A stretch of DNA of 58,385 nt, from IMG/VR virus record IMGVR_UViG_3300034104_000851, positions 1-58,385 of that record; one strand, given 5' to 3'. Source of the DNA: a virus. Its lineage: Duplodnaviria; Caudoviricetes. The notes below the pieces were generated by a model. The model had not been told where the DNA came from, ran no database searches, and was given only the letters and a program-made list of their open reading frames with translations. Below are positions 1 to 58,385 of this stretch, piece by piece (position 1 is the first letter of the stretch; each line of letters opens with the position of its first letter). The translations under genes were made by a program, and so were the position numbers.

Positions 1-417
1 CTGCACAGCGCGTTTGCCGCCGACTGATGTAGCCGTGAAGCGCGCCTGCATGTCCTTGTCTTCGCCGTTGGTGCAGACCAGCATCATGCCGACTTGCATT
101 TCCCAACCGCGCGTTGCGCCTGATGGTGCTGGTTCCAACTCTGGCAGCGGCTCTGACACCGGCACCAGCTTTTCAGCCAGCACTTCGCCATTACCCCATG
201 CGATGTAGCCATGCACGAACGAAAACGGATTAGCGGCCCACAGGCTGCCGTCTTCAACTTCGGTCTGGTCTGCACCGAAAACCCAATGGCCTGTCTTGTC
301 CATCTTGAGGATGACTGTGCCGCCCGGCGCAACTTCCGATTGGATGGAACGCAAAGCGCCAGAGAGAGACTGAACGGACGGCAAGTTAGCGCCGCCAAAA
401 GTAGTGATATTCGACAT
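1..417 (-). CDS. Putative ssDNA-binding protein, 3'-truncated by the window start
   Basis: Near-identical to the 5' part of 40426..41088; ATG at 417. Confidence 0.7.
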   Translation of the reverse strand, partial: MSNITTFGGANLPSVQSLSGALRSIQSEVAPGGTVILKMDKTGHWVFGADQTEVEDGSLWAANPFSFVHGYIAWGNGEVLAEKLVPVSEPLPELEPAPSGATRGWEMQVGMMLVCTNGEDKDMQARFTATSVGGKRAVQ

Positions 418-435
418 TGTATTGTACCTTTTCTT

Positions 436-1557
436 TTACTGGATTTTAGACATAGCTTTTGTGAGCGTCTGTCCGATTTGCAAAACCGCTGGCCGAGGAT
501 CATTCTCCGGCGCAAGGGTAGAGCCTGTTGAGACGGCGGCAACTAAGTCCGCCGGCAATTCTATCTTAGCTTTCTTCAAAGCCTTTTCCGCTTGGGCTGG
601 CGACAGCGGCTTGGGTTCACCCCATGCCTCTATACCCGCTTGGGTCATAAATGCTACAGCCTTATCCTCATTTGTCCACTGTCTTGTGGCGCGTTTGTTG
701 ACCAGCTTCCAACCGGGGACTTTGCGGCCTTCTTCCAGAAGCCCGTGCGCCATCTGCTGTAAGTCTTTGATGAACGCTTCAATCAGCGGCGCCTGTTCCA
801 GATAGTGTGCAATCTGGTCAATCGGCAGCGCGTCCATCTTGGCTTTCAGTGCGCGGTCTACAGCGCCTGTCATCACAGGACAGATGGGCTTGGCCGCGCA
901 CCACTTGCAATGGTCGCCTGACGCCAACGGCGCGTCTGGCCGCGCAGCAATCTTGACGGCAGCGGCAAGTTCTTTCTCGAACGCGTCAACGCGTGCAAGG
1001 TCTGTCACCCACCGCTTGACGTAGGGCGGCTGCACAATGATTAGTTCGACTTCTTTGGCGCCTTCAAAGGCCCACGCCGTTTCCGCCGTGCGTTTAGCCG
1101 CCGCAGCGTAGAAGAGTAGCTGGCTGTTTTCCTCGACTTCGACAGCCACGCCATCGCCAAACTTCCAATCCAGAACGACCGCTCGATCACCAAGGCGACC
1201 AAGAAGATCGGTAGAACCAAAAACGTCAGGCAGAAAATCACCAAAACCAACCCTGCTCTCAACAGCATATTCCATCTCCCCCTTGGGGTCTATTTCGTCC
1301 AGCGCGCGCAGCGCCGGTATCAGCTTGTCATCGACCAGTGCTTCAGTCAGCACGGTTTTCTCATAGGTGGTGCCGACCATGCTGTACGGGTCAAGGTCAC
1401 GCTCCAATATGGTGGCTATAGTGTCATGCAGGAGCGTGCCTTCGTCGGCGTAGCTGCTGCTGGGCTTCGGCGGTACTGTGTCCACCAGCGCCACACTGCC
1501 GGGGCAGGCGATGACGCGTTTGGCGGTCGAACCGCCGACTATCTTACTATGTTGCAT
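436..1557 (-). CDS. DUF2800 / Cas4-like PD-(D/E)xK exonuclease
   Basis: CPGS, EGTLLH, FGSTD, DWKFG, QL..YA and C-terminal HCKWC...CP motifs; start set at MQHSK, shared with copy B. Confidence 0.85.
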   Translation of the reverse strand: MQHSKIVGGSTAKRVIACPGSVALVDTVPPKPSSSYADEGTLLHDTIATILERDLDPYSMVGTTYEKTVLTEALVDDKLIPALRALDEIDPKGEMEYAVESRVGFGDFLPDVFGSTDLLGRLGDRAVVLDWKFGDGVAVEVEENSQLLFYAAAAKRTAETAWAFEGAKEVELIIVQPPYVKRWVTDLARVDAFEKELAAAVKIAARPDAPLASGDHCKWCAAKPICPVMTGAVDRALKAKMDALPIDQIAHYLEQAPLIEAFIKDLQQMAHGLLEEGRKVPGWKLVNKRATRQWTNEDKAVAFMTQAGIEAWGEPKPLSPAQAEKALKKAKIELPADLVAAVSTGSTLAPENDPRPAVLQIGQTLTKAMSKIQ

Positions 1558-1587
1558 ATCATACCTCACTCTACTGTTTGAACCGCC

Positions 1588-1647
1588 ATCATACAGACAA
1601 CAAAATTTGATGCAAGGCTTGAAATGCAAAAAATTTTGGAGTAGCGT
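1588..1647. promoter_or_regulatory. Back-to-back sigma70-type promoters
   Basis: Minus: TTGCAT-N16-TATGAT (1615-1588); plus: TTGAAA-N17-TAGCGT (1619-1647); conserved in copy B. Confidence 0.7.
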
Positions 1648-1653
1648 TTTGGC

Positions 1654-1929
1654 ATGACTGAGAAAGAAATAGAGCGGTACTTCTGCAAACGCGTGCGTGC
1701 GGTTGGCGGTTTCGCGTACAAATTCCGCAGCATTACGCAAGTCGGCGTCGCCGACCGCATAGCCTGTATGCCCAACGGTGAGGCTTGGTTCGTGGAACTG
1801 AAGCAACCTAACGGACGCCTATCTGCGTTGCAGCGTATCTTTTGCGATGAGATGACGCACACCAAGCAGCATTACGCCTGCTTATGGTCAAAAGAGGATG
1901 TGGACGAATGGCTCAAACGCTTCAGCTAA
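1654..1929 (+). CDS. VRR-NUC domain nuclease
   Basis: EKEIE...GVADRI...FVELK...GRLSALQ pattern. Confidence 0.9.
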   Translation: MTEKEIERYFCKRVRAVGGFAYKFRSITQVGVADRIACMPNGEAWFVELKQPNGRLSALQRIFCDEMTHTKQHYACLWSKEDVDEWLKRFS

Positions 1930-3224
1930 GACCGTATCAGCAGCAGGCGGCGACGTTCCTGTATGAGAACGACCGCGCCATGATCCTTGCGCCTGTCGGC
2001 GCGGGCAAGACTGCCATTACTTTGACGGCGATGGATGAGATGCTGCGCGATGGCATTGTCAACCGCTGGCTGGTGGTGGCGCCGAAGCGCGTCTGCACAG
2101 ACGTGTGGCCGGTCGAAGCACCGAAATGGTCTGGCATCACTCCGGCGTTGGCGGTCGGCACGCCAGCGCAAAGGGTGGATGCGTTACGGAGTGACGCCAG
2201 TGTGGTCGTCATTAACTATGATAATTTAGATAAGCTAGAGAATTTATCGAGTTTTGATGGAGTTGTGTTTGACGAACTGACGCGGTTGAAAAACCCCAGC
2301 GGCAAACGCTTTAAGGCTTTGGAGAAAATTATGTCTACGATGAGGATACGTTGGGGGTTGACAGGTTCGTTTACATCGAACGGCCTTGAGGATGTTTTCG
2401 GTCAGTGCAAGATCATTGACCAAGGGTTGTTGGGCCGTGCCAAGGGTGCGTTCCTGCAACAGTATTTTATCTGCACCAACCGTGAGTTCGGCCAGTGGAT
2501 TCCGGCAGCCGGCGCACTCGAACAGGTGATGGCGCGGATTAAACCAGCGACGTTCGTGTTGGAGCCGGGCGAGTATAAGGACAAGCTGCCGCCATGCCAC
2601 GTCACAGAGGTGCGCGTCGCGCTGGACGACCGCAAGCCATACGAAAGAATGAAGCGTGACTATGTCGTGCGCTTCGGCAACGACCAGATCGTAGCGCAGA
2701 ACGCCGCGTCGGTGACGACTAAGCTGCAACAGATGGCATCGGGCTTCGTCTACAACCGTGACGCTGGACCGGGTTCGATATGGTTCAGCAGTCACAAGTT
2801 CGACCGGCTGGAAGAGTTGCTGGCGGAGAACCAGCGGGCCAACACCATCGTTGCCTACACCTATCAGGAAGAGTTGGCGGAACTGAAGCGCCGCTTCCCG
2901 CACGCAAAGACGATGGACGACGCTAACGTCATCGAACACTGGAACGCAGGGCAAGTCGAGTTGCTGTTGGTCCACCCTAAGTCGGCAGGCCACGGCCTGA
3001 ACCTACAGCATGGCGGATGCCACATGGTGTTTCTGTCGCTGCCGTGGTCGCTGGAGTTGTACGAACAGACGGTTGGACGCCTGCACCGCAGCGGCCAGAC
3101 CAAGGACGTGTGGGTCTACGTGATGCTGACCGAGAAAAGTATTGACGAACGTATATGGGCGGCGCTGCACGACAAGCGTGCGGTGTCCGACATAGCATTA
3201 GAGGAATTGAAAGATGCGAACTAA
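1908..3224 (+). CDS. SNF2-like superfamily 2 helicase
   Basis: LRPYQ, GAGKT, VFDE, GLTGS, GHGLNLQ, QTVGRLHRSGQ motifs. Confidence 0.93.
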   Translation: MAQTLQLRPYQQQAATFLYENDRAMILAPVGAGKTAITLTAMDEMLRDGIVNRWLVVAPKRVCTDVWPVEAPKWSGITPALAVGTPAQRVDALRSDASVVVINYDNLDKLENLSSFDGVVFDELTRLKNPSGKRFKALEKIMSTMRIRWGLTGSFTSNGLEDVFGQCKIIDQGLLGRAKGAFLQQYFICTNREFGQWIPAAGALEQVMARIKPATFVLEPGEYKDKLPPCHVTEVRVALDDRKPYERMKRDYVVRFGNDQIVAQNAASVTTKLQQMASGFVYNRDAGPGSIWFSSHKFDRLEELLAENQRANTIVAYTYQEELAELKRRFPHAKTMDDANVIEHWNAGQVELLLVHPKSAGHGLNLQHGGCHMVFLSLPWSLELYEQTVGRLHRSGQTKDVWVYVMLTEKSIDERIWAALHDKRAVSDIALEELKDAN

Positions 3225-3417
3225 GTTTTTACCCTACGTATGCCGTTATGTTAATAACGAAGGCGCGTGGCTGGCCGCTTACTACGACAAGGACGGCGCT
3301 GATTGGCCTGTAGCGATGATGATCAAAGGCGCCGGAATTAAAGAAGGCGATGCAATCTCTATCGCCTATCTTATGCAGCCGGCATCGGCAAGGCAGATTG
3401 TAGGGCTTGACAAATGA
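3214..3417 (+). CDS. Hypothetical protein (variant A only)
   Basis: Overlaps both neighbours; absent from copy B, where the helicase runs directly into the MSKLNW gene. Confidence 0.65.
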   Translation: MRTKFLPYVCRYVNNEGAWLAAYYDKDGADWPVAMMIKGAGIKEGDAISIAYLMQPASARQIVGLDK

Positions 3418-3605
3418 GTAAACTGAACTGGCGGTCGATGATTGCCGTGCTGTCCGACCTTACGGAAGATGAACTGAAGCAGGCGCTGGACGTTGAACTG
3501 AAGACGCATAAGCGGCCCGCCATTGCTCGGCGGCTGCATCAGCGGTACTCTGCAATGCGGACGGCGCGGGAGCGCGTTGAGATTATAAAGGGAATGAAGA
3601 AATGA
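3414..3605 (+). CDS. Conserved hypothetical protein
   Basis: Orthologue at 43897..44088. Confidence 0.8.
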   Translation: MSKLNWRSMIAVLSDLTEDELKQALDVELKTHKRPAIARRLHQRYSAMRTARERVEIIKGMKK

Positions 3606-3733
3606 CAGATCATGCGGCTGCCGCAGTAGAGGCGTTGGAAAAGATAATCGCCATGCTGCGGGCAGGGGTTTCGCCAGAAGATTTAGGTGAGGCCGTCATC
3701 TTACTGGGCCGCTTGATGGCCCGGCGCACTTGA
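3602..3733 (+). CDS. 43-aa hypothetical protein (MTDHAAAAVEALE...)
   Basis: Read manually; ATGA overlap; same-length orthologue at 44085..44216. Confidence 0.75.
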   Translation: MTDHAAAAVEALEKIIAMLRAGVSPEDLGEAVILLGRLMARRT

Positions 3734-3751
3734 TATTAAGGAGTTAGGATA

Positions 3752-3838
3752 ATGACAATGTTTTTAATGTTCGCCTTCATCATAGGCGCGGCTTACATAT
3801 GCGGAGAGGATAACGGGAAGCATCCTCGCCATAGGTAA
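3752..3838 (+). CDS. 28-aa hydrophobic peptide (MTMFLMFAFIIGAAYICGEDNGKHPRHR)
   Basis: AAGGAG upstream; read manually; variant A only. Confidence 0.4.
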   Translation: MTMFLMFAFIIGAAYICGEDNGKHPRHR

Positions 3839-3857
3839 GTTCACTTTTCTAACAACA

Positions 3858-3898
3858 ATATCCCGCAAACTGGCTTGTGGCTTAGGTTTGCGGGATAT
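3858..3898. terminator. 13-bp inverted repeat between convergent operons
   Basis: ATATCCCGCAAAC ... GTTTGCGGGATAT. Confidence 0.55.
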
Positions 3899-3913
3899 GC
3901 ACCTCAAACAAAA

Positions 3914-5092
3914 TTAAGCTACCTCTAGCATTTCAGTAGTAATCATCACACGCCCTACGGCTCCGTACTTTTTATGGTACGTGATAGCCCATGCTGCGCG
4001 ATCCGCAATCCAGCCGCCGCGCGCAGCGTAGGCATCCCGCGCAGCAAGGGTAGGGTGTTGCACAACTGTCACACCATTATATTCTTTTTCGTCGCGGTGA
4101 TGGCGGTGGCCGCAGTGTATTTCACGGCGCGTAGTGCGGCCCCACTCTTGCGGGAACTGCGCGGCGAACAGCAGCGGTAGATTTTCGTTCTTGACTTTGT
4201 GGCCGTGGTGGACGCCCAGCATAGTGTTGCCCCACTCGAACACGTAGAACGGCAGGATGCTGTCGTTGACAGTGACGCGGGATTCTTCTTCGTAATGCAC
4301 CGCGAACAGGTCGGCCAGCCAGCCGGCGCTCTCTTCATCGTGATTGCCTTCGGCGATAATCAGATAGACTTCTTGATGGCGTTGCAGACAGATTGCCACC
4401 AGTGAGCGGATGATGCGGATCGCTGCGCGGCGTATCTTGGGGAAGCGGCTGTCAGCGTCCAGAACATGTTTAGCTGTCGGTGTTACTGGCGTCTTGCCGT
4501 CAGTGTGCAAGAAGTCGCCTTGGATGTTGAGCACTCCTGTGTGTGCATTTGGGCTTTGATTGACCATCTGTACCAGCGCAGCGATGATGGTTTTCTCTGC
4601 CAGTGATACGTTCCAATCGCTGCCGCCCTCTTGATGCCATGCCAGCATACCAAGGTGATAGTCGGTGAATGTGTACAGGTTGCATAGCTGCTCTTCAGAA
4701 GCCACTGGAGCAACAGTTGATACCGCGGGCGGTATCTCATCCTTGAAGCCTTTGATTGTCTCGCGCATGGCGTCCATGAGCGCCTCGTGGCTAAGAGACG
4801 CCTTTACCCATTGACCCGATGGTTTGCCTTCGGAGTTGTAGTAGGTGGAGACGCCCTTGGCGACAAAGCCTTCTGGCACTGGCCGAGTGAAGTCATGTTC
4901 AGGCGCATAGCCGAACTTTGCAGCCTTGCGTTTGACAGCCAGATAGGTTTCGCTTGCGCCGCCGACGTTCATGCCTAGCTCAACAGACGCGGCCCTAGCA
5001 CTACCAAGACGTTCTATGGCTTCTAAGATTTCACGCTGACGAGGCGTACAATATCTGTACAGATTTTCGTCTATTGATATAGTCGATGGCAT
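3914..5092 (-). CDS. Calcineurin-like metallophosphoesterase with N-terminal HTH-like region
   Basis: TDYHLG, GDFLH, GNHD, HHGH and GHRHH motifs; N-terminal TPRQREILEAIERLGSARAASVELG. Confidence 0.8.
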   Translation of the reverse strand: MPSTISIDENLYRYCTPRQREILEAIERLGSARAASVELGMNVGGASETYLAVKRKAAKFGYAPEHDFTRPVPEGFVAKGVSTYYNSEGKPSGQWVKASLSHEALMDAMRETIKGFKDEIPPAVSTVAPVASEEQLCNLYTFTDYHLGMLAWHQEGGSDWNVSLAEKTIIAALVQMVNQSPNAHTGVLNIQGDFLHTDGKTPVTPTAKHVLDADSRFPKIRRAAIRIIRSLVAICLQRHQEVYLIIAEGNHDEESAGWLADLFAVHYEEESRVTVNDSILPFYVFEWGNTMLGVHHGHKVKNENLPLLFAAQFPQEWGRTTRREIHCGHRHHRDEKEYNGVTVVQHPTLAARDAYAARGGWIADRAAWAITYHKKYGAVGRVMITTEMLEVA

Positions 5093-5326
5093 TTATTTGC
5101 CTTTCGGGCAATCCGCTTCGCAGATACAAACAAAGGCGCTGTTATGCGCCTCTATTTCTGTGACAGTTTCTGATGAATCTTTTGTTGCATCGTAACTAAT
5201 TGGTTTTGCGATAGCACAATAGCTATTGACGGGAACGGTCGAAACGGTCGCGCAGCCGCTCAGTGCGCTCAGGATCAGGAATGGCAATGGCAGCTTCGCC
5301 AAGTTGGATTTGCTCGTTGATGGCAT
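5093..5326 (-). CDS. o-spanin (Rz1-like lipoprotein)
   Basis: Lipobox LSGC; overlaps the upstream i-spanin gene in another frame. Confidence 0.7.
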   Translation of the reverse strand: MPSTSKSNLAKLPLPFLILSALSGCATVSTVPVNSYCAIAKPISYDATKDSSETVTEIEAHNSAFVCICEADCPKGK

Positions 5327-5435
5327 CGGTTGTTTCCTTAATGATTTCCTGACGCCCTCGCTGCTTCCAACGATGCTCTGCCCAAGCACCCAACAGCTTG
5401 TCCAGAACACCCAGCAAGAGCGTCAGAAACTTCAT
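5223..5435 (-). CDS. i-spanin (Rz-like)
   Basis: N-terminal hydrophobic anchor plus helical domain; follows the holin. Confidence 0.65.
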   Translation of the reverse strand: MKFLTLLLGVLDKLLGAWAEHRWKQRGRQEIIKETTDAINEQIQLGEAAIAIPDPERTERLRDRFDRSRQ

Positions 5436-5611
5436 TATTCGGCTGGCTTCTCTGCCAAGAACACGGCGGCTGCACCGGCCAGACCAGCCGCGGCTGCTGA
5501 GATGGCGGTCCATTCAGCGTCAGTCAAACCAAATGCCAGCGCAAGACCGGCAAAGCCTGCGTATGTGCTAGGCTCTTTCAAACGGTTTAGTAACCAAGAT
5601 ACAAAGTTCAT
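5435..5611 (-). CDS. Holin-like 58-aa membrane protein
   Basis: MNFVSWLLNRLKEPSTYAGFAGLALAFG...; two hydrophobic segments; next to the endolysin. Confidence 0.7.
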   Translation of the reverse strand: MNFVSWLLNRLKEPSTYAGFAGLALAFGLTDAEWTAISAAAAGLAGAAAVFLAEKPAE

Positions 5612-5612
5612 G

Positions 5613-6005
5613 TTATTTTCCCTTCGGATAAAACTTCCAAGGCAGTTCCCAGTGTGGGCCGTCCTTGAAAGCGCGCCAATCGCCGCCCCATACGAGCGGG
5701 ACTTTTTCGTTCGCAGCGGCGGCTTTCACGATTTTAGCCAGCCGGTGATACAGCGGCCAATCCCATGATACTTTTCCGTCAATCATCGGTGCCAGATCGA
5801 CGGCGTGTCCGGTGAGGTGACGCGAGTTCATTGTCCTTGATGCGCCCTGCCTGACCAACTGCACTTGGCGGTCGGTGGTACGCAAGCCTTCCAGCACTGT
5901 GAAGTCAAGGTCGGACACGGCTGCGGCTTTCTTGACAACGCGTACTAGGTCAGGGTGGACGCCCTCAAGCCGCGACAGGCTGCGTTGACCTAGTATGATG
6001 GTCAT
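5613..6005 (-). CDS. Endolysin, M15-family (L-Ala-D-Glu-type) peptidase
   Basis: GVHPDL, EGLRT..RQ, SRHLTGHAVD, WGGDW, DGPHWEL. Confidence 0.92.
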   Translation of the reverse strand: MTIILGQRSLSRLEGVHPDLVRVVKKAAAVSDLDFTVLEGLRTTDRQVQLVRQGASRTMNSRHLTGHAVDLAPMIDGKVSWDWPLYHRLAKIVKAAAANEKVPLVWGGDWRAFKDGPHWELPWKFYPKGK

Positions 6006-6172
6006 GCAGCGCCTCTTAATATTATGCCGACCAACAGCATAATGATTGTGCCAGCTACAGTCATGCCGATGGTTTCAAGACGCTTCAACCGCGCGCAGAT
6101 ACTTTCATAACGAAATGCACAGACCTGTTCGTGCGTGTTGAGTTGTGCTTGTGTTTCGTCGATAGTAGCCAT
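6002..6172 (-). CDS. Small coiled-coil plus C-terminal TM protein heading the lysis cassette
   Basis: MATIDETQAQLNTHEQVCAFRYE...; orthologue at 45935..46114. Confidence 0.75.
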   Translation of the reverse strand: MATIDETQAQLNTHEQVCAFRYESICARLKRLETIGMTVAGTIIMLLVGIILRGAA

Positions 6173-6187
6173 AAAAGTACTTTCTAG

Positions 6188-7831
6188 TTAAAAGCCAAGA
6201 CGGCGGCGTTCTTCCGCTTTCTTGGCCCGGTCTTGTGCTAATACGTTTTGCTGCGCGACAGGCGAAAGCGCAAAGAAGCCACGTCCGCCGGGCTTTACAC
6301 CGCCGCCGGGTTGGGCGGCGCTGACAAGCGCACGGTTCGCTTGGGTGCGCGTCATCCGGTTCGCGGCGCCTTTTGCAAGCGCGGCTGCGGTTTGCGTCCC
6401 GCCTACAACGGCTGCGGCGGTAGGTGACATCGTCGCCAAGCCACCATAGCCTGCACCATAGACCGGCATCTGCGTGCCGAACAGGCGCGCGCTAGGCGAC
6501 AGTTTGCCTAGTGTCATCAAAATGTTTTGGGTGACTGTGCCGTTAGCAACCTTTTTGATCAACTCTTGCGTTGGCTTATCAAACCGCGACAGCTTACGTT
6601 CGTTCTTGGCTATCTTGGTAAACTCATCGCGCAACGCGCGGGGGAATGTTTTAGTGCTGTCGGCGGCGCTTGATGTTCGTGTTGCAGCATCAAACGCATT
6701 TTCAAGCGTTTCCGTCTGATAGCCCCGCCCACGAACGGTACGCGCTTGCCTAAGAAACGCGTTAGCCGCTGCCGCGTCGCCAGCCGTTGTTTGCGCTGGC
6801 GTCAAACCGTCCATGAAATCGTCGATGACTTCTTCAAGCGCCTGCACCATAGCGCGCTCATCCGGCGTGCCCCGCTTGCCGCCGGCTTCGCTGTACGGAA
6901 GGTCGCGGACTGACCGCCTAAACTTTTCCAGCATATCAAATGTCATTGGCTTGCCGGACTTTACATCAAACAGCTTTAGGGCTTCGTTGACCACTTTGTC
7001 CGTGTCAGGATCAAACCGCAAACCGCTTAGTTTTGTACGCGCGGCGGCTGCCAAGTCGGTCATCGCTTGCGGCGCGACGTTTACGTTTTCGGCTTCCATT
7101 GCACGATATAGCTTACCGGACTCTTCTTTTAGCGCGGACGCGGTCACTGGTTTAGTTTTAGGTGTGCCAGCTTTAGCACCCAGCCCGCCGCCAGCTAAAG
7201 AAAGCCCTGCTAATGCAAGCGGGTTTGTGACATCAAAATAGTTCGACGCAACAGACGGCGCAGCGGCAGCGCCCATTGACGCGGCTGTTTGGCCTCTGGC
7301 GTTCTGGCTCAACAAGCGCATAAAGTTCTGCGACTGCGGCGATGCAGCTACGTCAGCTAACGTCTTAAAGCCTTGCGCCTGACCGAATCCACCAGCGCCT
7401 GCCGCCAGAACGTCGCTGTACACTTGCTCACCGCGCGTCTCAGGGCGCCGACCGACGCCGACAGTTTCATAACCGCGGCGGATAGTCTCTGACGGCAACG
7501 GAACACGCTCACCACCAAATAGCGGTGCAGCTATGTTGTATAGGCCGGTGCCGATGTCGCCGACACCCAACGACAGAACGCCGCCCGCAGCACCGGGGAT
7601 AGCACCGACGCCCGCAAATGGTGCGCCAGCCGCAGCACCAAGCCCTGCCGCAGTTGCATAGGGCAGCAGCGCGCCGGTAGTGACGCCGGTCACTTGCGTG
7701 ACCTTGTCCATACCTTTGCGGGGTGCCTTAGCGCGGGGCGTTTTTATTTCGACGACGCCCAAACCTTCGTAAGGGTCTACATCTATCTCTTCGTAAACGC
7801 CTAGCCCTGCGTAGGGATCGTTCTGTTTCAT
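6188..7831 (-). CDS. Ejection/DNA transfer protein 3 (gp16 position)
   Basis: Ala/Gly-rich with hydrophobic stretches; third large gene after the gp7-like gene. Confidence 0.65.
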   Translation of the reverse strand: MKQNDPYAGLGVYEEIDVDPYEGLGVVEIKTPRAKAPRKGMDKVTQVTGVTTGALLPYATAAGLGAAAGAPFAGVGAIPGAAGGVLSLGVGDIGTGLYNIAAPLFGGERVPLPSETIRRGYETVGVGRRPETRGEQVYSDVLAAGAGGFGQAQGFKTLADVAASPQSQNFMRLLSQNARGQTAASMGAAAAPSVASNYFDVTNPLALAGLSLAGGGLGAKAGTPKTKPVTASALKEESGKLYRAMEAENVNVAPQAMTDLAAAARTKLSGLRFDPDTDKVVNEALKLFDVKSGKPMTFDMLEKFRRSVRDLPYSEAGGKRGTPDERAMVQALEEVIDDFMDGLTPAQTTAGDAAAANAFLRQARTVRGRGYQTETLENAFDAATRTSSAADSTKTFPRALRDEFTKIAKNERKLSRFDKPTQELIKKVANGTVTQNILMTLGKLSPSARLFGTQMPVYGAGYGGLATMSPTAAAVVGGTQTAAALAKGAANRMTRTQANRALVSAAQPGGGVKPGGRGFFALSPVAQQNVLAQDRAKKAEERRRLGF

Positions 7832-9459
7832 GGCCGCGTCATGATCCTTCCATCGGTGGTCTTCCAACGCTTGATATTTGGGTTGGCGCGCACTTGTTCT
7901 GGCGTCAAAGTCTGAAGGGTGGGCGTGCGCCGCGCGCCTTGCGCGGGTGCGGTACGCGGCGCACCGTACAAGTCTTCTAGCGTGTCCAGAGTAGTGCGCG
8001 CCGCTTCAATTCCCTGCGTAGGGTCAGTCAACGCATCCAATGTCAACTGAAGTTCTACGTTCGAGTTCATTTCTTGCGCGGACATACCTGTCGCGTTCTT
8101 GATGGCGGTCGCCAACAGCTTACGCGAGTTGATAATTTCTGATAGATATTTCGACGTTTTTGTACCTACCATCTTTTGCGCTTCGCGGCCAAGGCTTGAA
8201 GAAGCAAAATAGTCCATCGCGTTTTCAAAACCACCGCGGGTTTCTGATGGGATAGCTTTGGCTTTATCCAACTGCTCATAGGCGGCGCGGACTTTTTTGA
8301 TTAGCGTGCTTACCTGTTTGCGCCCCGGCAATTTTTCAGCGGCTTTCTTTTCGGTTTCAACAATCGCGGTAGCGCGGGCTGCCGCTGCCGCTTTAGCTGC
8401 CGCCTCTGCGGGCGACTCACGCCCTGCAATTGCTTCTTGACGCACACGTTCAATAGGCACCTGTGACGAGCCGGGCAGCGGCGACACGTTAGGGTTACGC
8501 ATCTGAAGCGGCGTGCTTGTGCGCGTCTGTGCCAGCGTCTGTTCCATCGGCGGCGCGCCGCGCAGGCCAGCGGTCTGCGACTCCATCGGCTCACCGCGGT
8601 AAACAGCAAACTGCGACTCCGGTGTGCGGCCATCATACGCCATCGGCGACACTTCAAAGTCGGCTGGCGCCCCACGCATTTGATTGTCAGTTACGCCGGG
8701 CGTATTTGGCGTCACTTGGATGTTGTTCTGCTGCACCCATGCTGCGATCTTGGCGCGGCTTTGTGGCTGTGCAATCGAAAGGATTTTATCGTAATCGGAT
8801 TTGGACATGACGCCCGTTTCCAACGCCGACGCTACTACTAGGCCCAGCGATCCGGGATCGGCATCTGCGGTCGATTGCGGCGCGGCGCTCATGGGTGCAG
8901 CAGCGGCAGGCGCGCGCGGCGCAACAGGTGTTTCTGGCGCGTCGTATACGGCGCGTTGCTCAGGGTTAAGACCGCCGACAACAACCGACCTAGGCAGCCC
9001 TTCTCTAGAAAGTTCCAAGCTGGCAACTGGCGTTGCAAGCGAATATTTGAGTACGTCGTCGGCTTTTGCGATAGTAAGAATTTTTGAGTTTTGGTTCCAC
9101 TCGTCAGGAAGCGGCAACTCATTTGCAAACGCAGGGATGTTTGTGACAATCTCTTGGCGTAAAACGCCGTACCGTGCTTTGTCCGCAGGGTTAATAGTAG
9201 CCAACCTATCGCGGTACTGTGCCGTTAAATCTTTAAGATAGCTTAACTCTTTTTCGCGGATAGTCGCCGTTTGCGTCTGCGCTGCGCGCTCTTCTGCCCT
9301 AGCAGCAAAATCCATTTCCTGCGATAAACGCTGTGCTTGACGCTCAGCCGCGCGCTGCTGCGCCACCGTGTTTAGCATCTGGCCCATCTGCGCGGTTACA
9401 CGCGCCGGATCGGGAAGCTGTGGGTTACGCGCCTGAAGGGCTATCATTTGGTTTGCCAT
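7828..9459 (-). CDS. Ejection/DNA transfer protein 2 (gp20 position)
   Basis: Synteny; Ala/Gln/Pro-rich; partial homologue at 48542..50326. Confidence 0.65.
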   Translation of the reverse strand: MANQMIALQARNPQLPDPARVTAQMGQMLNTVAQQRAAERQAQRLSQEMDFAARAEERAAQTQTATIREKELSYLKDLTAQYRDRLATINPADKARYGVLRQEIVTNIPAFANELPLPDEWNQNSKILTIAKADDVLKYSLATPVASLELSREGLPRSVVVGGLNPEQRAVYDAPETPVAPRAPAAAAPMSAAPQSTADADPGSLGLVVASALETGVMSKSDYDKILSIAQPQSRAKIAAWVQQNNIQVTPNTPGVTDNQMRGAPADFEVSPMAYDGRTPESQFAVYRGEPMESQTAGLRGAPPMEQTLAQTRTSTPLQMRNPNVSPLPGSSQVPIERVRQEAIAGRESPAEAAAKAAAAARATAIVETEKKAAEKLPGRKQVSTLIKKVRAAYEQLDKAKAIPSETRGGFENAMDYFASSSLGREAQKMVGTKTSKYLSEIINSRKLLATAIKNATGMSAQEMNSNVELQLTLDALTDPTQGIEAARTTLDTLEDLYGAPRTAPAQGARRTPTLQTLTPEQVRANPNIKRWKTTDGRIMTRP

Positions 9460-9465
9460 GTTCAA

Positions 9466-10200
9466 TTAACCTTTTGGGATACCGCCGGGGGCGCCGCTAT
9501 TGTAATAGTTCATCATAGCGTTCTGCATTGGATAGTTTGTCGCAATACCGCCAACTTGACCAAGGGCGGTGTTAAGCGCGTTAGCTTGACCGATGTAGCC
9601 TGACGCGCGTGCAGCGCCAGCGTTGTAGATGTTCGACGCTTGGTTCTGGCCCATCTGTCCAGCAGCGCCTGTAAGCACGTTGGTTGCTGACTGACCCGAA
9701 CCCATCAGCGATTGCAGCGGATTAAGACGCGCCGACCGCTCGACCTGATAGCGGTTAAACGCGTTCTGATATTCTTGGCTGGCTAAGTCTTGGCCGAAAC
9801 GCTGCACACCCTTCAAGGTGGAGCCGGACAGCAGATTGCCGCGTGCGGCTGCCGACCGCTCTAGCGCCTTCATGCCTTCAGCTTGACGGAAAGCATAGCC
9901 GGGGTCTTGCTGGAATTGATCTGTGCCAAAGGATTTCGCCATGCTGCCGTAGCCAGCGGCGGTCTTGTCGCCGCCGATGCCCAGCAACTGCATAATCTCT
10001 TGCTGCGCTGTCAGGCCACCTTGGCGAAACGGCTCTTGCAGTTCCGTCTGCCGCTGGAACATGCGCTCCTGCGCTGCGGTCGCGTCTTGCGCGGCGCGCT
10101 CTTGCGTTCTGGCTGCTTTTTTAGCGCCACTAGAGGCGATCATCCCGCCGCCGATTGCGCTTGCGGCGCCGATCCCTGCTGCGATTACTGCTGGTGGCAT
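9466..10200 (-). CDS. Ejection protein 1, P22 gp7-like
   Basis: Gly/Ala hydrophobic N-terminus; DPGYAFR...ERSAAARG.LLSG.TLK...FGQDLASQEY motif. Confidence 0.8.
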   Translation of the reverse strand: MPPAVIAAGIGAASAIGGGMIASSGAKKAARTQERAAQDATAAQERMFQRQTELQEPFRQGGLTAQQEIMQLLGIGGDKTAAGYGSMAKSFGTDQFQQDPGYAFRQAEGMKALERSAAARGNLLSGSTLKGVQRFGQDLASQEYQNAFNRYQVERSARLNPLQSLMGSGQSATNVLTGAAGQMGQNQASNIYNAGAARASGYIGQANALNTALGQVGGIATNYPMQNAMMNYYNSGAPGGIPKG

Positions 10201-10619
10201 TTCGGTAACTCCATCTTATACAGGTCGTATGCGGACCCAAGTGTATATATCATCTCACCTGTGGGTTGCATACCCCCCTTGCGCGCGTACATATACACGC
10301 TAGGGGCGTTAGGGGCAATCCGTGCCCACAGAGTCTCAGCACCGTTTTCTACGGCAAAGTCAATAGTAAATTGACGCGCCTTAGCAGCCCACTTACCGCG
10401 GCCTTTCGGCAATATCATTACATGCACTTCGTATACGTTGGGTGATGTCCACGCCAACACGTAACCGCCGTGCTCACCCATTAAAAACCAATTCTTATCA
10501 AACTGGACCGCGTCGGTAAAATCTAACTCACCCACACTAACTGCGCCTATGAATGGACGGACGTCAGGGTGGTTAGCTACCCCATTGATCCGATCCACAT
10601 CAAAGCACCTTTTAAGCAT
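10185..10619 (-). CDS. GNAT-fold protein (DUF2824 / P22 gp14-like)
   Basis: YEVHVMILPKGRGKWA; position directly before the gp7-like gene. Confidence 0.7.
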   Translation of the reverse strand: MLKRCFDVDRINGVANHPDVRPFIGAVSVGELDFTDAVQFDKNWFLMGEHGGYVLAWTSPNVYEVHVMILPKGRGKWAAKARQFTIDFAVENGAETLWARIAPNAPSVYMYARKGGMQPTGEMIYTLGSAYDLYKMELPKCHQQ

Positions 10620-10954
10620 TAGCTAACCAGACGACCTGACGCGCGGATGTTGATGGCGGATGCCGTGCCAGCGATGGTGCTGATAAAACCATTGTTCGGC
10701 AGCACATGGCCGACCAGTTCAGGAAACGTATACGTCTCTGATGGCTGGAGCGTTTTGGTCTTGACAATCAAGTTGTCGTTGCCGGCGGAGCCAGCAGCCG
10801 TAATTAGGTTGACGCTGATCGTTGCTGCCGACGCCGAATAATTCGTAGCCGTAAACTTGTCGATGATAGTTTGCACACCATTTGACGTGTACTGCGTCAC
10901 TTGAGTTGCTTCCGCTGTCTTAGCGGGAATGATGTTACTGATAGATACGGCCAT
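10619..10954 (-). CDS. Conserved beta-rich virion protein
   Basis: Nearly identical orthologue at 52078..52413; follows the needle gene. Confidence 0.7.
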   Translation of the reverse strand: MAVSISNIIPAKTAEATQVTQYTSNGVQTIIDKFTATNYSASAATISVNLITAAGSAGNDNLIVKTKTLQPSETYTFPELVGHVLPNNGFISTIAGTASAINIRASGRLVS

Positions 10955-10964
10955 ATCTTATTCC

Positions 10965-13433
10965 TTATAGCGAAGTAATTGTTTGCCAAGCTGCACCGCT
11001 ATATACGCAGGCTTTGGAAAGCGTAGTATCAAATACCATAAGACCAGCCGCAGGGCTAGATATAGCGTTCTTTTCAACGGTTGTCATGTTGGGTAGACGA
11101 AAACCTTTGGTAGTTGACTGCACATCCAAAATTGCGGATGCGTTTGCCGTAGCCCCAATTCCGACGTTACCGTTGCCGTCAATACGCATACGCTCATCTG
11201 CGGTAGTCCAGTTAGCCGCGCCTGCGCTGCTGGCGTTATAGAAAATTAACGAGCCTTGGCCGTTAGCGTTTTGCCGAAGAATACCGATTGCAGCTTTGGA
11301 ATATGTGGTATCAGATGAAAACTCAATACCGCCGATACCTGACCCGCTATTGCTGTTCTGTGACCGAATACCGGCGAAAGCACTTCCGCCCGCTACAGAT
11401 ACGTCAAGACGTTGTTGCGGCGAAGTCGTACCAATTCCGACATTGCCGCTGCTATCTATACGCATACGCTCGTCTGTAGTAGCCCAGTTAGCCGCGCCTG
11501 TGCTGCTGGCATTATAAAAAGCTAGTGTGCCTACACCGTTGGCGGCACCGCGAACCAAGCCGATTGCAGCTTTTGCGTAAGTGGCGTCGGAAGAGAACTC
11601 AATACCGCCGATACCCGATCCGCTATTGCTGTTTTGTGAGCGAATACCAGCGAAAGCACTTCCCCCCGATACAGATACGTCAAGACGTTGCTGCGGTGAA
11701 GTTGTGCCAATCCCGACATTTGTGCCCGTGTCGTAAACAATAGATGCGCTGACGGCTGATGTGCCGTTACCCTTTACCAGATAACCGGATGTGAGCGTGG
11801 TTGCACCCGTGCCGCCGTTGGCTACAGGCAGTGTACCTGTGACTTGAGTTGTAAGGCTGACGTTTGATAGAGTGCCCCCAAGCGTAAGCGATCCCGAAGA
11901 CGTTACCGTTCCTGTAAGCGTAATACCGTTGACAGTTCCCGTACCGCTGACGCTGGTTACAGTGCCAGAACCCTTATTATTGAATGTAGTCCAATCAGTG
12001 CTAGTCAGGTATCCATTGACCGAAGCTGTAGCTGCGGCCATACTAATAGCCGGAGTGGTGCCGCCAGAAGACACAACAGGGGCCGTGCCAGTGACGCTGG
12101 TGACCGTGCCTGTGGTTGGTGTTGTCCATGTAGGAACGCCAGCCCCTGCGGATGTAAGCACTTGTCCAGATGTGCCAGCAGCCGTAAACGCGTATGCTGT
12201 TCCTGTTCCATAAGGCACAGCCCCTGCCGTCGGTGCAGATGTTCCATTAGTGCCGCCATTGGCAATAGGGAGCGTGCCTGAGACTTGTGTTGTGAGGCTT
12301 ACACCAGACAGTGTGCCGCCAAGCGTTAGTGACCCTGAAGACGTTACCGTTCCTGTCAGCGTAATTCCATTTACCGTACCTGTGCCGCTGACGCTAGTAA
12401 CCGTTCCCGACCCTTTATTGTTAAAAGTAGTCCAATCGGTACTGGTAAGATAGCCGTTAACCGAAGTTGTCGCGGCAGGCATACTAATGGCGGGTGTCGT
12501 ACCGCCGCTAGATACAACGGGGGACGTTCCTGTGACGCTAGTGACAGTTCCTGATGCGCCGGTCAAAACGCCAGCAGACAACGTCAAACCGCCAGCTACG
12601 CTGATCTCTTCGGCTGCGCCTGTGCTGGCTGTAGTGCGACCTAATAGACGGCTGGTAGACATCGTAAGGCCATTGGCAGAAGCATACGCACTGGGGGCAA
12701 CATAGTCAGTTGCCGCGACCGCTGCGGACAGCGCGGTTCCGTTACCCTTTATCAGACCTGTAACTGACGTGGATAAAGTGATTGCAGGCGTTGTAGTGGC
12801 AGTAGCAACGGTTCCTGCAAATCCATTAGCTGAAACAACAGAAACGCTTGTAACCGTTCCAGTTCCCGCTGTAGAGGAAATGGTAATTGAGCCTGAACCG
12901 TTAGTGATGCTGATGTTTGTGCCAGCAATCAGAGTGGCTTTGGTTAGCGTGTTGCCTGTTGTGTTGCCAATCAGAAGCTGGCCGTCTGTATAGGTAGTCT
13001 GGCCCGTGCCGCCATTGGCTACAGCCAACGTGCCGCCAAGTGTGAGCGTGCCGCTTGTCGTGATCGGGGAGCCTGTAAAGGTCAGGCCAGTTGTTCCACC
13101 AGACGCAGCAACTGAAGTGACAGTGCCGCCAAGATCAGGCGGCGTAACACCGAAAGCATTTTGCAGATTGTTTAAGCTACTCTCTAGGCTTGCCACCATA
13201 CCATCAGACGTAATTGCGGACGCTTGTGTAGCTGTTGCCAGCATGGCGTCGTAGGTAGCTAACAGTGATGCTGTGTCTGGCCCTAACGTAACTTCTTCTT
13301 GATTAGCCTGCGTAGCAGTCAACAGTGACAGAAAAAACCTGTACCATTCACGACTAATCGCGCCTGACCGTTCGTCAATAAAAGCGACGCGCGGCGGCGT
13401 TAGCTGGGTGGGGTTGATCGGCGCCAATGCCAT
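10965..13433 (-). CDS. Tail needle/central fibre (gp26 position), long form
   Basis: PPRV..ID.RSG.ISREWYRFF N-terminus after gp10; GTVTSV, LPVANGGT and ERMRID..GNVGIG fibre repeats. Confidence 0.8.
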   Translation of the reverse strand: MALAPINPTQLTPPRVAFIDERSGAISREWYRFFLSLLTATQANQEEVTLGPDTASLLATYDAMLATATQASAITSDGMVASLESSLNNLQNAFGVTPPDLGGTVTSVAASGGTTGLTFTGSPITTSGTLTLGGTLAVANGGTGQTTYTDGQLLIGNTTGNTLTKATLIAGTNISITNGSGSITISSTAGTGTVTSVSVVSANGFAGTVATATTTPAITLSTSVTGLIKGNGTALSAAVAATDYVAPSAYASANGLTMSTSRLLGRTTASTGAAEEISVAGGLTLSAGVLTGASGTVTSVTGTSPVVSSGGTTPAISMPAATTSVNGYLTSTDWTTFNNKGSGTVTSVSGTGTVNGITLTGTVTSSGSLTLGGTLSGVSLTTQVSGTLPIANGGTNGTSAPTAGAVPYGTGTAYAFTAAGTSGQVLTSAGAGVPTWTTPTTGTVTSVTGTAPVVSSGGTTPAISMAAATASVNGYLTSTDWTTFNNKGSGTVTSVSGTGTVNGITLTGTVTSSGSLTLGGTLSNVSLTTQVTGTLPVANGGTGATTLTSGYLVKGNGTSAVSASIVYDTGTNVGIGTTSPQQRLDVSVSGGSAFAGIRSQNSNSGSGIGGIEFSSDATYAKAAIGLVRGAANGVGTLAFYNASSTGAANWATTDERMRIDSSGNVGIGTTSPQQRLDVSVAGGSAFAGIRSQNSNSGSGIGGIEFSSDTTYSKAAIGILRQNANGQGSLIFYNASSAGAANWTTADERMRIDGNGNVGIGATANASAILDVQSTTKGFRLPNMTTVEKNAISSPAAGLMVFDTTLSKACVYSGAAWQTITSL
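11169..11720 (-). repeat. Two tandem 276-bp (92-aa) repeats in the needle C-terminus
   Basis: NVGIGTTSPQQRLDVSV...ERMRID unit at 11445-11720 and 11169-11444. Confidence 0.9.
11808..12551 (-). repeat. Two ~303-bp repeats 441 bp apart in the needle shaft
   Basis: GTVTSVTGT...TSTDWTTFNNK...LP(I/V)ANGGT at 12249-12551 and 11808-12110. Confidence 0.9.
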
Positions 13434-14959
13434 CAGGCGTTTGTCCCACTAAGTATCAGTTCAGCGCCCATGATATAAATCCGTACAGGGTCTGTGCCAG
13501 ACACTTCGTAGACGCGGTCGCGTATCTTCATCGTTGCGCCAAGGCGACGCCATATTGTTCGGAAGCCAAACCGGCCAATTTTCCCCATCGACTTCCAATG
13601 TTCATTAGACCATGTATGGCCGCCGTCATCGGAAAAACGCAACATGACTTGTGGGTTATACCCCGGCGTGTCGGGATACGCCATTGTCACAAGAAAAGTG
13701 CCATCTTCTGTGGTTATGTTAACTTCCGTTTCAGTAACTAACTCTTGTTCGCCTGCGCCGGGAGACAATTCAAGTCCTACACCAGTTTCGCAGTCAAGCT
13801 GCATTGAATGTTGAATAGTGCGCGAGAGGTTGTTAGCGCCTGTTGGCAACGCGCGCCACGACCGCAGCCATTTCTGTGGTTCGCCATCGTCAGCGTACAC
13901 ATTCAAATCAAACTCGTAAATCTTGCCGTTTTCGTAGTCGCCAACAACCGTGGTATTATTAAAGAACATCTGGTTATTGGCGCGGTGACGGTTAAAATCA
14001 CCGTTAGCAAACGATGCGCGCTCATGCCACGCACCAGTAGCAACATCATACACCCATGTTGTGTCGGCGCTGGGGAAGTTTAAAACGTAAAAGCTATGGC
14101 CATCCTGCTGATATGTGTAGCCTGTCGCGTCTGAAATGTCAGCATACTCTTGCATCTGCCATTCGATAGCGTGCGTCGAAACGCGCTGTCCGATGTAACC
14201 CGCAGCTTTGTAAACAATCCCTTGACCGCGCGCGTCCCTACCTAGCCAGTAGACTTGGTTGTCCATTTTGGCGATGCTGTAAGGCGCGGCGCACCCCAGT
14301 TCGTTAAACGCACCTTGGATACGCGCCAGCGGAAAGTCGAGCAGCCCTGCGTCATACCAGACTTCGGTTGAGTTTGTGCCAAACACCCAGACTTCGCGGT
14401 GATCCACAAAGACCGCAACAACATTGTCTGGATTGCCTTCAGCGCTGGAAAATTCCAGTGGGTCAATACTGGTTCCATCAAGTAATTGCGTAACCCAGAT
14501 TTTTTGGCTGTTAGGTTCATTGAACGTAAAATATCCGTCGATGTAACCCACCGTGCCTGCGCCGGGGAAATCTGGGTCGCCAATTTGCTGAAATACGTTG
14601 GTGCTGGCGTTATAGATGTAGCCTTGCGGATTAGCCGCAATAAATAGTTGCGTTCCGTTGTCAGCCATGCTGACAGGGCCCGAACCCCCCACACTACCTT
14701 TAGCGGTTGCGTTCCAGCTGCTGTCGATCTGATACAGTGTCGGGCCTGAGACAACATAGCCGTAGCCGCCATACGTCCACATACCGCGGATAGGACCAAT
14801 GCCAACGGTAGCTAGAACAGTCAGCCCCGGCGCGCGCTGAAGAAACGCTGGCTCCTTGCCGCCTTCAGGAACGATCTCAGGAAACAAGTTAACCATGCGG
14901 TTGTTGGCGGCATTGACGCTTCTAGCGACATACGCGGAACCAAGGATGGGCGTTTTCAT
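13433..14959 (-). CDS. Tail nozzle / DNA stabilization protein, P22 gp10-like
   Basis: VNLFPE, STEVWYDAG, STHAIE, HSFYVL.FP, SDDGGHTWS motifs; 32 aa longer than copy B. Confidence 0.9.
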   Translation of the reverse strand: MKTPILGSAYVARSVNAANNRMVNLFPEIVPEGGKEPAFLQRAPGLTVLATVGIGPIRGMWTYGGYGYVVSGPTLYQIDSSWNATAKGSVGGSGPVSMADNGTQLFIAANPQGYIYNASTNVFQQIGDPDFPGAGTVGYIDGYFTFNEPNSQKIWVTQLLDGTSIDPLEFSSAEGNPDNVVAVFVDHREVWVFGTNSTEVWYDAGLLDFPLARIQGAFNELGCAAPYSIAKMDNQVYWLGRDARGQGIVYKAAGYIGQRVSTHAIEWQMQEYADISDATGYTYQQDGHSFYVLNFPSADTTWVYDVATGAWHERASFANGDFNRHRANNQMFFNNTTVVGDYENGKIYEFDLNVYADDGEPQKWLRSWRALPTGANNLSRTIQHSMQLDCETGVGLELSPGAGEQELVTETEVNITTEDGTFLVTMAYPDTPGYNPQVMLRFSDDGGHTWSNEHWKSMGKIGRFGFRTIWRRLGATMKIRDRVYEVSGTDPVRIYIMGAELILSGTNA

Positions 14960-14964
14960 GTTAA

Positions 14965-15126
14965 TCAAACACTTTCTTGTGTGTTGCCCGGCGGTTGAGG
15001 AGCATCACAAATCTCCGCAAGTTTTTCGTTCATCAAGCGCATCTGATGACGAAGCTGGATGATTTCCAAGTCGCGCTCACCAAGAGCGCGCGCAAGAGAA
15101 TCAAAATCAATCGGAAGCGGGTTCAA
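14965..15126 (-). CDS. Small coiled-coil protein, possible fibre chaperone (variant A only)
   Basis: LARALGERDLEIIQLRHQMRLMNEKL; TTG start overlapping the fibre stop (start uncertain). Confidence 0.5.
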   Translation of the reverse strand: MNPLPIDFDSLARALGERDLEIIQLRHQMRLMNEKLAEICDAPQPPGNTQESV

Positions 15127-16313
15127 TTTACCACTCTTAGGGAGCGGAACCCTACCCCGGCAGTGTCTGCTGCGTCCTGTGTAATTTGCTTGAGAGTACT
15201 TCCTACCCGTATCCACACAGGGTTATCGGCAGCCCCATCTACCCGCATTTGCTCGTTTGTGTCGACCCACAATTCTAACAACCGTCCAGTGGACGCCTGC
15301 CATTTCGTTTCGACGCGAATACCGCGCGCGGACACTTCGTTAACTGATGTAGTGAGGTAGACCATCCAGTTGTTTATCTTGCCCTCTGCCTGAAGAATTT
15401 GACGCCAGCCAGCCGACGTTGCCGTGTTGGAAGCATAAAATGCGGTGTCTGATTGCGACCCTGATGCCGCATCAGATTGCGCCCAATAAGCTGTATAATT
15501 GCTGGCACCGACCTGACCGGGGCGAAGCCCAGCAGACGAGGAGAAATTAATGACATCGACTTCAATTCCAACGACGTTTGTTGGCGCATTTCCAGAAGTC
15601 TGTGCTGCGATGATGTTGGCGCCGAACACATCCCACGGCGTAGTTCCAGCGCCCGTGTTGGTTTGCGCGATGGCGGATACACCAACCATTATTCTTTTAG
15701 ACGGATCGGCTGAAATCGGTGCATTAGTTGAATACGCGCGGAATGAAGCGCCGTTAACTTCAGCTTCACAGCCAGCTTCAGCGATATGTTCAGTTGTGAT
15801 CGCGCTAATTTTATACTCATTACCCCAAACTGATCGCGCTTGAGTTAGTGCGGTACTGTTATGAACTTCCACATAAGCGCCAGTGCGGGCATAAGACAGC
15901 GTACTGTCAGGAGTAGTAGCAGTTCCTCTGAACACCGACACACCATTTTGTGCTGCTTTAGCAAAGTTATTGGCTCCCGGCTCATTAAGCTGGCCAAGAG
16001 TCCCTTCGTAAAACCCGCCTCTTGAAATAGAGACATATCCGGGGGAAAGCATATCTCCACTAGAACCAAAAATAACCTTGGTTGTCCCTGCGCCCACTTT
16101 AGCATTAGCAAGAGTGTCGTAATCGGCAGCGTTTACCGTGCCGCGCAGTTTGGCTTGTATTGTCTGCAATACCGCACCTGTGCCAGATTGCACAAAGCCA
16201 ATAGTGGCTACACCTGCGCGTTTCGTAACGCCGTCTTGAACAACCGGCATCTCAACTGTGCTGGCCAACGGCGAAGTTGCTAAAGGAAGACCTGTAATAG
16301 TGACAGTCGGCAT
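15123..16313 (-). CDS. Accessory tail fibre/spike (variant A only)
   Basis: N-terminal motif shared with 22457..23323; FVQSGTGAV.QTIQAKL neck typical of tailspikes. Confidence 0.75.
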   Translation of the reverse strand: MPTVTITGLPLATSPLASTVEMPVVQDGVTKRAGVATIGFVQSGTGAVLQTIQAKLRGTVNAADYDTLANAKVGAGTTKVIFGSSGDMLSPGYVSISRGGFYEGTLGQLNEPGANNFAKAAQNGVSVFRGTATTPDSTLSYARTGAYVEVHNSTALTQARSVWGNEYKISAITTEHIAEAGCEAEVNGASFRAYSTNAPISADPSKRIMVGVSAIAQTNTGAGTTPWDVFGANIIAAQTSGNAPTNVVGIEVDVINFSSSAGLRPGQVGASNYTAYWAQSDAASGSQSDTAFYASNTATSAGWRQILQAEGKINNWMVYLTTSVNEVSARGIRVETKWQASTGRLLELWVDTNEQMRVDGAADNPVWIRVGSTLKQITQDAADTAGVGFRSLRVVN

Positions 16314-17023
16314 TAGTAGTTCCCTGCGTAGATGTTAAACCGCTGCCGCGAAGCGATAAGGCTGTACGGTATGGACATGATGTCATCTGGGTTGTTGATA
16401 CGTTTTATGTTACGCTTCGACGACATAGCAATGCGGCGAACCTGTGCCGATGGTTCCTCGCCAAACTCAGGTGCTAATTCGCACGCCAAGTTATAACGGA
16501 ACGCACGCAGATAGCCGGGCGGGAAATGCAGTACTGTCGCCAGCGTTGCAGGCTGAGTTAGTTCCTCAACAGAAATAAAATGCCATTCTAGATTGCGCGT
16601 CGGACGCGGATAGATGTACATCTCAATGTCGGGGAACGTCATGTTGATGAAGATGACTTGCGGGTATGTCGATGTGACGGTCTTGACCGCGATACCGTTA
16701 TACTGCTGCTGGTTGATGAATTTGATGCCGTAGCTGACGCCAGTGCCGGGGTCTTTGAAATAGGTGCTGTCATCAAGCAGCACTGGGCGGTTGCCGACAA
16801 AGTTGCCTGTTGGCCCCAGCGTGCGCGAAAGCTGACCTGACGGCCATGTAAACACTTGGTCTTGCGTCGAGTAGACCGCGAGGCGCTCAGTGTTCCAGCT
16901 ATCAATCATCTGGTTCATGGCGCGCAGTGCGTCCTGCGACGTTTCAGCCGATGGGACTTCACCTTCTGCTAGAACACCTAGCAGTCTAAGCGAACCATTA
17001 ATTATGTCACCAGCAGTTGCCAT
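16313..17023 (-). CDS. Head-tail adaptor, P22 gp4-like
   Basis: TAGDII..SLRLLGVLA.GE...LRAMNQMIDSW; YNLACELAPEFG. Confidence 0.85.
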   Translation of the reverse strand: MATAGDIINGSLRLLGVLAEGEVPSAETSQDALRAMNQMIDSWNTERLAVYSTQDQVFTWPSGQLSRTLGPTGNFVGNRPVLLDDSTYFKDPGTGVSYGIKFINQQQYNGIAVKTVTSTYPQVIFINMTFPDIEMYIYPRPTRNLEWHFISVEELTQPATLATVLHFPPGYLRAFRYNLACELAPEFGEEPSAQVRRIAMSSKRNIKRINNPDDIMSIPYSLIASRQRFNIYAGNY

Positions 17024-17026
17024 TGA

Positions 17027-17203
17027 TTAGTCTTCCTGCGCTTTGCGGCGGCTTTTGGCTACCGGCATTTCGTTGATTGACGCCTTTACAGGCACGTCAG
17101 GATTATAGCGTTCCCAGCCGAAATCTTCATCATAAATCGCTTCTTCTTCTGAAATAGCGACTTTTGCCCCGTGGACATCGTGAACAAGATAGATAACAGC
17201 CAT
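17027..17203 (-). CDS. 58-aa hypothetical protein
   Basis: MAVIYLVHDVHGAKVAISEEEA...; read manually; orthologue at 55215..55394. Confidence 0.75.
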   Translation of the reverse strand: MAVIYLVHDVHGAKVAISEEEAIYDEDFGWERYNPDVPVKASINEMPVAKSRRKAQED

Positions 17204-17214
17204 AAAAAACCTTT

Positions 17215-17240
17215 AAAAATGGACGGCCCGAAAGCCGCCC
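17215..17240 (-). terminator. Intrinsic terminator
   Basis: GGGCGGC-TTTCGG-GCCGTCC then ATTTTT; stem conserved in copy B. Confidence 0.7.
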
Positions 17241-17247
17241 AAATTAA

Positions 17248-17661
17248 TTAAACGCAGTGGATGATTGCGAAGTTAATCACTACTGCTTCTGACAGCGTAC
17301 CGCCAGAAATGTTGCGTAGGCTGATGCTGACAGAGCCAGCAGCCAAACCGTTTGCAAACACGTTGTACGATCCAGCGGTCGCTTGACCGCCAGAGATAGT
17401 AAGAATAACAGTGTCATTTGCAGAAATGAAGCTGTTGTTCAGCGTGAACGTAGCGTTAGTGGCAGTAGTCAAAGACGCGTTGTTCATAGTGATACGGCCA
17501 GCAGGCTTGTTCAGCGTAACGGCAGTTGACTTATCTGTCGCCTGCGTGACTGTACCTTGTGCTGCGGCGGTGTAGCCGAGTTGCTCGTCAGCCAAGAGAT
17601 ATTGTGCGCCAATAATATCTTGGTCTAGGAAAGCAACGCCAATAGATTTTGTATTAGCCAT
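17248..17661 (-). CDS. Putative capsid accessory protein
   Basis: Thr/Ala beta-rich (GTVTQAT.KSTAVTLN...GRITM); head operon; orthologue in B. Confidence 0.6.
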   Translation of the reverse strand: MANTKSIGVAFLDQDIIGAQYLLADEQLGYTAAAQGTVTQATDKSTAVTLNKPAGRITMNNASLTTATNATFTLNNSFISANDTVILTISGGQATAGSYNVFANGLAAGSVSISLRNISGGTLSEAVVINFAIIHCV

Positions 17662-17682
17662 TGATTTTCTCCTGAAAAGGAT

Positions 17683-17702
17683 GCCCCGACCGTAGCCGGG
17701 GC
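17683..17702 (-). other. Intergenic hairpin
   Basis: GCCCCGGC-TACG-GTCGGGGC, identical in copy B. Confidence 0.55.
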
Positions 17703-17709
17703 AAACCTA

Positions 17710-18108
17710 TTAGCCAGCGATACGGTACAGGTTGTACGTAGCTTCGCCGGTCTTGACAGCGCGGAACAATACGCTGCGCGATGCAACGCCTGTACCAACG
17801 CCAACCAACGTCCAGCCAGTGCCTACTACGATAGTAGGAACGCCAGTGCTGGTAGCAATCAAAGAAAACTCAAACGATGAGTTAACTTTGGCGCTGCTGA
17901 TGTCAGCGTTAACAACGGTGACTGCAGGAAGCGTAAGGTCAGCAGTAGACGACGAAGTGTAGACAACTGCGCCACCAGCCAAATCGGCAGTGGTCAGTGT
18001 AGCGGCTGCGGTGTACGCGGTAGGGATTGCGGATACGCCCAGCGTGACTTCGCCGAGGTTGCCGTCGCCAACTTGATAACCGCCGGCGCCATTAGGTAGA
18101 ATAGCCAT
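17710..18108 (-). CDS. Putative capsid decoration protein
   Basis: Directly after the coat gene; beta-rich; orthologue in B. Confidence 0.6.
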   Translation of the reverse strand: MAILPNGAGGYQVGDGNLGEVTLGVSAIPTAYTAAATLTTADLAGGAVVYTSSSTADLTLPAVTVVNADISSAKVNSSFEFSLIATSTGVPTIVVGTGWTLVGVGTGVASRSVLFRAVKTGEATYNLYRIAG

Positions 18109-18131
18109 ATTATAAATCCTTTAAAATGTTT

Positions 18132-18153
18132 GGCCCCCAGCGAACTGGGGGCC
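18132..18153 (-). other. UUCG tetraloop hairpin after the coat gene
   Basis: GGCCCCCAG-TTCG-CTGGGGGCC; two compensated pairs in copy B. Confidence 0.8.
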
Positions 18154-18162
18154 GGTATTAGG

Positions 18163-19371
18163 TTAACCCCAGAGACGGCAGGCCATTTGCGGACGGATCG
18201 TGCTGTAGCCATACAGAACGTCGATACGGCAAGGCATACGGTCGTTGTTGATGTCGTACTGACGAACAACGCGAAGCGAGATGCCGTTATGCACCTGACG
18301 CGAAGCCATATCTACGCCCTGTGGGAGCAGAAGGTCGGCGGTTGCGAAGGTGATAGCGTCCTTGTGGTATACGAGGTTCTGCGCGTATTGCGTAGAAGCC
18401 GCGCCGACGAACACGATTGCCTTGCTGTTGCCGGGCAGTGTGTTGACAGTGGCAAGTGCGTGTGCAGCCGAGTAGATTGCAGCAACAGTGATGTTACCAG
18501 CGCCTGCGCCGCTGAGCGTGACATCAGCAAGAGCAACGAACTGGAACAACGAACCAGTGCTTTCACGGGTCTGTGGGTTGACAGCAAAGCAGTCAGCTAC
18601 AGTGAACACGTCGCCAGCCTTAACGGTAGCCGATGCGCCAGCGCCAGTGATGGCAATGGTGGTTGCGCCTTCCGACGTAACAGCAGCCGAAGTCGTGCCG
18701 CCAGTTGCAGTACGCGAACCAGTGGTGAACTGCTTGATGGACTGCGACATATTGATTTCTTCAAAACCAAGTACGCCGGTACCCATCATGCCGTTCTTGA
18801 ACTGCTTGCTGACAGTGTCGGTTGGGTTGAAAAGACCCTTCATGCCTTCGACCAAACCAGCGTTTGCGGCTGGGTTGACAGTGGCATAACGTGGCGACAT
18901 TACGGCAGCGTTTTCGTTCAGCTTCTGCTGTGCAGCAAGAAGAACAGCCGAAGTCGATGGCGTAGTGCCGGGCGTGCCAACAGTGTTACCGATGGTTGCA
19001 TACGCATTCGCAACGTCAGCGTCGATGCTGGAAGCAAGCTGCGAGATACGTGGCTTCAGAACGCGCTCTGCGAAATCATCAAGCTGCATGGTCAATTCAG
19101 CAGTCGTGAAGTTAACGCCGATGTGCTTCTGGTTGGCAACGGTCAGAGTTGTGAACTGCTCGTTGTCATCCTGTACCTGAAGGGCTGCGCCATCAGTTAC
19201 AAGTGCGCGGTCTGGAAGACGGATACGCAGGGTTGAACCAATTTTAGCACCTTCAACAGCAAAGCTGTCATCGTACTGACGGTTTACGTTACGTGTAAGA
19301 ACCAAGTTGTTTTCGAGAATCTCAAGCGCCTTACGCGTGATCATGTCGATGGTTAAAATCGAGTTACTCAT
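18163..19371 (-). CDS. Major capsid protein (P22 coat family)
   Basis: N..LT..MITR.AL.ILEN.L, KIG.TLRIRLP, C-terminal RIDVLYG...RP. Confidence 0.92.
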   Translation of the reverse strand: MSNSILTIDMITRKALEILENNLVLTRNVNRQYDDSFAVEGAKIGSTLRIRLPDRALVTDGAALQVQDDNEQFTTLTVANQKHIGVNFTTAELTMQLDDFAERVLKPRISQLASSIDADVANAYATIGNTVGTPGTTPSTSAVLLAAQQKLNENAAVMSPRYATVNPAANAGLVEGMKGLFNPTDTVSKQFKNGMMGTGVLGFEEINMSQSIKQFTTGSRTATGGTTSAAVTSEGATTIAITGAGASATVKAGDVFTVADCFAVNPQTRESTGSLFQFVALADVTLSGAGAGNITVAAIYSAAHALATVNTLPGNSKAIVFVGAASTQYAQNLVYHKDAITFATADLLLPQGVDMASRQVHNGISLRVVRQYDINNDRMPCRIDVLYGYSTIRPQMACRLWG

Positions 19372-19386
19372 GGAAATAATCCTAAT

Positions 19387-20175
19387 TTATCGGTTGCGTT
19401 GTGCCTCGTACTTCTTGATCTGCCGTAGCCGTTCTGCCTCAATCCAATCTGACGTACTCATGGACTTTACTGACCGTGGGTCTGTCGTATCAAATGTTGG
19501 CGCACCAGCGGTGCGGGCATTGACAGGTGCAATCGGTGCCGGGGCGTTGGATGTTTTTTTGAATGTAGGTTCGGCTGAAAGCCGCGCCTCAATCATTCCA
19601 ATTTCCCTAGCTTGCAAAATGGGGTCTAAACGCGAAATACGCTGGGCATCTTTTGTGTTGATACCTAAGTGATAAATCACGTCGGGGCCAACGTCGGATG
19701 CTTGTATTGCCATTGCCATCGCGTCGGTGATCGGAAGGTTGGGGTTGTATGCGACTTGTTCAAAGTCATCATACTTGTCCCGCGCTGCCTCTTCACGTTC
19801 GTGATAAGACTCTAGCATTGCACGTTGCTGGTTATCCCTTTCACGGCGTACCAGCATTTCTTCGGCTTTACGCTCAGCCAAAACCTCTGCGTAATCCTCG
19901 TAAGTCTCAAATTGTTCAGGGGTTATGTCGTGGATCGGCTGCTGCCGTGCCTGCACTTCCTCTGCCCTTTGAGCCTGTTCGCGTTCCCATTTACGCTGCT
20001 CTCTTGCGAGTCGTTTACCTACGATGGCGTCTAAGTCTTCTTGTGAAAAAGTCTTAGGTGCTTCCTGATCAGCAGACTGCTCTTCCGGCGTCGTGTTTTC
20101 TACAGGCTCGATTGCTGCCGTGGCTTCGAGTTCTGGCGCGGAGGCATCCGCTTCGGTAAAGACATTATCGTCCAT
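19387..20175 (-). CDS. Scaffolding protein
   Basis: Acidic/coiled-coil protein upstream of coat; GPDVIYHLG and APAPIAPV motifs. Confidence 0.8.
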   Translation of the reverse strand: MDDNVFTEADASAPELEATAAIEPVENTTPEEQSADQEAPKTFSQEDLDAIVGKRLAREQRKWEREQAQRAEEVQARQQPIHDITPEQFETYEDYAEVLAERKAEEMLVRRERDNQQRAMLESYHEREEAARDKYDDFEQVAYNPNLPITDAMAMAIQASDVGPDVIYHLGINTKDAQRISRLDPILQAREIGMIEARLSAEPTFKKTSNAPAPIAPVNARTAGAPTFDTTDPRSVKSMSTSDWIEAERLRQIKKYEAQRNR

Positions 20176-20226
20176 GTTTAACCCTTAAAGAGTTCCTGAT
20201 GAGCCGCATCAGTACGGTTGGTGGCT

Positions 20227-20255
20227 AGACTACATCATTTGATGCAGTCTGGCAA
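20227..20255 (-). promoter_or_regulatory. Promoter for the scaffold-coat operon
   Basis: TTGCCA-N17-TAGTCT with palindromic TGCATCA-AA-TGATGTA across the spacer. Confidence 0.65.
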
Positions 20256-20260
20256 TCTTG

Positions 20261-20524
20261 TTACGCTTCTACTTCTGCGGGAGCGTTCTTAGCTTGTTCT
20301 GCGGCATAGGCAGCTACTACGTCAGCGGTGTGCGTCGCGGCGCATATTGCCTGCACGCGAGCATCTTCTGCGCTGTAGTCATCGCCGGGGGCGACAACGT
20401 GACGGTGGAATGTGCCGCTGATCTGTTCGCCGTCTTCGAGGATGGCAGTCTTAGTGCGTACTTGCACTGCGCCGTTCTCAAGAACTTCGACCTTATCTAC
20501 CACTACATTTTTTTCTAAAGCCAT
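20261..20524 (-). CDS. Small fibre-associated protein
   Basis: VDKVEVLENGAVQVR...EDGEQIS.TFHRHVV.PGDD; AGGAG RBS; ends the fibre cluster. Confidence 0.7.
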   Translation of the reverse strand: MALEKNVVVDKVEVLENGAVQVRTKTAILEDGEQISGTFHRHVVAPGDDYSAEDARVQAICAATHTADVVAAYAAEQAKNAPAEVEA

Positions 20525-20569
20525 TTTTATTCTCCTGTTTCCAGACCGGCTATCCCGCCGGACATTAGG

Positions 20570-22444
20570 TTAACTTATGTACTCAACTTCGCGGGTTATA
20601 TAAAGTATTGACCCTGTGGTGTTGGCTATGTCAATCTTGTAAAGGTTTTCGTCCGACGGAGAACCGTTGATAGTAACCGCTACGCCCGATCCAAGGCTGT
20701 TTACAGCCACTACATATACGCGTCCGGCTGTCGTGCCGTCACCGCGAACAATGTACTCATGCACACCCTTAGCGCCTGCGTTAAAAATATGCCGCACGCG
20801 GACTGTGTAATCCTCGTTAAGCTGCCCAAATTCTTGGCTGGTAAACGTAGACGCCGTGTTGACGCTGTTATCATATCGGTTGTTCTTAGGGTACGCGACG
20901 GCAGCTTCGGCTGCGGTAAGCAGATTAGGTTCAAACGACCAATAGATCGGCGTGCGCCATTCAGACTCAAAAATAGATACGTCGCAAGTGGTTAGAAAAT
21001 CACCTGTTTCAATCGGTGCTACTAAAGTGAACAAGCCTGTATATGGCCCCCATGTAAACCCTTCAGTCACACCTATGTCAACGCCGCCAATAGTAACGAC
21101 AGCATTAGAAAAGCCGTTATTTTCGTCTGTGCAAGCCGCTGCAAAAGAACCATAAATATAGCCGTCCGCAACTGTTTGCGACGACTCAGTGTTGTTATTT
21201 ATGAGGTTGTTTGTGTTTATGCCGACGCATTTTTCGCGCACGCCTGTTGGAAGCGTACCGCTATAGGGGGTGCGCCCTACGCCAGCATTAGAACCAGCGA
21301 GGCTTGTTTCGATAAACCTATTTCCGTGCCGCCCAATATCTGTTGAAAGTGGGCTTAGGAACATCGTGTAAGTGTCAGTCTGACCGTAAGTGGCGTCATT
21401 TGAAACGACAGGCGTAACTGTTTCTGGCGTGACGGCGATCCAACCGTAACCACTAGCTTTAATTGGACACTGCGAGGATATTTCAGCGCCGAAAGGCAGG
21501 CGAATTTCGTCAGGCATAAACGCCGAAGGATATAGTCTGTTGCTGACAAATAACTTCAAACCGGAATATCCGAACGCTGGCATATATGGCTGTAGCAGCC
21601 CATAGCCTGAGTCCACGCCTGTGTTTTCCGCGCTCACATTATCAAGGCCAATATTGCAGTTCCAGTTGGAGTCTGTCTGATAAATACCCGCTGGCTCACA
21701 ACCTTCAAAATGCGTATTCCGCATATTCATAAAGGTGGCGCTACCATTGATGTGTATGCCGCCGCCGACAGTGGTGTCGTGAAACATATTTCGGTCAAGA
21801 TAAAACAGGTTCATGTTGACGTTATCAAGTTCGACGCACGTTTCAGTTTTGAAAGCGTTGCAGCGGTCAATGTATGTGGGGCCAAAATAGTTGGCGGGCG
21901 TAGATGGGTCGCCGGTCGTGCAATAAAACCGGATAAAGTTTTTCATGCCGTAACAGTTTACGTTCTGCCAAAGCAGTTTTTGCACGTAGTTCGCCGTAGA
22001 TTTTCCTACTGAGAACCCTTCGCTGGTGCGGAAATAAACGCTGTCTTTTGTTTGGCGGATTGAAAAATCCTCAAAAGACACGTTCTGGAAATAAAAGTCG
22101 TTAAACTGAATATCGAACAGCTTTGATGCAGTTTTGTTAAAAATGATGTTGGTGCGGCTTTCGATAACACCGTCGCCCTGCGTAATTGCGTCGCTGGCAA
22201 TCTCGCCCACCATGCGGAACGTAACTTGGCTGCCCGAAGCGCGTGTACCGTTAATCAGCAACGGATCAGTGATTAGATAGTTGCCTTGGGGGACAAAAAG
22301 CGTTTTGGAGTTGTCCAGACAAAAGTCTATTGCCGCCTGAAACGCAGTGGTGCAATCGAAGCTACCGTTTCCGTTCGCGCCAAAATCCAGCACGTTTGCA
22401 GTCGCGCCGTCGATCATTGAGTAGGTGGCTTTAGTCAGAGACAT
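20570..22444 (-). CDS. Tailspike with pectate-lyase-like beta-helix
   Basis: NVLDFGA.GNG..D.TTAFQAAID...LFVPQGNY; very short N-terminus SLTKATYSMI. Confidence 0.8.
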   Translation of the reverse strand: MSLTKATYSMIDGATANVLDFGANGNGSFDCTTAFQAAIDFCLDNSKTLFVPQGNYLITDPLLINGTRASGSQVTFRMVGEIASDAITQGDGVIESRTNIIFNKTASKLFDIQFNDFYFQNVSFEDFSIRQTKDSVYFRTSEGFSVGKSTANYVQKLLWQNVNCYGMKNFIRFYCTTGDPSTPANYFGPTYIDRCNAFKTETCVELDNVNMNLFYLDRNMFHDTTVGGGIHINGSATFMNMRNTHFEGCEPAGIYQTDSNWNCNIGLDNVSAENTGVDSGYGLLQPYMPAFGYSGLKLFVSNRLYPSAFMPDEIRLPFGAEISSQCPIKASGYGWIAVTPETVTPVVSNDATYGQTDTYTMFLSPLSTDIGRHGNRFIETSLAGSNAGVGRTPYSGTLPTGVREKCVGINTNNLINNNTESSQTVADGYIYGSFAAACTDENNGFSNAVVTIGGVDIGVTEGFTWGPYTGLFTLVAPIETGDFLTTCDVSIFESEWRTPIYWSFEPNLLTAAEAAVAYPKNNRYDNSVNTASTFTSQEFGQLNEDYTVRVRHIFNAGAKGVHEYIVRGDGTTAGRVYVVAVNSLGSGVAVTINGSPSDENLYKIDIANTTGSILYITREVEYIS

Positions 22445-22456
22445 AATAGTTCTCGC

Positions 22457-23323
22457 TTATACGGTGTAAGTAATGGACGCACCCACATATTTTCCAGCGC
22501 CAGCAGAAATATTTATGTAAGCGCCGGTCACTGCGTCAAGAAATGAAATTCGGTTGTCAGCAGACTGAATATGGGCTGTCGCTACCGCAGAACCCATACC
22601 TATAAAAAAGCATGACCCGTATGCACGTTCAGCAGAACTGGAAAAGGGCAGCCCCGTAATAAGCAAAACGCCAGATGCGCCCGTAGTATTTACGTTAAAC
22701 AATGAGATTTGCGCCGTCACTTGACGACCTATGCGGGTGTAACGTCCGCTAGCGGTAACTGGCGTGGTAGGCGCGGCGGCGTCGCCTGTCAGTGTACCTG
22801 TCCATACACCTTCCTCATAGTCATTCAGCAATTCGCTGGTCATGCCAGCAGCGTGCGTTGCTGCGCTGAAGTCAATGCCTTTGCCAGCGGCGCTAGGAAC
22901 GAAGTTACCAGAAGCAAGTTTCAGGTCGCCATTTGGAAACAAAGCCATTGTTTCGGGAAAACTAGCGATAGGACTTCCAGCCGTTCCAGACGCCGCGCTG
23001 TACCAAACATGGAAGCCAGAGTTTTGCTGATACCATCCAGCGGCACCAGTTACGTTATAGCGCAGAGCATTATCATAATACCAGTTTGAGCCGATATTAT
23101 TATAGACGCCTTTTGAAAACAGTCCGCCATCGTTAGGTACGTCGAGATGCCCCGGCCCAGTCCAAGCCATCTTGGTTGTCGCAACCGCTACGTTGTTTTG
23201 CGTCTGAGTGAGGTCAGCAACTGATACTTTAACGGTAGCGCCGCTCTGAACAATAGGCAAAACTTCTGTGCCAGCAAGGGGGCTGGCAGCAGTTGTAAGC
23301 GCGGAAATCTTTTTATCAGCCAT
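22457..23323 (-). CDS. Fibre protein
   Basis: N-terminal ADKKISAL...PIVQSGAT; C-terminal GIDFSA...YEEGVWT...GRYTRIGRQVT...ITGLPF. Confidence 0.75.
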   Translation of the reverse strand: MADKKISALTTAASPLAGTEVLPIVQSGATVKVSVADLTQTQNNVAVATTKMAWTGPGHLDVPNDGGLFSKGVYNNIGSNWYYDNALRYNVTGAAGWYQQNSGFHVWYSAASGTAGSPIASFPETMALFPNGDLKLASGNFVPSAAGKGIDFSAATHAAGMTSELLNDYEEGVWTGTLTGDAAAPTTPVTASGRYTRIGRQVTAQISLFNVNTTGASGVLLITGLPFSSSAERAYGSCFFIGMGSAVATAHIQSADNRISFLDAVTGAYINISAGAGKYVGASITYTV

Positions 23324-23334
23324 AGTTTATATCC

Positions 23335-25224
23335 TTACAAATTGCCTTCAGACACCCAAGTTCCGGGCTGCCCTGATACGGTACAAATCCAACCTTTTGG
23401 TGAGCCAACAGCGGGTGATGCGTTCATTACGCGGCTTCCCTTGCACCATTTGATATTGCCGTAGTCGCCGGGGTTAGATTGAGGACTGGTTGGGCCAAAC
23501 AATATTTTAGGGTGGACTAACGATCCAGTTACGGTGTCTGTGTAAATGCCGCCAAACGAAAGCTGTCCATCTGTCGGGTTAAGCGCAAAAAAGCGGCTTC
23601 CAGCGGCAAACACTTGATCGCCACCCAACCAGTAAGATACGTTTCCTACAGGAGCGCGTCCGCTCGTGCTAAGAGAAGCGTATCCTTCATACAGTTCAAT
23701 CGAAGCGTAATCCGTACCAAGATTGAGCGCGCCGCGAGAGTTTTGTGTACCAAACTTATGCAAGCGGCCAGTAACTGCGTTTCCACCAGAAACCAAGCCT
23801 GTAGCAGTATCGCCCCATTTAATTGCGTATTCGTTTGCCGTAATCATGGCGGCGTCTTGCTGGATGCCGTTGCCAGTGATCGTCAAACCTTTATGAAGCG
23901 CAGTACCCTTATCGCACTCAATATCACCGCCGGCGTTACCTTCCAGATAGTTTCCGGTGATTGTAACGCCATAGCAAGCTGCAAGGCTGATAGCTGGGCC
24001 TGCAACGCCACTCAAACCTTGAATGACGTTCCCGTCGATTGTGCAAGTGTTCATCGCAGGATCGGCAGCGGCGTCATAAATTGACAGGAAGGCGTCGCCT
24101 TGCTCAATTAGGTTGTTGGTGAAATGCAAATCGTAAGCAATAGGCATTGCGGCAAAATAGCCTGTCCAACCCCATGCACTGCAACCCATCGCATAGATAG
24201 ACTGCGCGTAGAGCGTGCTGTTGTTAAACATCCGAATACGGTCAAAAGCGCAGTTCGAGAAAATAATGCGGCGATACGTTGCGCCGTTAATAACTTGTGC
24301 CAGCACGCCAGCATCAGTCTTAAAATACATATTGTCGAAAGTGATTAATTCAGCATCAAGGTTTGTAACAAACATCGTGCCGGCATCAGCTTTATATAGG
24401 CCGCCTGCGCCGCCGCCAGACACGACAAGCCGCTTTTGAGTTGTCAAAAGCGAACGGTCAATCGTGATGAAAAAGACCTTCGCAAGTCCGGGAAAAAATA
24501 GGTTTACATCGTTCGCAACTGCATAATCAAAAGCGTCTTGAACTGCTGCCGTGTCATCCGTCACGCCATCGCAAACAGCACCGAAATCTTTGACCGAAAC
24601 ATATTCTGCCAGCTTGTCTTGGACGTTGGTGGCTACGCTGCCGGTAAACGGTGGGTCATAGCTAACAATCGACGCGTCTACAGCGCCAGTAGTAGTCTGG
24701 ATTGCTGTGGTGAACTTTACCTCACCGCCGACGTGTACGCCAGACGTAAACGTCACGGTGTCGCTGTCCGTCTCCAGATAGCTGTCACCAACATACTGGT
24801 TCACGCCGTCGATGTAGACGGTCAGCGAGTTCGTGCCGGGCGTGTAGTTGATCGTCGAAAGGTTGAACACGGTCTGGCCGGCGGTAGCCGTGATGACTTC
24901 TTCCTGCACCGTGTAGTTGACGAAATTCGAGTTGACGCCAGTGATGTTGTCGTAAGTGCCCAGCAGGATGCCTGTGGCTGTCTCAATAACAAACTTATAG
25001 ACCAGACCGTCAGTCAGCCAAATTTCGCCGCCCGGTACGCGTCCTGCGCTGTCCAAAATGATAGGGTTTGCGTGCGGCGTGACGCCAGACGCGCTGGTAT
25101 ACGTGACTTGCGGCGTAGTTGTGCCGGCTGCATAGGTATAAATCTTGCCGCCCGACAGGATAACGCCGTTATTGTCGAAGAACTGCGCTGCGAAGCCGCC
25201 GATGGGCGAAGGGGTTACTGACAT
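23335..25224 (-). CDS. Primary tailspike
   Basis: Virion-binding N-terminus (GKIYTYAAGTTTP...NPIILDSAGR), TATAGQTVF domain, VSVKDFGA..DGVTDDT beta-helix start. Confidence 0.85.
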   Translation of the reverse strand: MSVTPSPIGGFAAQFFDNNGVILSGGKIYTYAAGTTTPQVTYTSASGVTPHANPIILDSAGRVPGGEIWLTDGLVYKFVIETATGILLGTYDNITGVNSNFVNYTVQEEVITATAGQTVFNLSTINYTPGTNSLTVYIDGVNQYVGDSYLETDSDTVTFTSGVHVGGEVKFTTAIQTTTGAVDASIVSYDPPFTGSVATNVQDKLAEYVSVKDFGAVCDGVTDDTAAVQDAFDYAVANDVNLFFPGLAKVFFITIDRSLLTTQKRLVVSGGGAGGLYKADAGTMFVTNLDAELITFDNMYFKTDAGVLAQVINGATYRRIIFSNCAFDRIRMFNNSTLYAQSIYAMGCSAWGWTGYFAAMPIAYDLHFTNNLIEQGDAFLSIYDAAADPAMNTCTIDGNVIQGLSGVAGPAISLAACYGVTITGNYLEGNAGGDIECDKGTALHKGLTITGNGIQQDAAMITANEYAIKWGDTATGLVSGGNAVTGRLHKFGTQNSRGALNLGTDYASIELYEGYASLSTSGRAPVGNVSYWLGGDQVFAAGSRFFALNPTDGQLSFGGIYTDTVTGSLVHPKILFGPTSPQSNPGDYGNIKWCKGSRVMNASPAVGSPKGWICTVSGQPGTWVSEGNL

Positions 25225-25228
25225 CTAA

Positions 25229-25390
25229 TTACTCCAGCAGCAACAATCCGCCGTCCTCTTGGACGAGGTTGTCACCTATTTCAGTTAGCAGATTGCCTTG
25301 CACGGTCGCGTCAGAGTAGCCAGACAGAAAGCTAATAATGCTCCCTAACCCTAAAGCAATACCATTACGAAGCGCGCCGCCGAAGCCCAT
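25229..25390 (-). CDS. 53-aa protein, putative fibre linker
   Basis: Read manually: MGFGGALRNGIALGLGSIISFLSGYSDATVQGNLLTEIGDNLVQEDGGLLLLE; fills the gap with 3-4 nt spacing on each side. Confidence 0.8.
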   Translation of the reverse strand: MGFGGALRNGIALGLGSIISFLSGYSDATVQGNLLTEIGDNLVQEDGGLLLLE

Positions 25391-25393
25391 ATA

Positions 25394-25699
25394 TCAGTTC
25401 CGGTTAATCGGCTTGGCGTACACCGTACCGCCTGTGGACACCTGAATGGCACTCACGCGCCAAGGTGAGCCGTTCGTGTTGACGGTCAGCACAAAAGGAA
25501 TTGGCGTAAATGGCGGAATTGGCGTACTGGCGGTCGTAGCGACAGCGCCGACGCCTACTTCGACGTAGCAAGCCTGATCCGACCAGACCACAACGCCCTG
25601 CGCGCCGGGAGGCCATGTGGACGTGTTACCAGCAGTGCCGGTATACGCCACGCTGTATGCAGGATAATCAGCTTTGCTTAGTGGGTTTAAAAGTTCCAT
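25394..25699 (-). CDS. Small beta-rich virion protein (possible head-spike base)
   Basis: 101 aa with beta-strand pattern, between portal and fibres; function is inference. Confidence 0.6.
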   Translation of the reverse strand: MELLNPLSKADYPAYSVAYTGTAGNTSTWPPGAQGVVVWSDQACYVEVGVGAVATTASTPIPPFTPIPFVLTVNTNGSPWRVSAIQVSTGGTVYAKPINRN

Positions 25700-25708
25700 A
25701 GCGCGTCC

Positions 25709-26071
25709 TTATGCGAGAAATTTCAGTTTATACAGCGTGCTGTAATACAGGCCAAAAATCTCGTCGATAATGTTTTGGATTGAGGTGCAATCCTTATCGA
25801 CGACTTTATACCGCATTTCCATCAGTTCGTCTACTTGACCTTCAAGAAACTCGACAATGTTGTTGGTTTTCTTAGCCGACATCAGCGAAATAGGGCCGAT
25901 GAGGCCATATTTGCCCTGATAGGCTTCCGCGTATTTGTCCGCCAAGTCAATGATTTCGCTGTAAAACTTCCGCAACGCTTTATGCTTTGCGTAGCTGCGT
26001 GTGTTCAGATGCGTCGAGTGTGCCACGTCACGCGCAAGAAACAATGTACCTACAAAATCAGCGCAACTCAT
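25709..26071 (-). CDS. Ferritin/Dps-like four-helix protein (DUF5856-like)
   Basis: AHSTHLNT.SYAKHKAL..FY...DKYAEAYQG...IIDEI....YKL. Confidence 0.7.
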   Translation of the reverse strand: MSCADFVGTLFLARDVAHSTHLNTRSYAKHKALRKFYSEIIDLADKYAEAYQGKYGLIGPISLMSAKKTNNIVEFLEGQVDELMEMRYKVVDKDCTSIQNIIDEIFGLYYSTLYKLKFLA

Positions 26072-28311
26072 TACATCATTCCTTCAGGGGCTTGTTCTTG
26101 CATTGGCATTTCCATCGGCATCTCAGGCTGTTCGCCCATCTCAGGGGCTTGCTGCATCTGTTCGTCCATCTGCGGTACTTCGCGCATTTCAGGTGAACCG
26201 CCGATCAAGTCGCCTGTATCCAGCGCGCCTGCAATCGTACCCATGACAATATCCTGAATTTGCTCAGGTGTCATGCTGTTTTGTACAGCAGAGATACGCT
26301 TGGTTTCGGCTTCGTAAGCCTGCACTTCAGCCTTGTACCTGTCGATGGCGATTTTCTGCTGTTCTGCGCTATCTTGGATGTTCTCCATGATGTCAGAGAC
26401 GCGGTTGAGTTCTTGTGACAGAGCCTCAATCTGCTGCTTGGCCGCCATGACTTCAGGCGATTGGTCGCCTTCTTCCAAGACTTTCGGGTCAAGAATTTTC
26501 TTAAACCGCTTCGCCATCTCCTGCGCTCCGGGCCAATCCATGTTCTTGATGAACAAATCGCCGGCCACAGTCCAAAGCTGCGGGTTGGATTGCAGAATCA
26601 TTGACATGGCGTCGAGCGCCTCTTGACGCTTGGTCATGTAGCCGGGGCCAGTTGTGACCATAACGTCGTATGTGCCGATTGACGGGTTGTAGATTTTTTC
26701 GATCAGTCCGCCATTTTGGTCACGAATTTCCTTGACAGGCTCTTGCTGCATTGGGTCCATTTTGACCATGCTGACTTCGCCATCAACGCCAATAATACGC
26801 GCAATGCGCTGTGTGTCGTAAATCTTAGGGATAATATCGACAAGCTGGCGGGTGATGTGACGGATCGCACGGGCAAGGTTATCAACATAGTGGTACGTGC
26901 CGACATCGCCCTGCTTTTCGCGTGCGGTGATGGCTTTTGCAGACCGTTCGTTGCCTTGTTGACCCAATGAGGCGTCATACTGGCCGGTGGTGGACTTGAT
27001 GTCCTCACCAGCGCCCATTTTAGCCTGTATCAGCCCTGTTTGGGGTAGCGGGGGTGCTGCACGTTGCGGCAAAGGTAGAACGTTCCCAGCGCCGTCTGTA
27101 ACGTCTGGGTTGACTTCCAAATACGGCCAGTTGGTCGTGTTGGCAGTCTTCCACTGGTTTTCGTAGCCCTCGAACTGACCGCCATAAGCGATAAAGGGTG
27201 CTTTTGGTGCCAGCGCCAGCATTTCTGCTTCTTGGCTGGTCCAGTAGTTGTACATACGCTGTGCGTCTTTGGCGTTCCGCACCAGACCGGACACGTAAAT
27301 CTGTCCTTGCACTTCAAATTCGTTACCTACGACGCGCACGACAGGTATCCAACTGCCCGGCCATTCGCGTTCGTCCAGCACGTCATAGCCATTGGTCTTC
27401 ATCCACATGACTTTTTTGCGGTCTACTTCGCGGCTACGGACAGGCTTGCCGTACATGGCGCGCAGTTGCTTATCCATCGGCGTATCTTTGAACGCCGTGA
27501 CGTTGTCTGGGTACAGGTTCAGCGTCTCGCGCTTGCGCTTATAGTAAAAATACTCCGCGACGCGGATAGTGTCTTCGTCAAGCCATGCCGACATGCTTTC
27601 ATCGCCGACAGCGGTGGACAGAATCGACGAAATGGGCGTTGCGTCTGGAAACTCGCGCTCATACTCGTCTTTCGTCATATCCTGCGTGACAAAGCACCAT
27701 TCAGCGTCTGCGCCGCATGGGTCTTGGATCGTAGGGTCCATGTAAACGCTAAACGAGTTGCGGACGCGCATAATCCGCACGTCTTGGTCGAAAGTCTCTT
27801 CGTTGCAGTATTCCGTAATGAGACGGATATAGCCTTCACCGTAGGTGACTTGGTTATCACAGGCTGTGTCGTAGGCTACGTCCGCATCGGACATATACTC
27901 GATATGCCGCACGACGCCGTCGAAGATCGCTGCCACTTCAATGTCAGCGTTGTCATCGACAGGTATTACTTTACCCGCAGGGCGGTTTTGACGCTGTTCG
28001 TTCGTTACCTGACGGACGTGCTGCGGCAATTTGTTAATTGTCAGGCAGGGACGTGCGTTAATTGTCTGGCCTTGCACCGCACCGCGGGTCGCTAACACGT
28101 CAGCAGGCCACTGCCACTGGTTGTCAGGGCTACCGGCCATGAACCGTAGGTCGTCCAGTTCGTCTTCACGGCTGTCCGAATAGGCTGCCATCGACATCTG
28201 TAGCCGGTGGCGCATGGTTGCCATTGTATCAGGGTCACCGCGAGTGTTCGCTGGATCGCTACCGATGTCAGCTACATCGCCTACTTTGTTAATACCTGTC
28301 GGATCAGCCAT
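26071..28311 (-). CDS. Portal protein (P22-like)
   Basis: 746 aa; QWP, RPCLTINKL, KDAQRMYNYW, GTYDV.V.TGP motifs; C-terminal coiled barrel. Confidence 0.93.
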   Translation of the reverse strand: MADPTGINKVGDVADIGSDPANTRGDPDTMATMRHRLQMSMAAYSDSREDELDDLRFMAGSPDNQWQWPADVLATRGAVQGQTINARPCLTINKLPQHVRQVTNEQRQNRPAGKVIPVDDNADIEVAAIFDGVVRHIEYMSDADVAYDTACDNQVTYGEGYIRLITEYCNEETFDQDVRIMRVRNSFSVYMDPTIQDPCGADAEWCFVTQDMTKDEYEREFPDATPISSILSTAVGDESMSAWLDEDTIRVAEYFYYKRKRETLNLYPDNVTAFKDTPMDKQLRAMYGKPVRSREVDRKKVMWMKTNGYDVLDEREWPGSWIPVVRVVGNEFEVQGQIYVSGLVRNAKDAQRMYNYWTSQEAEMLALAPKAPFIAYGGQFEGYENQWKTANTTNWPYLEVNPDVTDGAGNVLPLPQRAAPPLPQTGLIQAKMGAGEDIKSTTGQYDASLGQQGNERSAKAITAREKQGDVGTYHYVDNLARAIRHITRQLVDIIPKIYDTQRIARIIGVDGEVSMVKMDPMQQEPVKEIRDQNGGLIEKIYNPSIGTYDVMVTTGPGYMTKRQEALDAMSMILQSNPQLWTVAGDLFIKNMDWPGAQEMAKRFKKILDPKVLEEGDQSPEVMAAKQQIEALSQELNRVSDIMENIQDSAEQQKIAIDRYKAEVQAYEAETKRISAVQNSMTPEQIQDIVMGTIAGALDTGDLIGGSPEMREVPQMDEQMQQAPEMGEQPEMPMEMPMQEQAPEGMM

Positions 28312-28316
28312 TGTGG

Positions 28317-28457
28317 TTACTTTTTACCTTTTTTAGCGGATTCACGCTTTACGCTATACGCGATTGCGACCGCCTGTTTGACAGGTTTTCCGGCGTTTAC
28401 CTCAGCCTTGATGTTCTTGCGGAACGCGGCTTTGCTGGGCGACTTGACCAGAGGCAC
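28317..28457 (-). CDS. Small basic protein (QAVAIA type)
   Basis: MPLVKSPSKAAFRKNIKAE...KQAVAIAYS; read manually; GTG start. Confidence 0.7.
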   Translation of the reverse strand: MPLVKSPSKAAFRKNIKAEVNAGKPVKQAVAIAYSVKRESAKKGKK

Positions 28458-28458
28458 T

Positions 28459-28680
28459 TTATTTCTTCTTTGTTGGCGTTGGCTTCATCGACACGGTCGT
28501 GCGGATGACTTGCACTGGCTTGGCCGCCTTCATCAACTCAGGGCCGCGTGTCGTGCCTTCGCGGGCTACAGCTTTCATGGCTGCGCGTGCGCGTGCTGGG
28601 TCGCGGTTAGCCATTGCAGCCTTTTCAGCCTTTACAGTGCCTGTCTTATACAGGGCTTTGGTGTATTTATTAGCTGGCAT
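28459..28680 (-). CDS. Small basic protein
   Basis: Lys/Arg/Ala-rich, tightly packed with neighbours. Confidence 0.65.
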   Translation of the reverse strand: MPANKYTKALYKTGTVKAEKAAMANRDPARARAAMKAVAREGTTRGPELMKAAKPVQVIRTTVSMKPTPTKKK

Positions 28681-28839
28681 TTACTTACCCTTCTTAGCTG
28701 GTTTGGCTGTTTTGGCGCTTTCTTTGAAAGCCTTGGCTGTGGGGGCGCCTTTAGCGCCCGGTTTACGCATTTTCTCGCCTGATCCAGCGGCGATCCGCTC
28801 TTTCTTGGCGTTGATGTTGGCATATAGACCCTTTTTCAT
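28681..28839 (-). CDS. Small basic protein (GLYANI...GSGEKMRKPG.KGAPT type)
   Basis: Read manually; recognisable conserved phage peptide. Confidence 0.75.
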   Translation of the reverse strand: MKKGLYANINAKKERIAAGSGEKMRKPGAKGAPTAKAFKESAKTAKPAKKGK

Positions 28840-29102
28840 GGGCATTTCCACCTTTTCAAACTAGCTTTGGCGCGTTCGCCGTCTTTTGCCTTGGCTGCAA
28901 CAGCCCCCATGCGGGCGCAGAACGACGCTTTGCGTCCTGCGTCAGCCTTTGTCTTCGGATTCGGCGCTGGAGCCTTCAATTTGCTGCCTGTTGCAGCGTT
29001 ATATTTCGCTCTACCAGCGGCAGTCAGGCCCGCGCCCTTTGACACAGGCAACTTCTCGCCTCTGCCAACGGACAATGACACTGATTTTTTCTTGTCTGCC
29101 AC
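28836..29102 (-). CDS. Small basic protein (DUF6321-like)
   Basis: GLTAAGRAKYN..TGSKLKAP...RKASFCARM...SLKRWKC. Confidence 0.7.
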   Translation of the reverse strand: MADKKKSVSLSVGRGEKLPVSKGAGLTAAGRAKYNAATGSKLKAPAPNPKTKADAGRKASFCARMGAVAAKAKDGERAKASLKRWKCP

Positions 29103-30637
29103 TAGCTGCCCATCCAAGATGTAGAATATCCAGCGGGAGAATACCCGCTTGAGGAGCGTCTGTCAACGCGTCCTTGTCGTGGGTCTTTAGATGCTACAGG
29201 AAAGGCAAATGTCACCGCTATGGCGTCCGCTGCGTCAGGTGACGCCAGCCCGCGTGACTTCATATCTTTCTTACTTTCGAGGAACAGCGTTCCTTTACTA
29301 TCCGGCTTGGTGCGCGGGCTGATGAGGTCTGTCTTCAGGAACCTGTCGTTGGGGATGTGCGCCGTTTTGAGCCACTCACGCATGGCGCCCCACATCTCCG
29401 CGCGCTTGTTGCCCCACATGATCTGGTTCTTGGCTTTATTGCCGAAGTTCACGCCGCGTATCTTGTACCGCTGCTCTTTCAGCCGGTCTACGACGCCTGC
29501 GCCTAACCCGCCTTCGTCGATGCACACCAGCGCCGGCTTGAACTGCTCTATGGCGTCGATGACGTAGCCAGCCACTTCCATTGTGTCAGCGCCGCGGTGC
29601 CTGCGTAACTCTAGGATGTCACGGCCCTGCCGTATGGCGATGACGGTAGCATCTGCCCCGAAGCGTGCAGGGTCTACCCCTATGACGATGGGCGCGCTGT
29701 CGTCCTTGATGGGTGGCCGCTTCATGGCGTCATCGACCAGATTGCTGCCAATGAACTGATCGTCACCTTCGCTGGGGAAGTTACCGTAGACTTCGACACT
29801 GGCTTGGTAGCTGTCTGGCCCGTATTCATCTATGATGCGCTGGTACAGGTTTTTGTCTGTACCCTCGACATCGCGGGCGTCGATTGTGCGTGTTGTCCAG
29901 AACGCCCGCTTGCTGTGGAACGTCTCGTAGAAATAGCCTGTGTTACGCCGCGGGTTGGAGAAGGCCAGATGGAAGCGGTGCGGTGTATTCTCTGTGAAGA
30001 AACCATCGCTCACCGACCAGATTGAGTCTGGAATACCGCTGGCTTCGTCGAAGATCAGCATCACACCGTCGAAGTTGTGGACACCTGCGTAGGCGTCAGG
30101 GTTCTCTTCCGACCACAGCCGGCCTTCGACTGACCAGTAGCGCGTGCCTTTCTTCAGGTCACGCTCGACCAGTTCCGTCAGCCACTTGGCTGGCATGATG
30201 CGTGTGGCGGCTATCTCGAACCAGTGACTGTTGAGCGACATCGCCAGCCACTTGGTAATTTCTGCCCATGTTACGCTACGTAGCTGCGCTTCGGAGTTTG
30301 CCGACACGATGGTGGTCGAGCCGATTCTGCTGGAAAGCATCCATATCGTGAGCCATGACACCAGCGCCGACTTACCAATACCGCGTCCTGACGCAATCGC
30401 CAGTCGCGCCGTGTCGAAGTCAACCTTGCCGTTGTTCGCTTTGATGTGGTCACGCAAGTCGCCAAGTATCTGGCGCTGCCATTTGCGCGGTCCGGGGAAA
30501 TGTTCCAGCGGTGTGCCTGCTTGGCCCCACGGGAATGTATACAGCACAAATGCTAGGGGGTCATCCTTCAGACTGGGCGACCACAGCCGCGCCATCAACT
30601 CCATCTCGTCTTGCGCTGAATATATCGGCTGCTGCAT
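29102..30637 (-). CDS. terL: Terminase large subunit
   Basis: Walker A SGRGIGKS, Walker B LIFDEASG, FSNP coupling motif, nuclease IGVDPARFGAD and SPDAADA. Confidence 0.95.
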   Translation of the reverse strand: MQQPIYSAQDEMELMARLWSPSLKDDPLAFVLYTFPWGQAGTPLEHFPGPRKWQRQILGDLRDHIKANNGKVDFDTARLAIASGRGIGKSALVSWLTIWMLSSRIGSTTIVSANSEAQLRSVTWAEITKWLAMSLNSHWFEIAATRIMPAKWLTELVERDLKKGTRYWSVEGRLWSEENPDAYAGVHNFDGVMLIFDEASGIPDSIWSVSDGFFTENTPHRFHLAFSNPRRNTGYFYETFHSKRAFWTTRTIDARDVEGTDKNLYQRIIDEYGPDSYQASVEVYGNFPSEGDDQFIGSNLVDDAMKRPPIKDDSAPIVIGVDPARFGADATVIAIRQGRDILELRRHRGADTMEVAGYVIDAIEQFKPALVCIDEGGLGAGVVDRLKEQRYKIRGVNFGNKAKNQIMWGNKRAEMWGAMREWLKTAHIPNDRFLKTDLISPRTKPDSKGTLFLESKKDMKSRGLASPDAADAIAVTFAFPVASKDPRQGRVDRRSSSGYSPAGYSTSWMGS

Positions 30638-31058
30638 GTGTGTTATCCTCTAGCTGGGGCAGTTCAGTGTACAGCCCCTCGATGACGCGCGACTGTGCTT
30701 TTTCCAGCGCGCCTGTAATGCTTATCTGTTGGTCGATGTTCACGTCGATCTGCTGCTTGGCTACCCAGCCGTGCTGATGCTTGAGTATCTCCAGCGCAGC
30801 CTTGCTGTCGCCATCGCGCGCCGCTTCGTACATGGTCTTAGCCGACACGTACTCGCCATCGGCACGACCTTTGATTTCGGCCATCTCGACCAGCGGATCA
30901 GCGTCGGCCAGCACGCGGTATTGCCGCGGGGTTAATCCAGCGGCCATAGCGAGACTGTCACCCTTCAGGCCGTAACGCGCTGCTTCATAGATCGCCTCTA
31001 GCCGCGCCTCGGTGGCCTGCGTCCGCTCTGGTGTAAATGGCAGTGAGTAGAAAGTCAT
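30561..31058 (-). CDS. terS: Terminase small subunit
   Basis: HTH-like N-terminus, upstream of terL; start MTFYSLP fits the promoter spacing. Confidence 0.75.
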   Translation of the reverse strand: MTFYSLPFTPERTQATEARLEAIYEAARYGLKGDSLAMAAGLTPRQYRVLADADPLVEMAEIKGRADGEYVSAKTMYEAARDGDSKAALEILKHQHGWVAKQQIDVNIDQQISITGALEKAQSRVIEGLYTELPQLEDNTHAAADIFSARRDGVDGAAVVAQSEG

Positions 31059-31065
31059 TGGGCGT

Positions 31066-31094
31066 ACTATAGTGTGTTGCATTTTAATTTGCAA
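31066..31094 (-). promoter_or_regulatory. terS promoter, probably leaderless
   Basis: TTGCAA-N17-TATAGT-N7-ATG with an upstream T-tract. Confidence 0.7.
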
Positions 31095-31100
31095 AAAAAA

Positions 31101-31200
31101 TAAAAATTGACGCGGGCCGGGCTGCTTACCGGAGTGCGTTTGGCTTTTGCGCGAAAATCCAAAAACCTCAACAGACATCTAATCTGCGCCGCCGCGTCAA
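31101..31200 (-). ncRNA. Putative cloverleaf-like ncRNA
   Basis: 9-bp terminal stem TTGACGCGG/CCGCGTCAA enclosing three hairpins; own promoter; followed by a T-tract. Confidence 0.55.
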
Positions 31201-31205
31201 AACAA

Positions 31206-31233
31206 ATAGTATGTGGTCGGGGATATTTTGCAA
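31206..31233 (-). promoter_or_regulatory. Promoter for the putative ncRNA
   Basis: TTGCAA-N16-TACTAT; -35 and upstream tract duplicate those of the terS promoter. Confidence 0.6.
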
Positions 31234-31436
31234 ATAAAAAAAATTGTTTGCGACCCATGCCCGTGACAGTCACGCGGCGCTCGGCCCTCCCACCCCCACC
31301 CCCCTGCCAGCAGCGTTCTAGCTTTGTTCTATAGCGTAGATTCTGGGTTGGCCTTTTCCTTTACGTCAACGTCAACGTAGCGAAAAAACATATTGCTGGC
31401 TGGCTATGCTGCGGTGCAACATTTTGCATGGGCGTT

Positions 31437-31877
31437 CTAGGCTATGCGATTGCATGTCATGACTGCGTAAATCATGACGCCATGACTGCGTAGGTCATGA
31501 CCGATTTGCGTAGTCATGACTGCGTGGTCATGACAGGGAAAGTTTACAATTGTTAAACATCTAGGCGATCTAGGCAATCGATTTGGGAGTCGTTCTCTAG
31601 AAAGTTATATTTTAACCATATAGGTTAATTATATACTTTTCTCAAACTGACTTAACATTCCATAGCCTAGATAGCCTAGAATCCTCGGCGAAGCGCAGAA
31701 ACCCTTGACTTTTTCCTAGGCAATTTAGCCCATTTTCATAGCCTAACAAATGACTATTTCGCCTAACTTTTCGCCTAACAATTTTCGCGCCAAATATCGC
31801 TTGGCAAAAATAGTCATTTTCTAGGCTATCAGTTAGGCTATCATTTTAGGCCAAATGACTATTTTAAGAGGGCCTAA
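31437..31877. repeat. About 13 YTAGGC/GCCTAR iterons and three AAATGACTATTT boxes around an AT-rich core; candidate origin or genome-end region
   Basis: 31560-31578 and 31662-31680 are 17/19 inverted repeats flanking the AT-rich 31600-31640. Confidence 0.7.
31456..31534. repeat. Six CATGAC units (four as the palindrome GTCATGAC) interspersed with TGCGT
   Basis: Direct reading. Confidence 0.9.
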
Positions 31878-31890
31878 AATCTTTTTTTAG

Positions 31891-31936
31891 TGCAACACAT
31901 TTTGTTGTTGACAGCATGAATAAGAGGGTAGATAAG
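31891..31936 (+). promoter_or_regulatory. Early promoter
   Basis: TTGACA at 31908-31913; -10 uncertain; preceded by the TGCAACACATTTTGTT motif. Confidence 0.55.
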
Positions 31937-31968
31937 AGGGTATCAACAACGCAATGGAGTGAGACACC

Positions 31969-32184
31969 ATGACAAATACATTCAACCCCGGTGACCGCGT
32001 AATGGCCCGCATATTTGGCAGCGACTATTATCCCGCGACTATTGTTAGTTCTGTGGGCTGGAGTTCTATCCCCTCAATGTGTTGTCCCGTCGAATTCGAC
32101 CGCAAGCCGGTAACCGCAAGCGGCACATTAAACAGCCGCCGCGTCACAGTTCTAAAGTGCAACGTTAAGGAGTTGGCAGCATGA
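31969..32184 (+). CDS. Early hypothetical protein
   Basis: GGAG RBS; FNPGDRV start suggests an SH3/Tudor-like fold. Confidence 0.7.
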   Translation: MTNTFNPGDRVMARIFGSDYYPATIVSSVGWSSIPSMCCPVEFDRKPVTASGTLNSRRVTVLKCNVKELAA

Positions 32185-32396
32185 ACCGCGAATATATCAT
32201 TTGGGGCAAGCCACCGCACAGCGACGACGAAACCCTGTTAGTGTCCGAAACCGCTGGCATTGCCAGCATGGAACAAGCGCAACGGGTTATCGCAACGCTA
32301 ACAGACGTGCATGGTTGCACCGATTGCCGCGTTCAAGTGTTTACGCTTGGCAATGGCGCCGACGTTATAAACGCATTTAGGAGTGCAATCGCATGA
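32181..32396 (+). CDS. Early hypothetical protein
   Basis: AAGGAG RBS; ATGA overlap. Confidence 0.7.
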   Translation: MNREYIIWGKPPHSDDETLLVSETAGIASMEQAQRVIATLTDVHGCTDCRVQVFTLGNGADVINAFRSAIA

Positions 32397-32581
32397 CAAA
32401 TATCCCCGCACTTTGTGACCGCTGCAATAGCTGGATAATCACCGACAACGGCCAAGCTGTCATTGAGACATGGAGCCGCGACTATGTCGAAACAATCGCC
32501 AGCCGCGAAATGCCCGGCGTTGTTATCTACACCGCGCTGCAATGGTTGCAGCACTTCAACACTAACTTAGGAGCAAAGTAA
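32393..32581 (+). CDS. Early hypothetical protein
   Basis: AGGAG RBS; ATGA overlap. Confidence 0.7.
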   Translation: MTNIPALCDRCNSWIITDNGQAVIETWSRDYVETIASREMPGVVIYTALQWLQHFNTNLGAK

Positions 32582-32582
32582 A

Positions 32583-32765
32583 ATGGACAAAGTAGCAATA
32601 CATGAAGGTAACGCTGTAGCTTATTTGTGCGACTTAGGCGTTTCACGTTTAGAGGCGCGGCGAGTGCTTAGTGACTGCCCTATCGCATCATCATTCGGCG
32701 GCGCTGACTATTACTACCCAAAAGACCTGCACAAGGCCGCCGATAGCTACCTAGCAGACGCTTAA
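32583..32765 (+). CDS. Early hypothetical protein
   Basis: AGGAG RBS. Confidence 0.65.
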   Translation: MDKVAIHEGNAVAYLCDLGVSRLEARRVLSDCPIASSFGGADYYYPKDLHKAADSYLADA

Positions 32766-32788
32766 CCAATCAATAGGAGTGAGAAACT

Positions 32789-33019
32789 ATGCACAACGGA
32801 CATAAAAACTGGAACCATTGGAACGTATCGCTTTGGCTTAACAATGACGAAGGCCTTTACCGCGAAATGATCCATTTCCTTGGCTATGCGCCAACCAAAG
32901 ATCGCGCTGCGCGGATGATGGCCGACAGCCTTAAATCAAGCGGCGCGACGCATACACGCGACGGTGCGCCATATAGCTACACAACCATTCGCGCTGCAAT
33001 GCGCCACCATGAATATTGA
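32789..33019 (+). CDS. Conserved phage early protein (NG..NW..WNV.LWL.NDEGLY type)
   Basis: Recognisable motif; AGGAG RBS. Confidence 0.75.
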   Translation: MHNGHKNWNHWNVSLWLNNDEGLYREMIHFLGYAPTKDRAARMMADSLKSSGATHTRDGAPYSYTTIRAAMRHHEY

Positions 33020-33028
33020 GCCGCGCAC

Positions 33029-33118
33029 ATGATCGCCCACATAGCAATCATAACATTCTTTATGGGCGTCGGCGCCCTATCAATCTACGCAATCATTAAA
33101 ACAGTGCGGGAAGCATAA
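33029..33118 (+). CDS. 29-aa single-TM peptide
   Basis: MIAHIAIITFFMGVGALSIYAIIKTVREA; fills the gap. Confidence 0.5.
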   Translation: MIAHIAIITFFMGVGALSIYAIIKTVREA

Positions 33119-33119
33119 C

Positions 33120-33356
33120 ATGAAATTTGAACTATTCGGCGGATGTGATGAATTCCAAGATTATGAATTGCGTGAGACTGGCCGCAATGCCGCTTGCCGT
33201 TCAATCATTTTGACCTTGCGTAACGGCAAGCCGGATTACGCAGTTGTTCGACGTTCGCTAACAAATGAGAGTGCGTTTGGTGACAAGGCCGAATTTACAC
33301 TGGGCGACCGAGCGTTCGCCGCACTCGCCGCTATATGGAAGGAACATAGTCAATGA
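33120..33356 (+). CDS. Early hypothetical protein
   Basis: Tight operon packing. Confidence 0.65.
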   Translation: MKFELFGGCDEFQDYELRETGRNAACRSIILTLRNGKPDYAVVRRSLTNESAFGDKAEFTLGDRAFAALAAIWKEHSQ

Positions 33357-33550
33357 ACCCTGTTGATTACTACGCCGCCGCGCAAGAGCGCCGCCAGCGC
33401 GATAAAATGCTGCGCGATGCCGCGCCTGACCTGTTGGCCGCATTAGAACACGTTGACGCATACCTTGCGCCAGAGGGCGATGAAGAGGACCATTACAACT
33501 ATATCCGCGCAATCATCAAAGGCGCGATTTCAAAAGCACAAGGAGCATAA
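33353..33550 (+). CDS. Early protein with AAPDLLAALE motif
   Basis: Common phage motif AAPDLL.AL...AI.KA.G. Confidence 0.75.
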   Translation: MNPVDYYAAAQERRQRDKMLRDAAPDLLAALEHVDAYLAPEGDEEDHYNYIRAIIKGAISKAQGA

Positions 33551-33551
33551 C

Positions 33552-33785
33552 ATGACACAAGACCGCAACTACCTACGCATGATGCACGACTGCGAATTGT
33601 CGCACTACGCATCGGAAAACGTCCGCACCGAATTAGAATTTGTCCTGCTGGAGCGCCTAGAGCATCTGATAGGCGTTGACGACGAACTAGAGGACGCAAA
33701 GCGCGAGATTGTCGAACTAAACGCACGGCTCGACCGCTGGATGGAACAAGCCAACGCCCTGCAAGCGCAACTAGAGGCCAAATGA
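33552..33785 (+). CDS. Early coiled-coil protein
   Basis: AGGAG RBS before MTQDRNY; heptad pattern. Confidence 0.7.
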   Translation: MTQDRNYLRMMHDCELSHYASENVRTELEFVLLERLEHLIGVDDELEDAKREIVELNARLDRWMEQANALQAQLEAK

Positions 33786-33841
33786 TTGCGGTTATCGCTG
33801 GAGCCGCCCTATTCCTATTAACTTTACTACTGGAGGATTGA
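33782..33841 (+). CDS. 19-aa hydrophobic peptide
   Basis: MIAVIAGAALFLLTLLLED; ATGA overlap; GAGG RBS. Confidence 0.45.
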   Translation: MIAVIAGAALFLLTLLLED

Positions 33842-33844
33842 CCA

Positions 33845-34045
33845 ATGAACCAATATCAAATTGCAATCATAATGCTGTTAATATCGCAAGGCGTCACGCT
33901 GTTGCTACTATCGGAAGCCATTAAGCGCGGCAGCAAATGGCAAGCCATGTGGACACGCGACACATCGGAACTGCTATTCTGGAAGCGCAACGGCATCCTA
34001 CGCGATCCATTGACAGGCAAATACCGCAAGCGGGATAAAAGCTGA
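33845..34045 (+). CDS. Membrane-anchored early protein
   Basis: GGAGG RBS; N-terminal TM; C-terminal RDPLTGKY. Confidence 0.7.
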   Translation: MNQYQIAIIMLLISQGVTLLLLSEAIKRGSKWQAMWTRDTSELLFWKRNGILRDPLTGKYRKRDKS

Positions 34046-34386
34046 TGGAATACGCCATACGCAAGCAAATAAAGCACCTGTGCGGCTATATCAGCGACAA
34101 ATCCGCTGTGTTGCAGCACATCAACAGGGAACACAATCTACGCCTGACGCTGCGCGACATAGAGGATATAGACGAAGCCACATCACGCCACCGCGCACGG
34201 CGGACAGACCTAGCCGCTATGATACCATCGCCGCTGATTGTGACGCACAAGCACAAGGGGCACGACCCGCTGGCCTTGGCGCTGTTCAAATACCACGCGG
34301 CGCGGACGTTCGGCCCTGAACAAGCCTATTGGTTGGATAGGATGAACGACCGCAAGCCGAAGCCCACCACTACAATCGAACTGTAA
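34045..34386 (+). CDS. Early hypothetical protein
   Basis: TGATG overlap. Confidence 0.65.
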   Translation: MEYAIRKQIKHLCGYISDKSAVLQHINREHNLRLTLRDIEDIDEATSRHRARRTDLAAMIPSPLIVTHKHKGHDPLALALFKYHAARTFGPEQAYWLDRMNDRKPKPTTTIEL

Positions 34387-34397
34387 AGGACAGACAC

Positions 34398-34547
34398 ATG
34401 ATTAAACCACAACAAGCCGCGCCTATGGGGCGTAAGCATCGCGTTTCATCCGACAGCGCATGGCCGCTGCGCGGACCAGATGGCAAGACCTTCGCGGAAC
34501 GCCGCGCAGAACGCGAAAAGGAGCAAAGCAAATGCCTAGACCAATGA
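34398..34547 (+). CDS. 49-aa hypothetical protein
   Basis: AAGGA RBS; read manually. Confidence 0.55.
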   Translation: MIKPQQAAPMGRKHRVSSDSAWPLRGPDGKTFAERRAEREKEQSKCLDQ

Positions 34548-34717
34548 CATACCCAATCGGAACGCTGGCCGTAGGCGAGAGCGCCACCATGCCAGCCACA
34601 AAGAAGGGCGATGCCAAGCGCACCAGCCGCAACGTGAGCCAATACGGCATCCGCAACGGTAAAGCCTTCAAGTGCCGCACTGTGGGCGGCGTAACCTTCA
34701 TAACTAGATGGATGTAA
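34532..34717 (+). CDS. Small basic putative DNA-binding protein
   Basis: YP...L.VGES...P...F.CR......ITR pattern; AGGAG RBS. Confidence 0.65.
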   Translation: MPRPMTYPIGTLAVGESATMPATKKGDAKRTSRNVSQYGIRNGKAFKCRTVGGVTFITRWM

Positions 34718-34721
34718 GCAA

Positions 34722-44088: not shown

Positions 44089-44216
44089 CAGACCATGCAG
44101 CGGCGACCGCTGAAGCACTGGAAATGGTGATTGCCATGCTAAAGGCAGGGCAATCACCTGAAGACTTAGGCCCGATGGTTATACTGATCGGGCGTATGAT
44201 GGCTAGGCGAACCTAA
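44085..44216 (+). CDS. 43-aa hypothetical protein (B)
   Basis: Orthologue of 3602..3733. Confidence 0.75.
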   Translation: MTDHAAATAEALEMVIAMLKAGQSPEDLGPMVILIGRMMARRT

Positions 44217-44380
44217 GCTAAGTATTGCGACAGCGCCGTAGCGGCTGCGCCGATGATGGCGAGTACGCCGGCCAGCTTGGCTTTCCAACCAAGGGCAGGC
44301 TTCGGCGCTTCGTCCATCGGCAAGATTTTACCGGCGACTTCTTTCACGGCAATTTTCGTGATGAGGTTCTTCAAGTTCAT
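44213..44380 (-). CDS. Small protein with C-terminal TM, lysis-associated
   Basis: AAGGAG RBS; KLAGVLAIIGAAATAL; follows the endolysin. Confidence 0.65.
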   Translation of the reverse strand: MNLKNLITKIAVKEVAGKILPMDEAPKPALGWKAKLAGVLAIIGAAATALSQYLA

Positions 44381-44390
44381 GTTACTCTCC

Positions 44391-45002
44391 TTACAGCCAA
44401 GAAGCATATTTCTTGGTTTTCAGTTTGCGGTCGTCGAGTCCGTGTGTACCACCATTTATCCGCTTTGTCAGTGCAAGGATTGTAGCGTCATTGACGCCTT
44501 GGTCACAGATACCCCAAAGCTTGTTCTTGTCGAAGAACCAAAGGGCGCTTTCAAAGGCCAGTTCGGTAGCCACCAAATCGGGGTTCGTCATCACATCGGG
44601 GCGACCGATATAGTCGGAGAACGCCTTGAAATTAAATTTGCCCGTCAATTGGAGACTGCCGCGGCCACGAAAAAGCCAGCCTTCGCCTGACGCTTCGTCG
44701 CCATTGCCCATGCGGTTGGCGTAGACGCGGTTGGCAATTTTCATCGGCTGGCGTTCGTAAGCGCGGGCCAGTGCATCGGTCGGGAAGTACTTACCAAAGA
44801 TGCCGCGCAGACCCTTCGCGCTGTAGTTCAGGTTCTCGCTGAACGCCTTGAAGCCGCCCGACTCATGCGCCGTTTGAGCAAAGAAATGTGCAGCCCGATC
44901 AGGTGATAATTTATAAAAAGCCGCAGCCGCCTTAAATGTACCCGGACCAAATGCACCATCAGCGGTCACCCCTATCTTTTTCTGTAGATTTACAAGGCTC
45001 AT
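44391..45002 (-). CDS. Endolysin, glycoside hydrolase family 19, with short PG-binding N-terminus
   Basis: FFAQTAHES, ENLNYS, FRGRGSLQLTG..N, TKRINGG..GL.DR; LQ..IGVTADG.FGPGT. Confidence 0.9.
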   Translation of the reverse strand: MSLVNLQKKIGVTADGAFGPGTFKAAAAFYKLSPDRAAHFFAQTAHESGGFKAFSENLNYSAKGLRGIFGKYFPTDALARAYERQPMKIANRVYANRMGNGDEASGEGWLFRGRGSLQLTGKFNFKAFSDYIGRPDVMTNPDLVATELAFESALWFFDKNKLWGICDQGVNDATILALTKRINGGTHGLDDRKLKTKKYASWL

Positions 45003-45496
45003 TTACCCGCACTCCGCCAAGCAGGGAAGTCGTTTTCGTCGACCACACCGTCGCCGGTGACGTCGTAGCGCAGGTCGTTGCGGTACTTCTCCCAAGGTGC
45101 CATGTCGTCGTCATCGTCTTCTTCAGGCTCGTCAATGAAGACAGTGGCTTGCGGATCGTCGTACACCTTCGGCGCCATCGCTGGCGTCAGTTCAAGCGGC
45201 GCTTCTGGCTCTGGCGCCGGCGCAGGCTCAGGGTCGGTGTCACGCGCATTGGCGTTGAGGCTCAGGCCGCCCAGCAGTCCGACAAGCGCACCGATGATGG
45301 TCTGGAACGCAGGGTTAATCATCTCAAGGACGGCAGTGCTGTCCACGACATCGTTAGGCACGAACATGCCGACGACCAGCGCCAGCACGACGACAAGGAT
45401 AACTGCCGACAGCGTGACGATTGCCACGCGAACGACAAACTCAACGGTGTCGTTGACGCCGTCGTGCTTGCTCTCAAAACTATTCAGGAAGCTCAT
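44999..45496 (-). CDS. 2-TM membrane protein with acidic tail and EF-hand-like loop
   Basis: Two TM segments; DVTGDGVVDEND. Confidence 0.7.
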   Translation of the reverse strand: MSFLNSFESKHDGVNDTVEFVVRVAIVTLSAVILVVVLALVVGMFVPNDVVDSTAVLEMINPAFQTIIGALVGLLGGLSLNANARDTDPEPAPAPEPEAPLELTPAMAPKVYDDPQATVFIDEPEEDDDDDMAPWEKYRNDLRYDVTGDGVVDENDFPAWRSAGK

Positions 45497-45758
45497 CTTC
45501 TTCGTCCTTCTTCTTTTGCATAGCGCCGCTGCCCTGCCCCGCCATAAGTCCTGCCAACGCCCCGACAATGAACGTTGCTATCGGGTTAATCAACTTGAAA
45601 AACTCAGCGTCGTTAGGGGACTGCCCTTCCATCGGCTGCGACACAAACACCAACGAGTATAGCACGGTCGCCACGATGAACGTCAGCGTCAGCGACAGGA
45701 CGATCCCGACGATGAACCGCAGCAATTCCTCCGGCGTCCATTCACTTCTCGGCTTCAT
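45480..45758 (-). CDS. 2-TM holin-like membrane protein
   Basis: Two TM segments; INP...FIVGALAGL resembles the downstream gene. Confidence 0.7.
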   Translation of the reverse strand: MKPRSEWTPEELLRFIVGIVLSLTLTFIVATVLYSLVFVSQPMEGQSPNDAEFFKLINPIATFIVGALAGLMAGQGSGAMQKKKDEEDELPE

Positions 45759-45927
45759 CTTCTTCACCTGTATTGATTAGCCATTCGGTGCAGTAGCCCA
45801 TAGCGATGCACCGCGGCTTCTTGCAGAGTTCGTCTTCCCAATTCGCAGGGTCTTGACAATCGTAGCGGTAGCGGTCTTCGCAGCCAGCAAGCACCAGCGC
45901 CGCCAGTAGTAGACTGACTATACGCAT
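45742..45927 (-). CDS. Small Cys-rich lipoprotein
   Basis: Lipobox LAGC; RYRY.CQDP.NW...C..P.C...G.C. Confidence 0.75.
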   Translation of the reverse strand: MRIVSLLLAALVLAGCEDRYRYDCQDPANWEDELCKKPRCIAMGYCTEWLINTGEEDEAEK

Positions 45928-45934
45928 ACGCCCT

Positions 45935-46114
45935 CTAGCCGGCCTTTTGCAGCACGTTCATGAGTATGCCGACCAGCAATACGATGATTGTGCCGGCGGA
46001 AGTCATGCCGACTTTTTCAATACGCTTCATCCGCGCGCAGATACTCTCGTACCGGAACGCGCAGACCTGTTCGTGCGTGTTAAGTTGCGCTTGTGTTTCG
46101 TCGATAGTAGCCAT
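45935..46114 (-). CDS. Coiled-coil plus TM protein (B)
   Basis: Orthologue of 6002..6172. Confidence 0.75.
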   Translation of the reverse strand: MATIDETQAQLNTHEQVCAFRYESICARMKRIEKVGMTSAGTIIVLLVGILMNVLQKAG

Positions 46115-46116
46115 TG

Positions 46117-48537
46117 TTAGCGTCTCATGGAGTTAAGGTTTTGAAACCGTTTATCTTTAGGTATCCTGCCGTATATCGGTACGGGGTAGCCTTCAGAAAA
46201 GTCAACATCTACCAGCGGTTCGCCGGTTTCAGGATCAAAGTCAGGGAACTTAAATTCTTCGCCCAGCGTCTGCGGCGTGATGCCTGCCACACCTGTCTGC
46301 ACCACGGCTTGCTGTCTGGCGGCAGACGGCGCCTGCGAACCATACAAAAGTTTGTTTACATATTCTTCAGCGGGGCGCACTCGTAACAACTCGCCCGCTT
46401 GGCGCGGAGACGCCAACGCAGGAACTAAGTTACGCATGGTGTTCTCCGATGCTTTTTGCGCCGCCCGCACACCAAATTCTTGCGCCGCGATGCCGCCGCC
46501 GTAAACGTGCGGTAGACCACCCAATACACGGGCGCCTGCCGTGAAGACGTTTGGCACGGTCGGCTCCAACATACCGCCGACATTAGTCGTAATACCTTGC
46601 TTAAATGAAAGACGCTGCGACTGAGGTAAATCCTCAAGGCCCGTCTGCGACACGGCACGTTGCGCTTCAATATCGCGGCCCAGCTTATTAGCCGTAGCTA
46701 AATCCGCGCCCTGCATTTCTACGTTGATATCGAATCGACCCGGACCTAACTTGCTTTCGACAAAGTCGGGGTCTTCGCCAGCCATTACTTTGGCAAATCT
46801 TGCTTCAGGCAGCTTGGCAAGTTCACGCTGAAGCTGTTGGCGCTCGATACCTTTCATGCCTTCGGCAAAGGTATTTAGGTAGTTTTTCCAACCCACGCCG
46901 CCTGCCGCTTCAATGGCTTCATCGATTGGCTTTTGTGCGGCTGCGATAAGTTGAGATGTCCCCGCACGTAATGCTTTAGGGTCGGTCGTGCCTAAGATGC
47001 TGGACACAAACGCGCCCATTTCGCGGCGTGCCAAGTTAATTCCTTGGGCATCAATGACGCCACCAAACTTAGCTGCGCGGCGCTCCAGATTGTTTGCGAA
47101 CTCCGACAATATTTTAAAACGGTCAGGGCTGACAAACTGCGCCTTATCCGCTTCTGCGCGTAAGTTAGTTACGACCTGTGAAATATCCAGTGGCGCCAGA
47201 CCTTGCGCGCGCAAGTTAGCCGCGACTTCTTCTGCTGATCGGGCGTCTTCCAGATACTGACTTATACGAGCATCAAAGTTCGGGTCATTCATATACCGCG
47301 CTGCTGAGTCCAGTTCAGATTGCAACGCAGATCGCGCGCGGGCAGCGGCTTGCTCAGATGGAATGATTTGTGTGCGCCCAATATCGGCAGCGCCTAACGC
47401 TCGTTCGCGCATCGGGCCTGTTACATCCTGCAACGCCCTTTTAGTTTCCGCTATGTTGCTAACAGCTTCTGTTTGCGTTCCGCCGCCGCTGATAACCTCA
47501 CGCATACGTTTTTGTCCCGCGGCGCGCTGTTTCGCTACGCGGAGAAGCGGGGCTGCTTCGGTGCTTGCACTAGCAATCTGGGTAGCCGCAGCCAGTTCAG
47601 GCGTGAGCAATCCCCGCGACGCCAGAAACTCAGCCGTATTGGCTTTGATATTCTTCGGTGCGTTTCGCAGTGCCTTTTCAATTTTGGTTGCGTTCTGGTC
47701 AATTACCTCGCGCAAGATTTCAGCAGCGCGGACGGCGCCAGCGCGGCCAGCTAGGACATCATATGTTTTGCCTGCGCCAAACTTGAGCATGTGGCCGAGG
47801 ACAGGCACAGTAGCGCCAGCCAACGCTGCATCTGTCAAATCTTGATCGGTAGCGGCAGCAGCTATAAGGCTTGAAATAGCGCCGCCAGCAGCACGAAGAC
47901 CGACACGCGCTTTGCGTGATCCGGCTATAATCTTGCCTTCTTTTACTGCCGCCTTAGTTGGTTTAGCTACTCGCGTGCCGCCAGACGTTATAGCGCGGCC
48001 AGTTTTTTCTATTACGCCGCCTAACCGCGGCGCAACTTTGGTAAGTGCCCTACCGCCAAGCTGCGTGACAGCGCCGCCGCCCATCGTGAGCGGAAGTGCC
48101 CCGGCAATTTCACCACCGAGTTTGCCGCCAGCAAAGGTGACGGGGTTCGCCTGTTGCCGTTCAGCAGCAAATTGCGCTAATCGCTTCTTGGTTTTATCGG
48201 ACGCACCTACTGGAATATATTCTAAAGGGTTAAGGTAAGATAGCTTTTCAGCAATCGGTTTCAGCCCGCGCTCAACCCCAGATACAGCAGACGCAATCTT
48301 ACTACCAGTGGCGCGCAGCGCACTTTTCTCGTCCGCACGCTGTTTCGCTTGCTGCCGTGTGTAACGCTCTTTAGATGTTTCGACGTTAAACCGACGCCGA
48401 ATTTCAGCCTGCGTAGCAGGACTTGCACTGCGGTACTCTGGCAGCGTAGCCACACGGCGATCAAAGATAGCCTGCTTTGTAGCTGGATTAGCGTTTACGT
48501 AGTTCGGGTCTTTTAAAATATCCAGCGCGCTAGACAT
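46117..48537 (-). CDS. Ejection protein 3 (B)
   Basis: Synteny; 806 aa; no evident similarity to the A counterpart. Confidence 0.65.
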   Translation of the reverse strand: MSSALDILKDPNYVNANPATKQAIFDRRVATLPEYRSASPATQAEIRRRFNVETSKERYTRQQAKQRADEKSALRATGSKIASAVSGVERGLKPIAEKLSYLNPLEYIPVGASDKTKKRLAQFAAERQQANPVTFAGGKLGGEIAGALPLTMGGGAVTQLGGRALTKVAPRLGGVIEKTGRAITSGGTRVAKPTKAAVKEGKIIAGSRKARVGLRAAGGAISSLIAAAATDQDLTDAALAGATVPVLGHMLKFGAGKTYDVLAGRAGAVRAAEILREVIDQNATKIEKALRNAPKNIKANTAEFLASRGLLTPELAAATQIASASTEAAPLLRVAKQRAAGQKRMREVISGGGTQTEAVSNIAETKRALQDVTGPMRERALGAADIGRTQIIPSEQAAARARSALQSELDSAARYMNDPNFDARISQYLEDARSAEEVAANLRAQGLAPLDISQVVTNLRAEADKAQFVSPDRFKILSEFANNLERRAAKFGGVIDAQGINLARREMGAFVSSILGTTDPKALRAGTSQLIAAAQKPIDEAIEAAGGVGWKNYLNTFAEGMKGIERQQLQRELAKLPEARFAKVMAGEDPDFVESKLGPGRFDINVEMQGADLATANKLGRDIEAQRAVSQTGLEDLPQSQRLSFKQGITTNVGGMLEPTVPNVFTAGARVLGGLPHVYGGGIAAQEFGVRAAQKASENTMRNLVPALASPRQAGELLRVRPAEEYVNKLLYGSQAPSAARQQAVVQTGVAGITPQTLGEEFKFPDFDPETGEPLVDVDFSEGYPVPIYGRIPKDKRFQNLNSMRR

Positions 48538-48541
48538 ACTA

Positions 48542-50326
48542 TTAATCCCTTAGAAGCGGGTTATTGCGGTCCACCTTAGTTGACGTGCGCCTTTGGGGTA
48601 GGTCTTTTGTACTGAGGTACCGGTCTGAAACCTTTGGTACTGCTAGGCGCAGCTTCGGGTTTTCCTTTAGCACGTCGCCGTACACGCCGTCATATTCGCG
48701 CTGGGCGCTCTGGTATGTGCGGTACAGTTTTCGGCGCATATCTATTAACTCAGCATCAAACGTAGCTGGTTCGCCTGTTTGAATTAGTTTGCTGGCCGCT
48801 TGTTCTACGATCTTGGCGTCCTTATCGGTCGGGTTAGCGCCGACCGGCGATGCGCCAGTTTCGGTGTTCTTACGCATATCAATCAACGATGTCAGCGTAG
48901 CGGTATTTTTAATCTTATCAAAAGCAGCCTGTGCGTCAGCGCGCGCGCCGGTCTGCAAAAGACGAGGTAAATTACCTTCAATCGGGCCAACGATTGAGAA
49001 ACGTTTAGGGTTACGCAACAACTGATCTATGGTGTTGATGCGATCAACTACCTCGTTGAGTATCCCTTCCGTAGCGTATTTTGCTCTTGTCGCTGTTGAC
49101 TTTAGTTCGATAGCGCGTTCGGCTTTCTTAGTTGCTTCCGCAATCGCCGGCGCCATTCGCAATTCTACATCCTTGGTAGCCTGCGCTTCCACCTGTTTTT
49201 CCGCGCCGAGGCGCCCCAAAGGCACCACCGATGATCCGGGCGCTATCGGTTGATTTGGATTACGCATTTGAAGCGGTGTGCTTGTGCGTGTCTGCGCCAG
49301 TGTTTGTTCCATTGGCGGTGCGCCGCGCAGACCAGCGGTCTGCGATTGCATTGGCTCACCGCGATAGACAGCAAACTGCGACTCCGGTGTTTGCACAGGG
49401 TTAGCGCCCATCGCGCTGTCAGCCAGCGATGGTGCGTCAGCTTGCAGCGTAATGTTGGCCCGACGGAAGGAGTCTACAAGCGCCTGCTTATTCTGCGGCG
49501 GTTGTGTAGCTAAAAGCTGATCAAAGTCCACCTGCGCCATGACGCCTGTTTGGAACGCAGAGTCAACAATGCGCGACATTACTTCAGGTGTCATCTGCAC
49601 TGCGCCAGCGCCACCCATATCGCTCTGGTTAAACGACACTGGCCGCGACGTAGGGCTGCCCGAAGGAATGAACGCAGGGTCCATTCCTTGATTTATGAGG
49701 TCTTGTGGCGTTGTGTTGGCGCCTTGCGTCGCACGCATTGTTACGCCGTCGCCGGCGGCGGTCACCGGTGCTGTCGGTGTCCGCGGTGCGGCAGGCGTTT
49801 CAGGCGCATCGTATACGGGCCGTTGCTCAGGGTTAAGGCCGCCGACAGTGACTGATCTAGGCGCACCTGATGTAGAAAGTTCCAAACTGGCGACCGGCGT
49901 CGCAATAGTTTTTTCAATTTCTTTTTCGGCCTTCATCATAAGCCCGTATCGCGTATTGCGGTCCCATGAAGTTGCAGGCGGTAAAACTTTATCCCAGCCC
50001 GGCACACGCGCCACTAGATCAGCGCGCACCGCTTCCTTAGCTGCAAGGTCATTTTCAGCTACATCTGCTACACCTTCACGAAATATCTCTAACGCCTGAA
50101 GTATGTTATCTTGCTGCGCTTTTGTTAACGCTGGACCATGCAACTCCGCCGCGCGCGCTTCTTGCGCTTTGTTGATGTCCATCGTCTGCTGCGCTAGCGC
50201 CGCTTGACGCTCCGCCGCTTCCTGCTGCCGCGCCATGTTCATCATGTTCACGAACTGCGCCGTGCGCCGCGACGGATCGGGAAGCTGTGGGCTGCGCGCT
50301 TGAAGTGCTATCATTTGGTTTGCCAT
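48542..50326 (-). CDS. Ejection protein 2 (B)
   Basis: Shares the N-terminus and internal patches with 7828..9459. Confidence 0.65.
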   Translation of the reverse strand: MANQMIALQARSPQLPDPSRRTAQFVNMMNMARQQEAAERQAALAQQTMDINKAQEARAAELHGPALTKAQQDNILQALEIFREGVADVAENDLAAKEAVRADLVARVPGWDKVLPPATSWDRNTRYGLMMKAEKEIEKTIATPVASLELSTSGAPRSVTVGGLNPEQRPVYDAPETPAAPRTPTAPVTAAGDGVTMRATQGANTTPQDLINQGMDPAFIPSGSPTSRPVSFNQSDMGGAGAVQMTPEVMSRIVDSAFQTGVMAQVDFDQLLATQPPQNKQALVDSFRRANITLQADAPSLADSAMGANPVQTPESQFAVYRGEPMQSQTAGLRGAPPMEQTLAQTRTSTPLQMRNPNQPIAPGSSVVPLGRLGAEKQVEAQATKDVELRMAPAIAEATKKAERAIELKSTATRAKYATEGILNEVVDRINTIDQLLRNPKRFSIVGPIEGNLPRLLQTGARADAQAAFDKIKNTATLTSLIDMRKNTETGASPVGANPTDKDAKIVEQAASKLIQTGEPATFDAELIDMRRKLYRTYQSAQREYDGVYGDVLKENPKLRLAVPKVSDRYLSTKDLPQRRTSTKVDRNNPLLRD

Positions 50327-50329
50327 GAT

Positions 50330-51079
50330 TTATCCGTCGTCTGAAATGAGGCCGTAGGGTCCGCCGCCGCCGCTACCGGGCGTTCTGTTTTTATAGTACT
50401 GCATAATGGCGTTGTTCATAGGCGCGTTGGATGCGTATCCACCTATCTGACCCAACGCGTTTGTCAGCGCATTAGCAGAGCCGATGTAGCCAGATGCGCG
50501 GGCTTGGCCTGCATTATAGATGTTCGACGCTTGGTTCTGGCCCATCTGTCCAGCAGCGCCAGTCATCACGTTGGTGGCGGACTGACCTGAACCCATCAGC
50601 GATTGCAATGGATTAAGGCGCGCCGACCGCTCAACCTGATAACGGTTAAATGCGTTCTGATATTCTTGGCTGGCTAAATCTTGGCCGAAACGCTGCACGC
50701 CCTTCAAGGTGGAGCCGGACAGCAGATTGCCGCGTGCGGCTGCCGACCGCTCTAGCGCCTTCATGCCTTCCGCTTGACGGAAAGCATAGCCGGGGTCTTG
50801 CTGAAATTGATCAGTACCAAAGGCTTTCGCCATGCTGCCGTAGCCAGCGGCGGTCTTGTCGCCGCCGATGCCCAGAAGCTGCATAATCTCATTTTGCGCC
50901 GTCATCCCGCCTTGGCGAAACGGCTCTTGCAGTTCAATCTGCCGCTGGAACATGCGCTCCTGTGCAGCGTTAGCGTCTTGCGACGCCTGAACCTGCGCCC
51001 TAGACGCTTTTTTAGATGCCTTGCTGGAAATTACCGCGCCGCCAACTGCGGCTGCTGCGGTTACTGCGGCTGCGACCAT
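50330..51079 (-). CDS. Ejection protein 1, gp7-like (B)
   Basis: Core nearly identical to A; ATG at 51079 preferred over TTG at 51091. Confidence 0.8.
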   Translation of the reverse strand: MVAAAVTAAAAVGGAVISSKASKKASRAQVQASQDANAAQERMFQRQIELQEPFRQGGMTAQNEIMQLLGIGGDKTAAGYGSMAKAFGTDQFQQDPGYAFRQAEGMKALERSAAARGNLLSGSTLKGVQRFGQDLASQEYQNAFNRYQVERSARLNPLQSLMGSGQSATNVMTGAAGQMGQNQASNIYNAGQARASGYIGSANALTNALGQIGGYASNAPMNNAIMQYYKNRTPGSGGGGPYGLISDDG

Positions 51080-51080
51080 G

Positions 51081-51536
51081 TCAATCCCCAATCCATTTCG
51101 TGTAGTAAATCTCTACAGGTTCCATTTTCAAATACTCAAACAGCCTAGATGCGTCCTTGTGCATTTTGGAGCCGTAGAACATACGATGCACCCCGCGCCT
51201 TTTAGCTTCTTTTTCGACTAAACGAAAGAGTTTTACGCCGCTAAATCCACCACGCACATCTGGGTGCGTCCAAAAGATGTCCATCGTCAGCGTCAGGCAC
51301 GTCTTGTAGTGAAAGCCCGGCGCGATGAAACCTATGAAATATCCCACTAAACGGCCAGCTTCGCGCAGCGTAACCAGCAACAGTTGTCCTGCGTTGTCGC
51401 GCGCTTCGTACAGATCATACTGCGGATCAAGCGGTACTTTATCTTTGTTTAGCGCCAATTCTTCCCAGTGAAGGTCGTAGCACTCCATCAATTCTGGCAA
51501 ACATTTGCTGTAAGGCTCGACTTGTGCCGTAATCAT
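51081..51536 (-). CDS. GNAT acyltransferase
   Basis: GRLVGY...DIFWTHPDVRGGFSGVKLF..VEKEAK.RGV...LFEYL. Confidence 0.8.
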   Translation of the reverse strand: MITAQVEPYSKCLPELMECYDLHWEELALNKDKVPLDPQYDLYEARDNAGQLLLVTLREAGRLVGYFIGFIAPGFHYKTCLTLTMDIFWTHPDVRGGFSGVKLFRLVEKEAKRRGVHRMFYGSKMHKDASRLFEYLKMEPVEIYYTKWIGD

Positions 51537-52078
51537 TATGCGCTCCTGATGTCCACTATGCAGACAATCCTATCATCGGCGCTGTTATTTACAACAGAAT
51601 GTTTTACACGATTGTTTACCCACCACACTTCGCCGGTACAAAAACTTACCGTCTCGTCTTCGCAATGGAACAGCGCGCCGGGCAGCGACTGAAGCGCAAT
51701 CTGATAGCGGGTGTAGAACTCAGCCGGTGCGCCATGATCGACGTGCGGCGTTATCTGACCGCCGGGCGGCAGCTTAGTGACGATGCAGCGGCCCAACTGC
51801 ACGCCATCGACGCGGCGCATAAGGTCCAGCACCAGCCGACGCAGCGACGGCAACTGTGTCCACGCAGGATACGGCACAGTCTGGATGTCGTTGATAACCG
51901 CGGTCGGGTCTTCTGGTATCTCGTTAAACCAAAGCCAGATGTCGCTGACTTCAGCATGGGCCGTGTCGGGGTGCTGCGTCCGCAGCGTGTTCTGGTTCCA
52001 TAAGTCTGGCTGCGTCGCCAACTCCCGCATAACGGGAATGACGTCTATATTATCTGCCAGACAAAGAAAGTGCTGCAT
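51536..52078 (-). CDS. Asp/Asn beta-hydroxylase-family 2OG-Fe(II) oxygenase
   Basis: KLPPGG.ITPHVD (HxD), GEVWWVNN..KHSVVN (distal His), DRIVCIVD (Arg). Confidence 0.85.
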   Translation of the reverse strand: MQHFLCLADNIDVIPVMRELATQPDLWNQNTLRTQHPDTAHAEVSDIWLWFNEIPEDPTAVINDIQTVPYPAWTQLPSLRRLVLDLMRRVDGVQLGRCIVTKLPPGGQITPHVDHGAPAEFYTRYQIALQSLPGALFHCEDETVSFCTGEVWWVNNRVKHSVVNNSADDRIVCIVDIRSA

Positions 52079-52413
52079 TAGCTAACCAGACGACCTGACG
52101 CGCGGATGTTGATGGCGGACGCCGTGCCAGCGATTGTGCTGATGAAGCCATTGTTCGGCAGCACATGGCCGACCAGTTCAGGAAACGTATATGTTTCGGC
52201 TGGCTGGAGCGTTTTGGTCTTGACAATCAAGTTGTCGTTGCCTGCGCTGCCCGCAGCCGTCACAAGGTTGACGCTGATCGTCGCAGCCGACACGCTGTAG
52301 TTAGTCGCGGTAAACTTGTCGATGATTGTCTGCACGCCGTTCGACGTGTACTGTGTCGTTTGCGCGTTCTCCGCTGTCTTAGCGGGGATGATGTTACTAA
52401 TGGTTACGGCCAT
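52078..52413 (-). CDS. Conserved virion protein (B)
   Basis: Orthologue of 10619..10954. Confidence 0.7.
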   Translation of the reverse strand: MAVTISNIIPAKTAENAQTTQYTSNGVQTIIDKFTATNYSVSAATISVNLVTAAGSAGNDNLIVKTKTLQPAETYTFPELVGHVLPNNGFISTIAGTASAINIRASGRLVS

Positions 52414-52423
52414 ATCTGGTTCC

Positions 52424-53071
52424 TTAATACAGCAAAGTGTTAAACGAAGCGGCTTGCATGATAACCCAATTTGTGCCGTTTGACACTAGGGTAGCCCAGT
52501 TACCAGACACGTTAAGCAAAATCGACGTTCCGGCTGCACCGCCGCCCTGCGGCACGACGTTGCTGGACGCAGAGTCAAGGTTCTGGTCTTGGTTGTTCTG
52601 GAACGTAAGATACCGCCCGACATTGGTTGCGGCGGCTGGCAGCGTGACAACGCAAGTCGATCCTGACTTGTTGTTAATTATCCACGTCTCATCCGTCACC
52701 GTAAAGTCTGCCGTAAAGGTGACAGGTGCGGTAGACGCCGGTATCAGCGCCCGTATCGCCAATTCGTCAAGCGGCGGCGGCGACAAGGCCAGCGCCTGTA
52801 CTTCGCTTTGCACCACAGCCAAGTCAGACGCGGACGCGCCGTCGGGCTGCGTCTCTGTGGTCTGCGTCAGCGTTTCCAACAACGCGTCGTAGGTTGCCAA
52901 CAGCGATGACGTATCGGGCGCTACCTCAACTTCACTTTGGTTGGCTTGCGTAGCTGTTAGCAGCGACAGAAAGAACCGATACCATTCACGGCTAATCGCG
53001 CCAGACCGCGGGTCGATAAATTCAACACGCGGCGGCGTTAGCTGGGTAGGGTTAATCGGCGCCAGCGCCAT
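52424..53071 (-). CDS. Tail needle, short form (B)
   Basis: First ~70 aa shared with 10965..13433; C-terminal VTLPAA...LVSNGTNWVI knob. Confidence 0.8.
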   Translation of the reverse strand: MALAPINPTQLTPPRVEFIDPRSGAISREWYRFFLSLLTATQANQSEVEVAPDTSSLLATYDALLETLTQTTETQPDGASASDLAVVQSEVQALALSPPPLDELAIRALIPASTAPVTFTADFTVTDETWIINNKSGSTCVVTLPAAATNVGRYLTFQNNQDQNLDSASSNVVPQGGGAAGTSILLNVSGNWATLVSNGTNWVIMQAASFNTLLY

Positions 53072-54501
53072 TAGGCAGTTGTCCCGCTGAGCAGCAGTTC
53101 AGCGCCCATGATGTAAATCCGTACAGGGTCGGTGCCTGACACTTCGTAGACGCGGTCGCGTATCTTCATCGTCGCGCCAAGGCGGCGCCAAATGGTACGA
53201 TAGCCAGAACGGCCAATACGGCCCATCGACTTCCAGTGTTCGCTGGACCATGTGTGCCCGCCGTCGTCCGACCAGCGCAGCATGGCTTGCGGGTTGCTGC
53301 CTTGGCCGTTGTTCAGACCCACGCCTGTTTCGCAGTCAAGCTGCATGGAGTGCTGGATAGTACGCGCGAGGTTGTTAGCGCCCGTCGGCAGCGCGCGCCA
53401 CGACCGCAGCCATTTCTGCGGCGCGCCATCGTCAGCGTACACGGTCAAATCAAACGAATAAATCTTGCCGGTCTGGTAGTCGCCAACAACCGTAGTGGCG
53501 TTGAAAAACATCTGACTGCTGGCGCGGTGACGGTTAAACTCGCCGTTAGCAAACGACGCCCGCTCATGCCATGCGCCGGTGGCGGCGTCGTACACCCATG
53601 TGGTGTTGGCAGTGGGGAAGTTTAGCACGTAGAAGCTGTGGCCGTCCTGCTGATACGTGTAGCCGGTCGCATCTGAGATGTCGGCATACTCTTGCATCTG
53701 CCATTCGATAGCGTGCGTAGATACGCGCTGACCGATGTAGCCAGCGGCCTTGTAGACAATCCCTTGACCGCGCGCGTCTTTGCCCAGCCAGAAAATCTGG
53801 TTGTCCATCTTGGCGATGCTGTAAGGGGCGGCGCAGCCTATTTCGTTAAACGCACCTTGGATACGGGCCAGCGGGAAGTCGAGCAGCCCTGCGTCGTACC
53901 AAACTTCGGTCGAGTTGGTTCCGAATACCCACACTTCGCGGTGGTCCACAAAGATAGCGGCTACGTTGTCTGGGTTGCCTTCTGCGCTGGAAAACTCCAG
54001 CGGGTCAATGCTGGTTCCGTCCAGTAGCTGCGTAACCCAAATCTTTTGGCTGTTGGGTTCGTTGAACACAAAGTAGCCGTCGATGTAGCCGACCGTACCT
54101 GCGCCGGGGAAGTCAGGGTCGGTAATCTGCTGGAACACGTCGGTGCTGGCGTTGTAGATATAGCCTAATGGGTTAGCGGCGATGAATAGCTGCGTGCCGT
54201 TGTCAGCCATGCTGACAGGGCCAGAGCCGCCCACCGTGCCTTTAGCGACAGCGTTCCAGTTGTTGTCTACCTGAAACAGCGTCGGGCCAGAAACGACATA
54301 GCCGTAATTGCCATAAGTCCACATACCGCGGATCGGGCCAACGCCGATAGTCGCAAGAGCAGTCAGCCCCGGCGCGCGCTGAAGGAACGCTGGTTCCTTG
54401 CCGCCTTCAGGGACAATCTCAGGAAACAGGTTAACCATACGGTTGTCGGCGGCGTTGACGCTTCTAGCGACATACGCCGACCCAAGGATCGGCGTCTTCA
54501 T
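53071..54501 (-). CDS. Tail nozzle, gp10-like (B)
   Basis: Orthologue of 13433..14959 lacking the loop insertion. Confidence 0.9.
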   Translation of the reverse strand: MKTPILGSAYVARSVNAADNRMVNLFPEIVPEGGKEPAFLQRAPGLTALATIGVGPIRGMWTYGNYGYVVSGPTLFQVDNNWNAVAKGTVGGSGPVSMADNGTQLFIAANPLGYIYNASTDVFQQITDPDFPGAGTVGYIDGYFVFNEPNSQKIWVTQLLDGTSIDPLEFSSAEGNPDNVAAIFVDHREVWVFGTNSTEVWYDAGLLDFPLARIQGAFNEIGCAAPYSIAKMDNQIFWLGKDARGQGIVYKAAGYIGQRVSTHAIEWQMQEYADISDATGYTYQQDGHSFYVLNFPTANTTWVYDAATGAWHERASFANGEFNRHRASSQMFFNATTVVGDYQTGKIYSFDLTVYADDGAPQKWLRSWRALPTGANNLARTIQHSMQLDCETGVGLNNGQGSNPQAMLRWSDDGGHTWSSEHWKSMGRIGRSGYRTIWRRLGATMKIRDRVYEVSGTDPVRIYIMGAELLLSGTTA

Positions 54502-55211
54502 TAGTAGTTCCCGGCGTAGATGTTGAACCGCTGACGCGAAGCAATCAGGCTGTACGGTACCGACATGATGTCATCAGGATTGTTGATGCGCTTGATGTTA
54601 CGCTTCGACGACATCGCCAAACGGCGGACTTGCGATGAAGGCTCCGTGCCGAACTCAGGCGCCATTTCGCAGGCCAAGTTATAACGGAACGCACGCAGAT
54701 AGCCGGGCGGGAAATGTAGTTGCGTTGCCAGCGTCGCAGGCTGCGTCAGTTCTTCAACCGAAATGAAATGCCATGTCAGGTCCGCTGTGGGGCGCGGATA
54801 GATAAACATTTCAATGTCAGGGTACGTCATGTTGACGAAAATAACTTGCGGAAATGTCGATGTGACGGACTTGACCGCGATACCGTTATACTGCTGCTGG
54901 TTGATAAATTTGATGCCGTAGCTGACGCCGGTGCCGGGCTGGACGAAGTACGTCGATTCATCAAGCAGGACAGGGCGGTTGCCGACGAAGTCGCCGGAAG
55001 GCCCAAGCGTGCGCGATATTTGCCCTGCGGGCCATGTGAATATTTGGTCTTGTGTTGCAAAGACGGACAGGCGCTCTGTGTTCCAGCTATCAATCATCTG
55101 GTTCATGGCGCGCAGTGCGTCTTGCGATGTCTCAGCCGATGGAACTTCGCCTTCTGCCAGAACGCCTAGCAGCCTAAGCGATCCGTTAATGATGTCCCCA
55201 GCCGTTTCCAT
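54501..55211 (-). CDS. Head-tail adaptor, gp4-like (B)
   Basis: Orthologue; stop overlaps the gp10 start directly. Confidence 0.85.
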   Translation of the reverse strand: METAGDIINGSLRLLGVLAEGEVPSAETSQDALRAMNQMIDSWNTERLSVFATQDQIFTWPAGQISRTLGPSGDFVGNRPVLLDESTYFVQPGTGVSYGIKFINQQQYNGIAVKSVTSTFPQVIFVNMTYPDIEMFIYPRPTADLTWHFISVEELTQPATLATQLHFPPGYLRAFRYNLACEMAPEFGTEPSSQVRRLAMSSKRNIKRINNPDDIMSVPYSLIASRQRFNIYAGNY

Positions 55212-55214
55212 TGG

Positions 55215-55394
55215 TTAGTCTTCCTGCGTTGTGCGGCGACGGCTATTGCGCGCCGGCATTTCGTTTACTGGCGCCTCTACAGGCGCGTCAGGATTATAGC
55301 GTTCCCAACCAAAATATTCATCAGAAATCGCTTCTTCTTCTGAAATAGCAACTTTTGCGCCGTGGACGTCGTGAACAAGGTAGATAACAGCCAT
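55215..55394 (-). CDS. 59-aa hypothetical protein (B)
   Basis: Orthologue of 17027..17203. Confidence 0.75.
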   Translation of the reverse strand: MAVIYLVHDVHGAKVAISEEEAISDEYFGWERYNPDAPVEAPVNEMPARNSRRRTTQED

Positions 55395-55437
55395 AGAAAC
55401 TCCGTAAAATGGACGGCCCGAAAGCCGCCCAAATTAG

Positions 55438-55851
55438 TTAAACGCAATGCAAAATAGCAAAGTTAATCACTACTGCTTCTGACAGCGTGCCGCCAGAAAT
55501 GTTGCGTAGGCTGATGCTGACAGAGCCAGCAGCCAGCGCGTTAGCAAACACGTTGTATGATCCGGGGGTAGCTTGACCACCAGAGATAGTAAGAACAACA
55601 GTGTCATTTGCAGAAATGAAGCTGTTGTTCAGCGTGAACGTAGCGTTAGTTGCAGTGTTTAAAGACGCGTTGTTCATGGTAATGCGGCCAGCAGGCTTGT
55701 TCAGCGTAACGGCAGTTGACTTATCTGTCGCTTGCGTAACTGTACCTTGGGCTGCGGCGGTGTAGCCGAATTGCTCATCGCTCAAGAGATATTGTGCGCC
55801 AATAATATCTTGGTCGAGGAAAGCAACACCAATAGATTTTGTATTAGCCAT
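55438..55851 (-). CDS. Capsid accessory protein (B)
   Basis: Orthologue of 17248..17661. Confidence 0.6.
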   Translation of the reverse strand: MANTKSIGVAFLDQDIIGAQYLLSDEQFGYTAAAQGTVTQATDKSTAVTLNKPAGRITMNNASLNTATNATFTLNNSFISANDTVVLTISGGQATPGSYNVFANALAAGSVSISLRNISGGTLSEAVVINFAILHCV

Positions 55852-55899
55852 TGATTTTCTCCTGAAAAGGATGCCCCGACCGTAGCCGGGGCAAACCTA

Positions 55900-56298
55900 T
55901 TAGCCAGCGATGCGGTACAGGTTGTACGTTGTCGCGCTGGTTTTAACAGCACGGAACAATACGCTCTTGGATGCAACGCCTGCGCCGGAACCAACCAACG
56001 TCCAGCCTGTGCCAGCCGTGATGGTAGGAACGCCGGTGCTGGTAGCAATCAAAGCAAACTCGAACGACGAGTTAACTTTGGCGCTGCTAACGTCAGCGTC
56101 AACAACGCTAACAGCAGGAAGCGCAAGGTCAGCAGTGCTGCTTGATGTGTATACAACTGCGCCGCCAGCCAAATCGGCAGTGGTCAGCGTAACACCTGCG
56201 GTGTACGCAGTAGGGATTGCGGATACGCCCAGCGTGACTTCGCCGAGGTTGCCGTCGCCAACTTGATAACCGCCGGCGCCATTAGGTAGAATAGCCAT
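55900..56298 (-). CDS. Capsid decoration protein (B)
   Basis: Orthologue of 17710..18108. Confidence 0.6.
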   Translation of the reverse strand: MAILPNGAGGYQVGDGNLGEVTLGVSAIPTAYTAGVTLTTADLAGGAVVYTSSSTADLALPAVSVVDADVSSAKVNSSFEFALIATSTGVPTITAGTGWTLVGSGAGVASKSVLFRAVKTSATTYNLYRIAG

Positions 56299-56321
56299 GA
56301 TAAAAATCCTTTAAAATGTTT

Positions 56322-56343
56322 GGCCTCCGGCGAACCGGAGGCC
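56322..56343 (-). other. UUCG hairpin after coat (B)
   Basis: GGCCTCCGG-TTCG-CCGGAGGCC. Confidence 0.8.
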
Positions 56344-56352
56344 ATGATTAAA

Positions 56353-57561
56353 TTAGCCCCACATCCGGACGGCCATTTGCGGACGGATCGTGCTGTAACC
56401 ATACAGAACGTCAATACGGCAAGGCATACGGTCGTTGTTGATGTCGTACTGACGAACAACGCGAAGCGAGATGCCGTTGTGTACCTGACGCGATGCCATG
56501 TCTACGCCCTGTGGGAGCAGAAGGTCGGCGGTTGCGAAGGTGATGGCGTCCTTGTGGTAGATGAGGTTCTGCGCGTATTGCGAAGAAGCCGCACCAACGA
56601 ACACTACAGCCTTGCTGTTGCCGGGCAGTGTGTTGACAGTGGCAAGAGCGTGACCAGCCGAGTAGATCGGTGCAACAGTGATGCTGCCTGCGCCAGAGCT
56701 GTTGAGCAAGACATCAGCCAATGCAACGAACTGGAACAACGAACCTGTGCTTTCACGGGTCTGTGGGTTAACTGCAAAGCAGTCAGCTACAGTGAACACG
56801 TCGCCAGCCTTGACAGTAGCAGCGTTACCAGCACCAGTGATGGCGATGGTGGTTGCGCCTTCCGACGTAACAGCCGCCGAAGTCGAACCGCCGGTTGCAG
56901 TACGCGAACCAGTGGTGAACTGCTTGATGGACTGCGACATATTGATTTCGTCGAAACCAAGTACGCCAGTACCCATCATGCCGTTCTTGAACTGCTTGCT
57001 GATCGTGTCAGTTGGGTTGAATAGACCCTTCATGCCTTCGACCAAGCCAGCGTTTGCGGCTGGGTTGACAGTGGCATAACGTGGCGACATCACGGCGGCG
57101 TTTTCGTTGAGCTTCTGCTGTGCAGCAAGAAGAACAGCCGAAGTAGCTGGCGTAGTGCCGGGCGTGCCGACCGAGTTACCGATGGTCGCGTAAGCGTTGG
57201 CAACGTCTGCGTCGATGCTCGAAGCAAGCTGCGAGATACGTGGCTTCAAAACGCGCTCTGCGAAATCGTCCAACTGCATGGTCAATTCAGCAGTCGTGAA
57301 GTTGACGCCGATGTGCTTCTGGTTGGCAACGGTCAGAGTTGTGAACTGCTCGTTGTCGTCCTGTACCTGAAGGGCTGCGCCATCAGTTACAAGTGCGCGG
57401 TCTGGAAGACGGATACGCAGGGTTGAACCAATTTTAGCACCTTCAACAGCAAAGCTGTCGTCGTACTGACGGTTTACGTTACGTGTAAGAACAAGGTTGT
57501 TTTCGAGAATCTCAAGCGCCTTGCGCGTGATCATGTCGATTGTTAAAATCGAGTTAGACAT
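56353..57561 (-). CDS. Major capsid protein (B)
   Basis: Orthologue of 18163..19371. Confidence 0.92.
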   Translation of the reverse strand: MSNSILTIDMITRKALEILENNLVLTRNVNRQYDDSFAVEGAKIGSTLRIRLPDRALVTDGAALQVQDDNEQFTTLTVANQKHIGVNFTTAELTMQLDDFAERVLKPRISQLASSIDADVANAYATIGNSVGTPGTTPATSAVLLAAQQKLNENAAVMSPRYATVNPAANAGLVEGMKGLFNPTDTISKQFKNGMMGTGVLGFDEINMSQSIKQFTTGSRTATGGSTSAAVTSEGATTIAITGAGNAATVKAGDVFTVADCFAVNPQTRESTGSLFQFVALADVLLNSSGAGSITVAPIYSAGHALATVNTLPGNSKAVVFVGAASSQYAQNLIYHKDAITFATADLLLPQGVDMASRQVHNGISLRVVRQYDINNDRMPCRIDVLYGYSTIRPQMAVRMWG

Positions 57562-57576
57562 GGTAATAATCCTAAA

Positions 57577-58365
57577 TTATCGGTTGCGTTGTGCCTCGTA
57601 CTTCTTGATCTGCCGTTGCCGTTCTGCCTCAATCCAATCTGACGTACTCATGGACTTTACGGCCCGTGGGTCTGTCGTATCAAATGTCGGCGCACCAGAG
57701 GTGCGGGCAGTGACAGGTGCAATCGGTGCCGGGGCGTTGGAGGTTTTTTTGAACGTAGGTTCGGCTGTAAGCCGCGCCTCGATCATACCAATTTCCCTAG
57801 CTTGCAAAATGGGGTCCATACGCGAGATACGCTGGGCGTCTTTTGTGTTGATGCCTAAGTGATAAATCACGTCGGGACCAATATCGGACGCTTGTATTGC
57901 CATCGCCATCGCGTCGGTGATCGGAAGGTTGGGGTTATAGGCGACTTGTTCAAAGTCGTCATATTTGTCCCGCGCTGCCTCTTCACGTTCGTGATAAGAC
58001 TCTAGCATTGCACGTTGCTGGCTGTCCTTTTCACGGCGTGCCAGCAGTTCTTCGGCTTTACGTTCGGCCAAAACCTCTGCGTAATCCTCATAAGTCTCAA
58101 ATTGATCAGGGGTAATGTCGTGGATCGGCTGCTGCCGTGCCTGCATTTCCTCTGCTCTTTGAGCCTGTTCGCGTTCCCATTTACGCTGCTCTCTTGCGAG
58201 TCGTTTGCCTACAATGGCGTCCAAGTCTTCTTGTGTGAAGGTCTTGGGTGCTTCCTGCTCAGCAGACTGCTCTTCCGGCGTCGTGTTTTCTACAGGCTCG
58301 ATTGCTGCCGTGGCTTCGAGTTCTGGCGCGGAGGCATCCGCTTCGGTAAAGACATTATCGTCCAT
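57577..58365 (-). CDS. Scaffolding protein (B)
   Basis: Orthologue of 19387..20175. Confidence 0.8.
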   Translation of the reverse strand: MDDNVFTEADASAPELEATAAIEPVENTTPEEQSAEQEAPKTFTQEDLDAIVGKRLAREQRKWEREQAQRAEEMQARQQPIHDITPDQFETYEDYAEVLAERKAEELLARREKDSQQRAMLESYHEREEAARDKYDDFEQVAYNPNLPITDAMAMAIQASDIGPDVIYHLGINTKDAQRISRMDPILQAREIGMIEARLTAEPTFKKTSNAPAPIAPVTARTSGAPTFDTTDPRAVKSMSTSDWIEAERQRQIKKYEAQRNR

Positions 58366-58385
58366 GTTTAACCCTTAAAGAGTTC

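What the first reader, a model, noticed from the sequence alone, without database searches (positions are those of the whole stretch)
13658..16313. Candidate peptide docking system: a TE..EDG loop in the nozzle appears together with an extra fibre
Seen: gp10 of A has ELSPGAGEQELVTETEVNITTEDGTFLVTMAYPDTPGY (13658-13771) where B has NNGQGS. Only A has the adjacent fibre 15123..16313 and its small partner. The loop aligns without gaps to the C-terminus of the 53-aa ORF at 25229 (LVTETEVNITTEDGTFLV vs LLTEIGDNLVQEDGGLLL). The fibre N-terminus aligns without gaps to that of 22457..23323 (ITGLPLATSPLASTVEMPVVQDGVT vs ISALTTAASPLAGTEVLPIVQSGAT). So there are two peptides and two matching fibres, and one pair is absent as a unit in B. 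Inference: a portable ~20-aa tag captures fibres carrying the ~35-aa N-terminal domain, letting the phage attach adhesins wherever the tag is inserted. I am not aware of this pairing being described, but could not search.
Basis: partly seen in the sequence, partly recalled or inferred. Interest (0 to 1): 0.85.

Follow-up and report, generated by a model that had tools for sequence, protein, structure and literature searches.

The report
Peptide plug that docks phage fibres
A short three-part peptide, found in a loop of the tail nozzle and at the end of a tiny separate protein, probably acts as a plug that captures tail fibres through a shared 40-residue socket at their start, giving phages a portable way to add new host-binding fibres.

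Summary
Nozzle A (13433-14959, -) carries a 38-residue loop where its 84%-identical twin B has 6 residues. A alone has a fibre gene between adaptor and nozzle. The loop core and the C-terminus of the 53-aa ORF share one motif: three hydrophobic triplets spaced 8 residues apart. Leave-out matrices rank each as the other's best non-self hit in the window. Both fibres start with one ~40-residue domain.

Across 106 related nozzles with a known adaptor-nozzle gap, a fibre gene with this domain sits beside the nozzle in 40 of 64 tag-bearing nozzles and 0 of 42 without. The link survives a phylogenetic control (median p 0.016). Of 80 loci picked by the 53-aa protein, 70 have such a fibre downstream, mostly abutting.

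A complex prediction of three fibre N-termini with the 53-aa protein scored 0.63 against 0.02 for the best control, with the interface on the tag.

Against a strict rule: three complete genomes have the fibre domain but no tag, and several phages have two tags but one fibre.

Binding is predicted, not shown. I rate it a new variant of known fibre-anchoring systems.

The parts
13433..14959 (-). Nozzle / tail hub of copy A (P22 gp10 type, PHROG 'head closure Hc3'), 508 aa
   Evidence: phrog_578 E 2.8e-128. AF2 model pLDDT 78.7, pTM 0.82, beta-propeller. Foldseek: P22 gp10 8eap_D TMq 0.78, Pan3 9vyg_M, Pam1 7eeq_1.
13658..13771 (-). 38-residue loop (residues 397-434) where copy B has 6 residues
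   Evidence: Single gap in the A/B alignment. Blastn break at 13657/13773. pLDDT below 50 over 394-434 in the monomer model.
13688..13741 (-). Tag core in the loop (residues 407-424): three hydrophobic triplets 8 residues apart
   Evidence: Best non-self hit of the small53-only matrix, 13.0 bits against 1.0 for the next hit. Same register as 40 other nozzle loops.
14965..15126 (-). Possible small ORF: 53 aa from a TTG overlapping fibre1's stop, or 83 aa from the GTG at 15216. Unverified.
   Evidence: Open frame. No tblastn match in L001-L080. No Pfam or PHROG family.
15123..16313 (-). Fibre1, 396 aa: N-terminal socket domain plus a receptor-binding body related to pectate-lyase-like spikes
   Evidence: N-domain HMM E 2.1e-8. 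Residues 45-396 have 20 relatives, 3 with PF12708, carried on at least 5 different N-terminal anchors including PF03906.
16188..16313 (-). N-terminal socket domain of fibre1 (residues 1-42)
   Evidence: Alignment A1: invariant M1, I6, L9, A12, Q26, T30; nearly invariant P23, V25.
16313..17023 (-). Head-to-tail adaptor of copy A (P22 gp4 type)
   Evidence: phrog_12985 E 3.2e-47; phrog_637 'head-tail adaptor Ad3' E 6e-10.
22457..23323 (-). Fibre2, 288 aa; socket domain at 23198-23323
   Evidence: N-domain HMM E 8.8e-8. 6590 protein clusters share residues 1-42.
25229..25390 (-). small53: 53-aa protein with a glycine-rich hydrophobic N-terminus; C-terminal tag at 25232-25291
   Evidence: 207 related clusters, all unnamed, no Pfam. 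Alignment A4. Residues 30-53 form the predicted interface.
23335..25224 (-). Tailspike (629 aa, beta-helix) with a different N-terminal anchor, lying between small53 and fibre2
   Evidence: PF13229 and PF12708; tail spike PHROGs.
53071..54501 (-). Nozzle of copy B, 476 aa, no loop, directly abutting its adaptor (54501-55211)

Best explanation
The window holds a P22-like podophage whose tail fibres are mounted by a plug-and-socket system.

The socket is a ~40-residue domain at the N-terminus of otherwise unrelated fibres.

The plug is a ~22-residue peptide of three units spaced 8 residues apart. Each unit is two or three hydrophobic residues, usually followed by Glu and a Gly/Asp/Asn turn. The plug is presented by the virion in two ways: as an insert in a surface loop of the nozzle (P22 gp10 type), or as the C-terminus of a tiny separate protein (small53).

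In the model, one plug lies on the three-fold axis of one fibre trimer. Each 8-residue unit pairs with the first strand (residues 4-6) of one subunit and touches P23 and T30 of the others. Six nozzle loops would therefore hold six extra fibres.

Copy A gained both the loop and the fibre1 gene. Copy B has neither.

What is shown: the shared motif, the shared fibre domain, and the co-occurrence. What is predicted: the complex of small53 with the fibre2 N-terminus. What is inferred: that the nozzle loop binds fibre1 in the same way, and that small53 is itself fixed in the virion.
For: Motif and domain are real.
- Leave-out matrices; reciprocal HMM from 24 small53 C-termini, whose 12 best non-self hits among 37,976 ORFs all fall on nozzle loops.
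- N-domain HMM trained on other loci hits only fibre1 and fibre2 in the window.

Co-occurrence.
- Of 106 nozzles with a known adaptor-nozzle gap: tag plus adjacent N-domain fibre 40, tag only 24, neither 42, adjacent fibre without tag 0 (L100 corrected).
- On a nozzle tree built without the loop columns, the adjacent-fibre trait changes 21 times.
- In 12 independent pairs that differ in it, the tag goes the same way in 6.8, the other way in 0, and does not differ in 5.2; median p 0.016.
- The two indels lie 1.2 kb apart in the genome.

Gene neighbourhood.
- 70 of 80 loci picked by small53 have an N-domain fibre downstream, at a median of 166 nt from small53's start. The 10 without have at most 2233 nt of downstream sequence.

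Portability.
- The tag ends five small proteins whose N-terminal parts look unalike by eye, each in a locus that also holds an N-domain fibre: L183/L185, L114, L129, L163, and L194 (same record as L134).
- L194 lies in a phage whose nozzle is 27% identical. L163 lies in a 57-kb phage with no nozzle match.

Complex prediction.
- Fibre2 residues 1-60 in three copies with small53: ipSAE 0.63 (runs 0.61, 0.67, 0.63) against a best control of 0.02.
- Runs agree in at least 86% of contacts; partner pLDDT at least 58.
- That mark was reached by 58 of 80 solved complexes and 2 of 110 mismatched pairs. These counts hold only roughly here, because my own alignments and three copies were used.
- Interface: small53 residues 30-53 with residues 1-7, 9, 23, 25 and 28-30 of each copy. 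Five of these (I6, L9, P23, V25, T30) are invariant or nearly invariant columns of A1.
- No solved chain resembles either partner by sequence.

Anchor role of the N-domain.
- Fibre1's body occurs on at least five other N-terminal anchors, one of them PF03906, the T7 tail-fibre N-terminus.

Loop behaviour.
- The loop is disordered in the monomer model, as expected of a peptide that folds on binding.
Against: - Three complete genomes (G001, G007, G008) have an N-domain fibre but no small53, no nozzle loop and, for G001, no tag of 7 bits or more apart from one spurious hit.
- 24 tag-bearing nozzles have no adjacent fibre. In L048, L120, L153 and L164 there are two tags but one N-domain fibre.
- Of 80 loci picked by the fibre domain, 19 show no tag in the DNA held. 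Some of these are truncated.
- In a Flavobacterium siphophage the domain lies inside a 504-aa protein, with no tag within the 10.8 kb read.
- HMMER E-values for the cross-family motif link are individually weak, 0.02 to 0.09 at best.
- The nozzle loop with fibre1 was not modelled. The window's own pair is the more divergent one.
- How small53 would be held in the virion is unknown.
- No experiment exists.
Confidence: 0.6

Rival explanations
1. The N-domain's main seat is elsewhere on the tail. Candidates are the ~160-aa stub or spike with the other anchor type that so often precedes it, or the adaptor-nozzle surface. The tag would then be only an accessory clamp or a second site.
For: - G001, G007 and G008 have the fibre domain without any tag.
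- In these and many other loci the fibre gene directly follows a spike or a 160-170-aa stub of the other anchor type.
- Phages with two tags can have one fibre.
Against: - In L048 the N-domain fibre abuts small53 with no stub or spike between them. In L153 and L182 the two ORFs also abut, and a 166-nt median makes this the commonest layout.
- An adjacent fibre never occurs with a loopless nozzle: 0 of 42.
- The predicted interface uses the invariant residues of the domain.
Confidence: 0.2
2. small53 is an assembly factor or chaperone that binds the fibre N-terminus transiently and is not part of the virion. The nozzle loop would be a look-alike with another role.
For: - Tight gene pairing of small53 with the fibre.
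- A predicted complex would also fit a chaperone.
- small53 has a hydrophobic, glycine-rich N-terminus of unknown role.
Against: - The same motif sits in the nozzle, a virion protein, and tracks the presence of an extra fibre gene.
- From memory: known fibre chaperones are usually encoded after the fibre and act on its C-terminus.
Confidence: 0.1
3. Loop and fibre gene travel together only because they are neighbours, and the motif likeness is convergent low-complexity sequence without a shared function.
For: - The two indels are 1.2 kb apart and could move in one recombination.
- The motif is short and rich in common residues.
- HMMER E-values are weak.
Against: - Close nozzle relatives differ in both traits while the body between the indels stays similar. 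In independent pairs the traits never go opposite ways.
- Matrix hits of 10 bits or more: 137 real against 0 reversed decoys. Hits fall only in nozzle loops, small53 and small ORFs beside N-domain fibres. That matrix was trained on the same sequences; the leave-out test is.
Confidence: 0.07

Closest known systems
Chain-like fibres on a 'rope' in podophages GP4, VP1 and A1002
   Same: A stretch of polypeptide on the virion side holds small fibre oligomers by an augmented beta-sheet. The stretch is part of the nozzle-rope protein in A1002 and a separately encoded rope protein in GP4 (PMC13730344: abstract and section 11 read). This parallels the two carriers seen here, nozzle loop and separate small protein.
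   Different: There the units are dimers of ~140-170-aa proteins strung 5 to 11 along one rope. Here one short three-unit peptide is predicted to sit in one trimer of a 40-residue N-terminal domain on long, diverse fibres. No sequence likeness: profiles A1 and A4 find no solved chain. The GP4 nozzle (8jov_A) is only a distant fold match, TMq 0.53.
Anchor-branch receptor-binding proteins of Klebsiella podophages KP32, K11 and KP34
   Same: A short conserved docking peptide and a matching domain let a second receptor-binding protein be added in modular fashion (PMC13352976 and PMC6872550: search listing and start of abstract only).
   Different: There the peptide is on the incoming second protein and the socket (branching domain) is on the first protein. 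Here the peptide is on the virion side and the socket is on the incoming fibre.
T7 gp17 N-terminal domain (Pfam PF03906) docking at the adaptor-nozzle junction
   Same: An N-terminal anchor module on exchangeable fibres. One relative of fibre1's body (P0251) carries PF03906 instead of the domain seen here.
   Different: Pfam finds no family in fibre1 or fibre2. That gp17 binds at the gp11/gp12 interface is recalled, not checked here.
P22 gp9 tailspike head-binding domain on gp4/gp10
   Same: Same tail chassis. The nozzle model matches P22 gp10, and entry 8u10 holds gp10 together with the gp9 N-terminus (title seen).
   Different: The gp9 N-terminal domain is a folded dome of about 100 residues (recalled). 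No short peptide plug is known there. Sequences are unrelated.

Membership tests
P22 gp10-type nozzle / tail hub (PHROG 578, 'head closure Hc3') | Sequence match to the family profile over its full length | tested here: met
   phrog_578 E 2.8e-128, residues 3-505 on profile positions 6-471 of 486.
P22 gp10-type nozzle / tail hub (PHROG 578, 'head closure Hc3') | Beta-propeller fold like solved gp10 | tested here: met
   AF2 pTM 0.82. Foldseek 8eap_D and 8u10_1 TMq 0.77-0.78; 9vyg_M E 3.5e-32.
P22 gp10-type nozzle / tail hub (PHROG 578, 'head closure Hc3') | Gene follows the gp4-type adaptor in a P22-like head-tail module | tested here: met
   P22_portal PF16510 E 1.4e-165; adaptor phrog_637; gene order.
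T7-type tail fibre anchor (Pfam PF03906) | Profile match at the fibre N-terminus | tested here: not met
   No Pfam family at E <= 0.01 in fibre1 or fibre2.
Rope-and-dimer chain fibres (GP4 / VP1 / A1002) | Sequence relation of plug or socket to the solved rope or fibre proteins | tested here: not met
   Profiles A1 and A4 and both fibres find no phage chain in the PDB sequence set. A1002's own entry may be newer than that copy.
Rope-and-dimer chain fibres (GP4 / VP1 / A1002) | Binding by beta-sheet augmentation between virion peptide and fibre oligomer | tested here: inconclusive
   The predicted contacts pair tag triplets 34-36 and 42-44 with residues 4-6 of two copies. That fits strand pairing, but no coordinates or secondary structure were returned.
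KP32-type anchor-branch system | Docking peptide at the N-terminus of a second receptor-binding protein and a T4 gp10-like branching domain in the first | not tested
   No search for a T4 gp10-like domain was made. Here the polarity is the reverse: the peptide is on the virion side.

The most novel reading that the evidence does not exclude
A natural, transferable plug made of three 8-residue units inserts along the three-fold axis of a trimeric socket formed by the first ~40 residues of tail fibres. Phages move the plug between carriers (nozzle loop, C-termini of unrelated small proteins) and move the socket between receptor-binding bodies. Any virion surface that acquires the plug then gains a fibre. 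The system would span several podophage lineages and at least 6590 fibre clusters. It would also be a ready-made, sequence-defined handle for mounting proteins on phage particles.
Probability: 0.45. Interest if true: 0.85.

Novelty: new variant of a known kind. Interest (0 to 1): 0.72.

Why it matters
How podophages mount several different receptor-binding proteins on one small tail is known for only a handful of cultured phages. Here the two halves of an attachment system are defined by sequence alone: about 22 residues on one side and about 40 on the other. Both are unnamed in every source seen.

The fibre half is very common in the metagenome-derived protein collection searched: 6590 clusters in one length band.

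If the plug-and-socket model holds, it would:
- explain how these phages gain or lose a fibre by two small indels;
- let fibre number and placement be read from genomes;
- give a compact natural tag for attaching proteins to phage tails.

It also makes a clear structural prediction, one pseudo-threefold peptide per trimer, that a single pull-down or cryo-EM map could test.

Tried and rejected
Searches that found nothing or were uninformative:
- Megablast of 13000-17100 against the phage collection: no match.
- Fibre1 as a whole has no close relative in viral contigs by peptide patterns.
- The paper search for '9VYG' was uninformative.

Weak results:
- The loop HMM did not reach the window's own small53 or A loop at E <= 10. 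I therefore moved to matrices with reversed-sequence decoys and leave-out controls.
- The combined matrix was trained on the sequences it scores. It is used only for cataloguing, not as evidence of likeness.

An error I corrected:
- My first count (39 / 25 / 42 / 0) missed L100, whose fibre ORF began before my position filter.

Rows dropped:
- Before the tree: L099 (an 833-aa ORF), L081-L083 and L101-L110 (window copies or duplicates of other loci), L119 (duplicate of L071), and nozzle ORFs shorter than 430 aa.
- 7 of 113 tree rows have no known adaptor-nozzle gap and are not counted.
- The tree has four very long rows (L177, L178, L097, L098), flagged.

Ideas tested or left open:
- That the 515-590-nt gaps in L034, L041, L062, L067 and L095 hold fibres: rejected. 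They hold HNH_3 endonucleases on the other strand.
- Whether the Flavobacterium phage match was chance. The alignment is clearly the same domain but lies inside the protein. No tag was found, and I did not follow it up.
- I could not map the loop onto the P22 gp10/gp9 contact, because no residue mapping or coordinates were available.

Unused or unavailable resources:
- One structure prediction, the search of protein representatives and both Atlas calls were left unused.
- Supplementary files of papers were not asked for.
Full report
**What the window is**

The record is a virus contig. Its genes read on the - strand as a P22-like podophage morphogenesis module:
- P22-type portal, PF16510, E 1.4e-165;
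- gp4-type adaptor;
- gp10-type nozzle, phrog_578, E 2.8e-128.

Self-comparison shows that 1-3216 matches 40672-43899 at 91% identity, and 16311-20195 matches 54499-58385 at 90%. Complete relatives are 38-40 kb long. So the 58-kb record is about one and a half genome lengths made of two variants.

**The observation**

The nozzles of A and B are 84% identical, with a single gap. A residues 397-434 (13658-13771) replace six residues of B.

At the DNA level the A/B alignment breaks at two places here:
- at this loop;
- at 14959/16311, where A alone carries fibre1.

The loop core and the C-terminus of the 53-aa ORF ('small53', 25229-25390) share a pattern. It has three hydrophobic triplets spaced 8 residues apart, the first two followed by Glu and a Gly/Asp/Asn turn.

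The same pattern appears in loops of 40 other nozzles and in every member of the small53 family.

Leave-out tests within the window give a clean answer.
- A matrix from small53 C-termini of other loci ranks the A loop as best non-self hit: 13.0 bits, next 1.0, best reversed decoy 3.4.
- A matrix from other nozzle loops ranks the A loop at 22.9 and small53 at 21.6, first and second: next 7.0, decoy 10.8.

Plain HMMER links the two families only weakly.
- The loop HMM reaches small53 homologs at E 0.08 and misses the window's own copies.
- The reciprocal HMM puts nozzle loops in all of its 12 best non-self places among 37,976 ORFs, at domain E from 0.04 upward.

The two fibre N-termini belong to one family. 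An HMM built from 36 fibres of other loci hits fibre1 (2.1e-8), fibre2 (8.8e-8) and nothing else in the window.

**The fibre domain is a modular anchor**

Among relatives the first ~40 residues are nearly constant and everything after is unrelated. In alignment A1 the columns M1, I6, L9, A12, Q26 and T30 are invariant, and P23 and V25 nearly so.

In the large protein collection, 6590 clusters of 158-504 aa share fibre2 residues 1-42. All that carry a name are called 'hypothetical protein'. Some carry PF13884 or PF26696.

Fibre1's body (residues 45-396) has 20 relatives. Three have the pectate-lyase-like PF12708. They sit on at least five other N-terminal anchors, one of which is PF03906, the T7 tail-fibre N-terminus. 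That is what one expects of a virion-attachment module.

**Co-occurrence with the nozzle loop**

I fetched nozzle homologs from three sources:
- 80 viral loci, the best of at least 600;
- 18 contigs binned into genomes;
- the fibre-centred loci.

For 106 nozzles the adaptor-nozzle gap is known. Corrected counts are:

| Nozzle | Adjacent N-domain fibre | No adjacent fibre |
|---|---|---|
| Tag-bearing loop | 40 | 24 |
| No tag | 0 | 42 |

My first count was 39 / 25 / 42 / 0. L100 was a false negative of my position filter.

Other gap inserts are HNH_3 homing endonucleases on the opposite strand.

On a nozzle tree built without the loop columns:
- the adjacent-fibre trait needs 21 changes;
- 12 independent pairs differ in it on well-supported branches;
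- the tag goes the same way in 6.8 of these, the other way in 0, and does not differ in 5.2;
- the median sign-test p is 0.016.

The tree is a quick search and holds four very long rows.

The loop and the fibre gene are 1.2 kb apart, and close relatives of nozzle A lack both. I read this as repeated joint gain or loss rather than simple linkage.

**Co-occurrence with small53**

Of 80 loci picked by the fibre2-type N-terminus, 61 hold a tag of 15 bits or more. About 58 hold small53 upstream of the fibre.

Of 80 loci picked by small53, 70 have an N-domain fibre downstream, at a median of 166 nt from small53's start. That means the two genes abut. The 10 without have at most 2233 nt of downstream sequence.

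small53 has 207 related clusters, none with a functional name or a Pfam family.

The nearest GenBank record is the metagenome-assembled DSL-LC05. It has small53, a 170-aa stub and the fibre. small53 and the fibre are annotated 'hypothetical protein'; the stub is annotated 'pectate lyase superfamily protein' (PMC10611076 seen in listing only).

**Portability**

The tag also ends small proteins whose N-terminal parts look unalike by eye, always in a locus or record that also holds an N-domain fibre:
- a 44-aa protein just upstream of a nozzle only 27% identical to ours (L194/G006; its fibre lies in L134 of the same record);
- a 50-aa ORF in a 57-kb phage with terminal repeats and no nozzle match (L163/G010);
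- a 44-aa protein (L183/L185);
- a 61-aa protein (L114);
- a 113-aa protein (L129).

**Structure**

The AF2 model of nozzle A is a confident beta-propeller: pLDDT 78.7, pTM 0.82. Residues 394-434 fall below pLDDT 50.

Its best fold matches are the nozzles of cyanophage Pan3, P22, Pam1 and Sf6.

- Score: 0.63 (runs 0.61, 0.67, 0.63) against a best control of 0.02.
- The runs agree in at least 86% of contacts; partner pLDDT is at least 58.
- The mark was reached by 58 of 80 solved complexes and 2 of 110 mismatched pairs. These counts hold only roughly here, because my own alignments and three copies were used.

The model supports binding; it does not show it.

The interface is small53 residues 30-53 with residues 1-7, 9, 23, 25 and 28-30 of each fibre copy. 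This includes the conserved columns I6, L9, P23, V25 and T30.
- Tag residues 34-36 pair with residues 4-6 of one copy.
- Tag residues 42-44 pair with residues 4-6 of the next copy.
- Residues 23 and 30 of the copies touch successive units.

This fits one peptide with three 8-residue units lying on the trimer axis. It would explain both the period of 8 and the count of three.

No solved chain resembles either partner by sequence. A pass from memory is therefore unlikely, though not excluded.

**What does not fit**

- Three complete genomes (G001, G007, G008) have an N-domain fibre but no small53 and no loop. There the fibre follows a spike or stub of another anchor type, and a different small protein stands where small53 would be.
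- L048, L120, L153 and L164 have small53 plus a tag-bearing loop but only one N-domain fibre. L181 has two such fibres beside small53 and a loop that is not tag-like.
- A Flavobacterium siphophage has the domain inside a 504-aa protein, with no tag in the 10.8 kb read.

So the pairing is frequent and specific in one direction: an extra fibre beside the nozzle requires the loop. It is not one-to-one, and the domain can evidently be mounted in another way too.

**Comparison with what is known**

The nearest solved systems are the chain-like fibres of GP4, VP1 and A1002. There fibre dimers bind a rope by an augmented beta-sheet. The rope is part of the nozzle-rope protein in A1002 and a separate protein in GP4 (PMC13730344: abstract and section 11 read).

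The Klebsiella anchor-branch systems use a conserved docking peptide with the opposite polarity (PMC13352976 and PMC6872550: listing and start of abstract only).

I found no description of this plug or this socket:
- Pfam and PHROGs give no named family for small53, fibre1 or fibre2, and none covers fibre2's N-terminus.
- The PDB sequence set has no relative.
- Six paper searches did not turn it up.

These searches cannot find a motif described only in words I did not use.

**Verdict**

I rate it a new variant of known fibre-anchoring systems, with interest 0.72.

Noticed in passing
window 1-3216 vs 40672-43899; 16311-20195 vs 54499-58385: The 58-kb record is about 1.5 genome lengths of a ~38-40-kb phage, built from two variants ~90% identical. 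It may be an assembly join of two strains or a mixed concatemer (relatives' sizes).
   Followed up: partly
L034:468-1007, L041:2005-2487, L062:3448-3990, L067:772-1257, L095:2538-3080, L047:8658-9149 (all - strand): HNH_3 homing endonucleases (some with NUMOD4 or AP2) are inserted on the opposite strand between adaptor and nozzle in several relatives. The same junction receives the fibre cassette.
   Followed up: yes
window 11155-11444 vs 11431-11720; 11809-12112 vs 12250-12553: The 822-aa protein after the nozzle (10965-13433) holds two pairs of internal tandem repeats, 78-82% identical at DNA level. Its first ~100 residues are shared with B's 215-aa protein.
   Followed up: no
L006:390-932; L167:8552-8671; L148:631-753: Phages without small53 have, in about the same place, proteins of 37-180 aa with a Gly/Phe-rich start. 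Those of L006 and L167 share a basic C-terminal motif, and L148's is a variant of it. They may be an alternative docking peptide.
   Followed up: no
L273:7686-9200 (NC_048839.1, Flavobacterium phage sniff9-1 gp70): The fibre N-domain occurs inside this 504-aa 'minor tail protein' of a siphophage, starting near residue 105, with no tag in the 10.8 kb read. Whether the N-terminal extension replaces the plug in cis is open.
   Followed up: partly
P0244-P0263 (relatives of window 15123-16313): The same receptor-binding body is found on at least five other N-terminal anchor types, including PF03906 in P0251. This is a clear case of anchor swapping.
   Followed up: partly
window 20570-22444; L163:8870-10717; L114:4751-6508: A ~600-aa pectate-lyase-like protein that starts straight with its catalytic fold, with no anchor, directly follows the N-domain fibre in three unrelated contexts. 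It may ride on that fibre.
   Followed up: no
L051:247-726; L183:9491-9991; L272:8479-8991 and others: Proteins of 160-170 aa that consist only of the other spike-type N-terminal anchor often lie between small53 and the N-domain fibre. They may be adaptors.
   Followed up: no
window 14965-15216: An open frame between fibre1 and the nozzle. A TTG at 15126 overlaps fibre1's stop codon and would give 53 aa, which look helical by eye. No relative was found.
   Followed up: partly

What the first reader, a model, noticed from the sequence alone, without database searches (positions are those of the whole stretch)
31101..31233. Self-contained cloverleaf ncRNA cassette upstream of terS
Seen on minus: promoter TTGCAA-N16-TACTAT; start at about 31200; 9-bp closing stem; arms GCAGAU/GUCUGU (G-U pairs favour this strand), UUGGAUUUU/AAAAGCCAA and CCGG/CCGG; then UUUUUAUUUUUUUU. 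It is tRNA-sized but lacks the TTC loop and a 7-nt anticodon loop. It contains GCACUCC, complementary to GGAGUGC at the RBS of 32393 and to GGAGUG at 31956 and 32776. Known: P1 C4 and P4 CI are small structured RNAs that regulate by antisense pairing. Inference: a second regulatory RNA, a tRNA mimic, or a packaging-linked RNA.
Basis: partly seen in the sequence, partly recalled or inferred. Interest (0 to 1): 0.7.

Follow-up and report, generated by a model that had tools for sequence, protein, structure and literature searches.

The report
Swappable small-RNA cassette upstream of terS
A roughly 139-base promoter, hairpin and T-run module has been inserted just upstream of the DNA-packaging genes of an uncultured lake-water phage, at a site where related phages carry other small structured-RNA modules or homing-endonuclease genes; it is probably a small accessory non-coding RNA gene, not a tRNA mimic.

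Summary

**What the cassette is**
- It is a real insertion of about 138-139 nt compared with the closest relatives.
- It sits in a hotspot between a conserved T-tract and the terS promoter.
- It is flanked by a duplicated T-tract plus TTGCAA.
- It is identical in 4 other records, although their flanks differ by 5-20%.

**What else occupies the hotspot**
- Among 97 distinct relatives' hotspot sequences, 58 have only the promoter.
- 11 carry named cassettes: 5 B, 3 C, 2 A+B and 1 D.
- 3 carry HNH endonuclease genes.
- Cassette B also occurs in an unrelated phage lineage. There it lies behind a canonical promoter and again upstream of a terS-position ORF and terL.

**Support for an RNA**
- A 9-bp closing helix abutting a T-run is unique in the window; 4 of 100 shuffles produce one.
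- Folding is stronger on the sense strand (z -1.76) than on the antisense strand (z -0.50).
- No ORF is conserved across the copies.

**Not supported**
- The cloverleaf is 7 kcal/mol worse than the rod-like minimum-free-energy fold.
- ARAGORN and Rfam find no tRNA or C4-like match.
- The proposed antisense targets are at chance level.

**Limits**
- All copies are identical, so no covariation test is possible.
- No RNA contig covers the cassette.

Best reading (0.5): a stand-alone RNA of about 95 nt, carried as RNA cargo on a PeSL-like recombination cassette. Its function in trans is unknown.

The parts
31234..31250 (-). Distal copy of the boundary element (CAAACAA plus T-tract). It is conserved in all relatives and forms the left edge of the hotspot.
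   Evidence: direct repeat D8 with 139-nt spacing
31206..31233 (-). Promoter P1. The -35 TTGCAA (31233-31228) is a duplicate of the terS promoter's -35. The 16-nt spacer and the -10 TACTAT (31211-31206) are specific to the cassette.
   Evidence: It matches the consensus at 8 of 12 positions and was not listed by the scan. Function is inferred.
31107..31200 (-). Body of the predicted RNA of about 95 nt. The predicted +1 is G31198, 7 nt after the -10. The closing helix pairs 31200-31192 with 31115-31107. The interior folds as an irregular rod in the minimum-free-energy structure.
   Evidence: It is identical in L082, L083 and L173 and in a contig of DNA run X2.
31093..31106 (-). T-run TTTTTATTTTTTTT. 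It is the presumed terminator tail of the cassette RNA and also the proximal copy of the boundary T-tract (UP-like) of the terS promoter.
31066..31094 (-). Promoter P2 of terS: TTGCAA, 17-nt spacer, TATAGT. It is conserved in relatives. The -10 ends 7 nt before the terS ATG, which implies a leaderless mRNA.
   Evidence: (9 of 12 positions)
30561..31058 (-). Putative small terminase gene, assigned by position only because it overlaps the start of terL (29102-30637). The start MTFYSL is conserved.
   Evidence: terL; no PHROG or Pfam family for this protein
31131..31137 (-).
   Evidence: The motif is present, but its complementarity is at chance level and is not linked to the presence of the cassette.

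Best explanation
The segment is an accessory 'RNA moron': a cassette of about 139 bp that was laterally acquired and lodged in a recombination hotspot. The hotspot lies between a conserved T-rich tract and the promoter of the apparently leaderless terS-terL late operon of an uncultured lake-water phage of about 40 kb. I saw no phage RNA polymerase among the 10 proteins I scanned, so host RNA polymerase is assumed.

**Proposed mechanism**
- Host sigma-70 RNA polymerase starts at P1. P1 combines a duplicated T-tract and TTGCAA -35 with the cassette's own spacer and TACTAT -10.
- The start falls at about G31198, which is the first base of the GC-rich closing helix.
- Transcription produces a highly paired RNA of about 95 nt.
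- The RNA is released at the closing helix plus U-run (31106-31093).
- That same T-run doubles as the upstream tract of the regenerated terS promoter P2, so late-gene expression is left intact.

**Proposed mobility**
- The cassette moves between co-infecting relatives by homologous recombination between the repeated T-tract/-35 boundary sequences. This is like the PeSL cassettes of T4-type phages.
- Double-strand breaks made by the HNH endonucleases that occupy the same site in other relatives may help this along.

**What is shown and what is inferred**
- Shown: the insertion polymorphism, the flanking duplication, identity across diverged backgrounds, the non-chance helix plus T-run, the strand bias of folding, and the lack of a conserved ORF.
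- Inferred: promoter activity, termination, and the existence of a discrete RNA.
- Unknown: the function in trans. My guess is a host-directed or competitor-directed role, such as a decoy or counter-defence RNA or a regulator, rather than control of the phage's own early genes.
For: **1. It is an insertion.**
- The distance from the conserved GGCCAACC anchor to the terS ATG is 295 nt in the window.
- It is 157-158 nt in the closest relatives (L004, L015 and others), which have an identical P2.
- A 20-nt direct repeat at 85% identity lies 139 nt apart.

**2. It sits in a hotspot.** I examined 169 loci, which gave 97 distinct hotspot sequences:
- 40 basic, promoter-A type
- 18 basic, promoter-B type
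- 23 with 85-110 nt
- 5 with cassette B
- 3 with cassette C
- 2 with A+B
- 1 with cassette D
- 3 others over 110 nt, of which L020 and L164 carry HNH_3 genes
- 2 without an anchor, of which L009 also carries an HNH_3 gene

**3. It is identical across diverged backgrounds.**
- The 100-nt bins that hold the cassette show 0-1 differences.
- The flanking bins show 5-10 differences per 100 nt in terS and 7-20 per 100 nt upstream, comparing the window with L082 and L083.
- A contig of the separate lake run X2 covers 30815-31287 with no differences.

**4. The structural signal is real but modest.**
- The 9-bp helix abutting a T-run is unique in the window; 4 of 100 shuffles produce one.
- The closing helix has pair probability of about 1.0.
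- The sense strand folds at -34.4 kcal/mol (z -1.76, 10 of 200 shuffles as good). The antisense strand folds at -29.3 kcal/mol (z -0.50, 57 of 200).

**5. Sister cassettes share the design.**
- Cassettes B, C and D all have a -10-like hexamer, a closing helix and a T-run.
- Their sense-strand z-scores are -2.08, -2.05 and -2.48.
- The B core of about 68 nt differs at no more than about 2 positions between copies, while its 13-15-nt leader is highly variable.
- B also occurs in unrelated phages L188 and L189. There it lies behind TTGACG-N17-TATAAA, with the helix starting about 7-10 nt after the -10, upstream of a 201-aa ORF and a terL of a different family (phrog_38, E 1.6e-105).

**6. It is non-coding.**
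- The ATG at 31178 has no Shine-Dalgarno sequence.
- By my reading of the sequences printed, the frame ends differently in the three contexts: fused to terS in the window, stopped after 28 codons in L040, and out of frame in L007.
- Pfam finds nothing in the 40-aa extension.

**7. There is a precedent for the mobility.** PeSL composite promoter/terminator cassettes mediate insertions and deletions between close T4-type phages (PMC2839356, abstract and section 13 read; PMC4122927, abstract read).
Against: - **No covariation test is possible.** All 5 known copies (the window, L082 = L007, L083 = L040, L173, and the X2 contig) are identical. The identity could reflect very recent transfer of a neutral sequence rather than selection.
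- **The folding signal is weak on its own.** The z-score is -1.76, and I chose the boundaries to include the helix.
- **The regulatory elements are not strong matches.** P1 matches the consensus at only 8 of 12 positions. No canonical compact terminator hairpin precedes the U-run (0 found). A closing helix that spans 76 nt is an unusual terminator.
- **No known family matches.** Rfam gives nothing at the gathering threshold or at E<=10.
- **No diverged homologue turned up.** Model R1 found none in 0.91 + 0.46 Mb of related loci. Four exact-pattern scans of viral contigs found none. One metagenome scan and one genome scan found none.
- **The B variant in L188 folds poorly** in isolation (z -0.19).
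- **Most relatives lack a cassette.** 58 of 97 distinct hotspot sequences have only the promoter, so whatever the cassette does is dispensable.
Confidence: 0.5

Rival explanations
1. The cassette is purely cis-regulatory, like a PeSL proper: a duplicated promoter plus a long stem-loop and T-run. Its only role would be to stop transcription arriving from the upstream non-coding region (for example from the promoter-like site at 31369-31340) before the late operon, and/or to add a second promoter. On this reading the 76-nt interior is stuffer and the RNA has no function in trans.
For: - The only statistically solid structural features are the closing helix plus T-run.
- The interior arms are poorly determined, with pair probabilities of 0.04-0.29.
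- PeSL stem-loops act as terminators or attenuators upstream of promoters (PMC2839356, section 13).
- Short hotspot inserts of 35-38 nt that only duplicate the T-tract exist in many relatives.
- A promoter-like site lies upstream on the same strand.
Against: - A terminator does not need a 76-nt interior or its own -10 placed so that the start falls exactly at the helix.
- The interior of sister cassette B is conserved while its leader varies freely. B also stands as its own promoter-driven unit in unrelated phages.
- The T-tract is already present in relatives that lack a cassette.
Confidence: 0.28
2. The cassette is a neutral recombination scar: leftover ends of a lost moron, or a by-product of illegitimate or HNH-stimulated recombination at the T-tract. 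It would be recent and would have no function at either the RNA or the DNA level.
For: - It is rare: 2 of 97 distinct hotspot sequences plus the window.
- The lack of any sequence variation fits a recent origin.
- The hotspot also holds short duplications and HNH genes.
Against: - The helix plus T-run is unlikely by chance.
- Folding is strand-biased.
- The cassette has spread into backgrounds that differ by 5-20% and is present in a separate run, X2.
- No longer element with matching ends turned up in the promoter-segment scan.
Confidence: 0.12
3. This is the first reader's version: a cloverleaf tRNA mimic and/or a C4/CI-like antisense RNA whose GCACUCC pairs with the ribosome-binding sites of early genes at 31969, 32393 and 32789.
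For: - The arms and the motif exist in the sequence.
- In the cloverleaf the GCACUCC motif would be single-stranded.
- GGAGTG-N7-ATG occurs at 3 early genes and at 45015(-). That is 4 of the 11 GGAGTG sites that lie outside the cassette.
Against: - The cloverleaf is 7.3 kcal/mol less stable than the minimum-free-energy fold, with ensemble probability of about 2e-7.
- ARAGORN finds nothing and Rfam gives no tRNA or other relevant hit at E<=10.
- The longest complementarity to the rest of the window is 12 nt, which 67 of 200 shuffles reach.
- GGAGTG ribosome-binding sites are as common in relatives without the cassette. 39 of 53 such loci have at least one, and the cassette-bearing L040 has only one.
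Confidence: 0.05
4. The region is coding: either terS starts at 31178, giving a 205-aa protein, or the cassette encodes a peptide of about 28-40 aa.
For: An open frame runs from ATG 31178 into terS.
Against: - The tblastn matches of the 391 relatives begin at residue 1 of the 165-aa form.
- The extension is absent from the closest relatives.
- There is no Shine-Dalgarno sequence.
- The frame ends differently in L040 (stop after 28 codons) and L007 (out of frame), by my reading of the sequences.
- Part of the 'protein' is a translated T-run (FLFFLQIK).
- Pfam gives no hit.
- An open 40-codon stretch has a chance probability of about 0.15 by my arithmetic, (61/64)^40.
Confidence: 0.03

Closest known systems
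PeSL (promoter-early stem-loop) mobile regulatory cassettes of T4-type phages (Arbiol et al. 2010, PMC2839356; Comeau et al. 2014, PMC4122927)
   Same: - Both are composite elements with an AT-rich tract, a sigma-70-like promoter and a stem-loop.
- Both are repeated at the borders of insertions and deletions between closely related phages.
- In both, recombination between the repeats swaps the cargo.
- In both, the stem-loop is proposed to terminate upstream transcription.
   Different: - The phage here is about 40 kb and unrelated to T4, with a single hotspot rather than about 50 dispersed sites.
- The cargo is a small non-coding hairpin RNA, or other small RNAs, rather than an ORFan.
- The stem-loop is a 94-nt structure that lies between two promoter copies.
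Morons of lambdoid and other phages (promoter, gene and terminator inserted between conserved genes).
   Same: It is an autonomous transcription unit that is present or absent among close relatives and is inserted between conserved modules without disrupting them.
   Different: The cargo is an RNA, not a protein gene. The phage shows no integrase or lysogeny evidence in the parts I examined.
P1 C4 and P4 CI antisense immunity RNAs
   Same: They are small structured phage RNAs of similar size.
   Different: - No Rfam hit at E<=10.
- No target complementarity beyond chance.
- The cassette is not part of an immunity region.
- It is dispensable in most relatives.
Phage RNA-based counter-defence and RNAs sensed by defence systems: Racr solitary-repeat RNAs (PMC10651486) and cabRNA from terminase genes (PMC10686824). 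I saw only the starts of their abstracts in the search listings.
   Same: They are small or structured phage RNAs with their own expression. cabRNA maps to the terminase region. Accessory, strain-variable loci are where such functions usually sit.
   Different: - No CRISPR-repeat match was found: 0 of 401 sampled genomes, and 8 single chance hits to the 19-mer.
- The RNA is about three times as long as a repeat unit.
- There is no evidence of any link to a defence system.

Membership tests
tRNA / tRNA-like | Cloverleaf recognised by tRNA finders and covariance models (7-bp acceptor stem, T-loop, 7-nt anticodon loop) | tested here: not met
   ARAGORN finds 0 genes in the window and 0 in 10 related loci. 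Rfam gives no tRNA hit at E<=10 on 30800-31700. The cloverleaf is 7.3 kcal/mol above the minimum-free-energy fold.
Any curated Rfam family (including C4 antisense RNA, phi29 pRNA, riboswitches, ribozymes) | Covariance-model score at or above the family's gathering threshold | tested here: not met
   0 matches at the gathering threshold over the whole window. Only chance-level miRNA, snoRNA and sRNA hits at E 0.13-5 in 30800-31700.
Trans-acting antisense regulator of the phage's own genes | Complementarity to a target beyond chance | tested here: not met
   The longest complement is 12 nt, and 67 of 200 shuffles reach 12 or more. GGAGTG ribosome-binding sites are not associated with the presence of the cassette.
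Intrinsic (Rho-independent) terminator | GC-rich hairpin immediately followed by a U-run | tested here: inconclusive
   A 9-bp GC-rich helix directly abuts TTTTTATTTTTTTT. However, the helix encloses 76 nt, and the scan that requires a loop of 3-8 nt found none.
PeSL-like composite promoter/terminator recombination cassette | AT-rich tract plus sigma-70-like promoter plus stem-loop, repeated at the borders of insertions and deletions between close relatives | tested here: met
   The T-tract plus TTGCAA is duplicated on both sides of the insert. The same boundary flanks cassettes B, C and D and the mini-inserts. The stem-loop is present. Promoter and terminator activity were not tested.
PeSL-like composite promoter/terminator recombination cassette | Member of the T4-type phage family of motifs (sequence homology, hyperplastic regions) | tested here: not met
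   The gene content I scanned (DNA polymerase, primase, helicase, exonuclease, a 746-aa portal, terL) and the unit length of about 40.7 kb are not T4-like. The comparison is by analogy only.
Moron | Autonomous promoter-cargo-terminator unit that is present or absent between conserved genes in close relatives | tested here: met
   Presence/absence polymorphism is shown. The promoter and terminator are inferred from sequence only. The cargo is RNA rather than a protein gene.
MITE / small transposable element | Terminal inverted repeats plus a target-site duplication, and multiple copies at different loci | tested here: not met
   Every copy found is at this one hotspot. This holds for the four viral-contig scans, the metagenome scan and the model R1 searches. 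The insert also extends 43 nt beyond the inverted repeats.
Protein-coding extension of terS | Conserved open frame and start | tested here: not met

The most novel reading that the evidence does not exclude
The site just upstream of terS may be a swap locus for a set of unrelated, undescribed structured small-RNA genes: A of about 95 nt, B of about 68 nt, C of about 76 nt and D of about 166 nt. Each has its own -10 element, a closing helix and a U-run, and none matches Rfam. They alternate with HNH homing endonucleases at the same site. At least one of them, B, has been exchanged between unrelated phage lineages and sits in both directly before the terS-terL operon. On this reading they form a class of phage accessory RNAs tied to the start of the packaging/late module. 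Possible roles include RNA decoys or counter-defence RNAs, or RNAs that act on terminase or late transcription. Cassette A would be a rare allele of this class.
Probability: 0.3. Interest if true: 0.75.

Novelty: new variant of a known kind. Interest (0 to 1): 0.5.

Why it matters
Accessory hotspots in phage genomes are where counter-defence and host-takeover functions are usually found, and almost all known cargo there is protein. If cassette A is what it appears to be, this is a hotspot whose alternative alleles are small structured RNAs. It also has a clear recombination mechanism, because the T-tract/-35 boundary repeats regenerate the essential terS promoter after every swap.

That gives concrete candidates for new phage RNA functions in abundant, uncultured freshwater phages: A through D, with B being the best supported. 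The finding also suggests that PeSL-like modular shuffling operates outside T4-type phages.

For cassette A alone the practical value is modest until expression is shown.

Tried and rejected
- **Rfam.** No hits at the gathering threshold on the window or on 20 related loci. E<=10 searches on the cassette A region, the cassette D region and the B region of L188 gave nothing relevant.
- **ARAGORN.** Nothing in the window or in 10 related loci.
- **GenBank phages.** The 4-kb neighbourhood gave one 73% terL match only. The cassette in 'distant' mode gave no match.
- **Expression.** RNA runs X19, X22 and X23 held only small shares of the stretch, and their contigs do not cover 30870-31379. These are contigs, not reads, so this says nothing either way about transcription.
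- **Diverged homologues of A.**
  - Four exact-pattern scans of viral contigs returned only the two known contigs.
  - The metagenome scan with the closing-helix pattern returned 6 stretches. Five are one unrelated coding sequence and one is L173, which carries A+B.
  - The genome-contig scan with the 19-mer returned 8 single hits in unrelated taxa with no flank similarity.
  - Model R1 found only the known copies, plus weak hits at E 0.99-6.
- **RNA duplex scan.** The RNA.duplexfold scan of the RNA against the window gave unrealistic long-loop duplexes, so I discarded it.
- **CRISPR-repeat idea.** The 29-nt central arm resembles a CRISPR repeat only from recall. 0 of 401 sampled genomes of one phylum match at up to 3 mismatches. 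That is a sample, not evidence of absence.
- **Cassette D elsewhere.** The scan found only the two known contigs.
- **Host identity.** I could not establish it.
- **Paper supplements.** None were consulted. Supplementary figure S1 of PMC2839356, which holds the PeSL reporter data, was not seen.
Full report
**Context.** The window is an IMG/VR virus record of 58,385 bases. It holds about 1.4 units of two related variants of a phage genome of about 40.7 kb (long direct repeats 38.2-41.5 kb apart at 73-98% identity). Around the finding, the minus strand carries terL (29102-30637; PHROG terminase large subunit). A 165-aa ORF (30561-31058) overlaps its start, and I call it terS by position only. 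It has no PHROG hit at E<=1e-5 and no Pfam hit better than E 0.13. Upstream lies a 910-nt non-coding region full of short repeats, followed by small genes on the plus strand from 31969. Of the 10 proteins I scanned, the replication set comprises a DNA polymerase, primase, helicase and exonuclease. No phage RNA polymerase was among them. The other ORFs were not scanned, so dependence on host RNA polymerase is an inference.

**Checking the observation.** Arm 2 has one A.G mismatch.

The strongest feature is the 9-bp helix TTGACGCGG/CCGCGTCAA, which directly abuts TTTTTATTTTTTTT.
- A perfect helix of 8 or 9 bp spanning 40-120 nt and abutting a T-run occurs only here in the whole window, on either strand.
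- It turns up in 4 of 100 (9 bp) and 11 of 100 (8 bp) block-shuffled windows.

The remaining features are weaker.
- The TTGCAA...TANNNT pattern is no more frequent than chance: 2 found against 2.69 expected.
- P1 matches the consensus at 8 of 12 positions and was not listed by the promoter scan. That scan did list the downstream TTGCAA-N17-TATAGT at 9 of 12.
- No compact terminator hairpin was found.

The cloverleaf is not the favoured fold.
- Using only valid pairs it scores -27.1 kcal/mol, against -34.4 for an irregular rod.
- Its ensemble probability is about 2e-7.
- Arm pair probabilities are 0.04-0.29, while the closing helix is about 1.0.
- The 94-nt RNA has z = -1.76 (10 of 200 shuffles fold as well). 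Its complement has z = -0.50 (57 of 200).

**What relatives show.** The terS protein has 391 relatives in viral contigs, of which the best 80 were fetched. All 80 match from residue 1 or nearly so, so terS starts at 31058 and not at 31178.

Aligning the upstream regions shows that the finding is an insertion.
- The conserved GGCCAACC anchor lies 157-158 nt from the ATG in the closest relatives, and 295 nt away in the window.
- Relatives such as L004 and L015 have exactly the same downstream promoter and ATG context (TTGCAAATTAAAATGCAACACACTATAGTACGCCCAATG). They lack the 138-139 nt in between.
- The insert is bracketed by two copies of the T-tract plus TTGCAA(A): a 20-nt direct repeat at 85% identity, 139 nt apart.
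- The cassette therefore brings its own spacer, -10, hairpin and T-run, while both junctions keep their original neighbours.

**The hotspot.** A second scan with the 25-mer that spans the promoter and the terS start fetched 88 more stretches. Over the 169 loci I examined there were 97 distinct hotspot sequences, not counting the window:

| Hotspot content | Distinct sequences |
|---|---|
| Basic, promoter-A type | 40 |
| Basic, promoter-B type | 18 |
| 85-110 nt (mostly duplications of 35-38 nt that include the T-tract, or longer promoter-B variants) | 23 |
| Cassette B | 5 |
| Cassette C | 3 |
| Cassettes A+B in tandem | 2 |
| Cassette D | 1 |
| Other, over 110 nt (L020 and L164 carry HNH_3 endonuclease genes; L073 does not) | 3 |
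| No anchor (L009, also with an HNH_3 gene; L045, truncated) | 2 |

The HNH_3 assignments come from Pfam, E 2e-12 to 3e-16. Each of cassettes A to D ends with its own T-run, followed by the next promoter.

**Copies of cassette A.** Cassette A is found only in the window, in two IMG/VR contigs (L007 = L082 and L040 = L083), in one JGI metagenome contig (L173), and in a contig of the separate lake DNA run X2. All copies are identical apart from the length of the T-run. By contrast, the flanks of the window, L082 and L083 differ by 5-10 per 100 nt in terS and by 7-20 per 100 nt just upstream. This points to recent lateral spread, purifying selection, or both. It also rules out any covariation test.

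**Sister cassettes as a guide.** Cassettes B, C and D share the same layout: a -10-like hexamer, a closing helix, then a T-run. They have sense-strand z-scores of -2.08, -2.05 and -2.48. The antisense z-scores are -1.05 for B (measured on L188) and -0.35 for C; D antisense was not folded. I chose the boundaries to include the helices, so these values are somewhat flattering. The B variant in L188 on its own gives z = -0.19.

Cassette B is the most informative.
- Its core of about 68 nt differs at no more than about 2 positions among 9 copies, while the 13-15 nt between the -10 and the helix is highly variable.
- The same core occurs in two contigs of a different phage lineage, L188 and L189.
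- There it lies behind a canonical TTGACG-N17-TATAAA promoter, with the helix beginning about 7-10 nt after the -10, and is followed by a U-rich stretch and another promoter-plus-terminator unit.
- In L189 it again sits upstream of a 201-aa ORF of unknown family and a terL of another family (phrog_38, E 1.6e-105).

So at least one hotspot cargo behaves like a real, laterally exchanged small-RNA gene. This raises the prior for A but does not prove it.

- *tRNA mimic.* ARAGORN finds nothing in the window or in 10 related loci. Rfam finds nothing at the gathering threshold and only chance-level hits at E<=10.
- *Antisense control.* GGAGTG occurs 12 times in the window (8 on the plus strand, 4 on the minus), counting the cassette's own complement. 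Four of the other 11 are ribosome-binding sites with identical N7-ATG spacing. However, neighbouring early genes show that this is just the local Shine-Dalgarno flavour, AGGAGT(G/T).
- I examined 55 related loci with at least 2.5 kb upstream. Of the 53 without cassette A, 39 have at least one GGAGTG-N7-ATG. Of the two with A, one has 3 and the other has 1.
- The longest perfect complement between the RNA and the rest of the window is 12 nt, which 67 of 200 shuffles reach.
- *Coding.* The frame from 31178 has no Shine-Dalgarno sequence. It is fused to terS only in the window, stops after 28 codons in L040, and is out of frame in L007 (my reading of the sequences). The extension has no Pfam hit.

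**Most likely mechanism.** By analogy with the terS promoter, where the -10 ends 7 nt before the ATG in the main promoter variants, P1 would start at G31198, the first base of the closing helix. The transcript would fold into a GC-closed structure and end in the U-run, giving an RNA of about 95 nt. The same T-run then serves as the upstream tract of the regenerated terS promoter.

Movement of the cassette is best explained by homologous recombination between the repeated T-tract/-35 boundaries. This matches what has been described for PeSL composite promoter/terminator cassettes in T4-type phages, which have an AT-rich tract, a sigma-70 promoter and a stem-loop, and where recombination between PeSLs creates insertions and deletions (PMC2839356, abstract and section 13; PMC4122927, abstract). 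HNH endonuclease genes at the same site could supply the breaks that drive gene conversion, but that is inference.

What the RNA does in trans is unknown. Control of the phage's own genes is not supported. A host-directed or competitor-directed role is a guess based only on where such variable cargo usually acts.

**Rivals.** The main rival is a purely cis-acting terminator/promoter (PeSL-type) cassette with a stuffer interior (0.28). The others are a neutral recombination scar (0.12), the tRNA-mimic or antisense version (0.05) and coding (0.03).

**Novelty and score.** No known RNA family matches. The recombination logic has a published precedent. RNA cargo at a single hotspot just before terS, with alternative RNA alleles and HNH genes, is a new variant of a known kind. 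I did not search the literature for this specific arrangement beyond, none of which listed it. Cassette A itself remains a rare, invariant element whose expression is unproven, so I score interest at 0.5.

Noticed in passing
window 1-17700 vs 40672-58385: The record holds about 1.4 genome units. Its two ends are related but not identical copies (73-98% identity, offsets 38.2-41.5 kb). This suggests either a chimeric assembly of two strain variants or tandem related genomes.
   Followed up: partly
window 31056-31094 (-) and all related loci: terS looks leaderless. In the promoter variants of the relatives (TATAGT, TATTGT, TAGTAT types) the -10 hexamer ends 7-8 nt before the ATG, which leaves no room for a Shine-Dalgarno sequence.
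   Followed up: partly
window 31285-31304 (-): The G-run GGGGGGTGGGGGTGGGAGGG has four G-tracts and is G-quadruplex-like. It is conserved with small variations in the relatives, just upstream of a short hairpin and the T-tract. A near-identical GGGGGGTGGGGGTG also lies in the non-coding region of the unrelated phage L188 (about 4009-4022).
   Followed up: no
window 31430-31860: There are dense iteron-like repeats: GTCATGACTGCGT in at least 3 copies, and members of the TCTAGGCTAT/ATAGCCTAGA family in both orientations. This is probably an origin or a regulator-binding region between the early and late modules.
   Followed up: no
L188 4431-4500; L189 3680-3757 (-): The cassette B core of about 68 nt lies in an unrelated phage lineage. 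It sits behind TTGACG-N17-TATAAA and is followed by a second small promoter-plus-terminator unit. In L189 a 201-aa ORF and terL (phrog_38) come next. L188 also has an ORF with an HNH-type CxxC...H motif between the RNAs and the late genes. I judged that ORF by eye and did not scan it.
   Followed up: partly
L039 2773-2938 (also L041, L138, L156): Cassette D is a 166-nt element with an 11-bp closing helix and a GAAA-tetraloop hairpin. Its minimum free energy is -62.8 kcal/mol with z -2.48 (3 of 200 shuffles as good). Rfam gives no hit at E<=10 apart from a chance 21-nt match.
   Followed up: partly
L009 2528-3001; L020 1675-2085; L164 804-1253: HNH_3 homing-endonuclease genes occupy the same hotspot directly upstream of terS. 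In L009 the gene runs right up to the terS ATG and replaces the promoter.
   Followed up: partly
window 31066-31094 (-): The terS promoter contains a second TGCAA(C) box 8 nt after TTGCAA; in relatives the arrangement is TTGCAA-N6-TTGCAA. A TGCAA-N4-TTGCA palindrome lies near 31410-31430. This may be a regulator site. P1 of the cassette lacks the second box.
   Followed up: no
window 11155-11706 and 11800-12540: There are internal tandem repeats of 276 nt and 441 nt (77-81% identity) inside the 822-aa ORF at 10965-13433.
   Followed up: no
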